Below, in pieces: positions 1 to 64,000 of a DNA stretch of 64,000 bases (the stretch's first letter is position 1; each line of letters opens with the position of its first letter). Source of the stretch: Hyphomicrobiaceae bacterium. GTDB taxonomy: Bacteria; Pseudomonadota; Alphaproteobacteria; Rhizobiales; Hyphomicrobiaceae. The notes below the pieces were generated by a model. It saw only the letters and a list, made by a program, of their open reading frames with translations, had not been told where the DNA came from and searched no databases. A program made the translations under genes and the position numbers. The stretch spans positions 6,405 through 70,404 of the forward strand of contig JANRIO010000011.1 in assembly GCA_033764875.1 (NCBI GenBank). Reading direction: 5' to 3'.

Positions 1-94
1 GCGCGGCGTCCGGGGCCGCCGCGGCGAGCGTCGCGATGCGGCGGGCCTCCGCGCCTGCGCCGACGGAGATGAAGCGAGGTTGTTTCTCTGCCAT
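1..94 (-). CDS. 5' end of a divergently transcribed gene running off the window (N-terminus MAEKQPRFISVGAGAEARRIATLAAAAPDAA...); product not assignable
   Basis: Reverse complement of 92-94 is ATG. The frame stays open to the window edge with a plausible N-terminal sequence. It is absent from the ORF track because there is no stop in the window. Confidence 0.3.
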   Translation of the reverse strand, partial: MAEKQPRFISVGAGAEARRIATLAAAAPDAA

Positions 95-1384
95 GGGACT
101 TTGCTTTATGAGGGGGTTGAAGCGTGTGAAGGATATAGAGGCGTGGGCGGCAACGGGCCAACGATACTCCAGATCATCCCCCGGCTCGATGCCGGCGGGG
201 CGGAGCTTGCCGTCATCGACATGGCCGAGGCGGTGACGCTGGCCGGCGGCCGGGCCCTGGTCCTGTCCGAGGGGGGGCGCCTGGCGCCGCAGGTCGCGGC
301 CGCCGGCGGTACCGTCATCGAGTTTCCGGCCGCCACCAAGAACCCGCTGCGCATCTGGTCCAACGCCGAGGCCGTCTGCGACCTCGTGCGCCGGCAGGGC
401 ATCGCGCTGCTGCACGCCCGCAGCCGCGCCCCGGCCTGGAGCGCGCTGATCGCGGCGCGCCGCGCCAGGCTGCCCTTCGTCACCACCTACCACGGCGCCT
501 ACAAGGAAAGTGGCGCCCTCAAGCGCGCCTACAACAGCGTCATGGCCCGCGGCGACGTCGTCATCGCCAACTCGGCCTTCACGGCAGGCCTCATCCGCCA
601 GCGCTACCGGACGCCCGAGGCGCGCATCGCCGTCATCCACCGCGGCCTCGACCCCGCGGCATTCGACCCCGCCCGCGTCGCGCCCGACCGGATCGCGGCG
701 CTGCGCGCGGCCTGGGGCGTGAAGCCGGGCCAGCGCGTCATCCTGCACCCGGCGCGGCTTACGTCCTGGAAGGGGCAGAGCGTCGTCATCGAATCGGCGG
801 CGCTGCTGCGCGCCTCGGGCCGCCTGGACGACGCCGTGGTCGTCCTCGCCGGCGATCCGCAGGGGCGGGCGGAGTATGTGGCCGGCCTCGACCAGCGCAT
901 CGATACCCTCGGCCTGGCGGGGCACGTGTTGAGGGTCGGGCACGTGTCCGACATGCCGGCGGCCTATCTGGCCGCTCACGTCACCCTCGTCGCCTCCACC
1001 GAGCCCGAGGCCTTCGGCCGCACCGTGATCGAGGCCGCCGCCATGCGCTGCCCGGTCATCGCCACGGCCCTCGGCGCCCCGCCCGAGATCATCAAGGCGC
1101 CGCCGAAATGCGAGGAAGATCAAGCCACAGGCTGGCTGGTCGCGCCCGGCCAGGCGTGGGCGCTGGCCGAGCAGGTGCACGCGGCGTTGCGGCTTTCCCA
1201 GCCCCAGCGCGAGCGCCTGGGCGAGCGGGCGCGGGCCCACGTCCTGGCCCACTACACCAAGCGCAACCTGCAGCTCGAGACGCTGGCCGTCTACGACCGG
1301 CTGCTCGGCACCGGCCTGGCGCAGCGCTTTCGCGACCGGCCCGCCGTACACGCGCCTTTGGGAAGTTTGCCGCTGCAATCTTGA
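80..1384 (+). CDS. Glycosyltransferase, GT-B fold (family 4/1-like)
   Basis: N-terminal ILQIIPRLDAGGAE motif. C-terminal EPEAFGRTVIEAAAMRCPVIAT (E-x7-E-like GT4 signature). The true start may be the in-frame GTG at 143. Confidence 0.8.
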   Translation: MFLCHGTLLYEGVEACEGYRGVGGNGPTILQIIPRLDAGGAELAVIDMAEAVTLAGGRALVLSEGGRLAPQVAAAGGTVIEFPAATKNPLRIWSNAEAVCDLVRRQGIALLHARSRAPAWSALIAARRARLPFVTTYHGAYKESGALKRAYNSVMARGDVVIANSAFTAGLIRQRYRTPEARIAVIHRGLDPAAFDPARVAPDRIAALRAAWGVKPGQRVILHPARLTSWKGQSVVIESAALLRASGRLDDAVVVLAGDPQGRAEYVAGLDQRIDTLGLAGHVLRVGHVSDMPAAYLAAHVTLVASTEPEAFGRTVIEAAAMRCPVIATALGAPPEIIKAPPKCEEDQATGWLVAPGQAWALAEQVHAALRLSQPQRERLGERARAHVLAHYTKRNLQLETLAVYDRLLGTGLAQRFRDRPAVHAPLGSLPLQS

Positions 1385-1618
1385 CTTGCGCGTTCATCTC
1401 TCCGATTCTGGCGGGTACCGCGGCCGGCATCGCATGGCCGCGGGCAGCGGCGCTGTGCGGTCTGGCACGGTACGACACGGCGGCCCTGGCTTGGACGCGC
1501 AGACCGGCCGGCGTTAGTGCATACCGGAATGATCAAGGCATTTGCACCAGCAACGACACCGACCTGACGAGCATTTCTTGAGAAGGCCACAGGTTCAATA
1601 GCAGAAGGAGGCACCAAC

Positions 1619-2158
1619 ATCCGTAAACCAATGCGGGCCGCGCCCGAGCGCGAGCCATCCGGACCCAGGATCAACGACATGATCCGCGTCCGCGAAGTAC
1701 GCCTGATTGACGAGACCGGCCAGAACGTGGGGGTTGTCCTCACCGCGGACGCCCTGGCGAAAGCCGTCGAAGCGGGACTAGACCTCGTCGAGGTCTCGCC
1801 TGACGCCAACCCGCCGGTCGCCAAGATCCTTGATTACGGCAAGTACAAATACCAAGAGCAGAAGAAGGCCGCCGAGGCCCGCAAGAAGCAGAAGGTCGTC
1901 GAGATCAAAGAGATCAAGATGCGACCGAGCATCGATGATCACGACTATGACGTGAAGCTGCGCGCCATCCGCCGCTTCTTCGAGGATGGCGACAAGGTCA
2001 AGGTCACACTACGCTTCCGCGGCCGCGAGATGGCCCACCAGCAATTGGGCTGGGAGGTGCTGCAGCGCGTCAAGGCGGAGACCGAGCCGATCGCCAAGGT
2101 CGAGTCCGAGCCGCGCATGGAAGGCCGGCAGATGGTCATGGTGCTGGCCCCGCGCTGA
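1619..2158 (+). CDS. infC: Translation initiation factor IF-3
   Basis: Strong IF-3 sequence ([62 protein letters not shown]). AAGGAGG at 1605-1611 is 7 nt from the in-frame ATC at 1619. The track ATG at 1631 is 19 nt from that SD. Confidence 0.9.
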
Positions 2159-2179
2159 CGGAGCCGCATTGAGACGGCA

Positions 2180-2216
2180 GCCGGACGTGGATCGTCGCGT
2201 CCGGCGGATGTTTGCG
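2180..2216 (+). terminator. Candidate intrinsic terminator after infC
   Basis: GCCGGACG (2180-2187) pairs with CGTCCGGC (2198-2205), followed by GGATGTTTG. The T-tract is weak. Confidence 0.3.
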
Positions 2217-2425
2217 GCCGACGCCGGAGGGTGGACGCGGCCGCTGCGGCGTGCTGGCGTGCACGGGGCCGCGCCGCTCCGCACCTATCGGCACTTCCAC
2301 TCCGCGTTCCCAATGCGATAAGGTGCGCGTACGCTTGAGGTCGCGTCGCGATCCACGGCGCCGATATCGTCGTAGAATCCCAGGGGCGCATCCGCGGCGG
2401 CATCATCCAGGGCGGGGAGTGGCAG

Positions 2426-3520
2426 GTGAGGCGAAGGCAATTCCTTCGGGGCGGGGCGCTCGCAGCCCTTGCGACGCCCGTCGCGGTCGCCCCTGCGATC
2501 GCCCAGACAAAGCCCGAGCTGAAGTGGCGTCTGGCCTCGAGCTTCGGCAAGTCCCTCGACGTCATGCATGGCGCCGTCCAGGTGCTGTGCCGCTACGTCG
2601 CCGAGGCGAGCGACAACCGTTTCGTCATCCAGCCCTTCCTTGCGGGCGAGCTTGCCCCGGGCGCGCAGGCGCTGGATGCCGTGAGCAGCGGCAGCGTCGA
2701 GTGCGCCTTCACGCCGCTGGGGTACTACGCCGCCAAGGACCCGACGCTGGTGTTCGGCTCCGGCGTGCCCTTCGGCCTCAACGATCGTCAGCAGCAGGCG
2801 TGGTGGCTGTTCGGCGGCGGCAAGGACATCGTCAACGGTGCCCTGCAGCGGCTCAATGCCTATGCCATCCCCGCCGGCGCATCGGGCACGCAGATGGGCG
2901 GCTGGTTCCGCAAGGAGCTTGCTGCTGTGGACGATCTCAAGGGCCTGCGCGTGCGCATCACCGGCATGGGCGGCCCGGTGCTGCAGCGCCTGGGCGCCGT
3001 GCCCTACCAGATGACGCACGCCGACACGCTGACCGCGCTGGAGAGCGGCAATCTCGACGCCGCCGAGTTCATCTGCCCGCACGACGACGAGCGGCTGGGC
3101 TTCGCCAAGGTGGCGCGCTTCAACTATTACCCCTGCTGGTGGGAGGGGAGCGGCATGCTGCACATGGCCGTCAATCTCGAGCAGTGGAACGCCCTGCCCA
3201 AGCCCTACCAGGCCATTCTGGCGCGCGCCTGCGACGCCTCATCGGGCTGGATGCGCGCCAAGTACGACAGCCTCAACCCGCCGGCGCTGCGCAAGCTCGT
3301 GGCCGAGGGAGCCATTCTGAAGCCGTTCCCCGCGGCCGTTCTCGAGGCCTGCTACAAGGCGACGGGAGAGCACCTTTCCGAGATCGCGGGCAAGAGCATT
3401 CCCTTCAAGAAGGCTCTCGACCAGCTCAACGGCTTCCGCACCGATCACCTGGCCTGGCGGCAGATCGCCGAGCAGGCCTACGACGGCTTCCTGATCGCCG
3501 CCACCCGCGGCAAGACCTGA
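2426..3520 (+). CDS. TRAP transporter substrate-binding protein (DctP family, COG4663-like) with a Tat-type signal
   Basis: MRRRQFLRGGALAALATPVAVAPAIAQ twin-arginine leader. DctP-like body. No dctQ/dctM genes adjacent. Confidence 0.8.
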   Translation: MRRRQFLRGGALAALATPVAVAPAIAQTKPELKWRLASSFGKSLDVMHGAVQVLCRYVAEASDNRFVIQPFLAGELAPGAQALDAVSSGSVECAFTPLGYYAAKDPTLVFGSGVPFGLNDRQQQAWWLFGGGKDIVNGALQRLNAYAIPAGASGTQMGGWFRKELAAVDDLKGLRVRITGMGGPVLQRLGAVPYQMTHADTLTALESGNLDAAEFICPHDDERLGFAKVARFNYYPCWWEGSGMLHMAVNLEQWNALPKPYQAILARACDASSGWMRAKYDSLNPPALRKLVAEGAILKPFPAAVLEACYKATGEHLSEIAGKSIPFKKALDQLNGFRTDHLAWRQIAEQAYDGFLIAATRGKT

Positions 3521-3610
3521 GCCGGGCTCGCCGCAATCCATCCTGCCGTTGCAGCTCGGCCCCTCTGCGTGCCTCCATCCGGTGGCCTTTCGGTTTTCCA
3601 GGCTGCCACG

Positions 3611-3789
3611 GTCCCGAGGATGCATCCCCATCGGGGGCCTTCCCAATACCAGGCACTCCCTCTCCGCATGCCTTCCCGGCCGAGCGGCAGCGAGAGCCGG
3701 GATCTTTCCCGGTTGCAATAGACCGCGGCGTGTAAGGATCCCGGATCGTCGTGCTCGCGCACGACGTCCGGGAAGGCACTCCGCGAGGG
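3611..3789 (+). repeat. Structured ~130-bp interspersed repeat, locus A (1 unit plus conserved 5' leader)
   Basis: Core CCCTCTCCGCATGCCTTCCCGG...CCGGGAAGGCACTCCGCGAGGG (3658-3789) with internal hairpins. Near-identical units occur at 15945-16276 and 17682-18268. Confidence 0.85.
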
Positions 3790-3871
3790 CGGTGCCTCGC
3801 GTCGGCCGGTGCCTCGCGTCGGCCACTGCCCTCGGATGAACTCCAGCCGGGAGCGCCCGCCGCGAGGCGCT

Positions 3872-4035
3872 GCGGCGCCGCGGCCGTGCTCAGCTCCAGA
3901 ACGAGAAGAAGCCGCCGGAGGGCCCGTCTCAGTCCCGGTCGCGCTTGGGCTGCGGCGGCGCGGCCGTGCTCAGTTCCAGAACGAGAAGAAGCCGCCGGAG
4001 GGCCCGTCCCAGTCCCGGTCGCGCTTGGGCTGCGG
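3872..4035. repeat. Tandem direct duplication (2 x 80 bp, about 3 mismatches) covering the 3' end of the L,D-transpeptidase gene
   Basis: 3881-3955 and 3961-4035 align base for base (cggccgtgctcag[c/t]tccagaacgagaagaagccgccggagggcccgtc[t/c]cagtcccggtcgcgcttgggctgcgg). Confidence 0.9.
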
Positions 4036-5637
4036 TTGCCGGATCTTCAGCGCGCCCTGCGGCTCGTTGCTCATCACGACGATGAAGTCGGTGTCCTTGC
4101 CGGTCTCCAGGTTCGGCGCCTCGTCCGAGATGATCAGCGAGGAGCCCGGCACCATCAGTCCCGACACCCGCTCCACCAACTCGGCGGGCAGCGAGACGCG
4201 CTCGAGCGCGGCCCTGGCGCCCTCCACGTCCGCCGCCACCGACAGACCCGTGCGCCGCACCGGCGTCGTCGGCGGCTTGTCGTTGGGCTTGACGGCCGGC
4301 GGCGCCACGGTCGGCATGGCCGCGATGTCGCGGTACATGGAGACGACGCTCCAGCGCATCTCGCGCGCGCCCTCGTCCTTGAAGTCGAGGGCCGTGTAGA
4401 CGAAGCTGCCGATGGTCTTCTCCGGATCGCGGATGTCGATCGGCCCTTCCGTCACCGGCAGGTTCGCCTGCCGCACGTAGAAGCGGCGCATCTTCCGGCT
4501 GACGAGCACGGACACGGGCGAGAGCATGCGCACCGCCTCCTCCGCGTCGTCGTTGGCCTTGTCCTTGGCGATCTCGGCGCTGCGCGCCTCCTCCGCCGCG
4601 CGCTCGGCGGCCTCGGCCTTGGCATCGTTCTGCTGCCTGGCCTTCTCGAGCTCGGCGCGGGCATCCGCGACCCGCTGCTCCGCCTTCTGCAGGGCGGCCT
4701 CGCTGGCCGTGATCGCCTCCGGCTTCGCCTTCGGGTCGGCGCTGATCTTCTCCAGCGACTTGATCGCGGCTTTGAAGCCGTCCTCGCTGCGCGCGAGGTT
4801 GCTCTCGGCGCCCTTGAGCGCACGCTGGGCGGCCTGCGCCTCCCCGGCGCGCCGCTGTGCCATCTGCCTGGCCTCGGTTGCCTTGCGCGCCAGCGGCTGC
4901 AGCTCGGCCGACCTCGCCTTGGCGATGGCGCTGAGCTGGCCGAGGTGCCGCTCGGCCGTCGGCGACGGCGTCAGGACGTTCTCGAAGGCGAGGTTGCCGA
5001 GCCGCGAGATCGGCAGCTCGCCGCGCAGCGAGGCCCGCACCACGGGGGCCCGCACCGGCGCCAGGCTGGACTCCAGCGGCCGAGCCTTGAACAGCGCCGG
5101 GTGCTCGAAGGGTTGCGGCACGATGTCGTCGCGGGTGAGAATGACCCGCATGCCGAGCTTCGTCACGTCGAAGAGCTGCTGCGCGAAGCTGATCGGCAGG
5201 CGCACGCAGCCGTGCGAGGCCGGGTAGCCCGGCAGCGCCCCGGCGTGCAGCGCGATGCCCGTCCACGTGATCCGCTGCATGAACGGCATCGACGCGTCGT
5301 CGTAGAGATTGGAGTGATGCTCGGGCTTCTTCTGCACGATGCTGAAGATGCCCGACGGCGTCTCGTAGCCCGTGGCGCCCGAGGACACGGGCGACTGCAG
5401 GATGCGGCCGTTGCTGCCGTACACCGAGATGCGCTGCTCGTTGAGCGACACCACCGCGAACACGGGCAGCAGCTCGAACGGCTCGGAGTAGGTCGGGCGC
5501 CGGGGCTGCACCTCGTTATAGGAGTACTCGCCCGCGCGCTTGGAGAATTGCGCTGCGGCCGGACCGGCCGGCATGGCCGCAACACCGATGGCGGCACACC
5601 CCGCCAGCAACCCGTCTCGCAAGCCCTGCAGTCTCAT
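3970..5637 (-). CDS. L,D-transpeptidase (YkuD domain) with a long Ala/Glu/Lys-rich coiled-coil linker and a C-terminal domain
   Basis: YkuD signature GIALHAGALPGYPASHGCVRLP. Signal-like N-terminus from MRLQGLRDGLLAGCAAIGVAAMPAGPAAAQ (start moved to 5637 from the track start at 5718). Confidence 0.85.
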   Translation of the reverse strand: MRLQGLRDGLLAGCAAIGVAAMPAGPAAAQFSKRAGEYSYNEVQPRRPTYSEPFELLPVFAVVSLNEQRISVYGSNGRILQSPVSSGATGYETPSGIFSIVQKKPEHHSNLYDDASMPFMQRITWTGIALHAGALPGYPASHGCVRLPISFAQQLFDVTKLGMRVILTRDDIVPQPFEHPALFKARPLESSLAPVRAPVVRASLRGELPISRLGNLAFENVLTPSPTAERHLGQLSAIAKARSAELQPLARKATEARQMAQRRAGEAQAAQRALKGAESNLARSEDGFKAAIKSLEKISADPKAKPEAITASEAALQKAEQRVADARAELEKARQQNDAKAEAAERAAEEARSAEIAKDKANDDAEEAVRMLSPVSVLVSRKMRRFYVRQANLPVTEGPIDIRDPEKTIGSFVYTALDFKDEGAREMRWSVVSMYRDIAAMPTVAPPAVKPNDKPPTTPVRRTGLSVAADVEGARAALERVSLPAELVERVSGLMVPGSSLIISDEAPNLETGKDTDFIVVMSNEPQGALKIRQPQPKRDRDWDGPSGGFFSFWN

Positions 5638-5748
5638 GTCACACCTCAGAGAAGGCTTCAGCCCTGAACCGCAAATGTTGGCCACCGCAGCCCGGATTCC
5701 ACGCCGCGCACAATTCAAGAGTTCGCGAACGCTCGGGTTCGCGGGCGC

Positions 5749-6618
5749 TCATAGCGAACGCGCCACACGGAACCCCGCCTGATTAACGCGCAGCTCCGGG
5801 AAAGTTGCATAGCGGTAGGCCGCGCGCAGGGCCACCGGCTGGTAGTTCCAGGAGCCGCCGCGCAGGATCCGCAGCTTGCAGTTGCGCTCCTCCACGGCCG
5901 AGCCGTCGCTCGGGGCGCGAGCGTAGCTGTCCCGGTAGCAGTCTTCCACCCACTCCCAGACGTTGCCGTGCATCTCGTGCAGGCCGAACGCGTTCTTGGG
6001 CATGGTGCCGGTGTCGACGGTCTTCTGCCGGTAGATGCCGCCATTCGGCCTGCCGTAGCTGAAGTTGGCGTCGTAGTTGGCCTGCTGGTAGGTGATCGTG
6101 GCCCCGGTCGAGAACGGCGGCGGGGCCGGGTTCCACTTCGTCTGCGCGCGGGCCGCGTATTCCCACTCCGCCTCGCTCAGAAGGCGATAGGGCTTGCCGG
6201 TCTTCTTGGCGAGCCAGGCGACGTATTGCTTCGCGTCGCCCCAGGCGACGTTGATCACCGGCCGCCGGCCGCGGCCCCATCCGCTGTCCTCCGGCCGGAC
6301 CGTGCACCCGCCCTCCTTCACGCAGTCGTCCCACTGCGCGAAGGTCACCTCGACCTTGCCGACGGCGAACGCCTGCGCGATCGTCACCTTGCGCTGTGGG
6401 CCCTCGTTGGGGCTGCGTCCGCGCTCCGTCTCGGCCGAGCCCATCATGAACTCCCCCGGCGGCACCACGACCATCTCCGGACAGCTCGCGCAATCCTTGA
6501 AGGTCGAGCCGGCGCGGGGTGACGTCTCGGAGGCGGCGCCGGCCGGCAGCGAGGTCGCGCCGAAGACTGCAAGAGCAAGCGGCAGAAGGCGAAATTTGCG
6601 TCCCACGTTTCGTCCCAT
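5749..6618 (-). CDS. Exported formylglycine-generating-enzyme (SUMF1/FGE) domain protein
   Basis: Motifs FGLHEMHGNVWEWVEDC and RILRGGSWNY. Signal peptide LLPLALAVFGATSLPAGAAS. No sulfatase nearby. Confidence 0.8.
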   Translation of the reverse strand: MGRNVGRKFRLLPLALAVFGATSLPAGAASETSPRAGSTFKDCASCPEMVVVPPGEFMMGSAETERGRSPNEGPQRKVTIAQAFAVGKVEVTFAQWDDCVKEGGCTVRPEDSGWGRGRRPVINVAWGDAKQYVAWLAKKTGKPYRLLSEAEWEYAARAQTKWNPAPPPFSTGATITYQQANYDANFSYGRPNGGIYRQKTVDTGTMPKNAFGLHEMHGNVWEWVEDCYRDSYARAPSDGSAVEERNCKLRILRGGSWNYQPVALRAAYRYATFPELRVNQAGFRVARSL

Positions 6619-6724
6619 CGTCGTTTTCGGGCCGCACAATATAGCGGTAATGCGCGCACAATGAAGGCAGCCCGTTAATTATTTGACTCGTTCTGGAACG
6701 CGGATCTTCCTGCAACTGACGGCT

Positions 6725-7204
6725 TCAGCGCGCACGCTTTACACCAACCTGCGGATAGAGCTTGTAGCCAAGCTTGGGCTGCCGGAACGAGGCGCCCGGG
6801 TCCACCAGGATGTCGCGGCCGAGCGCCTGCCGGCCGATCAGCATCCGGTAGCTCATCATCTGCCGGTTGGTGAGCGTGATCTCGATCGGCCACTCGCGCG
6901 CGCCGATGCGGATCGTCGTCTCGATCACGTAGCGCTCCTCGCGCTCGCCGTTGGACGATCTGACCTCGCGCATGCCCACGAGCGGGGCGATGCAAGTGAC
7001 CTCGAGGTCGCTGCGGCGCGGGATCGGGTGCACGCCGAAGCGCACCTTGCGCGATCGGGCCGGGCCGAACGGCTCGATGAACACGGCGTGCAGCGCCGAG
7101 GTGCGCGCGCCCGTGTCGACCTTCGCCTTGATGGCGGGAAGGGCCAGTCCGGGCAGCGCGACCCACTCTTCCCAGCCGAGGATGAGCGGCGCGTCAGGCG
7201 GCAT
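6725..7204 (-). CDS. Retropepsin-like aspartic protease family protein (DUF785 / RimB-like, annotated elsewhere as ATP-dependent zinc protease)
   Basis: LGWEEWVALPGLALPAIKAKVDTGARTSALHA motif (D-T-G). It is the C-terminal third of the long track ORF 6725-8206. ATG at 7204. Confidence 0.7.
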   Translation of the reverse strand: MPPDAPLILGWEEWVALPGLALPAIKAKVDTGARTSALHAVFIEPFGPARSRKVRFGVHPIPRRSDLEVTCIAPLVGMREVRSSNGEREERYVIETTIRIGAREWPIEITLTNRQMMSYRMLIGRQALGRDILVDPGASFRQPKLGYKLYPQVGVKRAR

Positions 7205-7305
7205 CGGCAACCTTGTGATTCGAGGAGGACCCCCGCACACTATGCCCGCTGCGGGCGCATGCGTGCAATCGCACCCTGGCCTCCCGCGCTGATCCTGAGC
7301 GCTTC

Positions 7306-8199
7306 TCAGCCCTTGCCGAGGCCGTTCGCCTGGAACCAGGCCAGCATCCTCTGCCAGCCGTCCTTTGCCTCGGCGTCCCGGTACGATGGCCGGTAGTCGG
7401 CGAAGAAGGCGTGCGGCGCCTCGGGATAGACGTGGATGCGGCTGGCCGAGCCGGCGCCGAGCGCCGCCCTCATCTCGTCGACGGTGGCGACCGGAATGCC
7501 GGCGTCCGCCCCGCCGTAGAGGCCGAGCACCGGCACCGTCAGGCCTGCGGCGACATCGATCGGCTGCGTCGGCGTGCTCGCCGTCCTGTCGCCGGCGAGG
7601 CGTCCGTACCAGGCGACGCCGGCCTTGATGCTGGGCCTGTGCGCCGCATACAGCCACACGATCCGCCCGCCCCAGCAGAAGCCGGTGATGCCGACCCGGC
7701 TCGTGTCGGCCGGGCCGGCCTTCGCCGCGAACCTCAAGGCCTCGTCGATGTCCGCCATCACCTGCGCGTCGGGCACCTTGGCGACGATGGGCCGGATCTC
7801 GTCGAAGGTCTTCAGGCTCGCGACGTCGCCCTGGCGATGGTACAGCGCGGGGGCAAGCGCCAGGTAGCCCTCCTTGGCCAGCCGCCGGCACACGTCCTGG
7901 ATGTGCTCGTGCAGCCCGAAGATCTCCTGCACCACCACCACCACGGGGCAGCGGCCGCCCGCCTTGGGGTGCGCCAGGTAGACCGGGATCGGCGTGCCGC
8001 CGCAGGCAAAGGCATCCATGCGCGCCTCGATGCCCGCCGTATCGGTCACGACCAGGGTCTGCGCCGCGACCGGCTGGGTGGACAGGGCAAAGCCGCCGGC
8101 GTGGCCCGTGGCTGTGCCGCCGGCCGCAGCCTCGCGCCGGTCCGCCTCCGCGAGTGTCCAAAGCGCGTCGCTGCGGTCCATCGGGCCTCCGTCGTCCAC
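7306..8199 (-). CDS. Dienelactone hydrolase family protein
   Basis: VVVVVQEIFGLHEHIQDVCRRLA and the GFCWGG nucleophile elbow. The start could be the M at 8181. Confidence 0.8.
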   Translation of the reverse strand: MDDGGPMDRSDALWTLAEADRREAAAGGTATGHAGGFALSTQPVAAQTLVVTDTAGIEARMDAFACGGTPIPVYLAHPKAGGRCPVVVVVQEIFGLHEHIQDVCRRLAKEGYLALAPALYHRQGDVASLKTFDEIRPIVAKVPDAQVMADIDEALRFAAKAGPADTSRVGITGFCWGGRIVWLYAAHRPSIKAGVAWYGRLAGDRTASTPTQPIDVAAGLTVPVLGLYGGADAGIPVATVDEMRAALGAGSASRIHVYPEAPHAFFADYRPSYRDAEAKDGWQRMLAWFQANGLGKG

Positions 8200-8250
8200 G
8201 GCTCATTCGCAGTCCATCTAGAGGGCGCGCCGGGGCCGCGCAATGCCTCT

Positions 8251-8838
8251 ATGATGGCCCAGGCGGACCTTGCGGCGGCACCGATGCGCACCAGCGACCT
8301 AGACATCCTATTCGTACCCGGCTGGGGCAACTCCGGCCCCTACCACTGGCAGAGCCGCTGGCAGGCCAGGCTCAAGACCGCGCGCCGGGTCGACCTTGCG
8401 AGCTGGGACGCGCCCGTCAAGGCCGAGTGGGTGGCGCGACTGGTGGCCGCCGTCGGCACGTCGACGCGGCCCGTGCTGCTCGTCGCCCACTCGCTGGGCG
8501 TCCTGGCGGTCGCCCACGCCGCCCCGCTGCTGCCCGCCGGCCGGGTCGCCGGCGCCTTCCTCGTCGGCCTGCCCGACGCCGAGACGCAGGCCCTGCCCGA
8601 GGCCATCGACAAGGCCTTCGCGCCCCTGCCGCGCACGGCCCTGCCGTTTCCGAGCGTGCTCGTGCACTCCGCCACGGACCCCTACTGCACGCCCGCGCGC
8701 GCCGTCGAGTTTGCGCAGGTCTGGGGCGCCGAGCCGGCGGACGCGGGCGACGCCGGCCACATCAATGCCGCCTCCGGCCACGGCCCCTGGCCCGAGGGCC
8801 TGCTGCGGCTCGCCACCTTCCTGCGGCATCTGGGCTAG
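8251..8838 (+). CDS. RBBP9/YdeN-family alpha/beta serine hydrolase
   Basis: ILFVPGWGNSGPYHWQSRW and LVAHSLG motifs. It sits in the 3' part of the track ORF 7411-8838. Confidence 0.75.
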   Translation: MMAQADLAAAPMRTSDLDILFVPGWGNSGPYHWQSRWQARLKTARRVDLASWDAPVKAEWVARLVAAVGTSTRPVLLVAHSLGVLAVAHAAPLLPAGRVAGAFLVGLPDAETQALPEAIDKAFAPLPRTALPFPSVLVHSATDPYCTPARAVEFAQVWGAEPADAGDAGHINAASGHGPWPEGLLRLATFLRHLG

Positions 8839-9105
8839 CGTCCTGACCGCGAAGGAGAAGCAATGAGGCGAGCGTGATTCAGGGCCAGAAGCCCGTCTCC
8901 AAAACGCGCCGCAAGCGATGGATCGGGCTTCCCGGTCCTGACACCAGAGCAGCGTTTCACACGTCGGCGCGTGTCGCGTGAAGGTGCTCGCACGATCAAG
9001 TGCATAGCGCGCGTCCGCTTCCGAAGCAACGCAAAGCGCTCTGGCGTTCGCGACGGCCGGTGGCATAGTCCTCCCAACAACAAGTCGTCGTCTCGGAGGA
9101 CGCTG

Positions 9106-10653
<1,548 letters not shown>

Positions 10654-10732
10654 CCGGAGCGCGAGCCCGAGCTCGCGCCCTGGCGAGCACGGGCAAGGAC
10701 TGCAAAGGTCGCAAGGCGCATGCGTCCGGTTC

Positions 10733-10880
10733 CCTCTCCCCGTCCTTACGGGGAGAGGGCTAGGGTGAGGGGCAGAAGCTTGCTCCGAAGCCGGAGTATG
10801 GATTCGGCATCGCCCTCATCCTCGCGTCGCGCGGGCGGCTGCCCCTCACCCCGGCCCTCTCCCCGCAAGCGGGGAGAGGG
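10733..10880. repeat. Pair of inverted GGGGAGAGGG-type REP hairpin elements
   Basis: 10733-10773 is ccctctccccgtccttacggggagagggctagggtgaggggc. 10841-10880 is gcccctcaccccggccctctccccgcaagcggggagaggg. Each is a hairpin, and the two are mutually inverted around about 65 bp. Confidence 0.8.
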
Positions 10881-11355
10881 AGAAGAGGGGGCGCATCTCC
10901 TATCCCCGCTCCTGCGGACGGTGAGACAATGCCCCCATCGCCGCCCACGAGGGAGTGCTCTCGCGAGGCATTTCGAGCGGACGGGCGGCGGGACGTCGGA
11001 CGGAGGGCCCTTCTCGCCGTGGCGGCTGATCGCCCACCGCCTGCCCGGGAAAGAACGTGAGCCGGACATGGCTCGCCTGGTACCCGTGCCCGGGCGCCGT
11101 CACGACGTCGCGGGGCGTGGACGCCCTCTCTTGCACATGAGCCTGGCCGAAGCGCCCCGCTCCCTCACTCCCATCCCCCGGACGTCGCGGCGTGCCGGGC
11201 GATTGGCGTGCGCGGCGTCCAAGGCTACTTGATCCGGCTGCAGCTCTTCCCTTTCGGTGCCCCCAATACAGGTCAATCGACGTCGGGCGCAGCTGGCAGA
11301 CAATTGTGTCTGGCGGTGCTCGTGCCGTAGACGCAGCTCGCATCCTTCGGCAGCA

Positions 11356-12837
11356 CTACCCCCTGAACTCCATGGTGCCGTCCTCGAGCCGGCCGAAGTG
11401 CAGGGAGAAGAGGTCGAGGGCGTAGTTCTGGTAGAGGCGCCACGGCCGCTTCGAGCCCTGCTTCGGCATCCGCGCCGCCGCCCGCTGCACGTAGCCCGAG
11501 GTGAAGTCGACCCACGGCTCGGCCGTCACGGTCGGATCGGTGCGCCGCGGCGTGCACTGCCGGTAGCCCTTGCGGTCCATCAGGTTGAGCAGCCGGCACA
11601 CGTACTCGCACGTCAGGTCGCACTTGAGCGTCCACGACGCGTTGGTGTAGCCCACCGCGAAGGCGAGGTTGGGCACGTCGGAGTACATCATGCCCTTGTA
11701 GCTCATCAGCTTCGGCAGCTCGACCGGCTTGCCGTCGACGACGATCTCCGCCCCGCCCAGCGGCTGCAGCTCGAGGCCCGTCGCGGTCACGATCAGGTCG
11801 GCGTCGAGGTGCTGTCCGCTCTTGAGCCGGATGCCGGTCTCCTCGAAGGTCTCGATCTCGTCTGTTGCCACCGACACCGAGCCCTTGCGGATCGCCTTGA
11901 ACAGGTCGCCGTCGGGCACCAGGCACACCCGCTGGTCCCACGGCTTGTAGCGCGGCGTGAAATGCCGGGCGACGTCGTAGTCGGGCCCCAGCGCCATCCT
12001 CACCCCGCCCACGATCAACGCCTTGATCTTCTCCGGCTGGCGCTTGCACAGGCGGTAGATGTACATGCCGCGCGCGACGTTCTTCCAGCGCGTGATGCCG
12101 TAGGCGAGCCGCGCCGGCAGCAGGCGCAGGAGCTTCAGCGCCATCGGGTCTTCCGACGGGCGCACCACCATGTAGGTCGGCGAGCGCTGCAGCATGGTCA
12201 CGTGCCGGGCCGTCTCTGCGAGCGCCGGAACCAGCGTCACCGCCGTGGCGCCGGAGCCGATCACCACGACGCGCTTGCCGGCATAGTTGATGTCTTGCGT
12301 CCACGCCTGCGGGTGCACGATCGGTCCCTTGAACCGCGCCTCGCCCGGGAACGCCGGCCGGTAGCCCGCCTCGTACCGGTAGTAGCCCGAGCACATGAAC
12401 AGGAAATTGCAGGTGAACATCGCGCGCGTCTTCGCAGCCCCGTCCGGTCCCTGCTCCGTCTCGACTGTCCAACGCTGCTCCGCCGTCGACCAGGCAGCCC
12501 GCTTCACCCGCGTGTTGAAGCGGATCTTGCGGTCGATGCCGTGCTCGGCGGCCGCCTCCCGCACGTAGCTGAGGATCGATGCGCCGTCGGCGATGGCCTT
12601 GCGCCCCAGCCACGGCTTGAACGCGTAGCCGAGCGTGTACATGTCGGAATCGCAGCGGATGCCGGGATACCGGAACAGGTCCCAGGTGCCGCCGATGCTG
12701 CCGCGCCCCTCCAGCAGGACGAACGACTTCTGCGGGCAGTGCTTGGCGAGATGATAGCCCGCCCCGATGCCGGACAGGCCCGCGCCCACCACGATCACGT
12801 CGAAATGCTCAGTCACGCTCGTTCCCTCTCGCGGCAT
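11356..12837 (-). CDS. Flavin-dependent Baeyer-Villiger-type monooxygenase (EthA-like)
   Basis: GAGLSG and GSGATA Rossmann motifs, GGTW, and the BVMO fingerprint FKGPIVHPQAW (FxGxxxHxxxW). Confidence 0.8.
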   Translation of the reverse strand: MPREGTSVTEHFDVIVVGAGLSGIGAGYHLAKHCPQKSFVLLEGRGSIGGTWDLFRYPGIRCDSDMYTLGYAFKPWLGRKAIADGASILSYVREAAAEHGIDRKIRFNTRVKRAAWSTAEQRWTVETEQGPDGAAKTRAMFTCNFLFMCSGYYRYEAGYRPAFPGEARFKGPIVHPQAWTQDINYAGKRVVVIGSGATAVTLVPALAETARHVTMLQRSPTYMVVRPSEDPMALKLLRLLPARLAYGITRWKNVARGMYIYRLCKRQPEKIKALIVGGVRMALGPDYDVARHFTPRYKPWDQRVCLVPDGDLFKAIRKGSVSVATDEIETFEETGIRLKSGQHLDADLIVTATGLELQPLGGAEIVVDGKPVELPKLMSYKGMMYSDVPNLAFAVGYTNASWTLKCDLTCEYVCRLLNLMDRKGYRQCTPRRTDPTVTAEPWVDFTSGYVQRAAARMPKQGSKRPWRLYQNYALDLFSLHFGRLEDGTMEFRG

Positions 12838-12942
12838 GCGGTCTTTCCGCCGCCCTTGCCCTTTACGTCAAACGTATAGTATCGCCGGGCAGGGAAGGAA
12901 ATGCTCAAGGCTCGCTGCACGAGCCCAAGGAGGCCGCGGAAG

Positions 12943-13821
12943 ATGACGCACATCCATGGCGCAGCCGCGCTGGTGACCGGCGCCGCCAACGGCATCGGCA
13001 GGGCGCTGGCCTTGGAGCTGGCGGCCCGCGGCGCCTCCGTCGCCCTCGCCGACCGGGACGAGGCCGGCCTCAAGGCCGCGGCGGAGGAGGTGGCCCGTGC
13101 CCATCCGCGCAAGGTGACGTGGCACCCCGTCGACGTCTCGAGGGCCGCCGACGTCGAGGGCCTCGCCAAGGCCGTCGTCGCCGAGCACCCGGGCCTCAAC
13201 ATCGTCGTCAACAACGCCGGCGTCGCGCTGTTCGGCCAGTTCCACGAGGTCAGCCAGGCCGACATGGAGTGGCTGATGGGCATCAACTTCTGGGGCGTGG
13301 TCTACGGCTGCCGCGCCTTCCTGCCCCATCTGCAGAGGCAGCCTGCGGCCCACATCGTCAACACCTCGAGCATCTTCGGCATCATCGCGCCGCCTGGCCA
13401 GACCTCCTACGCCGCCGCCAAGTTCGCCGTGCGCGGCTTCTCCGAGGCCCTGCGCCACGAGCTCGCCGTGAGCAAGAGCCCGGTGCGCCTCACCGTCGTG
13501 CATCCGGGCGGCGTCGCCACGCGGATCGCCCGCGAATCCCGCGTCGGCGCCTTCGCCACCGACAACAAGCGCCGCGCCGAGGGCATCGAGCGCTTCGAGG
13601 CCATGGTGCAGACGAGTCCGCAAGACGCGGCGATCCGCATCGCCGAGGGCATCGAGGCCGACGCGCCGCGCGTGCTGATCGGCAAGGATGCGCGCCGCAT
13701 GGACCTGCTGCAGCGCTTCAAGCCGGCCACCTACTGGGCAACCATCGCCAAGAGCCTCGAGAGGACGGTTGCCAAGGCGATGGCCAGGAAGGGCGCGACC
13801 ACTCCGGCGAGACGGCCATGA
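12943..13821 (+). CDS. Short-chain dehydrogenase/reductase (SDR)
   Basis: TGAANGIGRA cofactor motif, NNAG, and YAAAK catalytic Y-x3-K. AAGGAGG lies 9 nt upstream of the ATG at 12943. Confidence 0.85.
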   Translation: MTHIHGAAALVTGAANGIGRALALELAARGASVALADRDEAGLKAAAEEVARAHPRKVTWHPVDVSRAADVEGLAKAVVAEHPGLNIVVNNAGVALFGQFHEVSQADMEWLMGINFWGVVYGCRAFLPHLQRQPAAHIVNTSSIFGIIAPPGQTSYAAAKFAVRGFSEALRHELAVSKSPVRLTVVHPGGVATRIARESRVGAFATDNKRRAEGIERFEAMVQTSPQDAAIRIAEGIEADAPRVLIGKDARRMDLLQRFKPATYWATIAKSLERTVAKAMARKGATTPARRP

Positions 13822-14732
13822 GCTGGCAGGCCTGGGCGCTGGGCGCCGCCTTCCGCGTCTTCCTCAAGCGCCAGTCGGACAAACCGCTCAACCTGCCGCT
13901 GCTGCGCGCCTCCATGCGCAATCCGCCGCGCCGCGCCCTGCGCATCCCCGAGGACATCTCCGTCACGCCGCACCGCACCGAGAGCGGCCTCGACTTCGAG
14001 GTGGTCGACCGCAAGCACGCGTCCCAGCCTACGCCTGCCGCGCTCGTCCTCTATCTGCACGGCGGCGGCTACTTCTACGGCTCGCCGCGCACCCATCGCC
14101 AAGCCCTGATCGGCATGGCCAGGGCCGTCGCCGCGCCGGTCTGGGGGCTCGACTATCGCCTGGCGCCCGAGCATCCCTTCCCGGCCGCGGTCGAGGACGC
14201 GGTGGCTGCCTATCGCTGGCTGGCGGCCGCCTACCCGCACGCGCGCATTCTGCTGGCGGGCGATTCCGCCGGCGGCGGCCTTGCCATCGTGACCGCGCTC
14301 GAGGTGGTTGCAGCGGGCCTTCCTCCGCCCGCCGGCATCGTCGCATTTTCGCCCTGGACGGACCTCGCCGCCACCGGCGCCTCCGTCGACACCAACGCCC
14401 GCTCCTGCGCCATGTTCAGGCCCGACGGCCTGCGCCGGGCGGCCGACGTCTATCTCGCCGGCCACGATCCGCGCGATCCCCGCGCCTCCCCCCTCTACGG
14501 CGATCTGGCCGCCCTGCCGCCCATGCTGCTGTTTGCCAGCCGCCACGAGCTCTTGGCTGACGACACGCTGCGCCTCGTCGACAGGGCCAAGGCCGCCGGC
14601 GTCGCCGTCGAGCTCGTGCTGCGCGACCGCCTGCTGCACGTCTGGCCGATCTTCGTGCACCTGCTGCCGGAGGCGCGCGAGGCCATGCACGACGTCACGG
14701 CCTTCGCGCGACGCATCGGCCTGCGCGCCTGA
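13818..14732 (+). CDS. Alpha/beta-hydrolase fold-3 esterase/lipase (HSL family IV)
   Basis: HGGGY oxyanion motif and GDSAGG nucleophile motif. There is an ATGA start/stop overlap with the SDR gene. Confidence 0.85.
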   Translation: MSWQAWALGAAFRVFLKRQSDKPLNLPLLRASMRNPPRRALRIPEDISVTPHRTESGLDFEVVDRKHASQPTPAALVLYLHGGGYFYGSPRTHRQALIGMARAVAAPVWGLDYRLAPEHPFPAAVEDAVAAYRWLAAAYPHARILLAGDSAGGGLAIVTALEVVAAGLPPPAGIVAFSPWTDLAATGASVDTNARSCAMFRPDGLRRAADVYLAGHDPRDPRASPLYGDLAALPPMLLFASRHELLADDTLRLVDRAKAAGVAVELVLRDRLLHVWPIFVHLLPEAREAMHDVTAFARRIGLRA

Positions 14733-14832
14733 CGGTCTCACGTCGCGGCTGCCGTGACGGGTTGCGGGACGGCGTGCCGAGCGCTTAGTCTCGCCTCACG
14801 CCAACGAAACGCCTCAGGGATGGAGACGCACG

Positions 14833-15873
14833 ATGAAGCTAGGCCTGCTCATGGGCTATTCCGGCCGCAAGATCAATCTGCCGCTGGACGCCATCCGGCA
14901 CGCGGAGAGGATCGGCTACGACAGCGTCTGGACGGCCGAGGCCTACGGCAACGACGCCGTCACGGCCGCCACCTGGATCCTCGCCCACACCAAGACCATC
15001 AAGGTCGGCACCTCCATCATGCAGATGCCGGCGCGCACGCCCGCCATGGCCGCCATGACGGCGATGTCGCTGGCGCAGCTGTCCGGCGACCGCTTCATCA
15101 TCGGCGTCGGCGCCTCGGGTCCGCAGGTGGTGGAGGGCTGGCACGGCGTGCCCTATGGCAAGCCCGTCACGCGCCTCAAGGAATACGTCCAGATCATGCG
15201 CAAGATCTTCGAGCGCCAGGACGCCCTCTCCTTCGACGGCAAGGAGTACCAGATCCCCTATCGCGGCCCCGGCTCCACCGGCCTCGGCAAGCCCTTGAAG
15301 AGCATCGTCCACGTCGACAAGCCGATCCCGATCTACGCCGCCACCCTGACGCCCGCCGGCGTCGCCGCCGCCGCGGAGGTGGCCGACGGCTTCTTCCCCG
15401 TCTGGATGGACCCCGAGCAGTACAAGGTCTTCGCCGAGCCCATCGAGAAGGGCTTCGCCGCCGCCGGCGGGGGCAAGTCGCTCGACAGCTTCGCCATCTG
15501 CCCGTTCGTGACCGCCGTGATGGGCGACGACGTCGCCCAGTGCATGGCCCCGATCAAGGCCAGCATGGCGCTCTACATCGGCGGCATGGGCGCCAAGGGC
15601 AAGAACTTCTACACCGACTACGCGACCAGGCTCGGCTTCGGCGAGGCCGCGGCCAAGATCCAGGACCTCTATCTGGCCGGAAGGAAGGACGAGGCCACGG
15701 CCCTGGTGCCCGACGCGCTCGTCGACGCCTGCCACCTCGTGGGGCCGGCGGCGCGCATCAAGGAGCGCACCCAGCGCTGGATCGCGGCCGGCAAGAGCAA
15801 GCACGTGCATTCCATGCTGGTCCGCTCCGACGACCCCAAGCTCCTCGAGCTGCTGGCCAAGGAGATGCTGTAG
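14833..15873 (+). CDS. Luciferase-like monooxygenase, LLM class F420-dependent-oxidoreductase-like
   Basis: MKLGLLMGYSG...YDSVWTAEAYGNDAVT...GVGASGPQVVEGWHG pattern typical of the Rv3520c-like LLM subgroup. Confidence 0.75.
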   Translation: MKLGLLMGYSGRKINLPLDAIRHAERIGYDSVWTAEAYGNDAVTAATWILAHTKTIKVGTSIMQMPARTPAMAAMTAMSLAQLSGDRFIIGVGASGPQVVEGWHGVPYGKPVTRLKEYVQIMRKIFERQDALSFDGKEYQIPYRGPGSTGLGKPLKSIVHVDKPIPIYAATLTPAGVAAAAEVADGFFPVWMDPEQYKVFAEPIEKGFAAAGGGKSLDSFAICPFVTAVMGDDVAQCMAPIKASMALYIGGMGAKGKNFYTDYATRLGFGEAAAKIQDLYLAGRKDEATALVPDALVDACHLVGPAARIKERTQRWIAAGKSKHVHSMLVRSDDPKLLELLAKEML

Positions 15874-15920
15874 GCTCCAGGCGCCTCACCCAGCTCCGAG
15901 CGGCAGCAATGCCGCTTCGG

Positions 15921-16276
15921 GGCGCCTCCCAATGCCAGGCTCCGCCCTCTCCGCCTGCGCTCCCGCCCGAGCGGCAGCGAGCGCCAGGATCTTCCCCGGT
16001 GGCGATGGTGCGAGGCGTGCAAGGGTCCCGGATCGTCGTGCTGGCGCACGCCGTCCGGGAAGGCATCCCAGGGGGCGTGCAGTCGCGGCTGTCACGGAGC
16101 CCGCGATGCGTCTCCATCCGGGAGCGCCTCCCAATTCCAGGCACCGCCCTCTCCGCCTGCGTTCCCGGCCGATCGGCAGCGAGAGCCGGGATCCTTCCCG
16201 GTGGCGAAGGAGCGTGGCATGTGAAGATCCCGGATCGGCGTGCTGGCCCACGTCGTCGGGGACGGCATTCGGCACC
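15921..16276 (+). repeat. Structured ~130-bp interspersed repeat, locus B (2 tandem units)
   Basis: Units at about 15945-16075 and 16147-16276, each preceded by a CCTCCCAAT(G/T)CCAGGC leader. Same orientation as loci A and C. Confidence 0.85.
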
Positions 16277-16538
16277 CATGCGGTGTGCGCCTCCTGCTCC
16301 TGCGCATCCGGCCGGCGCTGACGCCGGCCGGATGTTGCGCTCCCGTGCGACGCCCGCGGCGCGGCGCCTGGCGGATTGGCGGAGGAGGTCCCGGCGTGCG
16401 GTGCGATTCCGGTTGTCATTGATTGGTCATGCGGGGCTTGCTGGCGTCAATCGCGATCCGGTACAGATGGTTTCGTTGAATGGAATGCCCGGAGAAAATG
16501 GTCCTTGGCCGATCCGGCGCGGGATTGGGGAGCAACGT

Positions 16539-17378
16539 ATGCAGAAGAGAAGCCGTGCGCCGCGCGCCGCTCGCTCGCAGGCCCAGCTGAAGGACGCCAG
16601 CCGCCGCGCCCGCCCGGCCGTCGAGCGCACGCTGCTGCTCTTGGAGTCGCTGGCCCGCTCCGGCAAGCCGAGCGCCCTGAAGGAGCTGTCGCTCATGCGC
16701 GATATTCCCCAGACGACGGCGTTCCGCCTCTGCCAGCGGCTGGAGGAGCAGGGCTTCCTGGCGCGCGAGCACACGAGCCGCCGCTACACCATCGGCGTCC
16801 GCCTGATGCGGCTCGGCCTCGACATCGTGCGTGCGAGCGGGCCCTCGCTGCTGCGCAACAAGATCCTGTCGGAGGTGGTCGCGGCGATCGGGGAGACCTG
16901 CAACCTCACCGTCCCCTTCGGCCACGAGGTGCTCTATCTCGACCGGGTCGAGACGGCCTGGCCCTTGCGTCTCGTGCTGGAGCCCGGCTCGCGCGTGCCC
17001 CTGCACTGCACGGCGAGCGGCAAGCTGTTCCTGGCCAGCATGTCCGACGAGATGCGCGAGACCATGCTGGCGAGCCTGACGCTGACTGAGAGCACGCCCA
17101 GGACCATCGTCGCCGTCCCCGCGCTGCGCCGCGAGCTCGCCCGCATCAGGAAGCGGGGCTATGCCATCGACAACGAGGAGTTTCTCGCCGGTCTCGTCGC
17201 CATCGCCGTGCCGGTGAAGGATGCGCAGGAGCGCACCTTCGCCGCGGTCGCCTGCCACGCCCCGCTGGCGCGCATCGACCTCGACGGTCTCGTCCGCGCC
17301 ATGCCGCGCCTGCAGCAGGCCGCCCGCAAGATCGCCCGCACCTTCGACGCCACCGCCGAGGACCGCGCCGAGGCCTAG
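16539..17378 (+). CDS. IclR-family transcriptional regulator
   Basis: N-terminal wHTH (VERTLLLLESLARSGKPSALKELSLMRDIPQTTAFRLCQRLEEQGFL) plus an IclR effector domain. It is the 3' part of the track ORF 14754-17378. Confidence 0.85.
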   Translation: MQKRSRAPRAARSQAQLKDASRRARPAVERTLLLLESLARSGKPSALKELSLMRDIPQTTAFRLCQRLEEQGFLAREHTSRRYTIGVRLMRLGLDIVRASGPSLLRNKILSEVVAAIGETCNLTVPFGHEVLYLDRVETAWPLRLVLEPGSRVPLHCTASGKLFLASMSDEMRETMLASLTLTESTPRTIVAVPALRRELARIRKRGYAIDNEEFLAGLVAIAVPVKDAQERTFAAVACHAPLARIDLDGLVRAMPRLQQAARKIARTFDATAEDRAEA

Positions 17379-17387
17379 GGTCCGGAC

Positions 17388-17600
17388 TCAATTGAGCCAC
17401 CAGATTAGGGCGGCGGCGATGAGGGTACCTGCGAGGAAGTTGCGCGCGAGCTTGTCATAGCGGGTGGCGATGCGTCGATAGTCCTTCAAGCGGCAGAACA
17501 TGCGTTCGACGAGATTTCTCTGCCGGTACGCCCGCGCGTCATGGGGGATGGGCACTTTTCGACTTGCCGTCGAAGGGATGACGGCTGTGGTTTGCTGAGC
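17388..17600 (-). mobile_element. Truncated IS5-family (IS427-group-like) transposase remnant, C-terminal ~67 codons only
   Basis: ...AVIPSTASRKVPIPHDARAYRQRNLVERMFCRLKDYRRIATRYDKLARNFLAGTLIAAALIWWLN* is the typical DDE transposase C-terminus. The upstream part is replaced by repeat locus C. Confidence 0.75.
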
Positions 17601-17660
17601 CGCGAGCAAGTCGCGCAGACTATTGGCGGGCCACTCTCCGCACACCGTCCCGGCCGAAGC

Positions 17661-18268
17661 GCCTTCCAATCCCAGCCACCTCCCTCTCCGCCTGCCTTCC
17701 CGGCCGAGCGGCAGTGAGAGCCGGGATCTTTCCCGGTTGCAATAGACCGCGGCGGGTAAGGATCCCGGATCGTCGTGCTCGCGCACGACGTCCGGGAAGG
17801 CATGTGGAGAGGGGCGTGCGCTCGCGGCGGCCGTCAGTGATGGAGCGAAGGTGCGCCTGACAGCAGACGTCTTGCCGGCGGCAGGCCACCTCCCTCACCG
17901 CGTGCCTTCCCGGCCGAGCGGCAGCGAGAGCCGGGATCTTTCCCGGTGGCGAAAGAACGCGGCGGGTGAAGATCCCGGATCGCCGTGCTCGCGCACGCCG
18001 TCCGGGAAGGCACGTGGAGAGGGCGTGCCCTCGCGGCGGCCGTGGGCCCGCGGAGGCCTCTCGACCCGGGCGTCTGCCACGGCCCAGAGGATGCATCCCT
18101 GTCGGGGGCCTTCCCAATTCCAGGCTCCGCCCTCTCCACATGCGTTCCCGGCCGAGCGGCAGCGAGAGCCGGGATCCTTCCCGGTGGCGAAAGAGCGCGG
18201 CGCGCGAGGCGCCCGCATCGCCGTGCGCGCGCGCCGTCCGGGATGGCGTCCGGAAGCGGAGCGAGGCC
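17661..18268 (+). repeat. Structured ~130-bp interspersed repeat, locus C (3 units)
   Basis: Units at about 17682-17813, 17892-18023 and 18130-18268. Each has 22-nt terminal inverted arms (CCCTCTCCGCCTGCCTTCCCGG / CCGGGAAGGCATGTGGAGAGGG) enclosing 2-3 hairpins. Confidence 0.9.
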
Positions 18269-18364
18269 CGACCGCCTCGCCGGTCCTTGCCGAAGCGGCC
18301 GGGCACTTGCTCCGCCGCCCGTCACGCCGTAACGCTGCGTGAGCGGATCAGGGAGGCGGAAGGC

Positions 18365-18955
18365 ATGGCAGGCGCGGCGGCCGGCATCATCTTTGCGATC
18401 GGGCTCGTGGTTGCGGGCCTGCTGGTGGCGCTTCTGCTGGCCACGCTCGTGTGGCCGCCGTTGCGCATCTGGCCGACGCCGGGCGAGCGGAGCTGGCAGA
18501 GCTTCGTGTTCTGGCCGCTGTTCCGCGGCCTCAACGGGCTCGCCGTCCTTTCCGCCGTGACGACCTGGCCGGGTGGCGCTGTGGGGTTGCCCGTCTGGCT
18601 GCGCGGCCTCGCGGCGCTGCTGCTGGCGGCCTCCGTCGCCGTCTTCGTCTACGCCTTCCGCGTGCTCGGCCGCGACAACAGCTACGGCGCCACCGAGGGC
18701 CTGGTGACGGCCGGCATCTACCAGTGGTCGCGCAACCCGCAGAACGCCATGCTGATCCTGGTCTACGCCGCGCTCGCCGTCGCCGCCGACAGCGGCCCCA
18801 CCTACGTCCTGGCGGGCGCTACCGTGCTCGTCTACTGGCTGATGGTCCTGCTCGAGGAGCCCTGGCTCGCGGCGAAGTACGGTGTGGCCTACGAGGCCTA
18901 TTGCGCGTCCGTGCCGCGCCTCTTCAACTGGCGGCGGCTGCTGGGGAGCAGGTGA
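18365..18955 (+). CDS. Polytopic membrane methyltransferase-family protein (ICMT/PEMT-like)
   Basis: Several predicted TM helices and a GIYQWSRNPQN motif resembling the ICMT/PEMT RHPxY region. Confidence 0.55.
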   Translation: MAGAAAGIIFAIGLVVAGLLVALLLATLVWPPLRIWPTPGERSWQSFVFWPLFRGLNGLAVLSAVTTWPGGAVGLPVWLRGLAALLLAASVAVFVYAFRVLGRDNSYGATEGLVTAGIYQWSRNPQNAMLILVYAALAVAADSGPTYVLAGATVLVYWLMVLLEEPWLAAKYGVAYEAYCASVPRLFNWRRLLGSR

Positions 18956-19067
18956 GGTCCCGCTGCCGGGCAGTGCGCGCGCCGCAGCGTCGCTCGACGC
19001 GAGAGGGGAACGGGCCGCTTGCGCGGCCCGTCGATTGCATTCGGCCTCCGCGATCTCGCCCCGGCGC

Positions 19068-20834
19068 TTACTGCGGGCGCATGTCCTTGGGGTCGATGCC
19101 GGCGACGACAACGGGCTTCTTCATGGCGTCGCGCCGGAACGGCTCGCCGAGCTCCTGGTTGAGGATGATCTCGATGAAGGTCGTCTGCCCGGCCTTCTGC
19201 GCCTCGCAGCTCTCCTTCAGCGCCGCCGTCAGCTCGCCTTGCGTGCGCACCACGACGCCCTTGAGGCCGCAGGCCTCCGCCACCTTGGCGTAGCTCAGGT
19301 GCGGATCGAGCTCGGTGCCGACGAAGTTGTCGTCGTACCACAGGATCGAGTTGCGCTTCTCCGCGCCCCACTGGTAGTTGCGGAAGATGCACATGGTGAT
19401 GCCCGGCCACTCCTTGCGCCCGATCGAGCTCATCTCGCTCATGGAGATGCCGAAGGCGCCGTCGCCCGCAAATCCCACGCAGGGCGTATCGGGGTTGCCG
19501 ATCTTGGCGCCGATGATCGAGGGGAAGCCGTAGCCGCACGGCCCGAACAGGCCCGGCGCCAGGTATTTCCGCCCCAGCTCGAAGGTGGGGTAGGCGTTGC
19601 CGATGGCGCAGTTGTTGCCGATGTCGGTGGAGATGATGGCGTCCTTCGGCAGCCCGGCCTGGATGGCGCGCCAGGCTTGCCTGGGCGACATCCGGTCCGC
19701 GTCGCGCTTCCTGGCGTCCGCGTTCCACGTGGTGCCCGGATCGTCGTCCTCGTGATCCATGCTGGAGAGCGTCTGCAGCCACGCCGACTTGGTGGTGTGG
19801 ATCAGCGCCTTGCGCTCGGCTCGTCCGGCGTTGCCGGCGCTCGGCGTCAGCTGGGCGAGAATCTGCTGGGCGACCAGCTTGGCATCGCCGCAGATGCCGA
19901 CGGCCACGGGCTTGGTCAGCCCGATGCGGTCCGCATTGATGTCGACCTGGATGATCTTCGCCGTCTTTGGCCAGTAGTCGATGCCGTAGCCCGGCAGCGT
20001 CGAGAACGGGTTGAGGCGCGTGCCGAGGCACAGCACCACGTCGGCCTTGGCGACCAGCTCCATGGCCGCCTTGGAGCCGTTGTAGCCGAGCGGGCCCACC
20101 GCGAGCGGGTGGCTGCCGGGGAAGCTGTCGTTGTGCTGGTAGTTGTTGCACACCGGCGCGTCGAGCTTCTCGGCCAGCGCCGCCGTCTCGGGGATGGCGC
20201 CCGCCAGCACCACGCCGGCCCCCGACAGGATCGCCGGGAACTTCGCCTCCGACAGCAGCTTCGCCGCCTGTGCGATGGCGTTGGCGCCGCCGGCGGGCCG
20301 CTCGAAGTCGACGATGGCCGGCAGCGTGATGTCGATCACCTGCGTCCAGAAATCGCGCGGGATGTTGATCTGCGCCGGCGCGGAGAGCCGCTTGGCCTTC
20401 GAGATCACCCGGTTCAGCACCTCCGCGACGCGCGAGGCATCGCGCACCTCCTCCTGGTAGCCGACCATGTCGCGGAACAGCGCCATCTGCTCGACCTCCT
20501 GGAAGCCGCCCTGGCCGATGGTCTTGTTGGCCGCCTGCGGCGTGACCAGCAGCATCGGCGTGTGGTTCCAGTAGGCGGTCTTCACCGCGGTCACGAAGCC
20601 GGTGATGCCGGGGCCGTTCTGGGCGATGGCCATGGCGATCTTGCCGGTGGAGCGCGTGTAGCCGTCGCAGATGAGCCCGCCGTTGGTCTCGTGCGCCACG
20701 TCCCAGAAGGTGATGCCGGCCTTGGGGAACAGGTCGGAGATCGGCATGAAGGCCGAGCCGATGATGCCGAACGCATGCTGGATGCCGTGCATCTGCAGCA
20801 CTTTCACGAACGCTTCCTCGGTCGTCATCTTCAT
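19068..20834 (-). CDS. xsc: Sulfoacetaldehyde acetyltransferase (ThDP-dependent)
   Basis: N-terminus MKMTTEEAFVKVLQMHGIQHAFGIIGSAFMPISDLFPKAGITFWDVAHE matches my recollection of Xsc proteins. Length of 588 aa from the M at 20834. ThDP-binding GDGAFG motif. Confidence 0.8.
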   Translation of the reverse strand: MKMTTEEAFVKVLQMHGIQHAFGIIGSAFMPISDLFPKAGITFWDVAHETNGGLICDGYTRSTGKIAMAIAQNGPGITGFVTAVKTAYWNHTPMLLVTPQAANKTIGQGGFQEVEQMALFRDMVGYQEEVRDASRVAEVLNRVISKAKRLSAPAQINIPRDFWTQVIDITLPAIVDFERPAGGANAIAQAAKLLSEAKFPAILSGAGVVLAGAIPETAALAEKLDAPVCNNYQHNDSFPGSHPLAVGPLGYNGSKAAMELVAKADVVLCLGTRLNPFSTLPGYGIDYWPKTAKIIQVDINADRIGLTKPVAVGICGDAKLVAQQILAQLTPSAGNAGRAERKALIHTTKSAWLQTLSSMDHEDDDPGTTWNADARKRDADRMSPRQAWRAIQAGLPKDAIISTDIGNNCAIGNAYPTFELGRKYLAPGLFGPCGYGFPSIIGAKIGNPDTPCVGFAGDGAFGISMSEMSSIGRKEWPGITMCIFRNYQWGAEKRNSILWYDDNFVGTELDPHLSYAKVAEACGLKGVVVRTQGELTAALKESCEAQKAGQTTFIEIILNQELGEPFRRDAMKKPVVVAGIDPKDMRPQ

Positions 20835-21099
20835 CTGAATTGGTCCTCGTTGTGCTAAGGCGCGGGGCAGCGGGATGCGGGCGATGGCGCCCGCTCGCGG
20901 CGCCGTTGCCGTCCCATCCTGCAAAAGACTGGCGATTGTCCGGTGCGGTTGGGACGGCCAGGGGGCCGCTGCCGCAGGGACGGCCCCGACTATATCACGC
21001 CGTCTTTGCCCGCAGCCACCGGGCTGGAAAATTGTCTGTTGCGGCCTGCCTGCCGATCTTCCGTTGTGTGGAATTCGCGGCGCCCGTCCACCCCGCCGG

Positions 21100-21555
21100 T
21101 CAGCTTCGCGCCTCCCGGGGCCGGTTGACCCGCCACGTCGAGGTGGCGGCCACCGTCACCGTGCCCTGCTCGTCGTAGAGGCGCGCCTCCAGGAACGAGA
21201 TGCCGTTGCCCTTGCGGATGAAGTTGGCGACGCAGCGCGCCCTGGCCCCGCGCAGGGGGGCGACGTACTGCGTCTTCAACTCGAGCGTGGAGCCGGATGC
21301 GCCGAGCGTGTGCCAGAGCAGATGCCCCATCGTCACGTCGAGCACGAACGCCGATACGCCGCCGTGCACCCACCCTTGCGGGTTGAACAGGAAGTCGTGG
21401 ATCGGGAACTCGACGGTGAGCGTCTCTGCCTCGTAGTGGTAGGTGAGGCCGAGCAGCCTCGAGAGGAAGAAAGTCTCGAACTCCGGCTTGGAGCTTGCGA
21501 GCGCGTCCTCGAACGCGCGGCGGGCGGCGGTCTCGTCCATCTGGTCCTGTTGCAA
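21100..21555 (-). CDS. PaaI/hotdog-fold acyl-CoA thioesterase
   Basis: NPQGWVHGGVSAFVLDVTMG motif typical of the PaaI family. Confidence 0.7.
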   Translation of the reverse strand: MQQDQMDETAARRAFEDALASSKPEFETFFLSRLLGLTYHYEAETLTVEFPIHDFLFNPQGWVHGGVSAFVLDVTMGHLLWHTLGASGSTLELKTQYVAPLRGARARCVANFIRKGNGISFLEARLYDEQGTVTVAATSTWRVNRPREARS

Positions 21556-21653
21556 TTCGGGAGAGGGGGCGGTTGCAGCGCAGCATCATCGTCCGCGGTC
21601 GCGTCGGCCGCAAGCGCGCTGCCGACACGCGGGCGCGCCCGGCCCGCGGCCGG

Positions 21654-22196
21654 TCATTTGGCCGTGTCGGGAAATCCCGCGCGCATGTAGGCGATCACCG
21701 CCCAGATCTCCTCGCGCGACAGCGTGTCCTTGAACGCCGGCATGCCGCTGTCGAACTGCCGGCCCCCGTCGGCGATGCTCCACAGCAGGTACTCGTCGAC
21801 CGCGATCGGCTTCTGCATCATGAAGGCCAGCAGCGGTGGCGAGGGCAGCAGCGACTGGCTGGAGACCTGCGCACCGAGCCCGGTCTCTCCGTGGCACGAT
21901 GCGCAGTGCTGGCCGTAGATCCTGCCGCCCGCCTCGATCACGGCCCGCGTGCGGGGCGCGGGCGCGCGCGCATCGAGGTAGGTCTGCGGCACGCCGCGCA
22001 GGATGTAGTGCCAGTGGCGGATGCCGGGCAGCCGCAGGGCCCGCGGCAGATTCTGCGTGGCCTCGTCCTTGCTCTTCGGCGACGGCCGCCACAGGTCCGA
22101 GCGCTCGATGGGGGAGGCACCTGCCAGCAGGGACGCGAGCGCCAGCGTCACCAGTGCTGCAAGCCGCCGTCGCATGTTGATCCTCTCAATTTTCAA
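21654..22196 (-). CDS. Exported mono-haem c-type cytochrome
   Basis: Single CASCHG haem-binding motif. Signal peptide RRRLAALVTLALASLLAGA. A distal Met candidate in GMPAF. Confidence 0.75.
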   Translation of the reverse strand: MKIERINMRRRLAALVTLALASLLAGASPIERSDLWRPSPKSKDEATQNLPRALRLPGIRHWHYILRGVPQTYLDARAPAPRTRAVIEAGGRIYGQHCASCHGETGLGAQVSSQSLLPSPPLLAFMMQKPIAVDEYLLWSIADGGRQFDSGMPAFKDTLSREEIWAVIAYMRAGFPDTAK

Positions 22197-22319
22197 CCCG
22201 CTGCACCTTTAGCGCAAGCCTCGCCCATGCGCGACCTCGATCCGTTTGATTTTCGTCAACGCCGCCCATAGGCGCCGGCGCTATCTGGACATCCGAGGTT
22301 GCTGAGAGGAGATCTAGCC

Positions 22320-22814
22320 ATGGCAAACATTGAGCCATCCAAGCAGGGCCGCCCCGCACTTCGCTCGCGTGATCTTTTGGGCTCCCTGCGCGACGAGATG
22401 GATCGCGTGTTCGAGCAGTTCGATCGGGGCTGGGGCCTGCCGTCCCTGTTCGCCGGCGCCGGCGGAGCCGCTGCCGTAGTCCCGCAGTTCGACATCCGCG
22501 ACGACGGCAAGTCGCTCACCATCGAGGCCGAGCTGCCGGGCGTCGACGAGAAGGACGTCACCGTCTCGCTTGCCGACGGCGTCCTCGTCGTCAAGGGCGA
22601 GAAGAGGCAGGAGCGCGAGGAGAAGAAGGACAACTACTACCTGTCCGAGCGCGCCTTTGGCAGCTTCGAGCGTGCGCTCCGCATGCCCGACTGGATCGAC
22701 GACAGCAAGGTCGAGGCGCACTTCGACAAGGGCGTCCTCAAGATCATGGCGCCCAAGAAGCCCGACGCGGTCAAGTCCGAGCGCCAGATCGAGATCAAGA
22801 AGCCGCAGGCCTGA
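22320..22814 (+). CDS. Small heat-shock protein, Hsp20/alpha-crystallin family
   Basis: Alpha-crystallin domain (FDIRDDGKSLTIEAELPGVDEKDVTVSLADGVLVVKGEK...SFERALRMP...GVLKI). GAGAGGAG SD lies 8 nt before the ATG at 22320. Confidence 0.9.
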   Translation: MANIEPSKQGRPALRSRDLLGSLRDEMDRVFEQFDRGWGLPSLFAGAGGAAAVVPQFDIRDDGKSLTIEAELPGVDEKDVTVSLADGVLVVKGEKRQEREEKKDNYYLSERAFGSFERALRMPDWIDDSKVEAHFDKGVLKIMAPKKPDAVKSERQIEIKKPQA

Positions 22815-23097
22815 TTGAGGGCCCGCGCTTTGCGCGCCCCCCGGCCCATCTCTCCACGCTCCGACGCGTGCCAGCGTTGCGGTGCGGGCCGGGGGGTGTG
22901 CATTTGCATTCTCCCTGCCACATCCCTCCCGGGGGGCATGCCCCGGGGGGGCAGAGCGTGCGCTCAGTATACGTATCGGCTCGCTGCCCCTTTGCTCCCT
23001 CGCCATGGCATTGGGGGCGGGCCATCCCCTGTGCTATGATGCATTGCGAAAAGCCCCGAGATCGCCTCGGGTCCGCAAGCCGCCGGCACGAGGGCTG

Positions 23098-23856
23098 ATG
23101 ACCACGACGCCCAACGAAGACCGCAAGACATTGATCCTTACCGGGGCCTCGCGCGGCATCGGCCACGCGACGGTCAAGCGCTTTGCCTCTGCCGGCTGGC
23201 GCGTCATCACCTGCTCCCGGCACGGCTTTCCCGAGAATTGCCCGTGGGAGGCCGGTCCCGAGGATCACATCCAGGTCGACCTGTCCGACGCCGGCTCCAC
23301 CGAGCTTGCCATCGACGAGATGCGGCAGCGTCTCAAGGCCCAGGGCGGCCGCCTCAACGCCCTGGTCAACAACGCGGCCATCTCGCCCAAGGGGGCAGGC
23401 GGCTCGCGGCTCGGCACCATCGAGACGCCCCTGGCCGACTGGCAGCACGTGTTCCAGGTCAATTTCTTCGCCCCCATCATGCTGGCGCGCGGGCTGATCG
23501 AGGAGTTGCAGCGCGCGCGCGGCGCCGTCGTCAACGTCAGCTCCATCGCCGGCAGCCGGGTGCATCCCTTCGCGGGGGCCGCCTACGCCACCTCGAAGGC
23601 GGCGCTGGCCGGCCTCACGCGCGAGATGGCGCACGATTTCGGCCCGCGCGGCATCAGGGTGAATGCCATCTCCCCCGGCGAGATCGACACCTCCATCCTC
23701 TCGCCCGGCACCCAGAAGATCGTGGAGGAGAACATTCCGCTGGGCCGCCTGGGCGAGCCCCAGGAGGTGGCCAAGGCCATCTACTTCCTGTGCACGGAGC
23801 AGTCGAGCTACGTGAACGGCGCCGAGCTGCACATCAACGGCGGCCAGCACGTCTGA
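23098..23856 (+). CDS. Short-chain dehydrogenase/reductase (SDR)
   Basis: TGASRGIGHA, NNAA and YATSKAA motifs. ATG at 23098 inside the track ORF 22882-23856. Confidence 0.85.
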   Translation: MTTTPNEDRKTLILTGASRGIGHATVKRFASAGWRVITCSRHGFPENCPWEAGPEDHIQVDLSDAGSTELAIDEMRQRLKAQGGRLNALVNNAAISPKGAGGSRLGTIETPLADWQHVFQVNFFAPIMLARGLIEELQRARGAVVNVSSIAGSRVHPFAGAAYATSKAALAGLTREMAHDFGPRGIRVNAISPGEIDTSILSPGTQKIVEENIPLGRLGEPQEVAKAIYFLCTEQSSYVNGAELHINGGQHV

Positions 23857-24193
23857 CGGCCGGGAGGCCGCGGCTGGTCGAGAATGACGCCGACCCGGCA
23901 GCGGCGCAGGCCGCGACGGTCGCGGCCGGATGCCCGCGCTGGCGGGCACCGCGCAGGCGCGCAGTGGATCGCGGGCGTTGTCGAGGGCTCAAGCGGCCGG
24001 CCGCGGGCGGGGCTCGCGATTGGCCATGCAATTCAACGCGCCGCCATCAGCGCCAGGCGCAGGGCGGCGACGGCTCCCCCGCGACCTTCGCTTGCGGCCG
24101 GTGCCGCGGACCGCTATAAGGCGGCCTCGCTGCCTTCTGAAGGCGGGGCAGCGGAGGGCTGTTGCGGCCCGTTGAGAGCCTGCGACGGTCGGG

Positions 24194-24270
24194 CGGAGCG
24201 TAGCGCAGCCTGGTAGCGCACCTGCTTCGGGAGCAGGGGGTCGGGAGTTCGAATCTCCCCGCTCCGACCA
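24194..24270 (+). tRNA. tRNA-Pro (anticodon CGG)
   Basis: Cloverleaf read by hand: acceptor CGGAGCG/CGCTCCG, D-arm GCGC/GCGC, anticodon stem CCTGC/GCAGG with loop TTCGGGA, T-arm GGGAG-TTCGAAT-CTCCC, encoded CCA. Confidence 0.9.
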
Positions 24271-24360
24271 ATACTTAGCTCGCCCGTTCAGGCTGCCCGA
24301 GCCGCGGGCCCAATTGGCCGCCCGAAGGGCGTGAAGCCCGCAGCCCACCTTTCGTCCGGG

Positions 24361-25290
24361 TCATTCGGGACCTCCCTGAAGCGCAGATGCCAGATAGACA
24401 GCAAGAACGGCGAGCAGCATGGCTCCGCGCCAACGGTCGATAATGCCGGAGCGGGGCGGGTACGTGATGGCGACTGCGACGAGGCCGAGAACGAGAGAAG
24501 GGGCGGCGGCGACAAAGGCGACATCGATGGGCGTAATCGTCGCCGCCACGCCGATGATGAACAGCCCGTTGAAGATGTTGCTGCCGAGAACGGTACCCAG
24601 CCCGACCTCGTCATGACCGCGCACGCGCGAGATGATTGCCGTGGCCAGCTCGGGCACGGATGTGCCGATGGCCACGATGGTGGCCCCGATCACGAACGCG
24701 CTGAGGCCGAAGGCTTGGGCGATGCCGGTCGCGCCGAGCACGATCAGGTTGCCGGCGGCGATCAGCAGGGCGAGGCCGATGGCGCTCTCCACGATCGCAC
24801 GCACGGGCCGCGTCTCGCCGAGCACCTCCGGCGCCGCGCTGCGCTCCGAGCGCGCCTCAAGCGCCACCGCGACCAGCCAGACTGCAAAGCCCGCCAACAG
24901 CATGACACCCTCGATCCTCGAGAGATGGCCGTCCACGAGCAGTGCCCCAATCACGACGCTGACCAGCAGGGCGACGGGAAAGTCGCGCCGGACATTGCTG
25001 CGGCGCGCCGTGATCGGCGCGATGAGAACGGCCAGTGCCAGGATCAGTGCCACGTTGATGACGTTGCTACCGAGCGCGTCGCCGAGCGAGATCTGGGGGG
25101 CCCCGGCGAGCGCCGAGTTGATCGCAACCGTCAATTCCGGGCTCGACGTGGCAAAGGCTGCAACCGTGGCGGCGATGATCCCCGGCGAGATGCGGGCGGC
25201 CCGCGCCAGCCCAATGGTGCCGCGCACGAACAGCTCTCCGCCCGCGCCTGCGCAGACGAGGCCGATCAGCATCACCAGGTACATGTTCAT
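24361..25290 (-). CDS. Ca2+/Na+ antiporter, CaCA family (YrbG-like)
   Basis: Two internal alpha-repeats (GDALGSNVINV and GTVLGSNIFNG) in a roughly 10-TM protein. Confidence 0.8.
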   Translation of the reverse strand: MNMYLVMLIGLVCAGAGGELFVRGTIGLARAARISPGIIAATVAAFATSSPELTVAINSALAGAPQISLGDALGSNVINVALILALAVLIAPITARRSNVRRDFPVALLVSVVIGALLVDGHLSRIEGVMLLAGFAVWLVAVALEARSERSAAPEVLGETRPVRAIVESAIGLALLIAAGNLIVLGATGIAQAFGLSAFVIGATIVAIGTSVPELATAIISRVRGHDEVGLGTVLGSNIFNGLFIIGVAATITPIDVAFVAAAPSLVLGLVAVAITYPPRSGIIDRWRGAMLLAVLAVYLASALQGGPE

Positions 25291-25483
25291 CGGCGTGTCC
25301 CCGCGTCGGCGTGCAGTCGCGCATTCGACCTGTGTGGGCGATCCGCAGGACCGCTCCCCCGCGACCGGAGGTGCATGCCGAGACGTCCCGCGTCATGGAC
25401 CGGACATGCCCCGCGCGATGCCGCCGAGCAGCGGCCTGCCGCAGCGCATTGAGGAGCGCGGCGACGGCGCCAGGTGGCCATGG

Positions 25484-27169
25484 TCACAGATAGGCAAGAA
25501 TGAGATAGGCGCCCAGCATCACGGTCGTCCAGAATGCCATCGTGCCCGTCGGCCATGTGCGGCCGAAGACCCCCCCGGGTCCATGGTGCCGATGAAGGCC
25601 GCCATTGATCGCCTTCCCGGCACGGCCGATCCACGAGACGAGGCGGATCCAGGCGCGCCCGCTCCTGTCGTCGATCCCGTGTGCCACACCGCGTCCCAGT
25701 CGCCGCCACAGCCAATCGACATCGAGCGTGATCGTCATCGTGCGCTTGAGCATGCCCAGCATCAGGAAGAATGCGAGCCCCGAGAACAGCAGCAACTGCA
25801 GCTGCCCGAGGACGTGGCTCGCCGTGTAGGGCACGTAGTCGACCTTGAATGGCAGCAGCGCGTAGAGCGGGTCGGGGTAGACCCCGATCCCGATGCACAG
25901 GATCGAGCAAAGGATCATCGCGGCGCGCATGTTCCAAGGCGGGTCGTCCGGCCGCAGGCCGGAGTCCTTCTGGAAGAACACGAACCACGGGAACTTGATG
26001 CCGGCGTGCAGGAACACGCCCGCCGAGCCGGCCGCAAGCAGGAGCCAGACGCTCGCCAGATGCTGCTGCGCCGCGCCCTCGCTGATCATGGATTTCGAGA
26101 TGAAGCCAGAGGTCAGCGGGAAGGACGAGATCGACAGCGCGCCAATGATGCCGCAGATCGTCGTGACCGGCATCGTGCGGAACAAGCCGCCGAGGTCGGT
26201 GCATTTGCGCTTGCCCGTCATGTAGAGCACGGAGCCGGCCGACATCAGCAGCAGCGCCTTGTAGATGATGTGCGTGAAGGCGTGTGCAGCGGCGCCGTTG
26301 AGCGCCATCTCCGTGCCGATGCCGATCCCCGCCACCATGAAGCCGACCTGGTTGACGATCGAGTAGGCAAGGATGCGGCGCATGTCGTTCTCGAGGATCG
26401 CGTAGATGATCCCGTAGAGCATCATGGCGAGGCCGACCCAGATCAGCAGCTCCGTGCCGGGAAAGCCCCTCAGGAGGACATAGACCGCCGTCTTCGTGGT
26501 GAATGCCGACAGGAACACCATGCCGGACCAGGAAGCTTCAGGATAGGCGTCGGGAAGCCATGCCGAGAGCGGTGTCGCCGCGGCGTTGATCAGGAACCCG
26601 GCCAGGATCAGGCAGCGCGGGAGCGTGCTGAGGTCCATCCTCTCGAAGCTGGTCGAGCCCGTTGCAGATATCTCGCCGGCCAGTCCTGCCATGAGCAGCA
26701 CGCCGCCGAACATATGCATGACGGCATAGCGCAACCCGGCGGCGCGGGCGTTGGGTCCGCTCGACCACACCACGAGCGTGGACGCGATCGCCATCAGCTC
26801 CCAGAAGACGAACACGGTGATGAGATCGCCGGCAAGGCAGACGCCGATGGCGCTGCCGGAGTAGACGAAAGCGGAGGCCAGCTCGATCGTCCTCGGCTGA
26901 TTGAGTGCAAACAGCGCGCCTGCGAGCGCCATCAGCGCAAACACCACGGCAAACAGCCGCGAGAGCTTGTCGCCTTTGACGAGGACCAGGTCCTGCCCGA
27001 GGAATTGCGACTTGAGTGCCACGCCATCCGGGACCTGCCAGACCAGCCACAAGGTCAAGGCTGGCAGCAGCAGCAGCGCCAAGGCGCGCCAGCTGCCTTT
27101 CAGCAGCGGCAGCAACAGCCCGCCGGCCATCAGCAGCAGCGCGGGCGGGAGGAGAATGCTACTCGTCAT
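25484..27169 (-). CDS. mrpD: Mrp/Nuo antiporter-like subunit, third MrpD/NuoN-type paralog (with a C-terminal extension)
   Basis: Proton-conducting membrane transporter fold (VFVFWELMAIASTLVVW...). Last gene of the coupled cluster. Confidence 0.75.
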   Translation of the reverse strand: MTSSILLPPALLLMAGGLLLPLLKGSWRALALLLLPALTLWLVWQVPDGVALKSQFLGQDLVLVKGDKLSRLFAVVFALMALAGALFALNQPRTIELASAFVYSGSAIGVCLAGDLITVFVFWELMAIASTLVVWSSGPNARAAGLRYAVMHMFGGVLLMAGLAGEISATGSTSFERMDLSTLPRCLILAGFLINAAATPLSAWLPDAYPEASWSGMVFLSAFTTKTAVYVLLRGFPGTELLIWVGLAMMLYGIIYAILENDMRRILAYSIVNQVGFMVAGIGIGTEMALNGAAAHAFTHIIYKALLLMSAGSVLYMTGKRKCTDLGGLFRTMPVTTICGIIGALSISSFPLTSGFISKSMISEGAAQQHLASVWLLLAAGSAGVFLHAGIKFPWFVFFQKDSGLRPDDPPWNMRAAMILCSILCIGIGVYPDPLYALLPFKVDYVPYTASHVLGQLQLLLFSGLAFFLMLGMLKRTMTITLDVDWLWRRLGRGVAHGIDDRSGRAWIRLVSWIGRAGKAINGGLHRHHGPGGVFGRTWPTGTMAFWTTVMLGAYLILAYL

Positions 27170-27416
27170 AGTAGGTATCCGGCCGCTTCAGGATCACACC
27201 CAGCGCTTTCGCGAGCAGCACCAGCCCGACGCAGGCCCCCAGGCCGTACCAGGCGGCAAACCCGAACAGTGCATCGAGACGGAAGTGGGGATGGTGCGGC
27301 ACGACCAGGTCGAGCAGCACGAGCACGGCCAGCACCAGCAGCCCGCCCGTCCACAGCAGCCTGATCGTGCTCGGCCGCACCAGCCAATGGTCGCCATCCT
27401 TGTCGGTCATGCTCAC
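27159..27416 (-). CDS. Small (85 aa) two-TM membrane protein embedded in the Mrp-like operon
   Basis: ATGA overlap with the upstream D-like gene and an 11-nt overlap with the downstream one. Two hydrophobic helices. No family recognised. Confidence 0.55.
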   Translation of the reverse strand: MSMTDKDGDHWLVRPSTIRLLWTGGLLVLAVLVLLDLVVPHHPHFRLDALFGFAAWYGLGACVGLVLLAKALGVILKRPDTYYDE

Positions 27417-28921
27417 CGTCCCATCATCATCTCGGCCAGCGTCAGCGGTATGCCGGCGAGGAAGAACAGCGCCACGGTCATCAGCGCCGTGGCCGACAAG
27501 GCAATGACGATCGGCAGCGGCGCCTCGCCGTGGTCGCGATGGCCATGGGGGTTGGGCGCGGCTCCGGCTGCATACGCCTCAAGCGGCCGCGGCGCGACGA
27601 AGAAGGCGCGGTACACGATCGGCAGGAAATAGGCTGCGTTCAGGATCGTGCTTGCGATGATGACCCCGACCGGGAGCCACTGGCCCGTCTGCATCGCCCC
27701 CTGCAGCATGAACCACTTGCCGAGGAACCCGGCGGTCGGGGGCAGCCCGATCATGCCGAGGGCTCCGATGGCGAACGCGGTCATGGTCCACGGCATCACC
27801 CTGCCGATGCCGTCGAGCTCGCTGATCTCGGTCTTGTGGGCGGCGGTGTAGATGCTGCCGGCTGCGAAGAACAGCGTGATCTTGGCGACGGCATGCGCCG
27901 CGATGTGCATGGCCGCGCCGACGGCGGAGATGGGCGTCAGAATGGCGGCGCCGAGGACGACATACGACAGTTGCGACACCGTCGAGTAGGCGAGGAGCTT
28001 CTTCAGGTTGTCCTGCCGCAGCGCCACCAGCGAGGCGACGATCACAGTCGCGCCGGCCGCGACCACGAGCCACTGTGCCGCGCCGGCATTGGCGAGCGTC
28101 TCGATGCCGAACACGTAGACGATCACCTTCAGCACGGTGAACACGCCGGCCTTGACGACCGCGACCGCGTGCAGGAGCGCGCTCACCGGTGTCGGCGCCA
28201 CCATGGCGGCCGGCAGCCAGAAGTGGAACGGCATCAGCGCCGCCTTGCCGATGCCGAACACGTAGAGCGCCAGCAGCAGGCCGAGGAGACCGGCGCCGGC
28301 TGTACCGGCAAGAATGCCGCCCGGCTTGAAGTCCAGCGTCCCCGCCAGCACGCCCGTCGCGACGATGGCCGGCAGCAGCAGCACCATCGACGTGCCAAGC
28401 AGCAGCATCAGGTAGACGCGGCCGGCGCGCATCGCCTCCCGCGTCGCCTTGTGCGTGACGAGGGGGTAGGTCGAAAGCGTCAGCGCCTCGTAGAACACGA
28501 ACAGCGTGAACAGGTTCTTCGCGAAGGCGATGCCCATGGTCGCCGCGATGGCCACCGCAAAGCAGACGTAGAATGAGGTCTGTCGCGGCTCGTCGTTGCC
28601 GCGCATGTAGCCGATCGAGTAGATCGAGTTGACGATCCACAGTGAGCCGGCCACCAGGGCGAACAGCATGCCGAGCGGCTCGACCTTGAAGGCGAGCTCG
28701 AGGCCGGGCCCGACGCGGAGCGGCGTCAGCTCCGGGCGCGCGCCGGCGAGCACATGCGGCAGCAGGCTCCAGACCACGAAGGCGAGCTTGGCTGCCGTGA
28801 TGACCGTGACGGCCTCTCGCAGGTTCGGCACGCGGTGGAAGAGCGGCAGCAACAGCGCCGCGCCCAACGGCAGGATCAGCGCCAGAGCCAGCAGCAGCTC
28901 GGGGGTGAGCGCAGGGATCAT
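27413..28921 (-). CDS. mrpD: Mrp/Nuo antiporter-like subunit, second paralog (MrpD/MrpA-core/NuoL-M-like)
   Basis: LFVFYEALTLSTYPLV motif. ATG at 28921 within the 1025-aa track ORF. ATGA overlap with the upstream gene. Confidence 0.75.
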   Translation of the reverse strand: MIPALTPELLLALALILPLGAALLLPLFHRVPNLREAVTVITAAKLAFVVWSLLPHVLAGARPELTPLRVGPGLELAFKVEPLGMLFALVAGSLWIVNSIYSIGYMRGNDEPRQTSFYVCFAVAIAATMGIAFAKNLFTLFVFYEALTLSTYPLVTHKATREAMRAGRVYLMLLLGTSMVLLLPAIVATGVLAGTLDFKPGGILAGTAGAGLLGLLLALYVFGIGKAALMPFHFWLPAAMVAPTPVSALLHAVAVVKAGVFTVLKVIVYVFGIETLANAGAAQWLVVAAGATVIVASLVALRQDNLKKLLAYSTVSQLSYVVLGAAILTPISAVGAAMHIAAHAVAKITLFFAAGSIYTAAHKTEISELDGIGRVMPWTMTAFAIGALGMIGLPPTAGFLGKWFMLQGAMQTGQWLPVGVIIASTILNAAYFLPIVYRAFFVAPRPLEAYAAGAAPNPHGHRDHGEAPLPIVIALSATALMTVALFFLAGIPLTLAEMMMGR

Positions 28922-30414
28922 TTGAGCCCCCCGAGCAGGGTCTTGGCTGCAGCCGCCGCAATCTCGACGCTGACCCGGGTGTCGATGCCGAGCCCGATCG
29001 TCGCCGCGCCGAGGAGCAGGATCGGTGCGAGCATGGACAGCGGCGGATCCCGCGCTTCGGCGGCACCTGCCGGCGGATCCCGGAAATAGGCCGCCTCGAC
29101 GATGCGTCCGATGTAGGCGACGGCGACCAACGAGCTCGCCACGACGACGAACACCAGCGGCCAGTAGCCCTTCTCGAGCGCGCCCAGCGCGAGGTACCAT
29201 TTCGAGATGAAGCCCGCCGTTCCCGGAACGCCGATGAGGCCGAGCCCCGCGACCACAAAGGTCGCCATGGTCAGCGGCATCTTGCGGCCCAGCCCGGCGA
29301 GGTCGCTGATGCTGACCGCCCCCACCCGGTAGATCACCGCGCCCAGGGCCATGAACAGGGCCGCCTTCATCACCGCGTGGTTCAGGAGGTGAACGATGCC
29401 GCCGGTCAGCCCGCTCTGGTTGGCCAGCGCGATGCCGAGTGTGATGTAGCCGATCTGCGCGACCGACGAGTAGGCCAGCGCGCGCTTGGCGTTGTCCTCG
29501 AACACCGCGCTCAGCGACGCAAGCAGCATCGCTGCAACCGAAAGCACCAAGAGGATATTGGCAACCGGCAGCGTGTTGAAGGTGATGGCCACCCCGAACA
29601 CCGAGAAGAACAGCCGGATCAGCAGATAGACCGCCACTTTCGTCGCCGTTCCCGCCAGGAACACGGTCGCCACCGACGGCGCATAGGTGTAGGCGTTGGG
29701 CAGCCAGAGATGCAGCGGGAAAAGCGCGAGCTTCAGACACACGCCGACGGTGAGGAACGACAGCGCCGCCAGGATGGGGCGCGCGAACTCCGGTGGCGCC
29801 GTTGCTAGGCGGCTGGCGATGTCGGCGATGTTGAGGCTGCCGGTGACAAGGTAGAGCAGGCCGATGCCGATCACGTACAAGGTCGCCCCGATCGTGCCGA
29901 CGATCAGGTACTGATAGGCTGCCAGCACCGCCCGCCGATGCCGGCCCATGGCGATCAGCACGTAGGTCGACAGCGACGAGATCTCGAGGAAGACGAATAC
30001 GTTGAAGGCATCGCCCGTCACCGTGATGCCGAGCAGGCCGGTCAGGCACAGCAGGTACATGGTGTAGAACCACGCCTGCGCATGCGAATCGATCTCCGAG
30101 GCCACGCTCTTGCGGGCGTACGGCATCAGCACGGCGCCAACCGACGTGACCAGTATCAGCACGAAGGCATTGAGGGCATCGACGCGATACTCGATGCCCC
30201 ACGGCACGGCCCACCCGCCCATGAGGTAGGAGATCGGCTGGCCGGCCTCCAGCACCTTGGCGAGCAGCCACCAGGAAACGCCGGCAGAGCCCCAGGTCGC
30301 AACCAGCGCCGTGCCCCAGGCCGTCGTGCCTCGCCGGAAGAAGGCGGAGATAATGGCAGCGAACAGGGGGATGAGCACGGGCAGGACGGGAAGATGCAGT
30401 TCGAGCGCCTTCAT
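28918..30414 (-). CDS. mrpD: Mrp/Nuo antiporter-like subunit, first MrpD/NuoN-type paralog
   Basis: VFVFLEISSLSTYVLIAMG and about 14 TM helices. Confidence 0.8.
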   Translation of the reverse strand: MKALELHLPVLPVLIPLFAAIISAFFRRGTTAWGTALVATWGSAGVSWWLLAKVLEAGQPISYLMGGWAVPWGIEYRVDALNAFVLILVTSVGAVLMPYARKSVASEIDSHAQAWFYTMYLLCLTGLLGITVTGDAFNVFVFLEISSLSTYVLIAMGRHRRAVLAAYQYLIVGTIGATLYVIGIGLLYLVTGSLNIADIASRLATAPPEFARPILAALSFLTVGVCLKLALFPLHLWLPNAYTYAPSVATVFLAGTATKVAVYLLIRLFFSVFGVAITFNTLPVANILLVLSVAAMLLASLSAVFEDNAKRALAYSSVAQIGYITLGIALANQSGLTGGIVHLLNHAVMKAALFMALGAVIYRVGAVSISDLAGLGRKMPLTMATFVVAGLGLIGVPGTAGFISKWYLALGALEKGYWPLVFVVVASSLVAVAYIGRIVEAAYFRDPPAGAAEARDPPLSMLAPILLLGAATIGLGIDTRVSVEIAAAAAKTLLGGLK

Positions 30415-30776
30415 ATCTCCCCGTCCCTGGCGAAAATCTCGTCCTCCTCGATCGTGCCGTAGGCCTCGTGAATGCGGACGACGAGTGCAAGCCCGAGCGC
30501 CAGCGTGGCGACGCCGACCACGATGGCCGTCAGGATCAGCACGTGCGGCAGCGGGTTCGAGTAGACCTTGAAGGCTGGATCGATGATCGGGGCCGTGCCG
30601 CCGATGATCTTCCCCGGCGCGACGTAGAGCAGATAGACCGAGGTCTGGAACAGCGACAGCCCGACCAGCTTCTTGATCATGTTGCCGCTGGCGATCACGA
30701 CATAGAGCCCGGCGACCATCAGCAGGATCGTGATCAGGTAGTTGTAGTGGGCGATGATCTCGCGCAGCAGCGTCAT
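30411..30776 (-). CDS. mrpC: Mrp antiporter subunit C (NuoK-like)
   Basis: 121 aa, three TM helices, LSLFQTSVYLLY. 4-nt overlaps on both sides. Confidence 0.75.
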   Translation of the reverse strand: MTLLREIIAHYNYLITILLMVAGLYVVIASGNMIKKLVGLSLFQTSVYLLYVAPGKIIGGTAPIIDPAFKVYSNPLPHVLILTAIVVGVATLALGLALVVRIHEAYGTIEEDEIFARDGEI

Positions 30777-31192
30777 GCCCGCCTCCGCCCGGCGAACGCG
30801 TAGAAGATCGCGGTCATGGTGGACGCCACCGTGATCAGAACCCCCGTCTCGATGATCAGGATTCCGAGCGCGTGCCCGCCCGCCGGATCGGCGGCGAGCA
30901 CACCGTAGTCCAGGAACGAGCGGTCGTTGAGCATCGCCGGCAATCCGGCGCTGGCATAGATCAGCACGCCCAAGGGCACGAGCCGCTCGACGACACTTTG
31001 CGGAAAGACGCGCTTGGCCGCGTCGGCACCGAAGATGATGGCGTACACGATCACCATCCCGGCCGTGATCACGCCGGCCTGGAAGCCGCCGCCCGGGCCG
31101 TACTCGCCGTGAAAGTGCACGTACAGCGCAAACAGCAGAATGAATGGGAGGATCAGCTTGACGCCGATCCTCAAGATCACATCATGCCTCAC
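30773..31192 (-). CDS. mrpB: Mrp antiporter subunit B
   Basis: MnhB signature HGEYGPGGGFQAGVI. Confidence 0.8.
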   Translation of the reverse strand: MRHDVILRIGVKLILPFILLFALYVHFHGEYGPGGGFQAGVITAGMVIVYAIIFGADAAKRVFPQSVVERLVPLGVLIYASAGLPAMLNDRSFLDYGVLAADPAGGHALGILIIETGVLITVASTMTAIFYAFAGRRRA

Positions 31193-31746
31193 GGCTGCTC
31201 CCCCCGCTCGTCGCCATCTTGCTTGCGTCGCCGCCCTCTGAGCAGCAGCATGACCCCGATCCCGGCCGTGAAGATCACCGTCGTCTCGCCCAATGTGTCA
31301 TAGCCCCGATAGTCGCCCAGCACCGAGGTGACGACGTTGGGCACGTGCGTTTCCCGGATGGTCTCGGCCAGGTAGCGCGGCACCGTATGCTTGTGGATGG
31401 GCGCGTCGGCCGTACCGAACGGCGGCAGACCCCAGGTGCCCCAGACCAGGGCCGCGCCGACCACGGCCGAGACGAACAGAGGAAGCACGACCGTGCGGGG
31501 CCTTGGATACTCGCGCGACTTGGTCAGGTGCAGCGTCGCCAGGAGCACGACCGTGGAGATGCCCGCGCCGACCGAGGCCTCGGTCATGGCCACGTCGACG
31601 GCGTCGAGCACGATCAGGACGCTTGCCATCAGAAGGCTGTAGATGCCGGCGAGGATGACGACGCCGAACAGGCTGCGCTGGGCGACGATGGCAAGCGTGA
31701 TCGCGGCAAGCAGCGTCAGCAGCACGGCATTGATGAGGGTTTCCAT
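31189..31746 (-). CDS. DUF4040-type membrane protein (equivalent to the MrpA C-terminal / MbhD-E-like segment)
   Basis: METLINAVLLTLLAAITLAIV...VDVAMTEASVGAGISTV...VLGDYRGYDTLGETTV, typical of DUF4040/MnhB-N. ATG at 31746 in the track ORF 31189-32151. Confidence 0.7.
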   Translation of the reverse strand: METLINAVLLTLLAAITLAIVAQRSLFGVVILAGIYSLLMASVLIVLDAVDVAMTEASVGAGISTVVLLATLHLTKSREYPRPRTVVLPLFVSAVVGAALVWGTWGLPPFGTADAPIHKHTVPRYLAETIRETHVPNVVTSVLGDYRGYDTLGETTVIFTAGIGVMLLLRGRRRKQDGDERGEQP

Positions 31747-32114
31747 CAGGCGGTCTCGCGATCGCTGGGCGGCTCCGCGGTGTCGCTGCCGGCGCTCCCG
31801 CGACGATCCTCGTGAAGCAACGGGTCCACGCCTTCGTGCAAGGCGGCCTGGGCCAGCGCGTGCGTCACGACGGGCCCGACGAAGAAGAGCAACGCGACCA
31901 GGAACCCAAGCTTGACCGCCACGAGGCTGAAGCCCGCCTGCAGCATCAGGCCGCCCAACAGGAGGCCGGCGCCGAGCGTGTCCGTGACGCTTGCCGCGTG
32001 CATGCGCGTGTAGAGATCCGGCATGCGCACCAGACCAAGCGCCCCGACCACAACGAATGCGCTGCCCGAGAGGATCAGGATCCAGCTGAGGGCATCCAGG
32101 ACCAGGACGCTCAT
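31746..32114 (-). CDS. mrpG: Mrp antiporter subunit G
   Basis: MnhG signature RMPDLYTRMHAASVTDTLG. Confidence 0.8.
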   Translation of the reverse strand: MSVLVLDALSWILILSGSAFVVVGALGLVRMPDLYTRMHAASVTDTLGAGLLLGGLMLQAGFSLVAVKLGFLVALLFFVGPVVTHALAQAALHEGVDPLLHEDRRGSAGSDTAEPPSDRETA

Positions 32115-32389
32115 TTGGCCTCCTTGTCCGCATCGTAGGCAAGATCGCCATGGCGGAAGAACTTCAGCACCGCCAGCGTCGAGATCACGTTGAGCAGGCC
32201 GTAGGTAATGCCGATGTCGAGCCACTCCGGCCGGCCGGTGAGAAAGCCGACCACGGCGAGCAGCAGGATCGCCAGCGTGCCCACCGAGTTGCCGGCGAGC
32301 ACCCGGTCGAACACCGTCGGACCGCGGATCGCCCGCACCACGGCCAGAAGCAGGGCGATCAGGATCGCGACGGCTGCAGCAGCAAACAT
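32111..32389 (-). CDS. mrpF: Mrp antiporter subunit F
   Basis: 92 aa, three TM helices, GPTVFDRVLAGNSVG motif. Confidence 0.75.
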   Translation of the reverse strand: MFAAAAVAILIALLLAVVRAIRGPTVFDRVLAGNSVGTLAILLLAVVGFLTGRPEWLDIGITYGLLNVISTLAVLKFFRHGDLAYDADKEAK

Positions 32390-32889
32390 CAAGCCCCTCC
32401 TTCGAACCTCTTGACGCGGGCATCCATGCCTCCGGCTTCCAGATCGAGCGCGCCGTCGCGGACAAGCGCGTGCACCGTGAGGCGGTTGCCTCGCACGCCG
32501 GTGGTGATCGTGCCTGGAGTGAGGGTGATCGAGTTCGCGTAGGTCGCAATGCCGGCCGAGGTCCGCTGGCTCGCCGTCACCACCGTCATGGTCGGCGAGA
32601 TCGGCAGTCGGGGATGAAGAATGATCCTCGTCACCGCCCACGCCGACTTGGCGATCTCCCAGACGAGCCAAGGGAAATAGGTCAGCGCCTGCCCGAACAG
32701 GTGGGCCGGATGCCCCTCGTCGTCGACCACCTTCATGCGGGCCCCGACGAGAACGCACAGCAGCGAGCACGCCGCGCCGATCCCGATCAGTAGCGGAGTG
32801 TAGTGGCCGGACAGGGCCAGCCAGAATGCGAACAGCAAGACGCCGAGACTGACGTAACGCATGAGCCCTCCCCGTATGCCAGAGGTCAC
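32389..32889 (-). CDS. mrpE: Mrp antiporter subunit E (first gene of the operon)
   Basis: MnhE-like FWLALSG...YANSITLTPGT. Possible alternative start at 32862 (MRYVSLG). Confidence 0.75.
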   Translation of the reverse strand: MTSGIRGGLMRYVSLGVLLFAFWLALSGHYTPLLIGIGAACSLLCVLVGARMKVVDDEGHPAHLFGQALTYFPWLVWEIAKSAWAVTRIILHPRLPISPTMTVVTASQRTSAGIATYANSITLTPGTITTGVRGNRLTVHALVRDGALDLEAGGMDARVKRFEGGA

Positions 32890-33205
32890 GTCCGGCGTGG
32901 CCTCTGGGACGTACCCTGCCTAGACCTGGGCAGCGGGAGCCTCTCCCCCATCTCCGCAGCGGTTCGCTCCCTGACAATCTCTAGGCCAGGAATACTGCGT
33001 GGGCAACTGATCCATCTGGCGGGTTGCTGGGTCCCACGTCCAGGATTGGGTCGCCGGCAATTGGACCCGGCCCCGACCATCTCCACAGCCCGAATAAGGC
33101 CGCCAATAGTCTGCCCATCGGCAGTGCGATGCTCCATCGAAACCCGTCCGAGGGGGACCGCGAAGGTCCTTGCCCTCATCGGTCCGTCTGGGAGAGTGTG
33201 CAAGC

Positions 33206-33940
33206 ATGAAGCTCGATGATCCGAAGGCGACTGCCCTGTTCCTCGATCTCGATGGGACGCTGATCGACATCGCACCGACGCCGGACAGCGTGCACGTTCC
33301 CGATGGCCTTGCCGCGATGCTGGGGGAGCTGACACGCCAGCTCGACGGGGCGCTGGCGATCGTGACGGGGCGCACGATCGCGGATGTCGACCGCTTCCTT
33401 GCGCCGTTGACGCCGGTGGCGGCAGGCGTGCACGGCGCGGAGCTGCGTCACGGGCCTGGCGGTGAGATCACGGTCAGGGCGGATCCGATCGATGCCGGGG
33501 TGGCCCAGTCGGTGCGGCGGGTGGCAGCCGAGCACGCCTCCGTCATGGTCGAGACCAAGCATGCCTCCATCGCCGTGCACTACCGCCAGGCGCCGTCGCT
33601 TGCCCCGGTTCTGGAGGTCGCGCTCGCGCGCATCCTCGACGATGGCCCGGACCATCTCATTCTCGCGCACGGGCGCCAGGTCTTCGAGATCGTACCCCGG
33701 CACGTTTCCAAGGGCGCGGCGCTGCAAGCGATCATGGATCTGCCGGCCTTTGCCGGTCGGCGGCCCGTCATGATCGGCGATGACGTCCCCGACGTGCCGG
33801 CGCTGGAGGCGGCGATCCGTCTCGGCGGCTCGGGTCTGCGGGTGGCCGGCGAGCACTTCTCCCCCGCCGAGGCCGACTTCATGGGGCCGGTCGAGGTTCG
33901 CGCCTGGCTCCGGGCCCTCTCGGAAGGGCTCGCACGATGA
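33206..33940 (+). CDS. otsB: Trehalose-6-phosphate phosphatase (HAD family)
   Basis: LFLDLDGTLIDIAP (HAD motif I), IVTGR, and GDDVPD motif. Immediately upstream of otsA. Confidence 0.85.
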   Translation: MKLDDPKATALFLDLDGTLIDIAPTPDSVHVPDGLAAMLGELTRQLDGALAIVTGRTIADVDRFLAPLTPVAAGVHGAELRHGPGGEITVRADPIDAGVAQSVRRVAAEHASVMVETKHASIAVHYRQAPSLAPVLEVALARILDDGPDHLILAHGRQVFEIVPRHVSKGAALQAIMDLPAFAGRRPVMIGDDVPDVPALEAAIRLGGSGLRVAGEHFSPAEADFMGPVEVRAWLRALSEGLAR

Positions 33941-34004
33941 CGGTGCCGCCATCGCGCGGCCTTGCCGGCGGCGGCACCGGTGGCCAGGCCAGGGAGGGCG
34001 AGTG

Positions 34005-36290
34005 ATGGCGCGCCTTGATCGTCTCCGCACCCGCTTGCTTGCGCTGGCGCGACGCGCGGGCGCCGACCGCTTCTGGCGCAACCCGCTCACCCGCTACGCC
34101 GCGTTGGCGCTGGCTGCAGCCCTCATCATGATTGCCGCCATTGCGCCGCTGGCGTCCGTGATGGTCGAGGGCTGGTCGAACCGCGACATCGAGTTGCGCG
34201 CCCGCCTCGTGTTTCGCTCCATTCGCGACCAGGTGGCGGTCGGCATTGCCGCCAAGCCCGATTTCGATCTCATCCCCTTCTTCGAGCGGCTGGCCGAGGA
34301 CGAGCGCATCCTCGCGCTGGGCTACTGCACCGATCAGGGCCAGTTGCGCTATGCGACAAAGCTGCTGCCCAAGGCCGTCACCTGCGCCAGCATCAAGCGC
34401 GACAAGAGCGACACCGTCGCCACGGTCGCCGATGCGGGCCGACGCATCCATGTCAGCGCCTTCCCCATCACGGCGGGATCCGCGACCGGGCACCTGCTGG
34501 TGTTGCACGACCTTGCCTACATCGACGAGCGCGCGAGGGAGGCGCGGCTCTATTCCGTGCTGGCCCTTGTCGGCGTGGCGACGGGCCTCGGGCTGCTGGC
34601 GGCCGCAATCTTTCTCGGCCTCATGCGGGCGTGGGCCCGCTCCATCCGCTCCGCCATCGTCGACGCACAGGCCACCGGCGGCGAGGCCGCCGGCCCCCAG
34701 CGCAGCGATTTCCCCATAAGCCGGGAGGTGCACGCCGTGCTCGCCGAGATGCGGCTCGAGCGGCGCTTCGCCGACGGCATTCATGTCGAATGGTCGCCCA
34801 AGACGTTGCACCGGCTTCTCAGGGAAGAGTTGCCCGGCGCCGAGGTGCTGGTCGTCTCGAACCGCGAGCCCTACATTCACTACCGGACCAATGGCGCAGT
34901 CGCCGTTCAGATCCCGGCCAGCGGCCTCGTCGCCGCCCTCGAGCCCGTCATGCGCGCCTGCGGCGGCACCTGGATCGCCCACGGATCTGGCAGCGCCGAC
35001 CGGGAGACGGTCGACGTGCACGACCGTCTGCGCGTCCCGCCGGCAAGCCCGGCCTATACGCTCAGGCGCGTATGGCTCACGGACGAGGAGCAGGACGGCT
35101 ACTACTACGGACTGGCCAACGAGGGGCTGTGGCCGCTCTGTCATATCGCCTTCGTGCGTCCGACCTTTCGCGAGCAGGACTGGGCGCAGTACCAGGCGGT
35201 CAACGCGCGCTTCGCCGACGCCGTCGTGGCGGAGGCCGCGACCGAGGATCCCATCGTTCTCGTCCAGGACTACCACTTCGCCCTGCTGCCGCGGATGATC
35301 CGCAAGCGGTTGCCGAAAGCCACCGTCATCACCTTCTGGCACATCCCCTGGCCGAACGCGGAGACGTTCAGCATCTGCCCGTGGCGCGAGGAGATCATCG
35401 ACGGGCTTCTCGGCAGCACCATCCTCGGCTTCCACACCCAGTTCCACTGCAACAACTTCATCGAGGCGGCCGACCGCTTCATGGAGAGCCGCATCGACCG
35501 CGAGCATTCCTCGGTCACGCTCGGTGGTCACGAGACGCTCATCCGGCCCTATCCGATTTCGATCGAATGGCCCCCGGCCGCGCTTGCCGATCAGGCTCCC
35601 GTGCGCGAATGCCGGGACGCCGTGAGGCAGCGGTTCTCGTTGCCTCCGGACGTTCGCATCGCCGTGGGCATCGAGCGTTTCGACTACACGAAAGGCATCT
35701 TCGACCGCATCCGTGCCATCGACGACCTGCTCGCGCGGCAGCCCGAGTGGCGTGGCAAGCTCGTCTTCATCCAGGCCGCCGCGCCGACCCGCAGCAAGCT
35801 CGAGGCCTACAGCACGCTGCAAGCGGAAGCGGTGCGGTTCGCCGAGGAGACCAACGCGCGCCACGCGAGCAACGGCTACAAGCCGATCCTGCTCGTCATT
35901 CGCCATCATGAGCCGGCCGAGGTCTACGAGCTGTTCCGCGCCGCCGACATCTGCATCGTCTCGAGCCTGCACGACGGCATGAACCTCGTCGCCAAGGAGT
36001 TCGTCGCCGCTCGCGACGACGAGCGCGGCATTCTCGTGCTCTCGAGCTTCGCAGGCGCCTCGCGCGAGCTGTCGGAGGCGCTGATCGTCAACCCCTACGA
36101 CACCCACGGCATGGCCGAGGCGCTCGGGCAGGCATTGCGCATGCCGGCCACCGAGCAGCGCGACCGCATGCGCCTGATGCGCGAGCTCGTCCGCCAGCGC
36201 AACGTCCACCGCTGGGCCGCCCAGATGCTGCTCGACGCGGCCCGACTGAGGAGGAGGGAGCGGGTCATCGGAGCACCTGCGGCCCGATGA
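34005..36290 (+). CDS. otsA: Trehalose-6-phosphate synthase (GT20) fused to a ~280-aa N-terminal two-TM module
   Basis: GT20 core from about aa 285 ([56 protein letters not shown]). The N-terminus has helices [23 protein letters not shown] and [25 protein letters not shown] flanking about 150 aa. Confidence 0.85.
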
Positions 36291-36360
36291 TGCCGAGCGG
36301 CGTCGCGGCCGGATCCTCGATCGGCGCCGGGAAGACATGCGCCACGCGATCCGCGCGCCC

Positions 36361-36801
36361 TCAATGCAGGAACGTGACGCTGGTTCGCTCGACTCGCCAT
36401 TGCAGCCGCGTCCTGTCGCTGCCCTCCGGCAGCCCTTCGAGGTCGGGGTAGGGCAAGCATTGGCCGGCGCTCTGCCCGGGCCGCAGCGTCTCGTCCAGCT
36501 TCAGGATCCGGCGCGGGACCAGGTTGCCGGTCTTACCCGGCAGCCGCGCCTCGATCACGAACTCGATGTCGATGGCCGTCCACGCCGACGTGTTGTCGGC
36601 GCGCACGAGAAGGGAGGTACGAGGGTCGGGGCAGTTGCCCGCGGCGAGCGTCAGCACGACCCTGTCCTGCGCCGCCACGCGCTGCCTGTCGTCGTACCAG
36701 TGCAGCGCCAGGCCTGCGGCGGCGAACAGCGACAGCACGATGGCGAGATTGCGCAATGTGCGCGAGGCGCGCGGGTTGGCGGATGGCGTGTCCACACTCA
36801 T
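36361..36801 (-). CDS. Hypothetical membrane-anchored protein
   Basis: A single N-terminal TM (LRNLAIVLSLFAAAGLALHWY) and a non-repetitive body. No family recognised. Confidence 0.45.
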   Translation of the reverse strand: MSVDTPSANPRASRTLRNLAIVLSLFAAAGLALHWYDDRQRVAAQDRVVLTLAAGNCPDPRTSLLVRADNTSAWTAIDIEFVIEARLPGKTGNLVPRRILKLDETLRPGQSAGQCLPYPDLEGLPEGSDRTRLQWRVERTSVTFLH

Positions 36802-36928
36802 GGGCCCTCACTCCTGACGCAGGACCCTACCACACTCGGGGGTGTCGATGCTCGAGAGGGTGCCATGCGTTCCTGCGCGGGGATGCGGCAGCGCCTGGCG
36901 GCCGCACCCCCTCGGCTCACGGCACAGC

Positions 36929-37228
36929 TCAGGTCTTGGCAGCGCCGGCCCGGCGCTCCTGGTTGCGCTGCCAGTACACGAACAGGACGGACACCACCGC
37001 CGTGATGATCGCCGTGAGCTGGATCTCGGGGCGCTGGATGAAGACCAGCCAGGCGTTGAGGCCCGCCGAGAAGGAGGGCTGCTTGCCCGCCAGCATGCCG
37101 TTCGCCACCATGATCGCGAACAGGACGAGCGAGCTGAGCGCCAAAGCCATCGCGATCTGCATCGTCCGCTTCAGAACCCTGGGCACCGGCAGTCGGCGTC
37201 CCGCGACAACCAGGCTGGTTGTATCCAT
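36929..37228 (-). CDS. Hypothetical small membrane protein (~99 aa, three hydrophobic segments)
   Basis: From MDTTSLVVAGRR... inside the track ORF 36929-37360. No family recognised. Confidence 0.4.
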   Translation of the reverse strand: MDTTSLVVAGRRLPVPRVLKRTMQIAMALALSSLVLFAIMVANGMLAGKQPSFSAGLNAWLVFIQRPEIQLTAIITAVVSVLFVYWQRNQERRAGAAKT

Positions 37229-37711
37229 CGAAGTCTCCTCGTCGCTGTTGGAGCAAAAGCCTCGATCGAAAAGGGGCCCGCACCTCCGGACGGCGGGCCG
37301 CACGCGGCTGCGCTTGCGCCCGTGCCTTGCCGGCAGAGCTCCGCGCGGCCAGCCGGGCAACGGCCGGCGGCACGCAGCCCGGTGCGGCGGTCCCCGAGGC
37401 GAGGATGAAGCATGCCCCCGGCGCTGCCAATAGCCGCGACCCCGCGCGCGGGCCTGGCGGGCGGAGCAAAGCCGGCTCGTGTCGCCAAAATTGCAGATGT
37501 GTTGCAGCTTTGCGTCGCGGGCCGCGTGCGCCCCGGGACGATTGCCGATTGCAATATGTTTCAGTGGATTGCGCGGCTGGCTCGTCGCGCCGCCAGCGCC
37601 CGCGACCCTCTGCGCGAGGTGCGCGCGTCACCGGCTGGCACGCGCGTTAACCAGTTCTTTACGCGGATCGACGCCCTTTGAGCGCATCTGTCTCGAAGGG
37701 GGCCGCTCTCC

Positions 37712-39070
37712 ATGCAAGTTGCCGATGCCGTCGAAAGCCTGAAGCCAGCACGTGCAATCTTCGTGGCGCTTGCCGCTGCTGCAGCCATTGTCGCTGCAAC
37801 CCCGGCCTCCGCCGCCGAGGGCTATATGCAGAACGGCATCGGCGCCCGCAACAAGGCGCTCGCCGGGGCCGGCGTCGCCAGCAGCACGGACGCGACGGCC
37901 GCCAGCCTCAACCCGGCCGGGCTCACCGGCGTGGAATCGCAGCTCGACAGCTCCACGTCCTTCTTCAACATGCGCGGCGGCTTCTCCTCCACCGGCTCCG
38001 GCGGCTTCACTGCCGACGGCTCGCACACCAGCCAGAAGGACTGGCTCGTGATCCCGAATTTCGCCGCCACCTGGCGCGTCAACTGGGGCTTTGCCGACGC
38101 CATCGCCTTCACCGCCTACGGCAACGGCGGCGTCATGACCCGCTACGCCGACATGCCGAACACCAGCTCGCTTTGCTCGAGCGGGTCCGGTGCCTACTGC
38201 GGCGGCCGCATGGGCATGGTCGCCCAGCAGCAGTTCTTCTCCATCGCGCTCGCCAAGCAGGTGAGCCCTGGCGTCTCCATCGGTATCGCGCCCATCCTCG
38301 CGCGCCAGACCATGGAGGTCGAAGGCCTCTCGCCGTTCGCGGGTCTGTCCAGCAACTCGGCCGCCTTCACCAACCGCGGCACCGACGAGAGCTGGGGCGG
38401 CGGAGTTCGCGCCGGCATCGAGTGGAAGGTGATGCCCGGCCTCAGGTTCGGCCTCGCCGGCAACTCGCGCGTCTACATGGGCAAGCTGAACCGCTACGCC
38501 GGCCTCTTCGCCGAGGAAGGCAGCATCGATGCGCCGCCCTCCCTGCAGGCGGGTCTTGCCTTCGACGTGCGTCCCAACCTGACCATGATGCTCGACTACA
38601 AGCGCATCTGGTTCAGCTCGGTGCGCTCGCTGAGCAATGCGTCGACCAATATCGCTGCGGCCTATGGCGGCGACCCCTCCTACCTGTTCGGCACCACCAA
38701 TGGTCCGGGCTTCGGCATGCAGGACATGGACATCTACAAGATCGCGCTGGAGTGGAAGGCCAACCCGAACCTGACGCTGCGCGGCGGCTACTCCTACAAC
38801 ACGGCGCCGTTCAGCTCGCGCGACGCCGACCTCACCGCCATGACCCTCGGCCTCGCCCAGCATCACCTGACCGCCGGCCTCAAGGTCGGCCTGACGGAGC
38901 GGATGGACCTTGAGGTCTCCGGCATGTACTCGCCGCGCATGACGCTTTCGGGTGAGGAGCTGCTCAACCCCAACCGCATCATGACGACCGAGTCGAGCCA
39001 GTTCGAGATCACGGTCGGTGCCGTCTACCGCTTCGGCGTCGACCGCGCCGCCCCAGCACCGCTCAAATGA
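37712..39070 (+). CDS. Outer-membrane hydrophobic-compound channel, FadL/OmpP1/TodX family
   Basis: Signal peptide, then the GYMQNGIGARNKALAGAGVA N-terminal hatch motif. Beta-barrel-like alternation. C-terminal ...VGAVYRF. Confidence 0.8.
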   Translation: MQVADAVESLKPARAIFVALAAAAAIVAATPASAAEGYMQNGIGARNKALAGAGVASSTDATAASLNPAGLTGVESQLDSSTSFFNMRGGFSSTGSGGFTADGSHTSQKDWLVIPNFAATWRVNWGFADAIAFTAYGNGGVMTRYADMPNTSSLCSSGSGAYCGGRMGMVAQQQFFSIALAKQVSPGVSIGIAPILARQTMEVEGLSPFAGLSSNSAAFTNRGTDESWGGGVRAGIEWKVMPGLRFGLAGNSRVYMGKLNRYAGLFAEEGSIDAPPSLQAGLAFDVRPNLTMMLDYKRIWFSSVRSLSNASTNIAAAYGGDPSYLFGTTNGPGFGMQDMDIYKIALEWKANPNLTLRGGYSYNTAPFSSRDADLTAMTLGLAQHHLTAGLKVGLTERMDLEVSGMYSPRMTLSGEELLNPNRIMTTESSQFEITVGAVYRFGVDRAAPAPLK

Positions 39071-39194
39071 TCTGCATCGCGTTAGGCCGGTCTTAACTAC
39101 TCCATAGAATGGATAAGTCGCATTAATCGAAAGGCGAGGCCTGAGGCGCATTCTGCCCCAGCACAAAGAGCAACTTTGTCTTGGGGTAGAGCGT

Positions 39195-40577
39195 ATGTCT
39201 GGCAGCGGTATCGCAGGCAAGCAGGGCGTTGCGTCCGAGGAATCCCTGAAGGGCAGCCTGCGCGATTTCAAGTCCGTCCGCGGCACGGACCTGATCGGCC
39301 GCTTCGACGGCTTCTACGCCTGGCAGGATCTGCGCCGCAGCAACGGCGTCTGGCCCTACGCCAAGTCGACGACCACCGCCCCGCGCACCTGCTGCACGGC
39401 GATGACCGATGACGGGCAGGCCTTCTCGGGCGTGAACTTCGCCTCGCAGGACTACCTGAGCCTCGCCTCGCATCCCGCCATCAAGGCCGCCGCCATCGAG
39501 GCCATCGAGGAGTACGGCGTGCACAGCGCCGGCTCGGCGGCGCTGCTCGGCAACACCAAGCATTCCCTCCAGCTCGAGCGCACCATCTGCGACTTCATCG
39601 GCGGCCGCGAGATCGTGCTCTATCCGACCGGCTGGTCGGCGGGCTTTGCCGCCGTGCAGGGCTTCGTCCGCCCCGACGATCACGTGGTGATGGATGTGCT
39701 GGCCCACTCCTGCCTGCAGGAGGGCGCGCGCGCCGCCACCCAGAACATCACCTACCACGGCCACCTGAACATCCGCGCCCTGGAGCGCCGGCTGCAGAAG
39801 ATCCGCGCCACCGACAAGGAGAACGGCATCCTGGTCGTGACCGAGAGCCTGTTCTCCATGCACTCGGACACGCCCGACATCGCAGCCCTCCGCGCCGCCT
39901 GCGACGCCTACGACGCCAAGCTGCTGGTCGACTGCGCGCACGACTTCGGCTGCATCGGCGAGGAGGGCCTCGGCCATCTCGGCCTGCAGAACATGCTGAA
40001 CGGCCCCGACATCATCGTCGGCAGCTTCTCCAAGACCTTCGCGGCCAACGGCGGCTTTGTCGCCGTCAAGACCAGGGCCGCCGCGGAGTACCTCAAGTAC
40101 TTCAGCGCGACGCAGACCTTCTCCAACGCCATGTCGCCGGCGCAGGCGGCCTCCGTCAACGCCGCCTTCCGCATCATCCGCTCGGCCGAGGGCAAGGAGC
40201 GCCGGCAGCGCCTCATGAGCAACATCCTGTACCTGCGCGGCGAGGTGCAGCGCGTCGGCATGGAGGTGCACGGCGACCCGTCCGCCATCGTGCCCGTGCG
40301 CCTGGGCGCCGAGGGCCTCGCCCGCATCGCCTCGCGCAATCTCGCCGAGCTCGGTGCCATCGCCAACCTCGTGGAGTACCCGGCCGTGCCGCAGGGCGGC
40401 GCCCGCTTCCGCGTGCAGGTGATGGCCGACCACCAGCGCGAGGAGATCGACGCCCTGGTGAAGGCGATGCTGGAGGCGATGCGCTCGGCCGACCTCGAGT
40501 TCCGCGCCCATCGCGAAGGCGACCGCGCGCCGCTGATCGGCGCGCGCCCGGCCGAAGGCGCCGGCAAGGCCGCCTGA
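39195..40577 (+). CDS. PLP-dependent alpha-oxoamine synthase family acyltransferase (BioF/KBL/SPT/CqsA superfamily; subfamily unresolved)
   Basis: NFASQDYLSLASHP, TGWSAGFAAV, LVDCAHDFG and the PLP-lysine motif GSFSKTF. SPT-like N-terminal DLIGRFDGF segment. Confidence 0.8.
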   Translation: MSGSGIAGKQGVASEESLKGSLRDFKSVRGTDLIGRFDGFYAWQDLRRSNGVWPYAKSTTTAPRTCCTAMTDDGQAFSGVNFASQDYLSLASHPAIKAAAIEAIEEYGVHSAGSAALLGNTKHSLQLERTICDFIGGREIVLYPTGWSAGFAAVQGFVRPDDHVVMDVLAHSCLQEGARAATQNITYHGHLNIRALERRLQKIRATDKENGILVVTESLFSMHSDTPDIAALRAACDAYDAKLLVDCAHDFGCIGEEGLGHLGLQNMLNGPDIIVGSFSKTFAANGGFVAVKTRAAAEYLKYFSATQTFSNAMSPAQAASVNAAFRIIRSAEGKERRQRLMSNILYLRGEVQRVGMEVHGDPSAIVPVRLGAEGLARIASRNLAELGAIANLVEYPAVPQGGARFRVQVMADHQREEIDALVKAMLEAMRSADLEFRAHREGDRAPLIGARPAEGAGKAA

Positions 40578-40917
40578 GGCGGCTTCGGCTCTCCAGGATT
40601 GCGAGCCCGCATTCGGCGGCGGCCAGGCCGCCGGCTGCACGCTGCCGGAGCGCCGCGGTGTCCGCGGCACGCAGAGCCCGCCGCGCTGCCGGCAGCCTTG
40701 TACTCGGCGCAGGCTGAACCGGGCTCATGGGCGGACCGCCCCCCATGGCGTACGGGCGAGCCGCAGCGCCGCGAGGGCGTGGCACCTCATCGGCGGTTGA
40801 CCTGCGTGCCCCAGCTGCCGCATCCATTCCCGTGAAAACATCGCAGAGAGCCAGCGTCCGGTGGAACCGAGACCAATACTCGGCATTTGTGCGGTACGCA
40901 TCATCACGGAGATCTGG

Positions 40918-41742
40918 ATGACGTTCCTAGGCAAGATCGCTCTGGCCTGCGCCGTTGCCGCACTGCCGCTGAGCACCGCCCAGAGCCAGGACGCCCCGCG
41001 CGCGGCTGACTACGCGCCCGTATCCGGCCAGGAGGGCAAGGATGTCGTCTGGGTGCCGACGGCCCAGGCCCTGGTCGATCGCATGCTGACCATGGCCAAG
41101 ATCACCCCGGATGACTTCGTCGTCGATCTTGGCTCGGGGGACGGGCGCACCGTGATCACTGCGGCCAAGCGCGGCGTCCGTGCGCACGGCATCGAGTACA
41201 ACCCGGAGCTGGTGGCTCTCTCTGAGAGGAACGCAAAGGAGGCGGGCGTTGACAAGCTTGCCACCTTCGAGCGCGCAGACATCTTCCAGTCGGACTTCTC
41301 CAAGGCGACCGTTGTCACTTTGTTCCTTCTGCCCGCCCTCAACGTGAAGCTGCGCCCGACGCTGCTCGGGATGAAGCCCGGCACGCGAGTCGTGTCCAAC
41401 AGCTTCGATATGGGTGATTGGGAGCCGGACGGGCGGATCGAGGCCGGCGGCAGCAATTGCACGAGCTACTGCCGGGCGATGATGTGGGTCATACCGGCGA
41501 AGGTCGGTGGCGCTTGGCGTCTCGGCGATGGTGCACTCCAGCTCACCCAGACCTATCAGATGCTCGGTGGCACGCTGACCCGCGGCCGCAAGGTCTTCCC
41601 GATCAGCTCGGCCCGCATGGCCGGCACGAGCATCACCTTCACCGCCGGCGGCAAGCGCTATGACGGCCGCGTCGACCATGGCACCATGACGGGGCACACC
41701 GAGGGCGGTGGCGCCTGGACCGCGACCCGCGTTGGGCACTAG
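40918..41742 (+). CDS. Class I SAM-dependent methyltransferase with a cleavable-looking signal peptide and a beta-rich C-terminal domain
   Basis: MTFLGKIALACAVAALPLSTAQS leader. SAM motif I VVDLGSGDGR. ATG at 40918 in the track ORF 40861-41742. Confidence 0.7.
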   Translation: MTFLGKIALACAVAALPLSTAQSQDAPRAADYAPVSGQEGKDVVWVPTAQALVDRMLTMAKITPDDFVVDLGSGDGRTVITAAKRGVRAHGIEYNPELVALSERNAKEAGVDKLATFERADIFQSDFSKATVVTLFLLPALNVKLRPTLLGMKPGTRVVSNSFDMGDWEPDGRIEAGGSNCTSYCRAMMWVIPAKVGGAWRLGDGALQLTQTYQMLGGTLTRGRKVFPISSARMAGTSITFTAGGKRYDGRVDHGTMTGHTEGGGAWTATRVGH

Positions 41743-41760
41743 CCGAGCGAGAGCGGGGGC

Positions 41761-42150
41761 CTAGAGCCCCGCCGCCACGCGGCCGAGCGCCAGCGCGTTC
41801 TCGATCTTGCCGAGCAGCCGGGCGAGGTCCACCGGCTTGGTGTCGAAGTCGCAGCAGCCGGCCGCCAGGCTGTTGCGCCTGTCGCTTTCGAAGGCGCTGG
41901 CCGTCAGCGCGATGATCGGGATGTTGGCCGTCGACGGGCGGCCCTTGATCTGCCGGGTCGCCTCCCATCCGTCCATCAGCTCCCCGAGCCCGATGTCCAT
42001 CAGGATCACGTCGGGCATCAGCCGCTCGGCGGCCTCGATGCCGGACGGACCGTCCTCGGCGAAGCGGACCGAGAAGCCGCGCTTCTCGAGCCGGCGTCCG
42101 AGCACGTCTCGGTTGATGGGGTTGTCCTCGATGACGAGTACGATGGGCAT
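41761..42150 (-). CDS. Single-domain response regulator (CheY-like receiver)
   Basis: VLVIEDNPINRDVL...DVILMDIGL...ALTA...KP. GGAGAG SD lies before the ATG at 42150. The track start at 42204 would overlap the kinase gene by 32 nt. Confidence 0.8.
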   Translation of the reverse strand: MPIVLVIEDNPINRDVLGRRLEKRGFSVRFAEDGPSGIEAAERLMPDVILMDIGLGELMDGWEATRQIKGRPSTANIPIIALTASAFESDRRNSLAAGCCDFDTKPVDLARLLGKIENALALGRVAAGL

Positions 42151-42172
42151 AAGCAGCTCTCCTGCGGCTTGC

Positions 42173-44041
42173 TCAGGCAGCGCGGACATCATGGTTGTGG
42201 CCATTTGCGCTGCAGGCGGTGTTGAGGGCCCTCAGCAGGGCATTGCGATCGACGGGCTTGGCGACGACGGCGGCCGCACCGGCCTGCAGCGCCCGCTTCT
42301 TCTCGTCGACGATGCTGAGGATGATGACGGGGATGGAGGCGGTCGCCGGGTCGGACTTCATGGCGGCCAGCACCGACCATCCGTCGAGCTCGGGCATCAG
42401 CACGTCGAGCAGCATCGCCTCGGGCTGCAGTGCTCGCGCAAGCTGCTTGGCACCCCTGGGATCGCTGCTGGCGACCACCGCATAGCCTTCCTTGCTGAGG
42501 AGGCGCTCGGCGATCTCGAGGAAGGCCGGGTCGTCGTCGACGACGAGGATGCGCTTGTCGCTGACAAGCGCGCCGAAGGCCACCTCGAGGTGCTCGCCGG
42601 GCCCCGCATTGCCGGCGCCGTTGCCGTCCGATACCGCGTTCTCCACCCGCGCCGCCGCCGGCGGCTGCGCGATCGCCGGCAGCCTGATCGTGAAGCACGA
42701 GCCCTTGCCGAGCTCGCTCTCGACCGAGATCCTGCCGCCCATCAGGTTGCAAAGGTTCTGGCTGAGCGACAGCCCGAGGCCCGTGCCGCCGTACTTCGAG
42801 GCGATCTTCGCGTTGGCCTGCGTGAAGTTCGAGAACAGCGTCTTGATCTGGTCCGGCGAGATGCCGACGCCGGTGTCCCTGACCGCGATCTCGATCCAGT
42901 CGCCGTCCTTCAGCGTCTCGCGGCGCACCTTGAGCGTGATCTCGCCGTTGTGCGTGAACTTGGTGGCATTGCTGACCAGGTTGAGCACCGCCTGGCGCAG
43001 CTTCGTGGCGTCGAGGTGGGCGGTGCCGAGCAGGCTCTCCCCGCGGTCGATGGTGAAGGCGTTGGTGTTCTTGGCCGCCAGCGGCCGCGAGTTGATCTCC
43101 ACCTCGTTGATCAGCTTGTCGAGGTCGACGTCCTCCAGGAACAGGTCCATGCGCCCGGCCTCGATCTTGGAGATGTCGAGGATGTCGTTGACCATCGACA
43201 GCAGATGCTGTCCCGCGGCGCTGATCTTCTGCAGGTCGCCGATCTGCTCGCCGCGTCCCTCCAGCTCCGCGTCCTCCAGCAGGATCTCGCTGTAGCCGAT
43301 CACGGCGTTGAGAGGGGTGCGCAACTCGTGGCTCATCTTGGCGAGGAATTCCGACTTGGCGCCGTTGGCGCGCTCGGCCTCCTCCTTGGCCTGCATCAGC
43401 TTCGTCAGCGTCGACTCGTGCCGCCCGATCTCGCGCAGCAGCTCCGACTGCGAATCGACGATCGTCGCGTAGTAGCTCGCCATCATCAGCACATACATCG
43501 CGGCCGAGAGCGTCGAGATCAGTCCGACGCCGACCATGTTTTCGATCGGGATGTGGACGGGGAAGCTCTGGCCCCACAGGTAGGTGAGGTAGAACGAGGC
43601 GAGGCCCGCCGTGATCTGCAGGAATACGACGCCGCGCGTCAGGTTGCTGGAGCCCATGTAGAAGAAGGCCAGCAGCGGCACCACGAGCAGCCACATCAGG
43701 AATGGCGAGCTCGCCCCGCCGTAGTTGAACGACCCCCACAGGATCGCGAAGATCAGGTTCTGCACCGAGAGCAGCGCCAGCACCGTGTAGTGCTGCGGCA
43801 GCAGCTTCACCAGGAACGGAAACACCCAGAACAGCGAGATCGACGCGCCGAGGATGGGCACGTGCGGCCACGGCTGCGGATCGGCCAGCCACAGGAAGGC
43901 GGTGATCGGATGGCTCAGGAACGGCCCGCACAGGTGGCTGATCAGGAACATCCGCTGCCGGCGCTGCTCGTTGCTGCCGGGACGGAGCTTCGGATCCGTG
44001 AACCAGTCGATTACGCCGCTTACCCGGTCGATGAACGTCAT
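42173..44041 (-). CDS. Hybrid sensor histidine kinase: ~6-TM N-terminal sensor, HisKA, HATPase_c, C-terminal receiver
   Basis: H-box [16 protein letters not shown] boxes ([20 protein letters not shown]). Receiver ILVVDDD...[12 protein letters not shown]...KP. About 180 aa of hydrophobic helices at the N-terminus. ATG at 44041. Confidence 0.85.
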
Positions 44042-44151
44042 GCCCTGCCCCGACGACAAACTCCGTGAGCCGATGGATGTTTTCCCACGACTGGATGAAT
44101 TATCCGTGGATTGGGCAGGCAACTCGGGGACCGGGCGGCGAGCCCGGTCGC

Positions 44152-44508
44152 TCAGCCTGGCTGCGCCAACGCGGCGATGGTCTGGGCGATGGTGGCGCCG
44201 ACGGCAGGCAGGCACAGGGCGACATCGGCGAGCTGCTCGCTCTCGATCTCGATGCCGCGCGCCATCCGGGAGAGCCGCACGGCGCCGAGGTTTGCCGCCA
44301 TGCCCTTGAGCTTGTGCGCGACGCGCTTGGCCTTTGCCAGCTCCTCGGCCGCCACCGCCGCCTTCAGCTCGTCGAGGCAGGCCGCGCACTGCCCTGGCAC
44401 CTGCGCCAGGATCTCGGCCACGTCCGCCGGATCGAGATCGGCGGTCCATTCGCCCATGACCGCCTCGTCGATCAGGGGAAGCGTCATGTCGGGCTCGCTG
44501 CGCACCAC
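44152..44508 (-). CDS. Histidine phosphotransfer (Hpt) domain protein
   Basis: Hpt signature [13 protein letters not shown]. 111-118 aa. Immediately upstream of the hybrid kinase. Confidence 0.75.
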
Positions 44509-44765
44509 CCGTCTCCTCTACCCGTCACGCCCTTGCTGCCGCAGAGTGCGGCATCAACTCCGAACAAAGCCTTGCGCCCGGGCTCCGCCGCGGTCGGTTT
44601 CCGCCGACATGCTTGCCGATTAGCCGTCTGTTCACCTTGGCCAGCAATACGGCCGCGGTCTTCGGGTTCCGTTAGCGGAATTTACTCTGCCGCCGGCAAA
44701 TATGGCGCATACAGGCAGCCTGCGGACGAAGCAGTTCCGGGCGCCAAGCGATTGTCAGGTGCACG

Positions 44766-46508
44766 ATGCGCAGGCCCACTGTCCTTGTCGTTGACGACGA
44801 TGCGTTCTCGCGGACCATCGTCAGCAAGAAGCTCAAGGCGCTGGCGGCCGTCATCGAGGCCGAGGACGGCCACGATGCTCTCTCCAAGGTGCAGGGCGTT
44901 CGCATCGACCTTGCGATCGTCGACCTCGAGATGCCGCGCTTCAATGGCCTCGACCTGATCAAGTGCATGCGCGGCATGCCGTCGCTGAAGCACATTCCCA
45001 TCATCGTCCTCACGGCCAACGAGACCCGCGGCTGCCTCGAGGAGGCGCTGATGGGCGGCGCCACGTCGTTTCTCCTGAAGCCGCTCAACTGGAGCGCGTT
45101 CGGCGAGCACATCTGCCACGTGATGGAGCTTGCCTATCGCGCCGGCCATCTCGCCTTGCACGATCATCTCACGGGCCTGCCCAACCGCATCCAGCTCAAC
45201 GAGCGGCTCGAGGGTGCGCTGGTCACGGCGCGGCCGGGCGCCTTCGTGGCGACCCACATGCTGGATCTCGACCAGTTCAAGATGATCAACGACACCATGG
45301 GCCACTCCGCCGGCGACGAGCTCCTGAAGCTCGTGGCCGATCGCCTGTGCGAGCTCGTCCGCGGCGTCGACACCGTCGCGCGCATGGGCGGTGACGAGTT
45401 CTCCATCGTGCAGCCCGGGATTGCGAGGCCGGCCGACGCGGCAGCGCTTGCCCAGCGCGTGATCGCCCGCGTCAGCGAGCCCTACGAGATCGCCGGTGTC
45501 CAGGTCGTCATCGGGACCACTGTCGGCATCTCCATCGCCGCGACCGGCGACTGCGAGCCCGAGCAGGAGCTGCGCAACGCCGACGTGGCCCTCTATCGCG
45601 CCAAGAAGGCGGGCCGCGGCACCTTCTGCTTCTTCGATATCGGCATGAACCTGGCGCTGCACGAGCGCCAGGAGCTCTCGGCCGATCTCGCCGTGGCCGT
45701 GGAGAAGAAGCAGTTCGAGCTGTTCTACCAGCCCGTGATCGGGCTCGAGACGCAGCGCATCAAGGCCTTCGAGGCGCTGATCCGCTGGCGCCATCCCGTG
45801 AAGGGCCTGATCCAGCCCGGTGCGTTCCTGGTGCTTGCCGAGCAGATGGGCCTCATCCTTCCGATCGGCGAATGGGTCCTGCAGGAGGCCTGCATGGCCG
45901 CCCAGCAGTGGCCGAAGGACCTGCGCGTCGCCGTCAACCTGTCGCCGGCGCATTTCAGAAGCCCGGGCCTGGTCGGCGCCGTCCGGCGGGCCCTGGAGAT
46001 GTCGGGCTTGGCGCCCGGTCGGCTCGAGATCGAGGTGACAGAGGCCATCCTCCTGCACAACGCCGCCGCCGCCCTGAAGGCGCTGCACGAGTTGCGCGCC
46101 ATGGGTGTGCGCATTGCCATGGACGACTTCGGCACCGGCTATTCCTCCATCAATCACCTGCAGAGCTTCCCCTTCGACAAGGTCAAGATCGACCAGTCCT
46201 TCGTCGAGGACGTGACCGACAATTCCAACTCGCTCAAGATCGTGCGCGCGGTGGCGGCGCTCGCCAACGGCCTCGGCATGGAGGCGACCGCGGAAGGCGT
46301 CGAGACCGAGGAGCAGCTGGCCGCGATCCGCGCCGAGGGCTGCACCGAGATGCAGGGCTTCCTCTCGAGCGAGCCCGTGCCCGTCGGCGAGATCCCCCTG
46401 CTGCTCCTGACCGAGCAGCTGCGCAATCCCGATTGCATCGCGCCGCCTGCCAGGCGTCACGGCGCGCTCCCGTCCTCGGACGCCCTTGCGAAGAGGGCGG
46501 CGCCGTGA
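44766..46508 (+). CDS. Response regulator with REC-GGDEF-EAL architecture (paralog 1)
   Basis: REC (VLVVDDD...AIVDLEMP...KP). I-site RGVD five residues before GGDEF. EAL motifs FEALIRW, DDFGTGYSS, KIDQSF, EGVETEEQ. Confidence 0.9.
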   Translation: MRRPTVLVVDDDAFSRTIVSKKLKALAAVIEAEDGHDALSKVQGVRIDLAIVDLEMPRFNGLDLIKCMRGMPSLKHIPIIVLTANETRGCLEEALMGGATSFLLKPLNWSAFGEHICHVMELAYRAGHLALHDHLTGLPNRIQLNERLEGALVTARPGAFVATHMLDLDQFKMINDTMGHSAGDELLKLVADRLCELVRGVDTVARMGGDEFSIVQPGIARPADAAALAQRVIARVSEPYEIAGVQVVIGTTVGISIAATGDCEPEQELRNADVALYRAKKAGRGTFCFFDIGMNLALHERQELSADLAVAVEKKQFELFYQPVIGLETQRIKAFEALIRWRHPVKGLIQPGAFLVLAEQMGLILPIGEWVLQEACMAAQQWPKDLRVAVNLSPAHFRSPGLVGAVRRALEMSGLAPGRLEIEVTEAILLHNAAAALKALHELRAMGVRIAMDDFGTGYSSINHLQSFPFDKVKIDQSFVEDVTDNSNSLKIVRAVAALANGLGMEATAEGVETEEQLAAIRAEGCTEMQGFLSSEPVPVGEIPLLLLTEQLRNPDCIAPPARRHGALPSSDALAKRAAP

Positions 46509-46573
46509 GGCACGCGGCGCGGTCGGTCGACAACGCCTGGCTGCAGGTTATGTTTGCTTTGTCTTGAGATCCT

Positions 46574-48289
46574 ATGCGAAAGCCAGCCGTCCTTATCGTC
46601 GACGACGATCCGATATGCCGCTCGATCGCGGCCAGGAAGCTCGAGGCGGTCGCCGACGTGGAGGAGGCGGCCGACGGCTTCGACGCCCTGGCGCATCTGC
46701 AGACCCGCACCTACGATCTCGCCATCATCGACCTCGAGATGCCGCTGTTCGACGGCTTCGCGCTGATGAAGGCTGTCCGCTCGCACCCGACCCTCAAGCA
46801 TATGCCGATGGTGGTCCTGACGGCGGACGAGACGCCGAACGCGCTCGAGCTCTCCCTCGTCGCGGGCGCCACGTCGTTCCTGGTGAAGCCGCTCAACTGG
46901 AAGATATTCGGTCCCCACATCCAGCACGTTCTCGACCTTGCCTTTCAGGCCGGTCACATCGCCCATCACGACATGCTGACGGAGCTGCCGAACCGCCGCT
47001 ATTTCAACCGGCGTGCGCAGGAGGCGCTTGCGGCTCTCCAGGGTGGCAAGGCGCTGGCCATCCACGCCATCGATCTCGACGGCTTCAAGTCGGTCAACGA
47101 CAGTCTCGGCCACGCCGCCGGCGATCGCCTGCTGCGCATGGTTGCGGACCGCATCCGGCCGCAATTGCGCGCCGAGGACGTGATTGCCCGCATGGGCGGC
47201 GACGAGTTCGCGATCCTGCAACCCAATGTCGCCTCCGAGAAGGACGCCAGGGGCCTGGCGGCGCGTCTTCTCGAGCAGTTCAAGGAGCCGTTCGCCGTCG
47301 ACCATCACTCTGTCTTTGTCGGCGCCAGCGTTGGCATTGCGCTCGCCCCTGAGCATTCCTCCGAGGCCGAGGCGCTCCTGCGTTGCGCCGACCAGGCCCT
47401 GTATCTGGCCAAGGCCTCCGGCCGCAGCGGCGTGCGCGTGTTCGATCCGGGCGTCGACGCCGAGCACCGGGCGCGCAAGGTCCTGCAGGCCGGCGTCGCC
47501 ACGGCCGTCGCCTCGCACGCCTTCCAGGTTCACTATCAGCCCGTGTTCCGCGTCGCCGATTCCGCCCTCACGGGCTTCGAGGCGCTGCTGCGCTGGAACG
47601 ACCCCGTCCACGGCTGCGTCAGCCCGGCCAAGTTCATTCCCATCGCGGAGGAATCTGGCGTCATCGCCGCCCTCTCCACCTGGGTGCTGCGCGAGGCGTG
47701 CCGGCAGGCGGAAAGATGGCCCAAGCCGCTGCGCGTCGCCGTCAACATCTCTCCGACCTTCCTGAAAGGGGTCGGCCTCGTCGAGGCCATTGAGATCGCG
47801 CTTGGCGCCTCCGGCATCGACCCGCAGCGCCTCGAGATCGAGATCACCGAGACCGGCCGCATCTGCGACAGCAAGGCCGCGGTCGAGACGCTCCACCGCA
47901 TCCGCCGGCTCGGCGTGCGCATCGTCAGCGACGACTTCGGCACCGGGCAATCGACCCTGCTCGAGCTGCAGGCGTTCCCCTTCGACAAGATCAAGATCGA
48001 CAAGTCGTTCGTGCAGAGGTCCGTGCACGATCGCAACTCCATGAGCATCATTCGCGCCGTCGCCTCCCTGGCCACCTCCATGGGCATCACCTCCACCGCC
48101 GAGGGCGTCGAGACCGACGAGCAGTTCCAGCTCGTGAACTCCTGCGGCTGCGACGAGGTGCAGGGCTTCCTCTTTGCGGGCGCCATGTCGGCACGCCAGC
48201 TGCCGCGCTTCATCGCCCGGCACACCGGATCGGGCTCCCAGCAGGCCGCCTCCAAGCCGCGCCGCAGGAAGGCCCTCGCGCCGACCTGA
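46574..48289 (+). CDS. Response regulator with REC-GGDEF-EAL architecture (paralog 2)
   Basis: Collinear with paralog 1: VLIVDDD...AIIDLEMP, RAED I-site, GGDEF, FEALLRW, DDFGTGQST, KIDKSF, EGVETDEQ. Confidence 0.9.
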   Translation: MRKPAVLIVDDDPICRSIAARKLEAVADVEEAADGFDALAHLQTRTYDLAIIDLEMPLFDGFALMKAVRSHPTLKHMPMVVLTADETPNALELSLVAGATSFLVKPLNWKIFGPHIQHVLDLAFQAGHIAHHDMLTELPNRRYFNRRAQEALAALQGGKALAIHAIDLDGFKSVNDSLGHAAGDRLLRMVADRIRPQLRAEDVIARMGGDEFAILQPNVASEKDARGLAARLLEQFKEPFAVDHHSVFVGASVGIALAPEHSSEAEALLRCADQALYLAKASGRSGVRVFDPGVDAEHRARKVLQAGVATAVASHAFQVHYQPVFRVADSALTGFEALLRWNDPVHGCVSPAKFIPIAEESGVIAALSTWVLREACRQAERWPKPLRVAVNISPTFLKGVGLVEAIEIALGASGIDPQRLEIEITETGRICDSKAAVETLHRIRRLGVRIVSDDFGTGQSTLLELQAFPFDKIKIDKSFVQRSVHDRNSMSIIRAVASLATSMGITSTAEGVETDEQFQLVNSCGCDEVQGFLFAGAMSARQLPRFIARHTGSGSQQAASKPRRRKALAPT

Positions 48290-48307
48290 CGGGGAGCGCC
48301 GTCGGGG

Positions 48308-49246
48308 TCACCCGGCCGAGCCCGACGCGAAATGCGCACGCCAGTGCCGCGCCACGTCGATGCCGCGGCAGAACCAGACGCGCTCGTGTGCCCGCATGTG
48401 CGCGATCAGCCGCGCCAGGCCCGGCGCCCGCCCCGGCCGGCCGATCAGGCGGTCGTGCAGCCCGATGGAGAGCAGCTTCGGCGCCCCGGCCTTGCCCTCG
48501 GCATAGAGCGTGTCGAAGGCGTCCCGCATGTAGGTGAAGAAGTGGTCGGCGGTCGAGAACCCGGCGTTCTCGTTGAAGCGGTTGTCGTTGGTCTCGTACG
48601 AGTACGGGATCACGAGGTGCGGCCCCTGCGGCATCGCCACCCAGTACGGCAGCTCGTCGGCGAGCGAGTCCCGGTCGTAGAGGAAGCCGCCCTCCTCGCA
48701 GACGAGCCGCCGCGTGTTGGGCCCCGGCCGTCCCGTCATCCAGCCCAGCGGGCGTGCGCCGGTGAGCGCCTGGATCGTGGCGACGGCTTTCGCCATGTGC
48801 GCCCGCTCGACGTCCTCGCCGACCTCCCCGTAGTCGATCCAGCGCCAGCCGTGGCTCACGATCTCGTGCCCGTCCGCGACAAAGGCGCGCGCGAGCTCCG
48901 GGTTGAGCTCGAGCGCCCGCGCCACGCCGAGCACGCTCACCGGGATGCGGGCATTCCGGAACATCTCGAGCAGCCGCCAGCAGCCGCGCCGGCTGCCGTA
49001 CTCGAACACCGATTCCACCAGCGGCACGCGCTTGCCCCGCTTCTCGGGCACGCCGATGTCGTTGAGCATGCCTTCGGAGACCGCATCGCCGTTGGCAAGC
49101 GTCGCCTCGCCGCCGCCCTCCACGTTCAGGTTGAAGTTGACGGCGATGTAGGCGTCCTCCGGCCATTGCGGGTCCGGCGGCGAGGCGCCGTATCCCACGA
49201 GGTCGCGCGCGACCATGCCGTCAGGCTTCGGCGTCAGGGCTGCCAT
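48308..49246 (-). CDS. puuE: Allantoinase PuuE (polysaccharide-deacetylase-type)
   Basis: Long collinear similarity to PuuE as I recall it (RDLVGYG..PP.P.WP, FEYGSR.G.WR, GHEI.SHG.RWIDY, RPLGW.TGR.GPNTRRLV.EEGGFLYD, PHLVIPY, SIGLH.RLIGRP). Confidence 0.8.
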   Translation of the reverse strand: MAALTPKPDGMVARDLVGYGASPPDPQWPEDAYIAVNFNLNVEGGGEATLANGDAVSEGMLNDIGVPEKRGKRVPLVESVFEYGSRRGCWRLLEMFRNARIPVSVLGVARALELNPELARAFVADGHEIVSHGWRWIDYGEVGEDVERAHMAKAVATIQALTGARPLGWMTGRPGPNTRRLVCEEGGFLYDRDSLADELPYWVAMPQGPHLVIPYSYETNDNRFNENAGFSTADHFFTYMRDAFDTLYAEGKAGAPKLLSIGLHDRLIGRPGRAPGLARLIAHMRAHERVWFCRGIDVARHWRAHFASGSAG

Positions 49247-49285
49247 GGCACTCTCCGGGTGTTGCGGACATTGCTCGGCGGCGCG

Positions 49286-50419
49286 TCAGGCGTGCCCCGC
49301 CAGGGGCGCCGTCATGGCGTCGTAGCCGAAGAACCAGTCGGTGTCGGCGGCGTGGTGCATCCAGCTGTTCTCCATCGAGATCCGCTGCACCTCGGCGACG
49401 CGCGGGATCCTGGTCGCCGCATAGACGCCGAAGGCCTCGCCTGCGGCGTCGAAGCGCGCGATGCATCGGCTGAGCACCGCTGCATCCTCGATCGCGGAGG
49501 CCCCGCCCGCGGCCATGTAGGGCCGCACGGGATGGCACGCATCCCCCATCAGCACCACGTGGCCGCGGCTCCAGGTGTCGTTGCGCGGCCGGTCGCAGAT
49601 CGGCCAGATGCTCACCTCTCGGGCCGCCTCGACGATGCGCGTGAGGTCGGGGTGGAAGTCCGCGAAGGCCGCGATCATGTCCTCGCGCGCACCCGCAATC
49701 GAGGTCTCGCCGTGCTCCCACGCCGCCTGCGGCACGGCGCCCATCAGATACACCTCGTCGCGGCGTGCGGTCATGAAGTAGGAGAGCATGTGGCGGTCGC
49801 GGCCCCACCATTTGGTGCAGTCGTCGATCGTCCCGCCGGCGATGCGGTCGGCGGCGAAGATGGCGCGCTGCGCGATGCGGCCCGCATAGCGCGGCGCCTC
49901 CGCCCCGAGCAGGCAGTCGCGCACGCGCGAGCGCAGCCCGTCGGCGCCGATCACGATATCGGCCGTTGTGCGGCTGCCGTTGGCGAAGGCCAGCGCGATG
50001 CCGCCGGCCGTCTCCTCGAGGCCCGCGAGCTGGTGGTCGAAGCGGATCGTGCCGGGTGCCAGCGCCGTCTCGAGCACCTTGTGCAGGTCCGCCCGGTGGA
50101 TGTTGAGGAACGGCGCACCGAAGCGGCGCTCGGATGCATCATCGAGCTCCAGCCGGTAGGTTGTCTCGCCGGTGTCGCCGGCACGGCTGATGAAGGCCCG
50201 GGGCGCGATGGCGGTGCGCCTGAGCAGTTCCTCGAGCCCGAGCCTGCGCAGCACCTTCACGGCGTTGGCGCTGAGGATGATGCCGGCCCCGATGCGCGCG
50301 AAATGCGGCGCCTGCTCGTAGATCCGCACGGCGAACCCCGCCCGCTGCAGCAGCCCGGCCACCGTCATTCCGGCCAGTCCCGCGCCGACGATGGCGATGC
50401 GGACCGCAGTGGGCGTCAT
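49286..50419 (-). CDS. FAD-dependent aromatic-ring hydroxylase family monooxygenase (possible urate hydroxylase by context)
   Basis: IVGAGLAGM dinucleotide fold, DIVIGADGLRS, and GDACHPVRPYMAAGGASAIEDA. Adjacent to puuE. Confidence 0.7.
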   Translation of the reverse strand: MTPTAVRIAIVGAGLAGMTVAGLLQRAGFAVRIYEQAPHFARIGAGIILSANAVKVLRRLGLEELLRRTAIAPRAFISRAGDTGETTYRLELDDASERRFGAPFLNIHRADLHKVLETALAPGTIRFDHQLAGLEETAGGIALAFANGSRTTADIVIGADGLRSRVRDCLLGAEAPRYAGRIAQRAIFAADRIAGGTIDDCTKWWGRDRHMLSYFMTARRDEVYLMGAVPQAAWEHGETSIAGAREDMIAAFADFHPDLTRIVEAAREVSIWPICDRPRNDTWSRGHVVLMGDACHPVRPYMAAGGASAIEDAAVLSRCIARFDAAGEAFGVYAATRIPRVAEVQRISMENSWMHHAADTDWFFGYDAMTAPLAGHA

Positions 50420-50633
50420 TCAGGTCTCCCCGCCCGGCCGGGCGCGATGTGCGAACGCCCGCGATATTGCCAAGGCGGCGCAGCTCGCGCCAGACCGATC
50501 CCGCCTGCGAAGGGCGCGGTCGAGGCGGCCGGCGAGGCGCCGGGAGCAGCCGACCGCCAAAACCGTAGGCCCGCTGCACAACGCCTGGGCGGTCGACGTC
50601 GGCTTCGGGGGCCTTGCACCGGCCCGGCAGTGC

Positions 50634-50897
50634 CTACGCCGCCTCTGCGGTCGCCTGCATCTCGTTGGCCATCTCGATGAGCTCGCACCGCAGCGCCTCC
50701 TCGAAGTCCCGCGCGATGAACCGCAGGAAGGTCGCAAGGCTCAGCAGGCTGGCGCGCCGCGCCCTCGGTTCCAGCGCGTGGATGGCGGTCGGCAGGCTCG
50801 GGAGCTGATCCGTCGCCAGATCGGCCGTGCGCCGCCAGTGCCGAAGATAGCCCTCGGGAACCTCAATCAACTGGAACAGCCAAGCACTGTCGGACAC
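50634..50897 (-). CDS. Hypothetical small protein (87 aa)
   Basis: An ORF with non-repetitive composition in an otherwise unassigned 640-bp gap. No family recognised. Confidence 0.25.
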   Translation of the reverse strand: MSDSAWLFQLIEVPEGYLRHWRRTADLATDQLPSLPTAIHALEPRARRASLLSLATFLRFIARDFEEALRCELIEMANEMQATAEAA

Positions 50898-51055
50898 GCG
50901 ACGCTCGCAAGACGAGGAGGCGCCCCGATCATAGGGCGCCGCCGGCGTCTTGTATGGGCCCGCGACGGTGGCCGCCTCAACAGGCGGCCGCGATGGTTAA
51001 CCGCAGGGTCAAGGCCGCCGCGCGTGGGATGGCCTGCTCCGCGCGCGTTGCCGGC

Positions 51056-51511
51056 CTAGTTGCCCGCGGCGTTGGTGAACGCCTCGAGCGCCCCGGCCAT
51101 CGTCTTCAGGGCCTCGTCGCGGCCGTCGAGCTTGTAGCGCGCCTTCAACGTGGAAGGCGGCGTGTAGCCGATCCAGACCTTGCCGGCATCGTCCTCCCAG
51201 ACCAGAACCCGCATCGGCAGGTCGATGGCGACCTGACGGTTGGCCTGCATCAGCGGCGTGCCGAGCTTCGGGTTGCCGAACAGCAGCACCTCGGTCGGCT
51301 TCAGGTCCAGTCCGGCGGCCTTCGCCGCGGCGGCATGGTCGATGCGTGCCGCCGGTGTGATACCCTTGTCCTTCAGGGCCGCGGCGAGCCGGTCGACCGT
51401 CTCCTTCACGGCGAACTTGCTGGGCTTGGTGGTCAGCTCGTCCGCGAGCGCCGCTGAGAGCGGCAGAGCGAGAGCAACCAGCACCATCGTCAATCTTGTC
51501 AGGACGCGCAT
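51056..51511 (-). CDS. Exported DUF302 domain protein
   Basis: Signal peptide MRVLTRLTMVLVALALPLSAALA. DUF302-like core (ARIDHAAAAKAAGLDLKPTEVLLFGNPKLGTPLM...IDLPMRVLVWED). Confidence 0.7.
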   Translation of the reverse strand: MRVLTRLTMVLVALALPLSAALADELTTKPSKFAVKETVDRLAAALKDKGITPAARIDHAAAAKAAGLDLKPTEVLLFGNPKLGTPLMQANRQVAIDLPMRVLVWEDDAGKVWIGYTPPSTLKARYKLDGRDEALKTMAGALEAFTNAAGN

Positions 51512-51579
51512 GCGACACCTTCCTTCCGTGAGCGTGCAGTGAGCACGTGTAATCTCGCCCCGGCGGGGCGAGGCAGAGC

Positions 51580-52620
<1,041 letters not shown>

Positions 52621-52816
52621 GCGGCCTCCCGGGAAGCGCCTCGGATGCCCTACGCAGCAGCCCCCGCCCGGGGTAACAGCGCAGTCGGTCACGTTTAGTT
52701 TATCGCGCGGAGGCGGACCGCATTGCGCGCAAGCCGACCACGCCGGGAATTCGCGCGACCCGCGCGTCGATCCCGGCTACGCTGTCCGACCGAAACGACA
52801 GGCGCAGGCGTGCCCA

Positions 52817-53620
52817 ATGACCGACTTCCCCTCCGACATCGAGTATGCCGAGCGCGGCGAGGGTACGCCCGTGCTGTTCCTGCCCGGCAGCTTCGGCACG
52901 GGTGCGGGATGGAAGCCGGTCATCGACCGGATCGGCGGCAGCCATCGCGTCATCACCACGAGCCTGCTCGGCTACGGCGCCACGGCGGAGCGTCGGCCGC
53001 TTGGCAACCAGACCATGCGGCAGCAGACCGAGGTGATCGACGCCATTCTGGCCCGCGCCGGCGCGCCCGTCCATGTCGTGGCTCATTCCTATGGCGGCCT
53101 TGCTGCTCTTGCCCATGCCGTCGAAGGCGCAGTGAAGCCGGCGTCCTTGACCCTGATCGAGGCGAACCCGCTCGGCCTGCTGCGCACGTGCGGTGAAGCC
53201 GGCCACTATGCTGCGTTCGGCGCCATGACGAGCGTCTATTTTGCGGAGTTCGAGGCCGGGAGGCCCCATGCCGCACGCCACGTCATCGACTTCTACGGCG
53301 GCGCCGGCACCTTCGACGCCTTCCCCGAGCGCGTTCGCGACTACATCGTCAAGACCACGCCGAGCAACATCCGCGACTGGTCCTCGGGCACCGCGTTCGA
53401 GCCGCCGCTCTCCGTCTATGCCGCGATTGCCGCCCCCACGCTCGTCGTCCGTGGCGGCAACGGCCATCCGGCCATGCTGCGCCTGGCCGAGCTTCTGGCC
53501 GCCACCATCCCCGGTGCGCGGCTCGCCACCGTGGCGGGCGGCAGCCACTTCCTGCCGACCACGCATGCGGCCGAGCTCGCAGGCCTCGTGGCATCCCACG
53601 TCGACGGTCGAGCGACGTAG
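52817..53620 (+). CDS. Alpha/beta-fold hydrolase
   Basis: PVLFLPGSFG and the VVAHSYGG nucleophile elbow. ATG at 52817 in the track ORF 52322-53620. Confidence 0.75.
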   Translation: MTDFPSDIEYAERGEGTPVLFLPGSFGTGAGWKPVIDRIGGSHRVITTSLLGYGATAERRPLGNQTMRQQTEVIDAILARAGAPVHVVAHSYGGLAALAHAVEGAVKPASLTLIEANPLGLLRTCGEAGHYAAFGAMTSVYFAEFEAGRPHAARHVIDFYGGAGTFDAFPERVRDYIVKTTPSNIRDWSSGTAFEPPLSVYAAIAAPTLVVRGGNGHPAMLRLAELLAATIPGARLATVAGGSHFLPTTHAAELAGLVASHVDGRAT

Positions 53621-53625
53621 CCCGC

Positions 53626-54504
53626 TCACGCCGCCCGGTCGAGCCCGAGCGCCTTCACCGCGTTCTGCTTCAGGATCAGGTCGTGCACCTCCGGCTTGAA
53701 GCCGGTGGCGGGGTCCTTGAAGTCGGCGATCCAGCGGTCGGGCGCGATCAGCGGGAAATCGGACCCGAACAGCATCTTGTGCTTGAGCTGCCCGTTGGCC
53801 CTGCTGACCAGCTCTTTCGGGAAGTACTTCGGGCTCCAGCCCGACAGGTCGATGTAGACGTTGGGCTTGTGCAGGCACACCGACAGCGCCTCGTCCTGCC
53901 ACGGCCAGGACGGATGCGCGATGATCACCGTCATGTCGGGGAAGTCGGCGGCGACGTCGTCGACGTGCATCGGGTTCGAGTACTTGAGCTTCAGCCCGCC
54001 GCCGCCCGGCATGCCGGTGCCGATCCCCGAGTGCCCGGAGTGGAAGATGGCAGGCAGCTTGTGCTCCGCGATCACCTCGTAGAGCTGGTAGGCCATCGGG
54101 TCGTTGGGGAAGAAGCCCTGCACCGTCGGGTGGAACTTGAAGCCCTTGATGACGCCGGCCTTGATCAGGTCGCGCGCCTCCCGCACGCCCATGCGGCCCT
54201 TGTGGGGGTCGATGGAGGCGAACGCCATCATCATGTCGGCGTTGGCGGCGGCGGCCTCCGCCACCTCCTCGTTGGGGATGCGCTTGTTGCCGATCTGGAA
54301 CTCGCTGTCGACCGTGAACATCACCAGCCCGATCTTGCGCTCGCGGTAGTAGGCGACCGTCTCGGCGATGGTCGGCCGCTTGCCGGCCTTGAAGTACTTG
54401 TTCGCCGCCTCCTCGTAGGGCAGCCAGTGGGCATCGGCCGGCTGCCGGCACGACACCTCCGCATGGGTGTGCACGTCGATGGCGATCAGCTCGTCGATCT
54501 TCAT
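53626..54504 (-). CDS. Amidohydrolase-2 (ACMSD-like metal-dependent hydrolase/decarboxylase) family protein
   Basis: IDVHTHAE metal-binding start, IIAHPSWPW, and FGSDFP near the C-terminus. Confidence 0.75.
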   Translation of the reverse strand: MKIDELIAIDVHTHAEVSCRQPADAHWLPYEEAANKYFKAGKRPTIAETVAYYRERKIGLVMFTVDSEFQIGNKRIPNEEVAEAAAANADMMMAFASIDPHKGRMGVREARDLIKAGVIKGFKFHPTVQGFFPNDPMAYQLYEVIAEHKLPAIFHSGHSGIGTGMPGGGGLKLKYSNPMHVDDVAADFPDMTVIIAHPSWPWQDEALSVCLHKPNVYIDLSGWSPKYFPKELVSRANGQLKHKMLFGSDFPLIAPDRWIADFKDPATGFKPEVHDLILKQNAVKALGLDRAA

Positions 54505-54956
54505 GGGGCCACTTCTCCTCCCGGCGGACGGTGGTCTTGCTGCGGGCTGAAGGGAGACGATCGCGAGATCGTTGTCAATGGCAACGAGCGCGCGGGCGGC
54601 GCAGCTCCGCCTGTCGCCCGGCGCCGGCCGGTGCTCACAGTGTCATGGTCGGGCTTGTCCCGACCATCCACCCATCCGCACGTCCAGCGCCCGCGGACGG
54701 GTGGCTCCCCGGGTCCCTCGAAACAAGCTCGAGGGCAGCCAAGCTCCGAGGATGATGACTGCCGTGGAGCGCGACGGAAGGGTCCAACCGGACATGTGTG
54801 GGACCCGCCCGAGGATGACACTGGCTGCGCCCCGAAGCCGATCTTGATCAGGATCAAGTCGTCCCGGCCGCCGTGGCACTACTCAGCTCAGGACGTGCGC
54901 TTGGCGGGGCGCCAGCCCCCCATCGCACGAAGCACGTCAGCCCGAGGAAACGCCCG

Positions 54957-55346
54957 ATGACCAAGCCCGAGGAGAAGCTGCGCCACGTCCGCCTGGAGCT
55001 TGCGCGCGACCACGAGTTTCCGGACGGCTCGAGCCGCCACGGCTACGAGTTCGTCGCCCCGCTCGACGACGAGGGCCGCCTTGATCTGGAGGCCTTCAAG
55101 AAGCTGAAGGACCGCGCCCGCGTGCGCCGCTTCTGGGGCCACGATCCGGTCGAGGTCGGGCACATCCTGCACAAGCGGGGAGGCACCTGGGCCTTCCACT
55201 ACGACATCCACGGCGATGCCGAGCACGACGAGGCCGGCTTCCGCTTCGACACGCACCGCTTCGTGCCGGGCGAGTACGTCTCGCTCAAGGAGCAGGACGG
55301 CACCCAGCGCACCTTCCGCGTCGTCAAGGTTGGCGAGCTGGAGTAG
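54957..55346 (+). CDS. Conserved hypothetical cytoplasmic protein (129 aa)
   Basis: Non-repetitive, well-balanced sequence (HVRLELARDHEFPDGSSRHGYEFVAPLD...). No family recognised. Confidence 0.55.
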   Translation: MTKPEEKLRHVRLELARDHEFPDGSSRHGYEFVAPLDDEGRLDLEAFKKLKDRARVRRFWGHDPVEVGHILHKRGGTWAFHYDIHGDAEHDEAGFRFDTHRFVPGEYVSLKEQDGTQRTFRVVKVGELE

Positions 55347-55551
55347 CCGGTCGGGCGGCGGCAGCCGGCTCTAGGGTTCCCCGCGCTCGAATGCGCCGGG
55401 CTTTGCCGAGCCCGCGGCCATCGTCTGCTGGGCATCGACACGTTGGGCCATCTGCTCGACCGCCGCTCTGTCACTCACTTTCCGATAGGTGCGCGGTCGC
55501 ACCGGGCGTGGCAGTCTCGCTCATCCACCACAGCCACAAACCGGAGACAGC

Positions 55552-56307
55552 CGCATGCAGATCAAGCTCGAGGGAAAGCGCGTGCTCGTGGCAGGCGGCA
55601 GCAAGGGCATCGGCCGCGCCATCGCGCTGGCCTGCGCCGACGCCGGCGCCTCCGTCTCGATCTGCGCCCGCGGGGCCACGGCGCTGGAGGCGACGCGCGG
55701 CGAGATTGCGGCCAGGGGCGGCGTTGCGCATGCGGCCGCCTGCGATCTTGCCGATCGCGAGGCGATTGCCGGCTACGTCGCGTCGGCGGCGGCGGCCCTC
55801 GGCGGCATCGACATCCTCGTCAACAATGCCTCCGGCTTCGGCGCGAGCGACGACGAGGCGGGCTGGGCCGCCGGTCTGAACGTGGACGTGATGGCGACGG
55901 TCAGGGCCTCCCACGCCGCTCTGCCGCACCTGGAGAAGGCGGGCGGCGGCGCCATCCTCAACATCTCCTCCATCTCGGGCTACGCCGCCAGCGCCCGCTC
56001 CGCGCCCTACGCCGCCGTCAAGGCGGCACTCATCAACTACACCATGAGCCAGGCGCTGATGCTGGCCCCCAAGCGCATCCGCGTGAACGCCGTCGCGCCC
56101 GGCTCCATCGAGTTCCCCGGCGGCATGTGGGCGGAGCGCAAGACCTCCAACCCCGGGCTCTATGACGCCATCCTCCGCTCGATCCCCTGGGGCCGCCTCG
56201 GCACGCCCGAGGAGGTCGCCGCGGTCGCCGTGTTCCTCTGCTCGGACCTCGCCCGCTGGGTGACCGGCCAGACCGTCGTCGTCGACGGCGGCCAGATGCT
56301 CACCTGA
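55552..56307 (+). CDS. Short-chain dehydrogenase/reductase (SDR)
   Basis: AGGSKGIGRA, NNAS and YAAVKAA motifs. Confidence 0.85.
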   Translation, partial: RMQIKLEGKRVLVAGGSKGIGRAIALACADAGASVSICARGATALEATRGEIAARGGVAHAAACDLADREAIAGYVASAAAALGGIDILVNNASGFGASDDEAGWAAGLNVDVMATVRASHAALPHLEKAGGGAILNISSISGYAASARSAPYAAVKAALINYTMSQALMLAPKRIRVNAVAPGSIEFPGGMWAERKTSNPGLYDAILRSIPWGRLGTPEEVAAVAVFLCSDLARWVTGQTVVVDGGQMLT

Positions 56308-56479
56308 CCCGCCTGCCGCCCTCGATCCCTCGCTCGGGCCATCGCTGGGGCGGGATGTTTCGCCGGGAACATCCGGGGCGGTGCCCGGACCCTAGACTGC
56401 ACGGCGTTTTGTCCCGATCCGCCGCCGCGCGCTGGGCACGCTGTCGCGTGTCCGGCTCCGTGGCCTTCAGGAGCCGCCC

Positions 56480-57340
56480 GTGCGCAACCCTGTCCCGACG
56501 CTGTGTCTGCGAATGGCCGCTGCCGTTGCGATCCTGCTGCTTGCAGCGGTCTCCGCCCGCGCCGAGCCGCCGCCGCCCGGCCGCCTCGTCGTCGAGCCTG
56601 CGGCCCGCTCGGACGGCACCGTCACCATGGCCTGGAGCGGCCGGGTGGCGGGCTCCATGGCGGACCAGATCCGCGCCGTCTTCGAGGCGGAGAGGCATCG
56701 CGCCCGCCGCATCGTGCTCAAGCTCAATTCGGGCGGCGGCTCGGTCAGCGAGGGCGAGCGTGTGATCGGGCTGTTGCGCGAGATCCGGGCGACGCACGAC
56801 CTGGAGACCGTCGTCGAGCAGGGCCAGATCTGCGGCTCCATGTGCGTGTTCATCTACCTGCAGGGCGCACGCCGCGTCGCCGCATTGAGCAGCCTCTGGC
56901 TCTTCCACGAGATCTCGTACCACGACCCGAAGACGAACCGCATCCTCCGCCTCGATCGGGCTGCCTGGGAGCGCCTCGTCGAGAAGTACTATCCCGCCGC
57001 CGGCGTCTCCTCCGCCTGGATCGAGCGCATGAAGCCCCTGACGGTCGCCTCCGACTACTGGCAGACGGGCGCCGATCTCGTCCGCGACCAGTCCGGCATT
57101 GTCCACGCGACCCTGTCCAACCGGCGCGAGCGCCTGATCGCGGAGCGCCCCCCGGCCTCGCCCGAGGCCGGCCGCGAGCCGCCCCAGCAGCCCCCCGCTC
57201 CCCGGGCCCCGGTCGCCCCCAAGGCGCAGGAGCCCGAGCCGGCCGCACCTCCGCCTCGCTACGCGACCACCTTCGAGACCAAGGCCTGCCACACGCACCT
57301 TCCCGACAAGCAGGTTTACGTTAACACCCCGTGCGGGTGA
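56480..57340 (+). CDS. Exported hypothetical protein, possibly ClpP/SppA-like (COG3904-like) fold, with a Pro-rich C-terminal tail
   Basis: Signal peptide. LKLNSGGGSVSEGERVIGLLREI resembles ClpP-family periplasmic proteins. Tail PPASPEAGREPPQQPPAPRAPVAPKAQEPEPAAPPP. Confidence 0.45.
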   Translation: MRNPVPTLCLRMAAAVAILLLAAVSARAEPPPPGRLVVEPAARSDGTVTMAWSGRVAGSMADQIRAVFEAERHRARRIVLKLNSGGGSVSEGERVIGLLREIRATHDLETVVEQGQICGSMCVFIYLQGARRVAALSSLWLFHEISYHDPKTNRILRLDRAAWERLVEKYYPAAGVSSAWIERMKPLTVASDYWQTGADLVRDQSGIVHATLSNRRERLIAERPPASPEAGREPPQQPPAPRAPVAPKAQEPEPAAPPPRYATTFETKACHTHLPDKQVYVNTPCG

Positions 57341-57507
57341 GCCGGAGGGTGGGGCCGGCTCGCGTTTTCGTGGCGAAATGCTCTGCACGCTGCTACATAT
57401 GGTGTGTGCCGGCGCCGCGCAGACACCAGCCGATGGGGTTGTACGCGAACCCCGATGGGCGGGCGCGCGTTGCTAGTGAAGTTCCTGCGTAGTCACGGCC
57501 GACCCCC

Positions 57508-58368
57508 ATGGCGCCTCGCTCCAGTTGGAAGGGCTATCTGAAGCTGAGCCTCGTCTCGGCCTCGGTCGCCCTTTATCCCGCCACCTCCTCCACCGAGAAG
57601 GTCCGCTTCAACATGTTGAACCGCGAGACCGGCAATCGGCTCAAGCGGCAGATGGTCGACGCCGTCACCGGCGACGTGGTCGACAGCGAGGCGCAGATCA
57701 GGGGCTTCGCGATCGGCAAGGACACCTATGTCACCGTCGAGGACGAGGAGCTGGCCGAGATAGCGCTCGAGAGCACGCACACCATCGACATCGAGAAGTT
57801 CGTGCCCAAGGCCACCATCGACGACCGCTATCGCGACACGCCCTACTACATCGCGCCCGAGGACCAGGTGGGTCAGGAGGCCTTTGCCGTGATCCGCGAC
57901 GCCATGCGCACCAAGAAGGTGGTTGGCATCGCTCGTGTGGTCATGGCCCGCCGCGAGCGCATCATGATGATCGAGCCGCTCGGCAAGGGCCTGATGGGCA
58001 CCACGCTGCACTACGCCGACGAGGTCCGGGGCGAGGACAGCGCCTTCGAGGAGATCCCGGACATGAAGCTCCCGGCCCAGATGATCGGCCTCGCCGAGGA
58101 CATCGTCGACAAGATGACGGGCAAGTTCGACGCCGAGGAGTTCAAGGATCGCTACGAGGAGGCCATGGTCGCCCTCATCCGCTCCAAGGAGGCCGGCGTT
58201 CCCGTCAAGGCGCACAAGCCCGCGTCGCGTCCATCCAACGTCGTCAATCTCCTTGACGCTCTGCGCCGCAGCGTCGAGGGCGCCGGTCGCGCCGCGCCGG
58301 CCGCTGCAGCCCGCGACAAGCCCAAGGCGCGGGCCAAGCCCGGCGCCAAGCGCAAGGCGCGGGGCTGA
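57508..58368 (+). CDS. ku: Non-homologous end-joining protein Ku
   Basis: MAPRSSWKGYLKLSLVSASVALYPATS N-terminus, a Ku core, and a basic C-terminal tail KPKARAKPGAKRKARG. Confidence 0.9.
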   Translation: MAPRSSWKGYLKLSLVSASVALYPATSSTEKVRFNMLNRETGNRLKRQMVDAVTGDVVDSEAQIRGFAIGKDTYVTVEDEELAEIALESTHTIDIEKFVPKATIDDRYRDTPYYIAPEDQVGQEAFAVIRDAMRTKKVVGIARVVMARRERIMMIEPLGKGLMGTTLHYADEVRGEDSAFEEIPDMKLPAQMIGLAEDIVDKMTGKFDAEEFKDRYEEAMVALIRSKEAGVPVKAHKPASRPSNVVNLLDALRRSVEGAGRAAPAAAARDKPKARAKPGAKRKARG

Positions 58369-58371
58369 CGC

Positions 58372-58617
58372 GTGGCGAGGAAGCCGGTCCGCTCCGAGGT
58401 GCGCCGGCTTGTCGCCTTCGATCGCGAGACCTATCAGGCGCTGCACCAGCTCTCGCTCGATCGCTCGGCCTCGTTGCAGGAGCTTGCCGACGAGGCCTTC
58501 CGCGATCTGTTGCGGAAGCACCGTCGCCCCGTCGGCCTTCGCGACATGCTGCGCCAGAGCGCGCGCCTGCTGCCCTCCAACGACGCGCCAGCCGCGGGCA
58601 AGCGCCGCCGCACATAG
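58372..58617 (+). CDS. Ribbon-helix-helix (CopG/Arc/MetJ-like) small DNA-binding protein
   Basis: GTG start 3 nt after the ku stop. RRLVAFDRETYQALHQLSLDRSASLQELADEAFRDLL fits a strand-helix-helix pattern. Confidence 0.5.
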   Translation: MARKPVRSEVRRLVAFDRETYQALHQLSLDRSASLQELADEAFRDLLRKHRRPVGLRDMLRQSARLLPSNDAPAAGKRRRT

Positions 58618-58866
58618 TCGGGCGGGCGGCCCCGCTCTCTTCGCCCCTGGCGCCGCGGGTCGGAGCATGCTTCCGAGTGCGGTCACCAAGCAACAACGCG
58701 CGCAAATCCGAAGATCGAGACACGGATGAAATGTGCCGGGAGCGCCGCGCATGCGCGCGCCGAAAGGGGGCCGGTGGCGGTTCCCTGCCGCTGCGGCGGG
58801 CAAGGGTTGCGGGTGGCGATACGGGCTCGCTCGACGGCGCAACGGATAAGATTGCAGCGCGGCGTC

Positions 58867-58880
58867 GGATTGCATGCGCA
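58867..58880 (+). promoter_or_regulatory. Conserved motif GGATTGCATGCGCA, copy 1 (candidate operator, ~138 nt upstream of the decayed cheS start)
   Basis: The identical 14-mer recurs at 61590-61603, about 142 nt upstream of the intact cheS start. Both are followed by an AT-rich tract. Confidence 0.35.
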
Positions 58881-58934
58881 TTATGTCAAGTCTTATAGCC
58901 TACAGATAAATAGATACTAGAAAACAAATTCCAT

Positions 58935-58949
58935 TTAAGGAATATTTAC
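58935..58949 (+). promoter_or_regulatory. CtrA-box-like site TTAA-N7-TTAC
   Basis: ttaaggaatatttac lies within the AT-rich tract upstream of the mcp/che genes. The CtrA consensus is TTAA-N7-TTAA. Confidence 0.2.
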
Positions 58950-59004
58950 CCTAAAAATCAAATATTGATCCGCGCGGACGCGCTTCGGATGAAGGCGACA
59001 AATC

Positions 59005-59340
59005 GTGACGGCTAACTCGGTTCATCTATGGGAGTTGTCGACCGCCTCGCTCGCGGCATGGAAGCCCGCGCTTCGGCCGGGCATCGACGTCGACGCCGCA
59101 GCCTCGCGCGTCGGCGGCGCGGGCGTCCAGCTCTTCGGTGCTCGAGGGTCTGAAAGGCGCAGGCTTCTTCGACGGCGCCGGCGCGTACGTACTGGCTGCA
59201 GCACAAGGAGTGAGCTCGATAAGCGCGTCGGCTCTCACGGTGGAGGCGCTGCGCGGCCCGATCGGCCTCGCAATCGACGCTCACCCCGCTGCAACACGAC
59301 ACCGCCGCCTGAAAGCCCCAGCCAAGCGCCTCCTATGAGG
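59005..59340 (+). pseudogene. Decayed cheS-like (STAS) gene copy with an out-of-frame internal deletion
   Basis: Codons 1-55 align with cheS at 61732 (GTG..GCT...CAT...GAGTTGTCGA.CGC.TCG...GCGGGCGTCCAGCTC). About 68 nt net are then missing. The homologous VLEGLKGAGFFD (compare LLEVLKSAGFLD) continues in the +1 frame. Confidence 0.65.
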
Positions 59341-59430
59341 ACGACGCTGAACTCGCGTACAGCGCGTGAGCGTTGGACCCCTGATCTCTCATGCGACACC
59401 TCTGCCACTGACTGAGCTTGCGACCACTCA

Positions 59431-61152
59431 TTGGAGAACATTGCCATGCGGTTTACCATCAAGACCAAGTTGATTGGCGGTTTTGCGCTGTTGCTCGTTT
59501 TGCTGGCCGCTGTTGCGGCATTTGGCGTCTCAAACGTCGGCGTCATGCGCCAGTCGCTGATCGAGACCATCGAAGGTCCCGCAAAGCGTCTCGAGCTCGG
59601 CTACGCATCTTACGCCGACATGCTGGAATCCATGCGGACGCAGAAGAACGCGATGCTCCTCTCCACACCGGAGGACGTCGCGCGATACCTCGCACGCAGC
59701 GAGGAGGCGCGCAGGGCGATGCTTGCGGAGATCGACCGCGGACTGAAGTCCGCATCTGATGCGCGCCGTGAGACCTGGTCGCAGCTGAGGGCGTCCGCGG
59801 ACCGGTATGTGCAGGCCGACGACCAAAGCCGCAAGATCCTGCTCTCTGGCGACAAGGCCGGGGCGATTGCCTACTCCCTCGATACGCTGCGGATCGCTGC
59901 CGATGATCTCACGAAGAGGCTCAAGGACGTCGTCGACTACAACGTCCATGCCATGAAGGATGCTGCCGAGCATGCCAATCAGCAGTATGCCGCCGCCCGC
60001 ACGATGCTCTGGTCGGTCGCGCTTGGCGCTCTGGTCATCTCGATCGGGATCGCGGTCTGGCTCATTCTCGGCATAAGCCATGGGCTCAAACTGATTGCGA
60101 ACGCCATGCAGAGCGTCTCCGAAGGCGACCTGACCAAGACCGTGTCAGTCTCGACCAACGACGAGATCAAGGATCTCGTCGTCACCCTGAACGCCATGGT
60201 CGAGCGCCTGCGCGGCGTGGTAGGCGACGCCATTGCCGCAGCCGACAACGTCTCCTCGGGCAGCCAGCAGCTCTCCTCGGCCGCCGAGCAGGTGAGCCAG
60301 GGTGCCACCGAGCAGGCCGCGTCCGCCGAGGAGGCCTCCGCCTCCATGGAGGAGATGGCGGCCAACATCAAGCAGAACGCCGACAACGCCGCCCAGACCG
60401 AGAAGATCGCCCGCCAGTCGTCGAAGGACGCCGAGGCGAGCGGCGAGGCGGTGACGCGTGCCGTGTCGGCCATGCGCACCATCGCCGAGAAGATCTCGAT
60501 CGTGCAGGAGATCGCGCGCCAGACCGATCTGCTCGCCCTCAACGCCGCGGTCGAAGCCGCGCGTGCCGGCGAGCACGGCAAGGGCTTCGCGGTGGTGGCC
60601 TCGGAAGTTCGCAAGCTCGCCGAGCGCAGCCAGACGGCGGCCGCCGAGATCAGCGGCCTCTCGGGCAGCACGGTGAAGACGGCCCAGGAGGCCGGCGAGA
60701 TGCTGACCCGCCTGGTGCCCGACATCCGCAAGACGGCCGAGCTCGTGTCCGAGATCAGTGCCTCCTGCCGCGAGCAGGATGTGGGTGCATCTCAGATCAA
60801 CGAGGCGATCCAGCAGCTCGACAAGGTGACGCAGCAGAACGCGAGCGCCTCTGAGCAGATGTCGTCGACCTCCGAGGAGCTGGCGGCGCAGGCCGAGGAG
60901 CTTCAGACCTCGATCGCCTTCTTCCGCGTCGACGGCGCCGACGACCGGGCCCCCGAGGTTGCAGCCAGCCGCAAGCCCGTCGCGAAAGCCGCGCCTCGTG
61001 CGAAGGCCGGCGGAGCCGGCAAGGCGAGGAAGCCTGCAGCCGCCAAGCGCGGCTCGGTCGGGGAGCTTCAGTCCCGCGTCAAGGGCTTCGCGCTCGACCT
61101 CAAGATGGGCGGCCCCGACAAGGAGGACGCCGAGTTCAAGCAGAGCGCGTGA
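59431..61152 (+). CDS. Methyl-accepting chemotaxis protein (two TM helices, periplasmic 4-helix-bundle-type sensor, HAMP, MA domain)
   Basis: TM1 [22 protein letters not shown]2 [28 protein letters not shown]. Signalling hairpin [41 protein letters not shown]. Confidence 0.9.
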
Positions 61153-61589
61153 AGGCGCCTGCCACCGGTGAGGATCTGAGCCTCGGCAGATCGAGACTGG
61201 GCTGCCTGCACCATCTGCGCGCTCGGCACCGCAGCATCCTGCGGGCCGCGCGCGAAGATGTCGGCGCTGGCCTCCCGCTGCAGCTTCTGTCTGAGATGAG
61301 GCACGATCTGAGCGCTTCGCGGCGGGACCGGAACGACGCTTAACGCTGCGCGAACCACTAAATCAGAACACTGATGAATTCCGCTGGCAAAGCTGCGCAT
61401 GGTTCCGCGCCGTCGCACTGGGGGACCCCGGCGGCGGTGATCGCCCGGCGAAGTCGTGCCTGCAGGGACTGCGCGAACGGCGAGTCGCCCTGCTGGTCCT
61501 CCGCCGCGATTCGAGGGGCAGGTTGCTGTGGCTTTTCGGATTTGATGCATCCAAAATCGCCGACAGAAAACAATAACAGATGCAGTGAA

Positions 61590-61603
61590 GGATTGCATGC
61601 GCA
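61590..61603 (+). promoter_or_regulatory. Conserved motif GGATTGCATGCGCA, copy 2 (upstream of cheS-cheY-cheA)
   Basis: Same 14-mer as at 58867-58880. Here it extends to the imperfect palindrome ATTGCatgcGCAAT and is followed by an AT-rich tract. Confidence 0.35.
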
Positions 61604-61731
61604 ATGAGGAGATGGAATGTAGACAGATTAAATTATCGTGTCAAAAAGAATATACATATTTAGGATTTATTCACCAAGAAGGCCAACTATCAATCTATAT
61701 GCGCGTGCTCCGGGACGAATAGGGGGAAATC

Positions 61732-62040
61732 GTGAAGGCTGGTTCCATCCATTTTGAAGAGTTGTCGATCGCATCGATCGCCGCGTCCAAATCCGCGCTC
61801 CTGGCTTCGATCGATCAGCACGACGTCGTTTCCGTTGATATCGATGCTGATGCATCGCGCGTCGATGTTGCGGGCGTCCAGCTCGTCATTTCCGCCCGCC
61901 ACTACGCGGAGATGAAGACGAAATCCGTCCGCCTTGCCAGCCCGGCGCAGGGCGCGTTGCTCGAGGTACTGAAGAGTGCCGGCTTTCTCGACACTGTCGA
62001 GGACCGCGCCTTCTGGTTGCACAGGGAGAATATCCAATGA
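61732..62040 (+). CDS. cheS: STAS-domain chemotaxis protein, CheS-like (position equivalent to S. meliloti orf2/cheS)
   Basis: 102 aa with a GTG start. Sits between mcp and cheY as in rhizobial che operons. 4-nt overlap with cheY. Confidence 0.6.
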   Translation: MKAGSIHFEELSIASIAASKSALLASIDQHDVVSVDIDADASRVDVAGVQLVISARHYAEMKTKSVRLASPAQGALLEVLKSAGFLDTVEDRAFWLHRENIQ

Positions 62041-62405
62041 GCGCGTCCATACTCACAGTCGACGATTCGCAGAGTCTGCGCGTGGCGGTGAAGATCGCTC
62101 TCACGTCCGTCGGCTATTCCGTGACGGAGGCCTGCGACGGCGCCGAGGGGCTGCACAAGGCCAGCGAGGGCAGCTTCGATCTCATCATCACCGATCTCAA
62201 CATGCCCGTGATGGACGGGCTCACCATGATCGAGAGCATGCGCAAGGTGCCCAAGCTCGCCGGCGTGCCGATCATCTTCCTCACGACGGAATCCGATGCC
62301 GGCATGAAGCAGCGCGCCAAGACCGCCGGCGCCACCGGCTGGGTGACCAAGCCGTTCCAGCCTGAAGGCCTCGTCAAGATCGTGAAGAAGGTTCTCGGCA
62401 AATGA
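62037..62405 (+). CDS. cheY: Chemotaxis response regulator CheY
   Basis: ILTVDDSQSLR...DLIITDLNMPVMDG...TTES...KPF. Confidence 0.9.
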   Translation: MSASILTVDDSQSLRVAVKIALTSVGYSVTEACDGAEGLHKASEGSFDLIITDLNMPVMDGLTMIESMRKVPKLAGVPIIFLTTESDAGMKQRAKTAGATGWVTKPFQPEGLVKIVKKVLGK

Positions 62406-64000
62406 GCGACAGCACCGATCCTATTGCCATATTCCGCACCGAGGCCGACGAGCTGCTCGAGAAGATCGAGCAGGGCCTGCTCGATCTCTCCGTCGATCCG
62501 GAGAACAAGGCCATCCTCAACGACACTTTCCGCAGCCTTCACACCCTGAAGGGCTCGGGCGCCATGTTCGGCTTCGACGCCCTGGCCGCTTTCACGCACC
62601 ACTGCGAGAACGCCTTCGACCGCATCCGCAAGGGCGAGATCAGGGCGACTGAGGACTTGATCTCGGTCGTCCTTGCCGCCAAGGATCATATGCGCGCCCT
62701 GATAGAGGGCGGCGCCGATCTCGCGCACGGCGCCGGGCTGCTCGCCCGTCTCGAGCGCGAGGTGGCGATTGCCTCCGGCGCGGCGCCAGCGCCCGAGGCG
62801 CCCGCGGCCGACGCCCGCGTGGCGTGGCGCATCCGCTTCCGTCTCCCCTTGAACGCGCTCGCTAACGGCTGCAACCCGCTGGCCCTCTTGGCGGAGATGC
62901 GCGATCTCGGCGAGGTCCGCGTCGTCGCCGATGCCGCTGCCGTGCCGCCCCTCGACAGCCTCGAGCCGACCGAGTGCCATCTGGCCTGGACCGTCGACAT
63001 CCTCACCGACAAGCCGCGCAGCGCCATCGAGGAGGTGTTCATCTTCGTGATCGACGATATGGAGCTTGCCATCGAGCAGGTCGCCGCCGGCGACCGTCCC
63101 GCGGTCGCGGAGCCGGCCGCAACGGCCACATCGGTGGCGTCGCCGCAGCCGGCGCAGGCCGCTCCTGCCGCCACTGCCTCGAGCCAGACCACTGCCGCCG
63201 CGCCGACGGGCGCAGGCGATGCGCGCGCCCCCGCCGGCGAGAGCGTGCGCGTTCCCGCCGAGCGCCTCGACGAGCTGATGGACCGTGTCGGCGAGCTGGT
63301 CATCGCGCAGTCGCGCCTGAGCCAGATCGCGGCCTCGAGCCTTGATCTCAACCTGCGCGCCGTCTCCGAGGACATCGAGCGCCTCTCCAACGAGCTGCGC
63401 AACACCATGATGGTGCTGCGCATGGTGCCCGTCGGCACGCTCTTCGGCCGCTTCCGCCGCCTCGTGCACGATCTGTCGCGCGAGACCGGCAAGTCCATCG
63501 CCCTCACCACCGAGGGCGAGTCGACCGAGGTCGACAAGACCGTCGTCGAGCGCCTCGCGGATCCGCTGGTGCATCTTGTGCGCAACGCCGTCGACCACGG
63601 CCTCGAGACGCCCGAGCAGCGCGCGGCGGCCGGCAAGCCCGAGACCGGCCAGGTTCGCCTGTCCGCCCGCCAGGCCGGCGGCGAGGTGGTCATCTCCATC
63701 TCTGACGACGGCCGCGGCATCGACCGCCAGCGCGTGCGCGAGAAGGCCGAGACCCAGGGCCTCATCGTCCCCGGCGCCAAGCTCAGCGACCAGGACGTGC
63801 TGCAGCTCATCTTCCAGCCCGGCTTCTCCACTGCCGCCGCCATCACCAACCTGTCGGGCCGCGGCGTCGGCATGGACGTCGTCAAGCGCACCGTCGAGGC
63901 GCTGCGCGGCTCGATCGACATCGCCACCGACATGGGCCGCGGCGCCGACATCTCGCTCCGCATCCCGCTCACGCTCGCCATCATCGACGGCCTGCTGGTG
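62402..64000 (+). CDS. cheA: Chemotaxis histidine kinase CheA (5' part; continues beyond the window)
   Basis: P1/Hpt FRSLHTLKGSGAMFGF. P3-P4 motifs (VRVPAERLDELMDRVGELVI, DPLVHLVRNAVDHG, DDGRGI, GRGVGMDVV). ATGA overlap with cheY. Not in the ORF track because there is no stop in the window. Confidence 0.9.
   Translation, partial: MSDSTDPIAIFRTEADELLEKIEQGLLDLSVDPENKAILNDTFRSLHTLKGSGAMFGFDALAAFTHHCENAFDRIRKGEIRATEDLISVVLAAKDHMRALIEGGADLAHGAGLLARLEREVAIASGAAPAPEAPAADARVAWRIRFRLPLNALANGCNPLALLAEMRDLGEVRVVADAAAVPPLDSLEPTECHLAWTVDILTDKPRSAIEEVFIFVIDDMELAIEQVAAGDRPAVAEPAATATSVASPQPAQAAPAATASSQTTAAAPTGAGDARAPAGESVRVPAERLDELMDRVGELVIAQSRLSQIAASSLDLNLRAVSEDIERLSNELRNTMMVLRMVPVGTLFGRFRRLVHDLSRETGKSIALTTEGESTEVDKTVVERLADPLVHLVRNAVDHGLETPEQRAAAGKPETGQVRLSARQAGGEVVISISDDGRGIDRQRVREKAETQGLIVPGAKLSDQDVLQLIFQPGFSTAAAITNLSGRGVGMDVVKRTVEALRGSIDIATDMGRGADISLRIPLTLAIIDGLLV

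Follow-up and report, generated by a model that had tools for sequence, protein, structure and literature searches.

In a 64,000-nucleotide stretch of Hyphomicrobiaceae DNA (the whole of which is referred to below as the window), we identified a genuine, intact operon of ten genes which, judging from its sequence, encodes a multi-subunit cation/proton exchanger of the group 3 Mrp type. Mrp antiporters are the free-living kin of the arm with which respiratory complex I pumps ions. The ten products probably make up one stand-alone group 3 Mrp complex, driven by the proton motive force (PMF) and expelling a monovalent cation, most likely Na+. The group 3 class has already been named; what differs here is the possession of three proton-channel subunits, not two, together with a small subunit that carries no name. 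The operon type is common and widespread in Proteobacteria, a part of it (the genes D2, x and D3) is reused in a variant of complex I, and its three intact channels, split MrpA and extra small subunit recommend it as a simple system for tests, free of a redox partner.

Operon layout and small subunits

The ten genes are co-directional and tightly packed on the minus strand between positions 25484 and 32862, in the order mrpE-F-G-A'(MbhD+MbhE)-B-C-D1-D2-x-D3, and an ORF check found all ten reading frames open in the window copy. Pfam and NCBIfam assignments agree with an earlier note, made from the sequence alone, which had described a ten-gene Mrp-like cluster at this place. That note put the outer limit at 32889, where an in-frame GTG does occur, but we took the ATG at 32862, which is preceded by GGGGAGGG, as the start of mrpE. 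Listed from upstream to downstream, the features are:

32863..33169, no strand: intergenic region from mrpE to the divergent otsB, presumed promoter region by its position
32389..32862, minus strand: mrpE-like subunit, 157 aa (166 aa from the in-frame GTG at 32889); Pfam MNHE, 4.2e-28
32111..32389, minus strand: mrpF-like subunit, 92 aa; Pfam MrpF_PhaF, 3.5e-13
31746..32114, minus strand: mrpG-like subunit, 122 aa; Pfam PhaG_MnhG_YufB, 1.2e-23; TIGR01300 above cut-off
31189..31746, minus strand: A', MbhD + MbhE fusion (DUF4040), 185 aa; Pfam MbhD, 3.7e-14, and MbhE, 1.6e-09
30773..31192, minus strand: mrpB-like subunit, 139 aa; Pfam MnhB, 1.5e-26; NF009162, 166 bits (cut-off 120)
30411..30776, minus strand: mrpC/NuoK-like subunit, 121 aa; Pfam Oxidored_q2, 2.5e-21; NF005624, 128 bits (cut-off 95)
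28918..30414, minus strand: D1, antiporter-like subunit of the MrpD/MbsH/MbhH/NuoN class, 498 aa; closest solved structures MbsH (6.3e-63), MbhH and MrpD
27413..28921, minus strand: D2, antiporter-like subunit of the MrpA-N/NuoL class, 502 aa; Proton_antipo_N and Proton_antipo_M
27159..27416, minus strand: x, two-helix small subunit, 83 aa (ATG at 27410) or 85 aa (GTG at 27416); conserved, unnamed
25484..27169, minus strand: D3, antiporter-like subunit with TM15, lateral helix and TM16, 561 aa; NF009310, 705 bits (cut-off 564)

Leaving the D2/x junction aside, neighbouring genes overlap, from E to D3, by 1, 4, 1, 4, 4, 4, 4 and 11 nt. The earlier statement that every junction overlaps by 1–11 nt was accurate for all of these, but at D2/x it depends on the GTG at 27416 as the start of x (4-nt overlap), and gene callers choose the ATG at 27410, which leaves a 2-nt gap after D2. 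Tight packing is kept across related loci, with x and D3 overlapping in 75 of 75. A sigma-70 consensus scan of the presumed promoter region returned no match, and promoter and terminator consensus scans together yielded nothing useful in this high-GC DNA. The second of two tRNA-Pro calls falls within the A' gene; it is probably spurious and we disregarded it.

Pfam recognises genes for all seven Mrp/CPA3 subunit families, and A', B, C, G and D3 score above their NCBIfam cut-offs (four subunits by another count). The charged residues of the channels and of the ion path through the small subunits are conserved, the sole departure being Asn34 of the mrpF-like protein. The mrpE-like protein has MbsA (6u8y_A, 3.2e-15) as its closest solved relative, scoring 59.7 bits against MbsA and 21.7 against MrpE; in the alignment its H131 is the counterpart of MbsA H139, and it has a conserved NSITLTPGT motif. 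For the mrpF-like protein the closest solved relative is MbhB (6cfw_B), with 39.6 bits against MbhB and 31.6 against MrpF. Its D28-R29 pair is conserved, D28 aligning with MbsB D30. N34 is conserved as well, at a position where all four aligned solved homologues (MbhB, MbsB and the MrpF chains 6z16_F and 7d3u_F) have Asp; in MbsB this is D36, part of a proposed Na+ cavity. Because a conserved Asn replaces the Asp of the solved homologues, the cation site may differ. In the mrpG-like protein, P81 of the third helix is conserved. A' scores 188 bits against NF009159 (cut-off 141), aligns to about positions 600–790 of MrpA models and has conserved acidic residues at D48, D51, E56, D150 and E154; by these alignments it corresponds to the C-terminal domain of MrpA, here a separate protein.

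Three channel subunits and the D2-x-D3 cassette

The three antiporter-like subunits recognised in the earlier note are all intact and carry the complete set of channel residues: each keeps the TM5 Glu, the TM7, TM8 and TM12 Lys and the central-axis His/Lys, invariant or nearly so. The invariant residues are E144, K228, K259, H342, H346, K350 and K405 in D1; E145, K226, H251, K257, H343 and K347 in D2, with K402 in at least 90% of sequences; and E124, K226, H296, H300, K304, K359 and K392 in D3. The shared label "subunit D" masks three distinct roles. In a phylogeny of the D proteins, an analysis that had been proposed at the outset, D1 grouped with MrpD, MbhH, MbsH, NuoM and NuoN, D2 was sister to MrpA-N plus NuoL (support 99/95), and D3 joined MbsH' (6u8y_X), its closest relative in sequence among solved structures. 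The grouping of D3 with MbsH' unites two long branches.

The AF2 model of D2 (pLDDT 88.6) has 14 helices and no TM15, lateral helix (HL) or TM16. That of D3 (pLDDT 85.4) has TM15 at residues 450–471, a helix at 484–529 and TM16 at 541–560, and its top Foldseek matches are MrpA, NdhF and NuoL. At 498, 502 and 561 aa, none of the D proteins is a full-length MrpA. The original reading of the operon as one without MrpA was correct for the full-length protein but tells half of the story, the parts of MrpA being split among D2 (MrpA-N/NuoL class), D3 (TM15-HL-TM16) and A' (C-terminal domain). The linker from TM15 to TM16 has 47–52 residues in MrpA, 69 in D3, 83 in the host NuoL and 95 in the D3 of the complex I variant described below. 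We abandoned lateral-helix length as a means of placing D2 and D3 in the complex, as the D3 linker falls between the one- and two-subunit expectations and the order could be D2-D3-D1 or D3-D2-D1.

The small protein x has no match in Pfam, NCBIfam or PDB. A profile search of solved structures, run with an E-value limit of 10, turned up nothing beyond a chance match, so that kinship to a solved chain (for example MbhI, or TM15/16 of MrpA) cannot be claimed. Its 426 homologues are nearly all unnamed or called "hypothetical protein", one being a "DMT-like permease". In related loci x is invariably found between D2 and D3, overlapping the latter without exception, and it has the conserved motifs HWLxRP..IR.LW, F.AW.G...C and LKRPDTYYD. 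It merits a name of its own in genome annotation.

[quoted passage not shown] On the S. meliloti plasmid NZ_CP141214.1 the order is nuoJ-nuoK-D2-x-D3-nuoM-nuoN, so that a homologous cassette in the same order sits between nuoK and nuoM and replaces nuoL, in a redox enzyme that, unlike the operon studied here, has no E, F or G. By BLASTP, D2, x and D3 are 50%, 39% and 47% identical to the green complex I copies (4e-144, 1e-09 and 2e-165), and in the tree each green copy forms the sister group of the corresponding Mrp-type clade, with support of 100/100 for each clade pair. The green D3 is 25 aa longer than the operon D3, and hydropathy places 26 extra residues between TM15 and TM16. D2-x-D3 is a portable cassette, common to an Mrp-type operon and a complex I variant.

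Distribution, neighbourhood and predicted function

A survey of gene order, also among the follow-ups suggested earlier, showed the identical ten-gene order at about 65 of 80 related loci in Alpha-, Beta- and Gammaproteobacteria and a few other phyla, with unrelated flanks. Since the order is identical in every related locus with enough flank, the arrangement is not due to chance. Among 60 genomes, one per family of the host's order, 24 have the cluster, 21 have a canonical MrpA and one has both (1 with both, 23 with the cluster alone, 20 with MrpA alone and 16 with neither; Fisher p = 2.5e-5, for related genomes that are not fully independent). Used as the marker, A' picks the same 24 of the 60 genomes as D3. 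Within the order, then, a genome with the cluster hardly ever has canonical MrpA as well. About 40% of the families sampled from the order carry the cluster, and a reduced genome of the order, of 1.4 Mb, retains it. The D3 family, green complex I copies included, scores at or above its cut-off in some 7% of the Pseudomonadota sampled. Two low-scoring D3 matches (genomes G071 and G002), considered as possible green complex I copies, proved to be ordinary ten-gene clusters; the window copy is itself an ordinary member of the operon type.

Given this near-exclusion, the cluster probably does the job of Mrp, seemingly standing in for the classical system in the genomes that carry it, although a complementary distribution is an indirect sign of such replacement. 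Energy coupling had been described in the earlier note as not obvious, but the near-exclusive distribution points to the same PMF-driven antiport. The most likely function predicted for the ten genes is PMF-driven Na+(K+)/H+ antiport. As they do in Mrp, MBH and MBS, E, F, G, B, A' and C would make up the Na+-type cation module together with the composite proton path next to it, and D1 would be the MrpD-equivalent proton channel. The place of the classical MrpA N-terminal pump would be taken by the three-gene cassette, with D2 as a NuoL/MrpA-class 14-helix channel, x as a two-helix adaptor and D3 as a channel with a lateral clamp helix and a terminal anchor helix. The PMF would then drive protons inward through up to three channels while a monovalent cation, most likely Na+, is moved out, and the extra channel would raise the number of H+ per cation and render the exchanger more strongly electrogenic. 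More tentatively, D2-x-D3 could be a "booster", two proton channels linked by x, that was fitted into an Mrp antiporter (replacing the MrpA pump) and into a complex I (replacing NuoL), giving the Mrp-type exchanger a higher H+/cation ratio than classical Mrp, with the Asp-to-Asn change in F marking an altered cation site; this proposal falls somewhat short of an even chance. If true, it would make the operon a natural experiment on pump number versus stoichiometry in complex-I-like machines.

Within 7 kb on either side of the cluster lie genes for a CaCA exchanger, tRNA-Pro, an SDR, Hsp20, a cytochrome c, a thioesterase, a TPP enzyme, otsB, otsA, a FadL-like protein and an aminotransferase; as the earlier note had noticed, this list includes no hydrogenase, Fe-S or Nuo gene. 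Clustering of flank ORFs over all loci revealed no conserved partner or regulator, nothing being common to more than eight loci, and the CaCA, otsBA and Hsp20 surroundings are local to the window. The CaCA gene, for a Na+/Ca2+ exchanger directly downstream of the cluster, could be taken as a hint that the same architecture handles another ion, exchanging K+ for H+ as rhizobial Pha1 does, or Ca2+ for H+ as does the Thermomicrobium roseum Mrp. The conserved F Asn34, in place of the proposed Na+-cavity Asp of the aligned solved homologues, and the Mrp systems on record with K+ or Ca2+ specificity (PMC5703873) speak for the same reading. We consider it unlikely: the 80 loci have only 3 weak matches to the CaCA gene, which is therefore no conserved neighbour, the functionally tested group 3 systems, of Aphanothece and P. 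furiosus, behave as Na+-coupled, and ion specificity is not settled by sequence alone.

Closeness of the gene order and small subunits to MBS and MBH, and the fact that D2-x-D3 works within a redox enzyme in green complex I, would also suit a redox-driven pump of the Mbh, Mbs or complex I kind, for which these genes supply the membrane arm and genes elsewhere the peripheral module. The gene content makes this very improbable. Within 7 kb there is neither a NuoH/MbhM-type anchor nor a NuoB/NuoD(NiFe)/NuoI-type gene, and neither the cluster nor its immediate surroundings contain a NuoH/MbhM-type or NuoB/D-type gene, in the window or at about 70 related loci. The genome has a single NuoD-type gene, on another contig and belonging to the nuo genes; its six Proton_antipo_M genes are NuoLMN plus D1, D2 and D3, with no other Mrp and no spare redox module, and a whole-genome search with the TIGR00940 profile at 1e-100 gave no match. 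Complex I has no E-F-G cation module, and the complementary distribution with canonical Mrp fits an antiporter, not a respiratory enzyme. The cluster is not an orphan respiratory arm; the description of it as free-standing proved apt, with flanks that vary among loci, one NuoD-type gene and, beyond the cluster, L/M/N-type genes amounting to one nuo set. A decaying or silent accessory island without present function is scarcely credible: the cluster ends 1.2 kb from a tRNA-Pro gene, is patchy in the genus (5 of 24 other genomes above the D3 cut-off, plus a disrupted copy below it in G002) and has frame-broken D2, D3 and A' matches in one same-genus genome, but all ten frames are open, catalytic residues are invariant, mean column identity in the x, D3, D2 and D1 alignments is 55–72% across distant taxa, and the GC3 of the cluster genes is typical for host genes.

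Relation to known Mrp, MBH and MBS systems

Group 3 Mrp systems are defined as having no mrpA and sometimes several mrpD (PMC8415708). The operon was at first held to lie outside characterised Mrp systems, but it fits this published definition, having no MrpA-length protein, at least one mrpD-type gene and the irregular order E-F-G-A'-B-C-D-D-x-D. Literature searches returned no paper describing the ten-gene type as such, and strictly this exact gene order is not that of an already functionally characterised system. A group 3 cluster of Aphanothece halophytica, mrpCD1D2EFGAB, acts as a Na+/H+ antiporter (PMC5703873) and, likened by published gene order alone, is a rotation of E-F-G-A-B-C-D1-D2. 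The cluster of Ca. Nitrospira alkalitolerans, compared by published description alone, is reported to have two further NuoM/NuoL-like genes after mrpD. Pieces of an apparent dispersed counterpart in Ehrlichia, a likeness resting on subunit annotations and lengths, not sequence comparison, partly rescued Na+-sensitive E. coli; the assays relied on individual genes or an incomplete set, and in some of them cells became more salt-sensitive at pH 7–8 (PMC8395091).

The membrane arms of MBS (6U8Y) and MBH (6CFW) of P. furiosus have the same subunit order as the operon. This mirroring had been pointed out from the sequence, and the small subunits do give better scores with the archaeal chains than with bacterial Mrp. 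The nearest counterpart of D1 is MbsH; that of D3, by sequence, is MbsH', which likewise has TM15, HL and TM16. Compared with these arms, the operon has no MbsM/J/K/L/N-type genes and has a third channel, D2, together with x. Classical group 1/2 Mrp (mrpABCDEFG; 6Z16, 7QRU, 7D3U) has the same seven subunit families and the same genomic niche, the two types nearly excluding one another within the order. D1 corresponds to MrpD and A' to MrpA TM17-21, D2 groups with the N-terminal module of MrpA, and D3 has MrpA's TM15-HL-TM16; the operon differs in its split MrpA, three channels and not two, the extra x, E-F-G in first place, and Asn in F where the MrpF chains 6z16_F and 7d3u_F have Asp.

P. furiosus, against whose MBS/MBH chains the small subunits of the operon score best, is also the carrier of a stand-alone group 3 Mrp, PF1147-53 (mrpEFGBB'CD), described as having no energy-input module and as using Na+ (PMC8415708). 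In order and content it matches the first seven genes of the operon, and both systems have the MrpA C-terminal domain as a separate protein and lack mrpA as well as a redox module. The archaeal operon ends after one MrpD, whereas the operon described here adds D2, x and D3, that is, two further channels and a lateral-helix clamp.

The ten-gene operon and its surroundings

Ten open frames with a third-position GC typical of the host occupy 25484–32862 on the minus strand of the window (GC ~69%), a part of contig C116 in an assembly of 5.36 Mb and 142 contigs. They are predicted to encode the subunits of an Mrp-like complex.

Features of the operon and its downstream neighbours (Pfam and NCBIfam assignments in brackets)
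32389–32862, minus: E (MNHE)
32111–32389, minus: F (MrpF_PhaF)
31746–32114, minus: G (PhaG_MnhG_YufB)
31189–31746, minus: A', the MrpA C-terminal domain as a separate protein (MbhD+MbhE)
30773–31192, minus: B (MnhB)
30411–30776, minus: C (Oxidored_q2)
28918–30414, minus: D1 (Proton_antipo_M)
27413–28921, minus: D2 (Proton_antipo_M)
27159–27410 or 27416, minus: x, small two-helix subunit; the end depends on an ATG or GTG start
25484–27169, minus: D3 (Proton_antipo_M)
24361–25290, minus: CaCA-type Na+/Ca2+ exchanger gene, downstream of D3
24194–24270: tRNA-Pro(CGG), downstream of D3
22299–22814: Hsp20 gene, beyond tRNA-Pro(CGG)

Curated NCBIfam cut-offs were passed by A', B, C, G, and D3. An earlier note had placed the cluster at 25484–32889; the 25484 end was retained, whereas 32889 is an in-frame GTG upstream of ATG 32862, the more likely start of E because a GGGGAGGG box precedes it and the alignment with MbsA (from the Pyrococcus furiosus membrane complex MBS) begins at E residue 2, counted from that ATG. 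The claim that all junctions overlap by 1–11 nt held for eight of them (1, 4, 1, 4, 4, 4, 4, and 11 nt), but D2 and x overlap, by 4 nt, solely if x starts at GTG; public gene calls use ATG, giving 83 aa and a 2-nt gap. ARAGORN also called a tRNA-Pro(GGG) within the A' coding sequence (31399–31477, minus strand); in such GC-rich coding DNA the call is most likely spurious.

Farther downstream, besides Hsp20, lie genes for an SDR, a cytochrome c, a thioesterase, and a TPP enzyme, while upstream and divergent from the operon are otsB and otsA (trehalose; 33170–36290), followed by a FadL-like porin and an aminotransferase. The CaCA exchanger, otsB-otsA, and Hsp20 resemble an ion and osmotic stress neighbourhood, a setting not kept around the cluster elsewhere. 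The cluster is free-standing, as had been proposed, with no hydrogenase, Fe-S, or Nuo peripheral genes within 7 kb. Across the whole assembly we found six Proton_antipo_M genes: D1, D2, and D3, together with the NuoL, M, and N genes of contig C1. There is a single NuoD-type gene, and canonical MrpA is absent. Contig C103 ends with a complete NuoH gene and C1 opens with a C-terminal NuoH fragment (only 85% DNA identity), so the assembly either mixes strains or contains a second, incomplete nuo set.

Conservation of the gene order

Searching with D3, one genome per species, yielded at least 589 confirmed relatives, of which the best 80 were examined. These came from Alphaproteobacteria (Hyphomicrobiales, including Bradyrhizobium, Xanthobacteraceae, and Hyphomicrobiaceae, and Rhodospirillales), Burkholderiales (including Hydrogenophaga and Rubrivivax), Gammaproteobacteria, and MAGs labelled Vicinamibacterales, Longimicrobiales, and Flavobacteriaceae. 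The survey of gene order suggested in the earlier note returned the identical order, E-F-G-A'-B-C-D1-D2-x-D3, wherever the upstream DNA reached far enough (~65 of the best 80 loci), across several bacterial groups. With start codons set by a heuristic, most junctions overlapped or lay a few bases apart, and x and D3 overlapped in 75 of 75 loci. The window's neighbouring genes almost never recurred beside the cluster, and no flanking gene family appeared in more than eight loci. Given this constant order and the unconserved flanks, the ten genes form a self-contained unit under selection, and the window's copy is an ordinary member of the type.

Several loci departed in detail. A genome of the same genus (locus L098, genome G002, 8425–15863) also carries the ten-gene cluster, but D3, D2, and A' each match there in pieces lying in different frames, through either distal-gene decay or long-read assembly indel errors. 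Four loci (L001–L004; G016 and G022 of the same genus, G027 and G031 of the same order) form a second cluster lineage, 60–67% identical to the window in D2, only 24–43% in x, and 46–49% in D3; since x and D3 are less identical than D2, the x-D3 pair would have either diverged much faster or been exchanged. Just upstream of the cluster in a Burkholderiales MAG (L061, 183–3076, minus), on the opposite strand, weak MrpC-like and D2-like matches (27–31% identity) may come from another Mrp-like set of a different kind.

Three antiporter-like subunits and the D2-x-D3 module

The three antiporter-like subunits noted earlier all keep their channel residues: TM5 Glu, TM7/TM8/TM12 Lys, and the central-axis His/Lys are invariant or nearly so (~40 sequences each). 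Their phylogeny was reconstructed by maximum likelihood with host NuoL/M/N, canonical MrpA and MrpD from relatives, and five PDB chains, entered as partial sequences taken from alignments. D1, whose best matches among solved structures are MbsH, MbhH, and MrpD, was placed with these and with NuoM and NuoN. D2, with a NuoL/MrpA N-terminal domain and a WLPAAMVAPTPVSALLHA motif, was sister to MrpA-N plus NuoL (99/95), and its AlphaFold model (pLDDT 88.6, pTM 0.90) contains 14 helices but lacks a lateral one. D3 grouped with MbsH' (95/94), to be read with caution as two long branches join; its model (pLDDT 85.4) shows TM15 at 450–471, a 46-residue helix at 484–529, and a last helix at 541–560, with MrpA, NdhF, and NuoL, all bearing a lateral helix, at the top of the Foldseek results. 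D1, D2, and D3 are thus three different kinds of subunit. Full-length MrpA is indeed absent, as claimed, but its three parts are present as separate proteins: the pump core corresponds to D2 by descent and to D3 by architecture, the tail of D3 supplies the clamp, and A' is the C-terminal domain.

Relatives of D3 were also detected by protein search on 133 plasmids, mostly of Sinorhizobium, Rhizobium, and Ensifer. On NZ_CP141214.1 the gene row runs nuoJ, nuoK, three cassette-like genes, nuoM, nuoN, then nuoA to nuoG.

Counterparts of the D2-x-D3 cassette on NZ_CP141214.1
D2: 'antiporter subunit D family protein', 487 aa, 50% identical
x: 'hypothetical protein', 84 aa, 39% identical
D3: 'Na+/H+ antiporter subunit D', 586 aa, 47% identical

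This plasmid-borne nuo2 type, green complex I, has two MrpD-like subunits instead of NuoL, the second with an HL helix (PMC9040806), and in the tree its D2 and D3 branch as sisters of the Mrp-type clades (100/100). The shared row, identities, and tree show that D2-x-D3 is one evolutionary module and that x belongs with the D2/D3 pair, not with the cation module. By hydropathy, TM15-to-TM16 linkers measure 47–52 residues in canonical MrpA, 69 in D3, 83 in host NuoL, and 95 in green D3; the 26-residue step between Mrp-type and green D3 equals that reported for one extra pump (PMC9040806). The D3 linker falls between the lengths expected for D2 beyond D3 and for D2 between D3 and D1.

Subunit x itself has two hydrophobic helices with basic ends and the conserved motifs HWLxRP..IR.LW, F.AW.G...C, and LKRPDTYYD. 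It matched nothing in Pfam, NCBIfam, or PDB, profile search included, and nearly all of its 426 detectable relatives are unnamed or 'hypothetical protein', one being labelled DMT-like permease.

Predicted function and relation to known systems

The operon probably encodes an antiporter that is driven by the PMF, exchanges monovalent cations for protons, and contains three proton channels. E and F score higher against archaeal MBS/MBH chains than against bacterial Mrp, and E H131 and F D28 align with MbsA H139 and MbsB D30, both in the proposed Na+ entry (PMC8165549). G P81, acidic residues of A', and the GPGGGFQAG motif of B are conserved in the family. F residue 34 is Asn in ≥95% of 66 family members, whereas MbhB, MbsB (D36), and two aligned MrpF chains have Asp; MbsB D36 is assigned to the 'first negatively charged cavity', a proposed Na+ cavity (PMC8165549), and the substitution may mark altered cation handling. 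That the exchanger moves a different cation, K+ or Ca2+, we regard as unlikely. A link to a redox module encoded at another locus is very improbable, given the lack of nearby redox genes and the single NuoD-type gene.

Among 60 genomes of the order, one per family, the cluster occurred in 24 (the D3 and A' markers picked out the same genomes and the same contigs), canonical MrpA in 21, both in one, and neither in 16 (odds ratio 0.035, Fisher p = 2.5e-5, indicative only as related genomes are not independent). The pattern is nevertheless as expected from two alternative solutions to one task. A complete genome of only 1.4 Mb from the same order retains the cluster, and the D3 cut-off was reached in 27 of 400 sampled Pseudomonadota genomes, green complex I copies included.

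Our literature search found no paper describing or testing the ten-gene type as a whole, naming x, or connecting the cassette of green complex I with an Mrp-type cluster. The kind is already known and named: group 3 Mrp is defined by the absence of mrpA and sometimes several mrpD (PMC8415708), and the proteins have NCBI family models. The stand-alone mrpEFGBB'CD of P. furiosus uses Na+ and serves pH homeostasis (PMC8415708). By published description, the operon also resembles the cyanobacterial Na+/H+ antiporter mrpCD1D2EFGAB (PMC5703873) and the group 3 cluster of Ca. Nitrospira alkalitolerans, after which come two NuoM/L-like genes (PMC7784846). Ehrlichia chaffeensis, likened by annotation and near-identical subunit lengths rather than by sequence, carries an F-G-DUF4040-B-C row, its E and three D-type genes being located elsewhere; partial rescue of a Na+-sensitive E. 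coli at pH 5.5 was obtained with individual genes and with the partial row (PMC8395091). These nearest published systems point the same way, to an antiporter.

Follow-up and report, generated by a model that had tools for sequence, protein, structure and literature searches.

[quoted passage not shown] In Bacteroides fragilis, the AOS-family 'ligand synthase' LgsGA3 is encoded beside a presumed receptor, TetR-GA3, and its molecule is released from cells, indicating that signal synthases of the AOS type are not limited to Cqs/Lqs (PMC13080023). We examined a Hyphomicrobiaceae locus, within a 64,000-nucleotide stretch of DNA (the whole of which is hereafter the window), where a PLP-dependent enzyme of this family is encoded beside a hybrid kinase with a six-helix membrane sensor, as in Cqs/Lqs. 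At the level of the AOS family the arrangement also resembles LgsGA3, since the synthase gene adjoins a presumed receptor gene, but the B. fragilis receptor is a cytoplasmic TetR repressor rather than a membrane kinase and belongs to another phylum with other regulated functions (T6SS). We lean towards reading the locus as a self-contained small-molecule signalling module, built like alpha-hydroxyketone quorum sensing from non-orthologous parts, and the AOS and membrane kinase together make a strong candidate, judged from sequence, for a new cell-signalling system. Consistent with the initial annotation, which held that alpha-hydroxyketone-type systems had not been described in such alphaproteobacteria, our literature search for Hyphomicrobiales and Rhodobacterales found no description of an AOS-kinase system of this kind. 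In its build the proposed system recalls the CAI-1 system of Vibrio and Legionella, put together from unrelated parts.

The six genes originally described were all present where they had been placed. On the plus strand are a FadL/TodX-family outer-membrane beta-barrel (37712..39070; Pfam Toluene_X, 39.8 bits against a cut-off of 29.7), the AOS-family PLP enzyme (39195..40577, 460 aa; Pfam Aminotran_1_2, E 2e-39, 136 bits) and a class I SAM-dependent methyltransferase (40918..41742, ORF from 40861; Pfam Methyltransf_31/25/11). The minus-strand operon runs from a stand-alone Hpt phosphotransfer protein (44152..44508, 118 aa; Pfam Hpt, 46.4 bits, HKLKG motif) through a hybrid sensor histidine kinase (42173..44041, 622 aa; Pfam HisKA, HATPase_c, REC) to a single-domain response regulator (41761..42150, 129 aa, longest ORF from 42204; Pfam Response_reg, 82.7 bits). 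The two convergent gene sets come into near-contact, as had been noticed, with the methyltransferase stop at 41742 and the receiver stop at 41761 lying 18 nt apart. Two plus-strand genes encoding REC-GGDEF-EAL proteins (44766..46508 and 46574..48289; Pfam REC, GGDEF and EAL in both) follow, the first divergent from the Hpt operon.

The 460-aa protein carries the defining residues of the AOS family (PLP fold type I, a subgroup of Pfam PF00155), namely a PLP lysine in S/T-x-x-K, a histidine that stacks against PLP, an Asp-x-x-His pair and a carboxylate-binding arginine. Aligned to E. coli BioF, its K280, H171, D246/H249 and R404 correspond to K236, H133, D204/H207 and R361, and E217/S221 also align to BioF catalytic residues. 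Both motifs singled out in the initial annotation, GSFSKTF (Lys280) and LVDCAHDFG, were found and are invariant in orthologues, the latter region keeping D-x-x-H as D246/H249. The fold and full catalytic residue set are thus common to this enzyme and to BioF, KBL, SPT and ALAS. Orthologues in the 80 genome loci are 65-89% identical, and the catalytic residues are invariant across 12 orthologues; the enzyme's own clade also conserves the first ~78 residues and has an invariant Gln in place of the Asn of the canonical N-D-Y-L motif. Given this conservation of catalytic residues, the protein, which represents a distinct clade, is probably catalytically competent. A cytoplasmic location is predicted, and the expected reaction is a decarboxylative Claisen condensation that joins an amino acid to an acyl thioester.

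We then considered whether the enzyme is a housekeeping BioF, KBL, ALAS or SPT isozyme whose position merely reflects inherited gene order, with FadL, AOS and methyltransferase forming an unrelated uptake or biosynthesis operon. BioF is its best single HMM match and source annotations read 'glycine C-acetyltransferase' or 'KAPA synthase-like', yet every curated model scored it below its cut-off: 261 bits against 426 for BioF (TIGR00858), 216 against 460 for KBL (NF005394, TIGR01822), 154-217 against 500-670 for SPT (NF047599, NF047600, NF047603), 161 against 339 for ALAS (TIGR01821) and 167.7 against 428 for the CqsA/LqsA type (NF005526). Identity to canonical alpha-oxoamine synthases is 25-32%, nearer to BioF (32%) than to CqsA (24%; 103 bits against structure 2wk7). 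In a neighbor-joining (NJ) tree with verified reference sequences, the enzyme's clade stood apart with 97% bootstrap and contained no BioF, KBL, SPT, ALAS or CqsA, bearing out the enzyme's proposed placement outside these groups. Unlike the canonical enzymes, it is linked to signalling genes and stands without pathway partners, and the earlier statement that bio, hem, sphingolipid and threonine genes are missing held within ~5 kb upstream and ~8 kb downstream; no second AOS copy was found elsewhere in the window. That the compared loci come from related lineages would favor inherited order, but the methyltransferase is not conserved, and adjacency to the kinase is kept despite changed surroundings, order and orientation, including in another bacterial order and an IS-flanked cassette. 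We consider a housekeeping role highly improbable. Within the separate clade are fusions to FAAL, ACP, acyl-CoA dehydrogenase (ACAD), monooxygenase and cNMP-binding domains, and the first three imply fatty-acyl substrates. Other clade relatives adjoin LuxR-type or BTAD/AAA/TPR regulators, and more distant members lie in unrelated gene contexts.

Evidence for a link between enzyme and kinase comes from 160 related loci (80 genome and 80 metagenome), which are themselves phylogenetically related, so that the counts given here overstate the number of independent events: searching from the AOS side, the kinase was found within 3.5 kb in 61/64 informative genome loci and the receiver, adjoining the kinase, within 3.5 kb in 59/64, while searching from the kinase sensor-domain side recovered an AOS in 36/37 informative metagenome loci. 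Because the window's other flanking genes recurred at not a single one of the 160, the adjacency is more than a chance one. The pairing is kept in at least three gene orders: convergent AOS and receiver-kinase genes, as in the window; co-directional AOS-kinase with a 4-nt overlap (L081); and co-directional kinase-receiver-AOS (L143, L151, L152, L154). Within Hyphomicrobiales it spans several genera and groups at family level, and it reaches a Rhodobacterales chromid, where Pseudorhodobacter carries an IS-flanked cassette of OMP, AOS, kinase and REC genes whose kinase is 38% identical to that of the window, transmembrane domain included. Culturable carriers include Devosia, Nitratireductor arenosus, Neomesorhizobium albiziae, Oceaniradius stylonematis and Pseudorhodobacter turbinis. 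Against a strict link, the AOS gene of three informative loci (L001, L006 and L063) has no kinase gene next to it. These observations support the AOS and six-TM hybrid kinase as near-obligate neighbours. The functional tie originally proposed between the AOS, the polytopic hybrid kinase and the receiver thus agrees with adjacency in both search directions and its survival of gene-order shuffling, and the three genes are the apparent core of the module. Such synteny shows that the genes are coupled, not in which direction.

From its start at the ATG at 44041 (the ORF as listed extends to 44449), the kinase opens with an N-terminal helix, continues through six transmembrane helices (aa ~24-208) and ends in HisKA, HATPase_c and REC domains. 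As anticipated, its sensor is small and polytopic: the AlphaFold2 model of this ~200-aa region shows the N-terminal helix and six long transmembrane helices joined by short loops only (pLDDT 90.1). Residues 1-210 had no Pfam or NCBIfam match even at E<=10 and the domain model had no fold match in the PDB; the short loops and missing family match together indicate that there is no recognisable periplasmic domain. The sensor, for which 61 orthologues were aligned, falls in an unnamed family marked by the conserved motif YGGxSSPFLxW…PLLAFFY. A six-helix receptor of this form, as modelled, would suit a lipid ligand.

This sensor layout, encoded beside an AOS gene, is that of CqsS and LqsS, the kinases of alpha-hydroxyketone quorum sensing by CqsA/CqsS/LuxU in Vibrio and LqsA/LqsS/LqsR in Legionella. 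In both cases the hybrid kinase has six TM helices and the Hpt is a protein of its own, the expected signal is hydrophobic and acyl-derived, and the convergent synthase and kinase genes repeat the geometry seen in Vibrio cqsA/cqsS loci. The locus could accordingly be asked to be a true family member with CqsA, CqsS and LuxU orthologues, and the CqsA clade does sit beside the window's AOS clade in the NJ tree, with just 22% support. The parts, however, differ. In addition to the AOS score and its separate clade, the kinase TM region had no BLASTP match to CqsS, whose alignment to the kinase was limited to the catalytic core (24%) and REC (27%), and hhalign gave a sensor homology probability of 0.2% (a 63-sequence profile against a thin profile built from two Vibrio CqsS sensors only). 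In its core the kinase has a canonical Pfam HisKA, matched best in NCBIfam by TorS and BarA, in line with the earlier description of its H-box as BarA/ArcB-like rather than CqsS-like, whereas CqsS has no precomputed Pfam HisKA match. The Hpt protein scored 17 bits against the LuxU model NF041948 (cut-off 140) and is, by sequence, apparently a generic Hpt domain protein rather than a LuxU-type one. The taxa are Alphaproteobacteria, and the apparent output consists of c-di-GMP enzymes and single-domain receivers rather than a LuxO/sRNA cascade. We therefore reject Cqs/Lqs membership, to which we attach almost no probability; because the AOS falls below the CqsA cut-off and the sensor lacks detectable CqsS homology, the system is analogous rather than orthologous, as had been suspected.

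The domains and motifs of a multistep His-Asp-His-Asp phosphorelay are all encoded here: an H-box His, a receiver Asp, an Hpt His and a terminal receiver with D, T and K. The single-domain receiver, which by our reading starts at an ATG at 42150 with an AGGAG ribosome-binding site, has its acidic pocket, Asp, Thr and Lys all present, and its orthologues are 58-90% identical. With this composition, the phosphoryl group in the window's clade would probably pass from the kinase His to the kinase's own REC Asp and on to the Hpt His, with the single-domain receiver and the REC-GGDEF-EAL proteins as final acceptors. The initial annotation was right that an Hpt gene lies in the operon, but the gene is clade-specific: orthologues occurred only in L002-L004, L009, L060 and closely related metagenome contigs, and no Hpt was found near the kinase outside this clade.

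After the kinase and receiver, the most constant partners are GGDEF-EAL proteins, a rank that the earlier description had missed; in 38/45 loci such a protein is encoded no more than 6 kb away from the AOS. Both REC-GGDEF-EAL proteins in the window have intact GGDEF, EALxR, DDFGTG, EGVE and QGF motifs. The first has orthologues (60-80% identity) at the corresponding place in L002-L004, and the second is a tandem paralogue (~48% identical), as judged from both queries matching the same loci at 48%. In most other genomes, a PAS-GGDEF-EAL gene is instead divergent from the AOS. Recurrence of these partners implies a c-di-GMP output, and the first REC-GGDEF-EAL protein is likely the point at which the phosphorelay makes or breaks c-di-GMP.

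Signalling of this general shape is known from the DSF/BDSF systems, RpfF/RpfC/RpfG in Xanthomonas and RpfF-Bc/RpfR in Burkholderia. DSF is received by a polytopic membrane hybrid kinase that combines REC and Hpt functions and passes its output to a REC-linked c-di-GMP enzyme, rpfR adjoins rpfF-Bc, and RpfF is a crotonase-fold enoyl-CoA hydratase. The module resembles these in its putative lipid-derived signal, polytopic hybrid kinase and REC-linked c-di-GMP output, and the divergent PAS-GGDEF-EAL gene beside the AOS in most related genomes recalls rpfR/rpfF-Bc. Its sensor domain, by contrast, is of an unnamed family, and its synthase candidate is a PLP-dependent AOS rather than a crotonase-family RpfF, on which ground we rejected membership of the DSF (Rpf) systems. 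The genes scanned between 32.4 and 52.8 kb of the window included no crotonase gene.

In the signalling module that we favor, family chemistry suggests that the AOS would catalyse, in the cytoplasm, a condensation between a fatty-acyl thioester and an amino acid that gives a hydrophobic alpha-aminoketone, used as such or converted, for example to a hydroxyketone or pyrazine. By synteny and precedent, the molecule would enter membranes and be read by the kinase's membrane-embedded six-helix domain, a FadL-type channel perhaps taking it through the outer membrane in the window's clade. Ligand binding would shift the kinase/phosphatase balance, and the pathway would set c-di-GMP levels rather than control transcription directly.

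The same synteny fits the opposite direction equally well. The AOS could be the regulated output, with the kinase sensing some other membrane or envelope cue and steering the enzyme through receivers or c-di-GMP in a loop of envelope-lipid homeostasis, the product being an amino-lipid or long-chain-base-like compound. Many genomes co-transcribe a receiver gene directly after the AOS (a second receiver, absent from the initial annotation), and cNMP-binding-domain fusions in some relatives suggest allosterically regulated enzymes. Bacterial sphingolipid synthesis uses a trio of acyl-CoA synthetase, ACP and SPT, which the FAAL-ACP-AOS fusions recall, and L063 retains AOS, receiver and PAS-GGDEF-EAL with the kinase absent. 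AOS conservation is also high: the identity among orthologues exceeds that of the kinase, a pattern that is unusual for signal synthases that diversify and that counts against the AOS as a signal source. On the other hand, no reductase, ceramide synthase, ACP or acyltransferase for conversion to a membrane lipid is conserved nearby, and the SPT models score far under their cut-offs. A mobile, IS-flanked four-gene cassette better fits a signal and receptor unit, and known pairs of an AOS and an adjacent regulator are synthase-receptor pairs. We regard the AOS as regulated output as a possible but less probable account, perhaps the better one in a minority of outcomes.

The plus-strand neighbours of the AOS contribute less to the signalling module than had been supposed. 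FadL is indeed present and adjoins the AOS, but it is not core, being confined to the window's own clade. The protein belongs to the FadL/TodX/OMPP1 family (Pfam PF03349), its match spanning model positions 3-351 of 421, and by inspection its N-terminus resembles a signal peptide (…ATPASA|AEGY). Orthologues (51-78% identical) were upstream of the AOS only in nine loci (L001-L004, L006, L009, L060, L089, L097), always directly or with one REC-HATPase gene between, and other clades have an unrelated small outer-membrane beta-barrel in its place. No export, reduction or transamination enzyme was conserved alongside the AOS. An exported methyltransferase had been proposed as a further component, but a tblastn search of the 160 related loci came back without a single homologue. 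The methyltransferase is therefore no member of the system; it is an unrelated local insertion between the AOS and receiver genes. Its translation probably begins at the ATG at 40918, after which comes what looks by eye like a signal peptide, and its best NCBIfam match is an archaeal protein-lysine methyltransferase (97 bits against a cut-off of 200).

All six genes of a putative signalling system named in the initial annotation were found at the locus (G+C ~69%), where genes were called from an ORF listing with a third-position GC filter and families were assigned by Pfam and NCBIfam scans. On the plus strand lie an outer-membrane protein of the FadL/TodX family (37712-39070; 39.8 bits to Toluene_X, above the cut-off of 29.7), a 460-aa enzyme of the PLP-dependent alpha-oxoamine synthase (AOS) family (39195-40577) and a class I SAM methyltransferase (ORF 40861-41742), whose likely start at 40918 is just ahead of a signal-peptide-like stretch. 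The minus strand encodes an Hpt protein (44508-44152), a 622-aa hybrid histidine kinase with a six-TM sensor (42173-44041), for which we read the start from the sequence as the ATG at 44041 (MTFIDRV) and not 44449, and a single-domain receiver (41761-42150), most likely translated from the ATG at 42150, which an AGGAG precedes by 8 nt. The tight spacing of these three genes suggests a single operon, from which two REC-GGDEF-EAL genes (44766-46508 and 46574-48289), both with intact catalytic motifs, diverge. Upstream of the module are a GT20 glycosyltransferase and two small ORFs of no assigned family. The former is an 836-aa protein (33780-36290) with its GT20 (trehalose-6-phosphate synthase-like) domain confined to residues 356-819 and no Pfam match in the N-terminal ~350 aa; the latter (36361-36801 and 36929-37627, minus strand) have coding-like GC3, match no family significantly and are without homologues in all related loci. 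Scanning 36.8-45 kb for promoter and terminator consensus sequences gave no match, as is often the case for such scans in GC-rich sequence.

We then examined the neighbourhood of the AOS in one genome per GTDB species, using an alignment of AOS orthologues as the query. The scan returned 569 relatives, the best 80 of which were 65-89% identical and came from Hyphomicrobiaceae MAGs, Nitratireductor, Neomesorhizobium, Phyllobacterium, Roseitalea, Oceaniradius, Salaquimonas and Devosia. Where at least 3.5 kb was available downstream of the AOS (n = 64 loci), the kinase was present in 61, full length, 53-84% identical and on the opposite strand, and the receiver in 59 (58-90% identical); a GGDEF-EAL gene lay within 6 kb in 38 of 45 loci. 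The methyltransferase, GT20 protein, small ORFs, deacetylase and monooxygenase of the window were absent from all of these genome loci. In the reverse test, metagenome contigs were scanned with the kinase sensor-domain alignment alone, and an AOS (54-80% identity) was found in 36 of the 37 loci long enough to judge. The proposed co-occurrence of AOS and kinase was thus recovered from either partner, in counts that come from phylogenetically related loci and are not independent events.

The commonest arrangement was convergent, with the AOS facing a receiver-kinase pair. In other loci a co-directional kinase came next after the AOS (L116, L117, L120, L122, L145 and L146), or kinase, receiver and AOS were read in that order from one strand (L143, L151, L152 and L154). 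At locus L081, the gene for an AOS 54% identical to that of the window (P0151) shares 4 nt with the start of the next gene, which encodes a non-hybrid kinase. The latter matches the window kinase at 37% identity, membrane domain included, and is followed by a REC-GGDEF-EAL gene. On a 1.58-Mb replicon of Pseudorhodobacter turbinis (Rhodobacterales), genes for an outer-membrane beta-barrel, AOS, kinase (38% identical to the window kinase, aligned from residue 10 onwards) and receiver share one strand. This compact cassette (NZ_CP039965; 3655-12342 of locus L170) has transposase genes of the IS110, IS3 and DDE types on its flanks, which suggests that the module moves horizontally. Since the adjacency outlasts reshuffling, change of lineage and apparent mobility while other neighbours change, it is strong evidence of functional coupling, and from this gene order we consider it very probable that AOS and kinase work together.

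By sequence, the core of the module is the AOS, the six-TM kinase and the single-domain receiver. A GGDEF-EAL enzyme is a very frequent companion, REC-linked in the window's clade and elsewhere a PAS-GGDEF-EAL protein of ~800 aa whose gene diverges from that of the AOS. The AOS gene is also frequently followed at once by a gene for a further single-domain receiver, which retains its phospho-acceptor residues. FadL is restricted to the window's clade (L001-L004, L006, L009, L060, L089 and L097), and so is Hpt, for which an HMM search of all 80 genome loci gave matches in that clade alone. The initial annotation had counted both among the components, which holds for the window's clade but overstates them as general parts. 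In other clades an unrelated small outer-membrane beta-barrel sits beside the kinase (36 of 80 genome loci; 14 of 80 metagenome loci), and in Pseudorhodobacter yet another outer-membrane protein adjoins the AOS. With different proteins in different clades, an outer-membrane protein is a recurrent accessory, though not one same protein. Three loci lack an adjacent kinase. L001, a Hyphomicrobiaceae MAG with the closest AOS (89%), has FadL and AOS followed by an HrpB helicase and a Na/H exchanger, not the receiver-kinase-Hpt operon; its kinase either sits elsewhere in the genome or has been lost. The others are L006 and L063, the latter with PAS-GGDEF-EAL, AOS and receiver followed by rplT and pheST. 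At L006, L009 and L060 (e.g. L060, 2125-3312), a ~395-aa REC-HATPase_c protein lies between FadL and AOS, an extra two-component element within the synthase operon.

The methyltransferase, which the initial annotation had placed in the pathway, was rejected as a member, as no related locus carries one. Its gene sits between those for the AOS and the receiver, and its C-terminal domain (~90 aa) has no Pfam or NCBIfam match; with its signal-peptide-like N-terminus it would be an odd case of an exported SAM-dependent enzyme. The gap between AOS and methyltransferase holds neither conserved intergenic DNA nor a remnant of an AOS-linked receiver gene.

Aligned with E. coli BioF, the AOS keeps all catalytic residues (H171, E217/S221, D246/H249, K280 and R404). 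The LVDCAHDFG stretch, earlier read as standing in place of the usual motif, is indeed present, but the alignment shows that it remains a D-x-x-H motif. Scores fell below the cut-offs of the models for BioF (261 bits, cut-off 426), KBL (216, cut-off 460), SPT (154-217, cut-offs 500-670), ALAS (161, cut-off 339) and CqsA-type synthases (168, cut-off 428), so that by sequence the enzyme is outside every curated family tested. Among solved structures, BioF, SPT and KBL were about equally near (159-168 bits) and CqsA furthest (103 bits). A protein of identical sequence has been recorded in a Hyphomicrobiaceae MAG. When 1.84 billion representative proteins were searched exhaustively with HMMER, the relatives formed a continuous series (34-54% identity) and had in common the N-terminal ~65 residues, for which there was no Pfam or NCBIfam match even at E<=10. 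In a neighbour-joining tree with capped Kimura distances, the window AOS and 54 relatives, fusion proteins among them, formed one clade (97% bootstrap) with all five references outside, CqsA being its sister with 22% support only. These references were CqsA (100% identical to 2wk8), KBL (1fc4), ALAS from the 2bwn alignment, and BioF and SPT taken from alignments, checked against the PDB. The AOS thus stands apart from all five reference families, which are among those against which the initial annotation had suggested comparing it, and its sub-cut-off scores, separate clade and kept adjacency led us to reject a housekeeping role.

Many relatives within this clade are fusions (P0157, P0168, P0160, P0173, P0170, P0165 and P0172 being multidomain), among them FAAL-ACP-AOS, FAAL-acyl-CoA dehydrogenase-ACP-AOS, FAD monooxygenase-AOS, AOS-cNMP-binding domain and ACP-AOS-FeeM. 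Fusion to fatty-acid-activating domains suggests that the clade takes fatty-acyl thioester substrates. Solved structures gave no match above ~170 bits to the fusions, and no kinase was present in the genomic contexts of the distant fusions P0157, P0165 and P0170 or of the relatives P0152 and P0156. Other distant members lie beside different regulators: a LuxR-type (GerE) HTH protein 73 bp upstream in the Salipiger sp. CCB-MM3 plasmid (L169, 6795-9290), and a BTAD/AAA/TPR regulator with GGDEF-HD at L084 and L085. Members of one enzyme clade may therefore have different receptors as partners.

In the kinase, residues 1-210 had no counterpart in Pfam or NCBIfam, even with the threshold relaxed to E<=10. 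Sixty-one orthologues align well, with a sensor mean identity of 57% and a strongly conserved motif, YGGxSSPFLxW…PLLAFFYxG. A confident AlphaFold2 model of the sensor (pLDDT 90.1, pTM 0.84) has an N-terminal helix and six long helices, the last extending towards HisKA. Foldseek against the PDB gave nothing at E<=0.001, the top hits (GPCRs and the adiponectin receptor, TM<=0.36) being taken as noise, and a word-index search with the sensor domain found 28 unnamed fragments only. For comparison with CqsS we recovered Vibrio cqsA loci. By BLASTP, only the catalytic core (24%) and REC (27%) align; profile-profile comparison of the sensors gave a probability of 0.2%, a test which, because the CqsS profile held two sequences only, leaves room for very remote homology.

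The logic of the system resembles CqsA/CqsS/LuxU of Vibrio and LqsA/LqsS of Legionella, and Vibrio cqsA and cqsS are convergent, as are the window AOS and kinase. Yet family membership fails for synthase, sensor and Hpt, and orthology to Cqs was rejected on all three. The reading in the initial annotation holds at its core, errs on the methyltransferase and is too broad on FadL and Hpt. A review lists Cqs/Lqs clusters for Gamma- and Betaproteobacteria only (PMC3376566). The output side is like that of DSF/BDSF systems (RpfC/RpfG, RpfR), whereas the synthase chemistry differs. A Bacteroides AOS-family 'ligand synthase' acts via adjacent TetR regulators (2026 study, PMC13080023), which makes AOS enzymes as signal sources an emerging theme. 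No description of the present AOS-kinase module was found in the literature searched, an absence of evidence from incomplete coverage.

What the sequences show directly is the gene and domain make-up, the intact motifs for catalysis and phosphoryl acceptance, and the near-obligate adjacency. In the mechanism we propose, the AOS would join an amino acid and a fatty-acyl thioester by condensation, and the resulting hydrophobic aminoketone, perhaps after further conversion, would be sensed within the membrane by the six-helix domain of the kinase. A His-Asp-His-Asp relay via Hpt would then reach the single-domain receiver and REC-GGDEF-EAL proteins, with c-di-GMP as output. FadL homologues assist long-chain AHL perception in Sinorhizobium; here FadL or another outer-membrane protein may aid the hydrophobic molecule across the outer membrane. 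The main alternative reverses the arrow, so that the relay controls the AOS and the AOS product is a membrane lipid. In its favour are a receiver co-transcribed with the AOS, the fusions with cNMP-binding domains and how strongly the AOS is conserved, yet no lipid-finishing enzymes are conserved alongside and the cassette is compact and mobile; we consider this reversal rather unlikely. By analogy with known systems we lean slightly towards the AOS as synthase and the kinase as receptor of its product. The fuller proposal is more tentative: an unrecognised quorum-sensing-type system in several Hyphomicrobiales genera and on one Rhodobacterales chromid, in which a new AOS clade might supply a new lipid-like aminoketone-derived autoinducer to a new six-helix kinase family that signals to c-di-GMP, carried as a mobile cassette, with FadL or small beta-barrels as outer-membrane channels aiding signal passage.

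Acyl-homoserine lactones predominate among the chemical languages of Alphaproteobacteria. If the proposal is true, a second, lipid-aminoketone-based and c-di-GMP-wired system would add a new signal class and receptor family in soil, marine and plant-associated bacteria, and the pairing of an AOS synthase with a membrane kinase would have arisen repeatedly. With Cqs/Lqs and the Lgs/TetR pair of Bacteroides added, AOS enzymes would emerge as a general means by which bacteria make signals. The system would also offer a way into the function of a large and uncharacterised clade of AOS enzymes, FAAL/ACP/ACAD fusions included, and the hypothesis is directly testable as cultured type strains carry the module. 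Culturable carriers are Devosia sp., Nitratireductor arenosus CAU 1489, Neomesorhizobium albiziae DSM 21822, Oceaniradius stylonematis StC1 and Pseudorhodobacter turbinis S12M18.

Elsewhere in the window, a stretch with lower G+C and positive AT skew (25484-32919) had, from its base composition, raised suspicion of an rRNA operon at 27-32 kb, which was rejected by Rfam. On its minus strand this stretch carries an ordinary Mrp-type multi-subunit cation/proton antiporter operon (two Proton_antipo_M, MbhD/E and MnhE), and a Na/Ca exchanger gene (24361-25290) and a tRNA (24194-24267) are also present.
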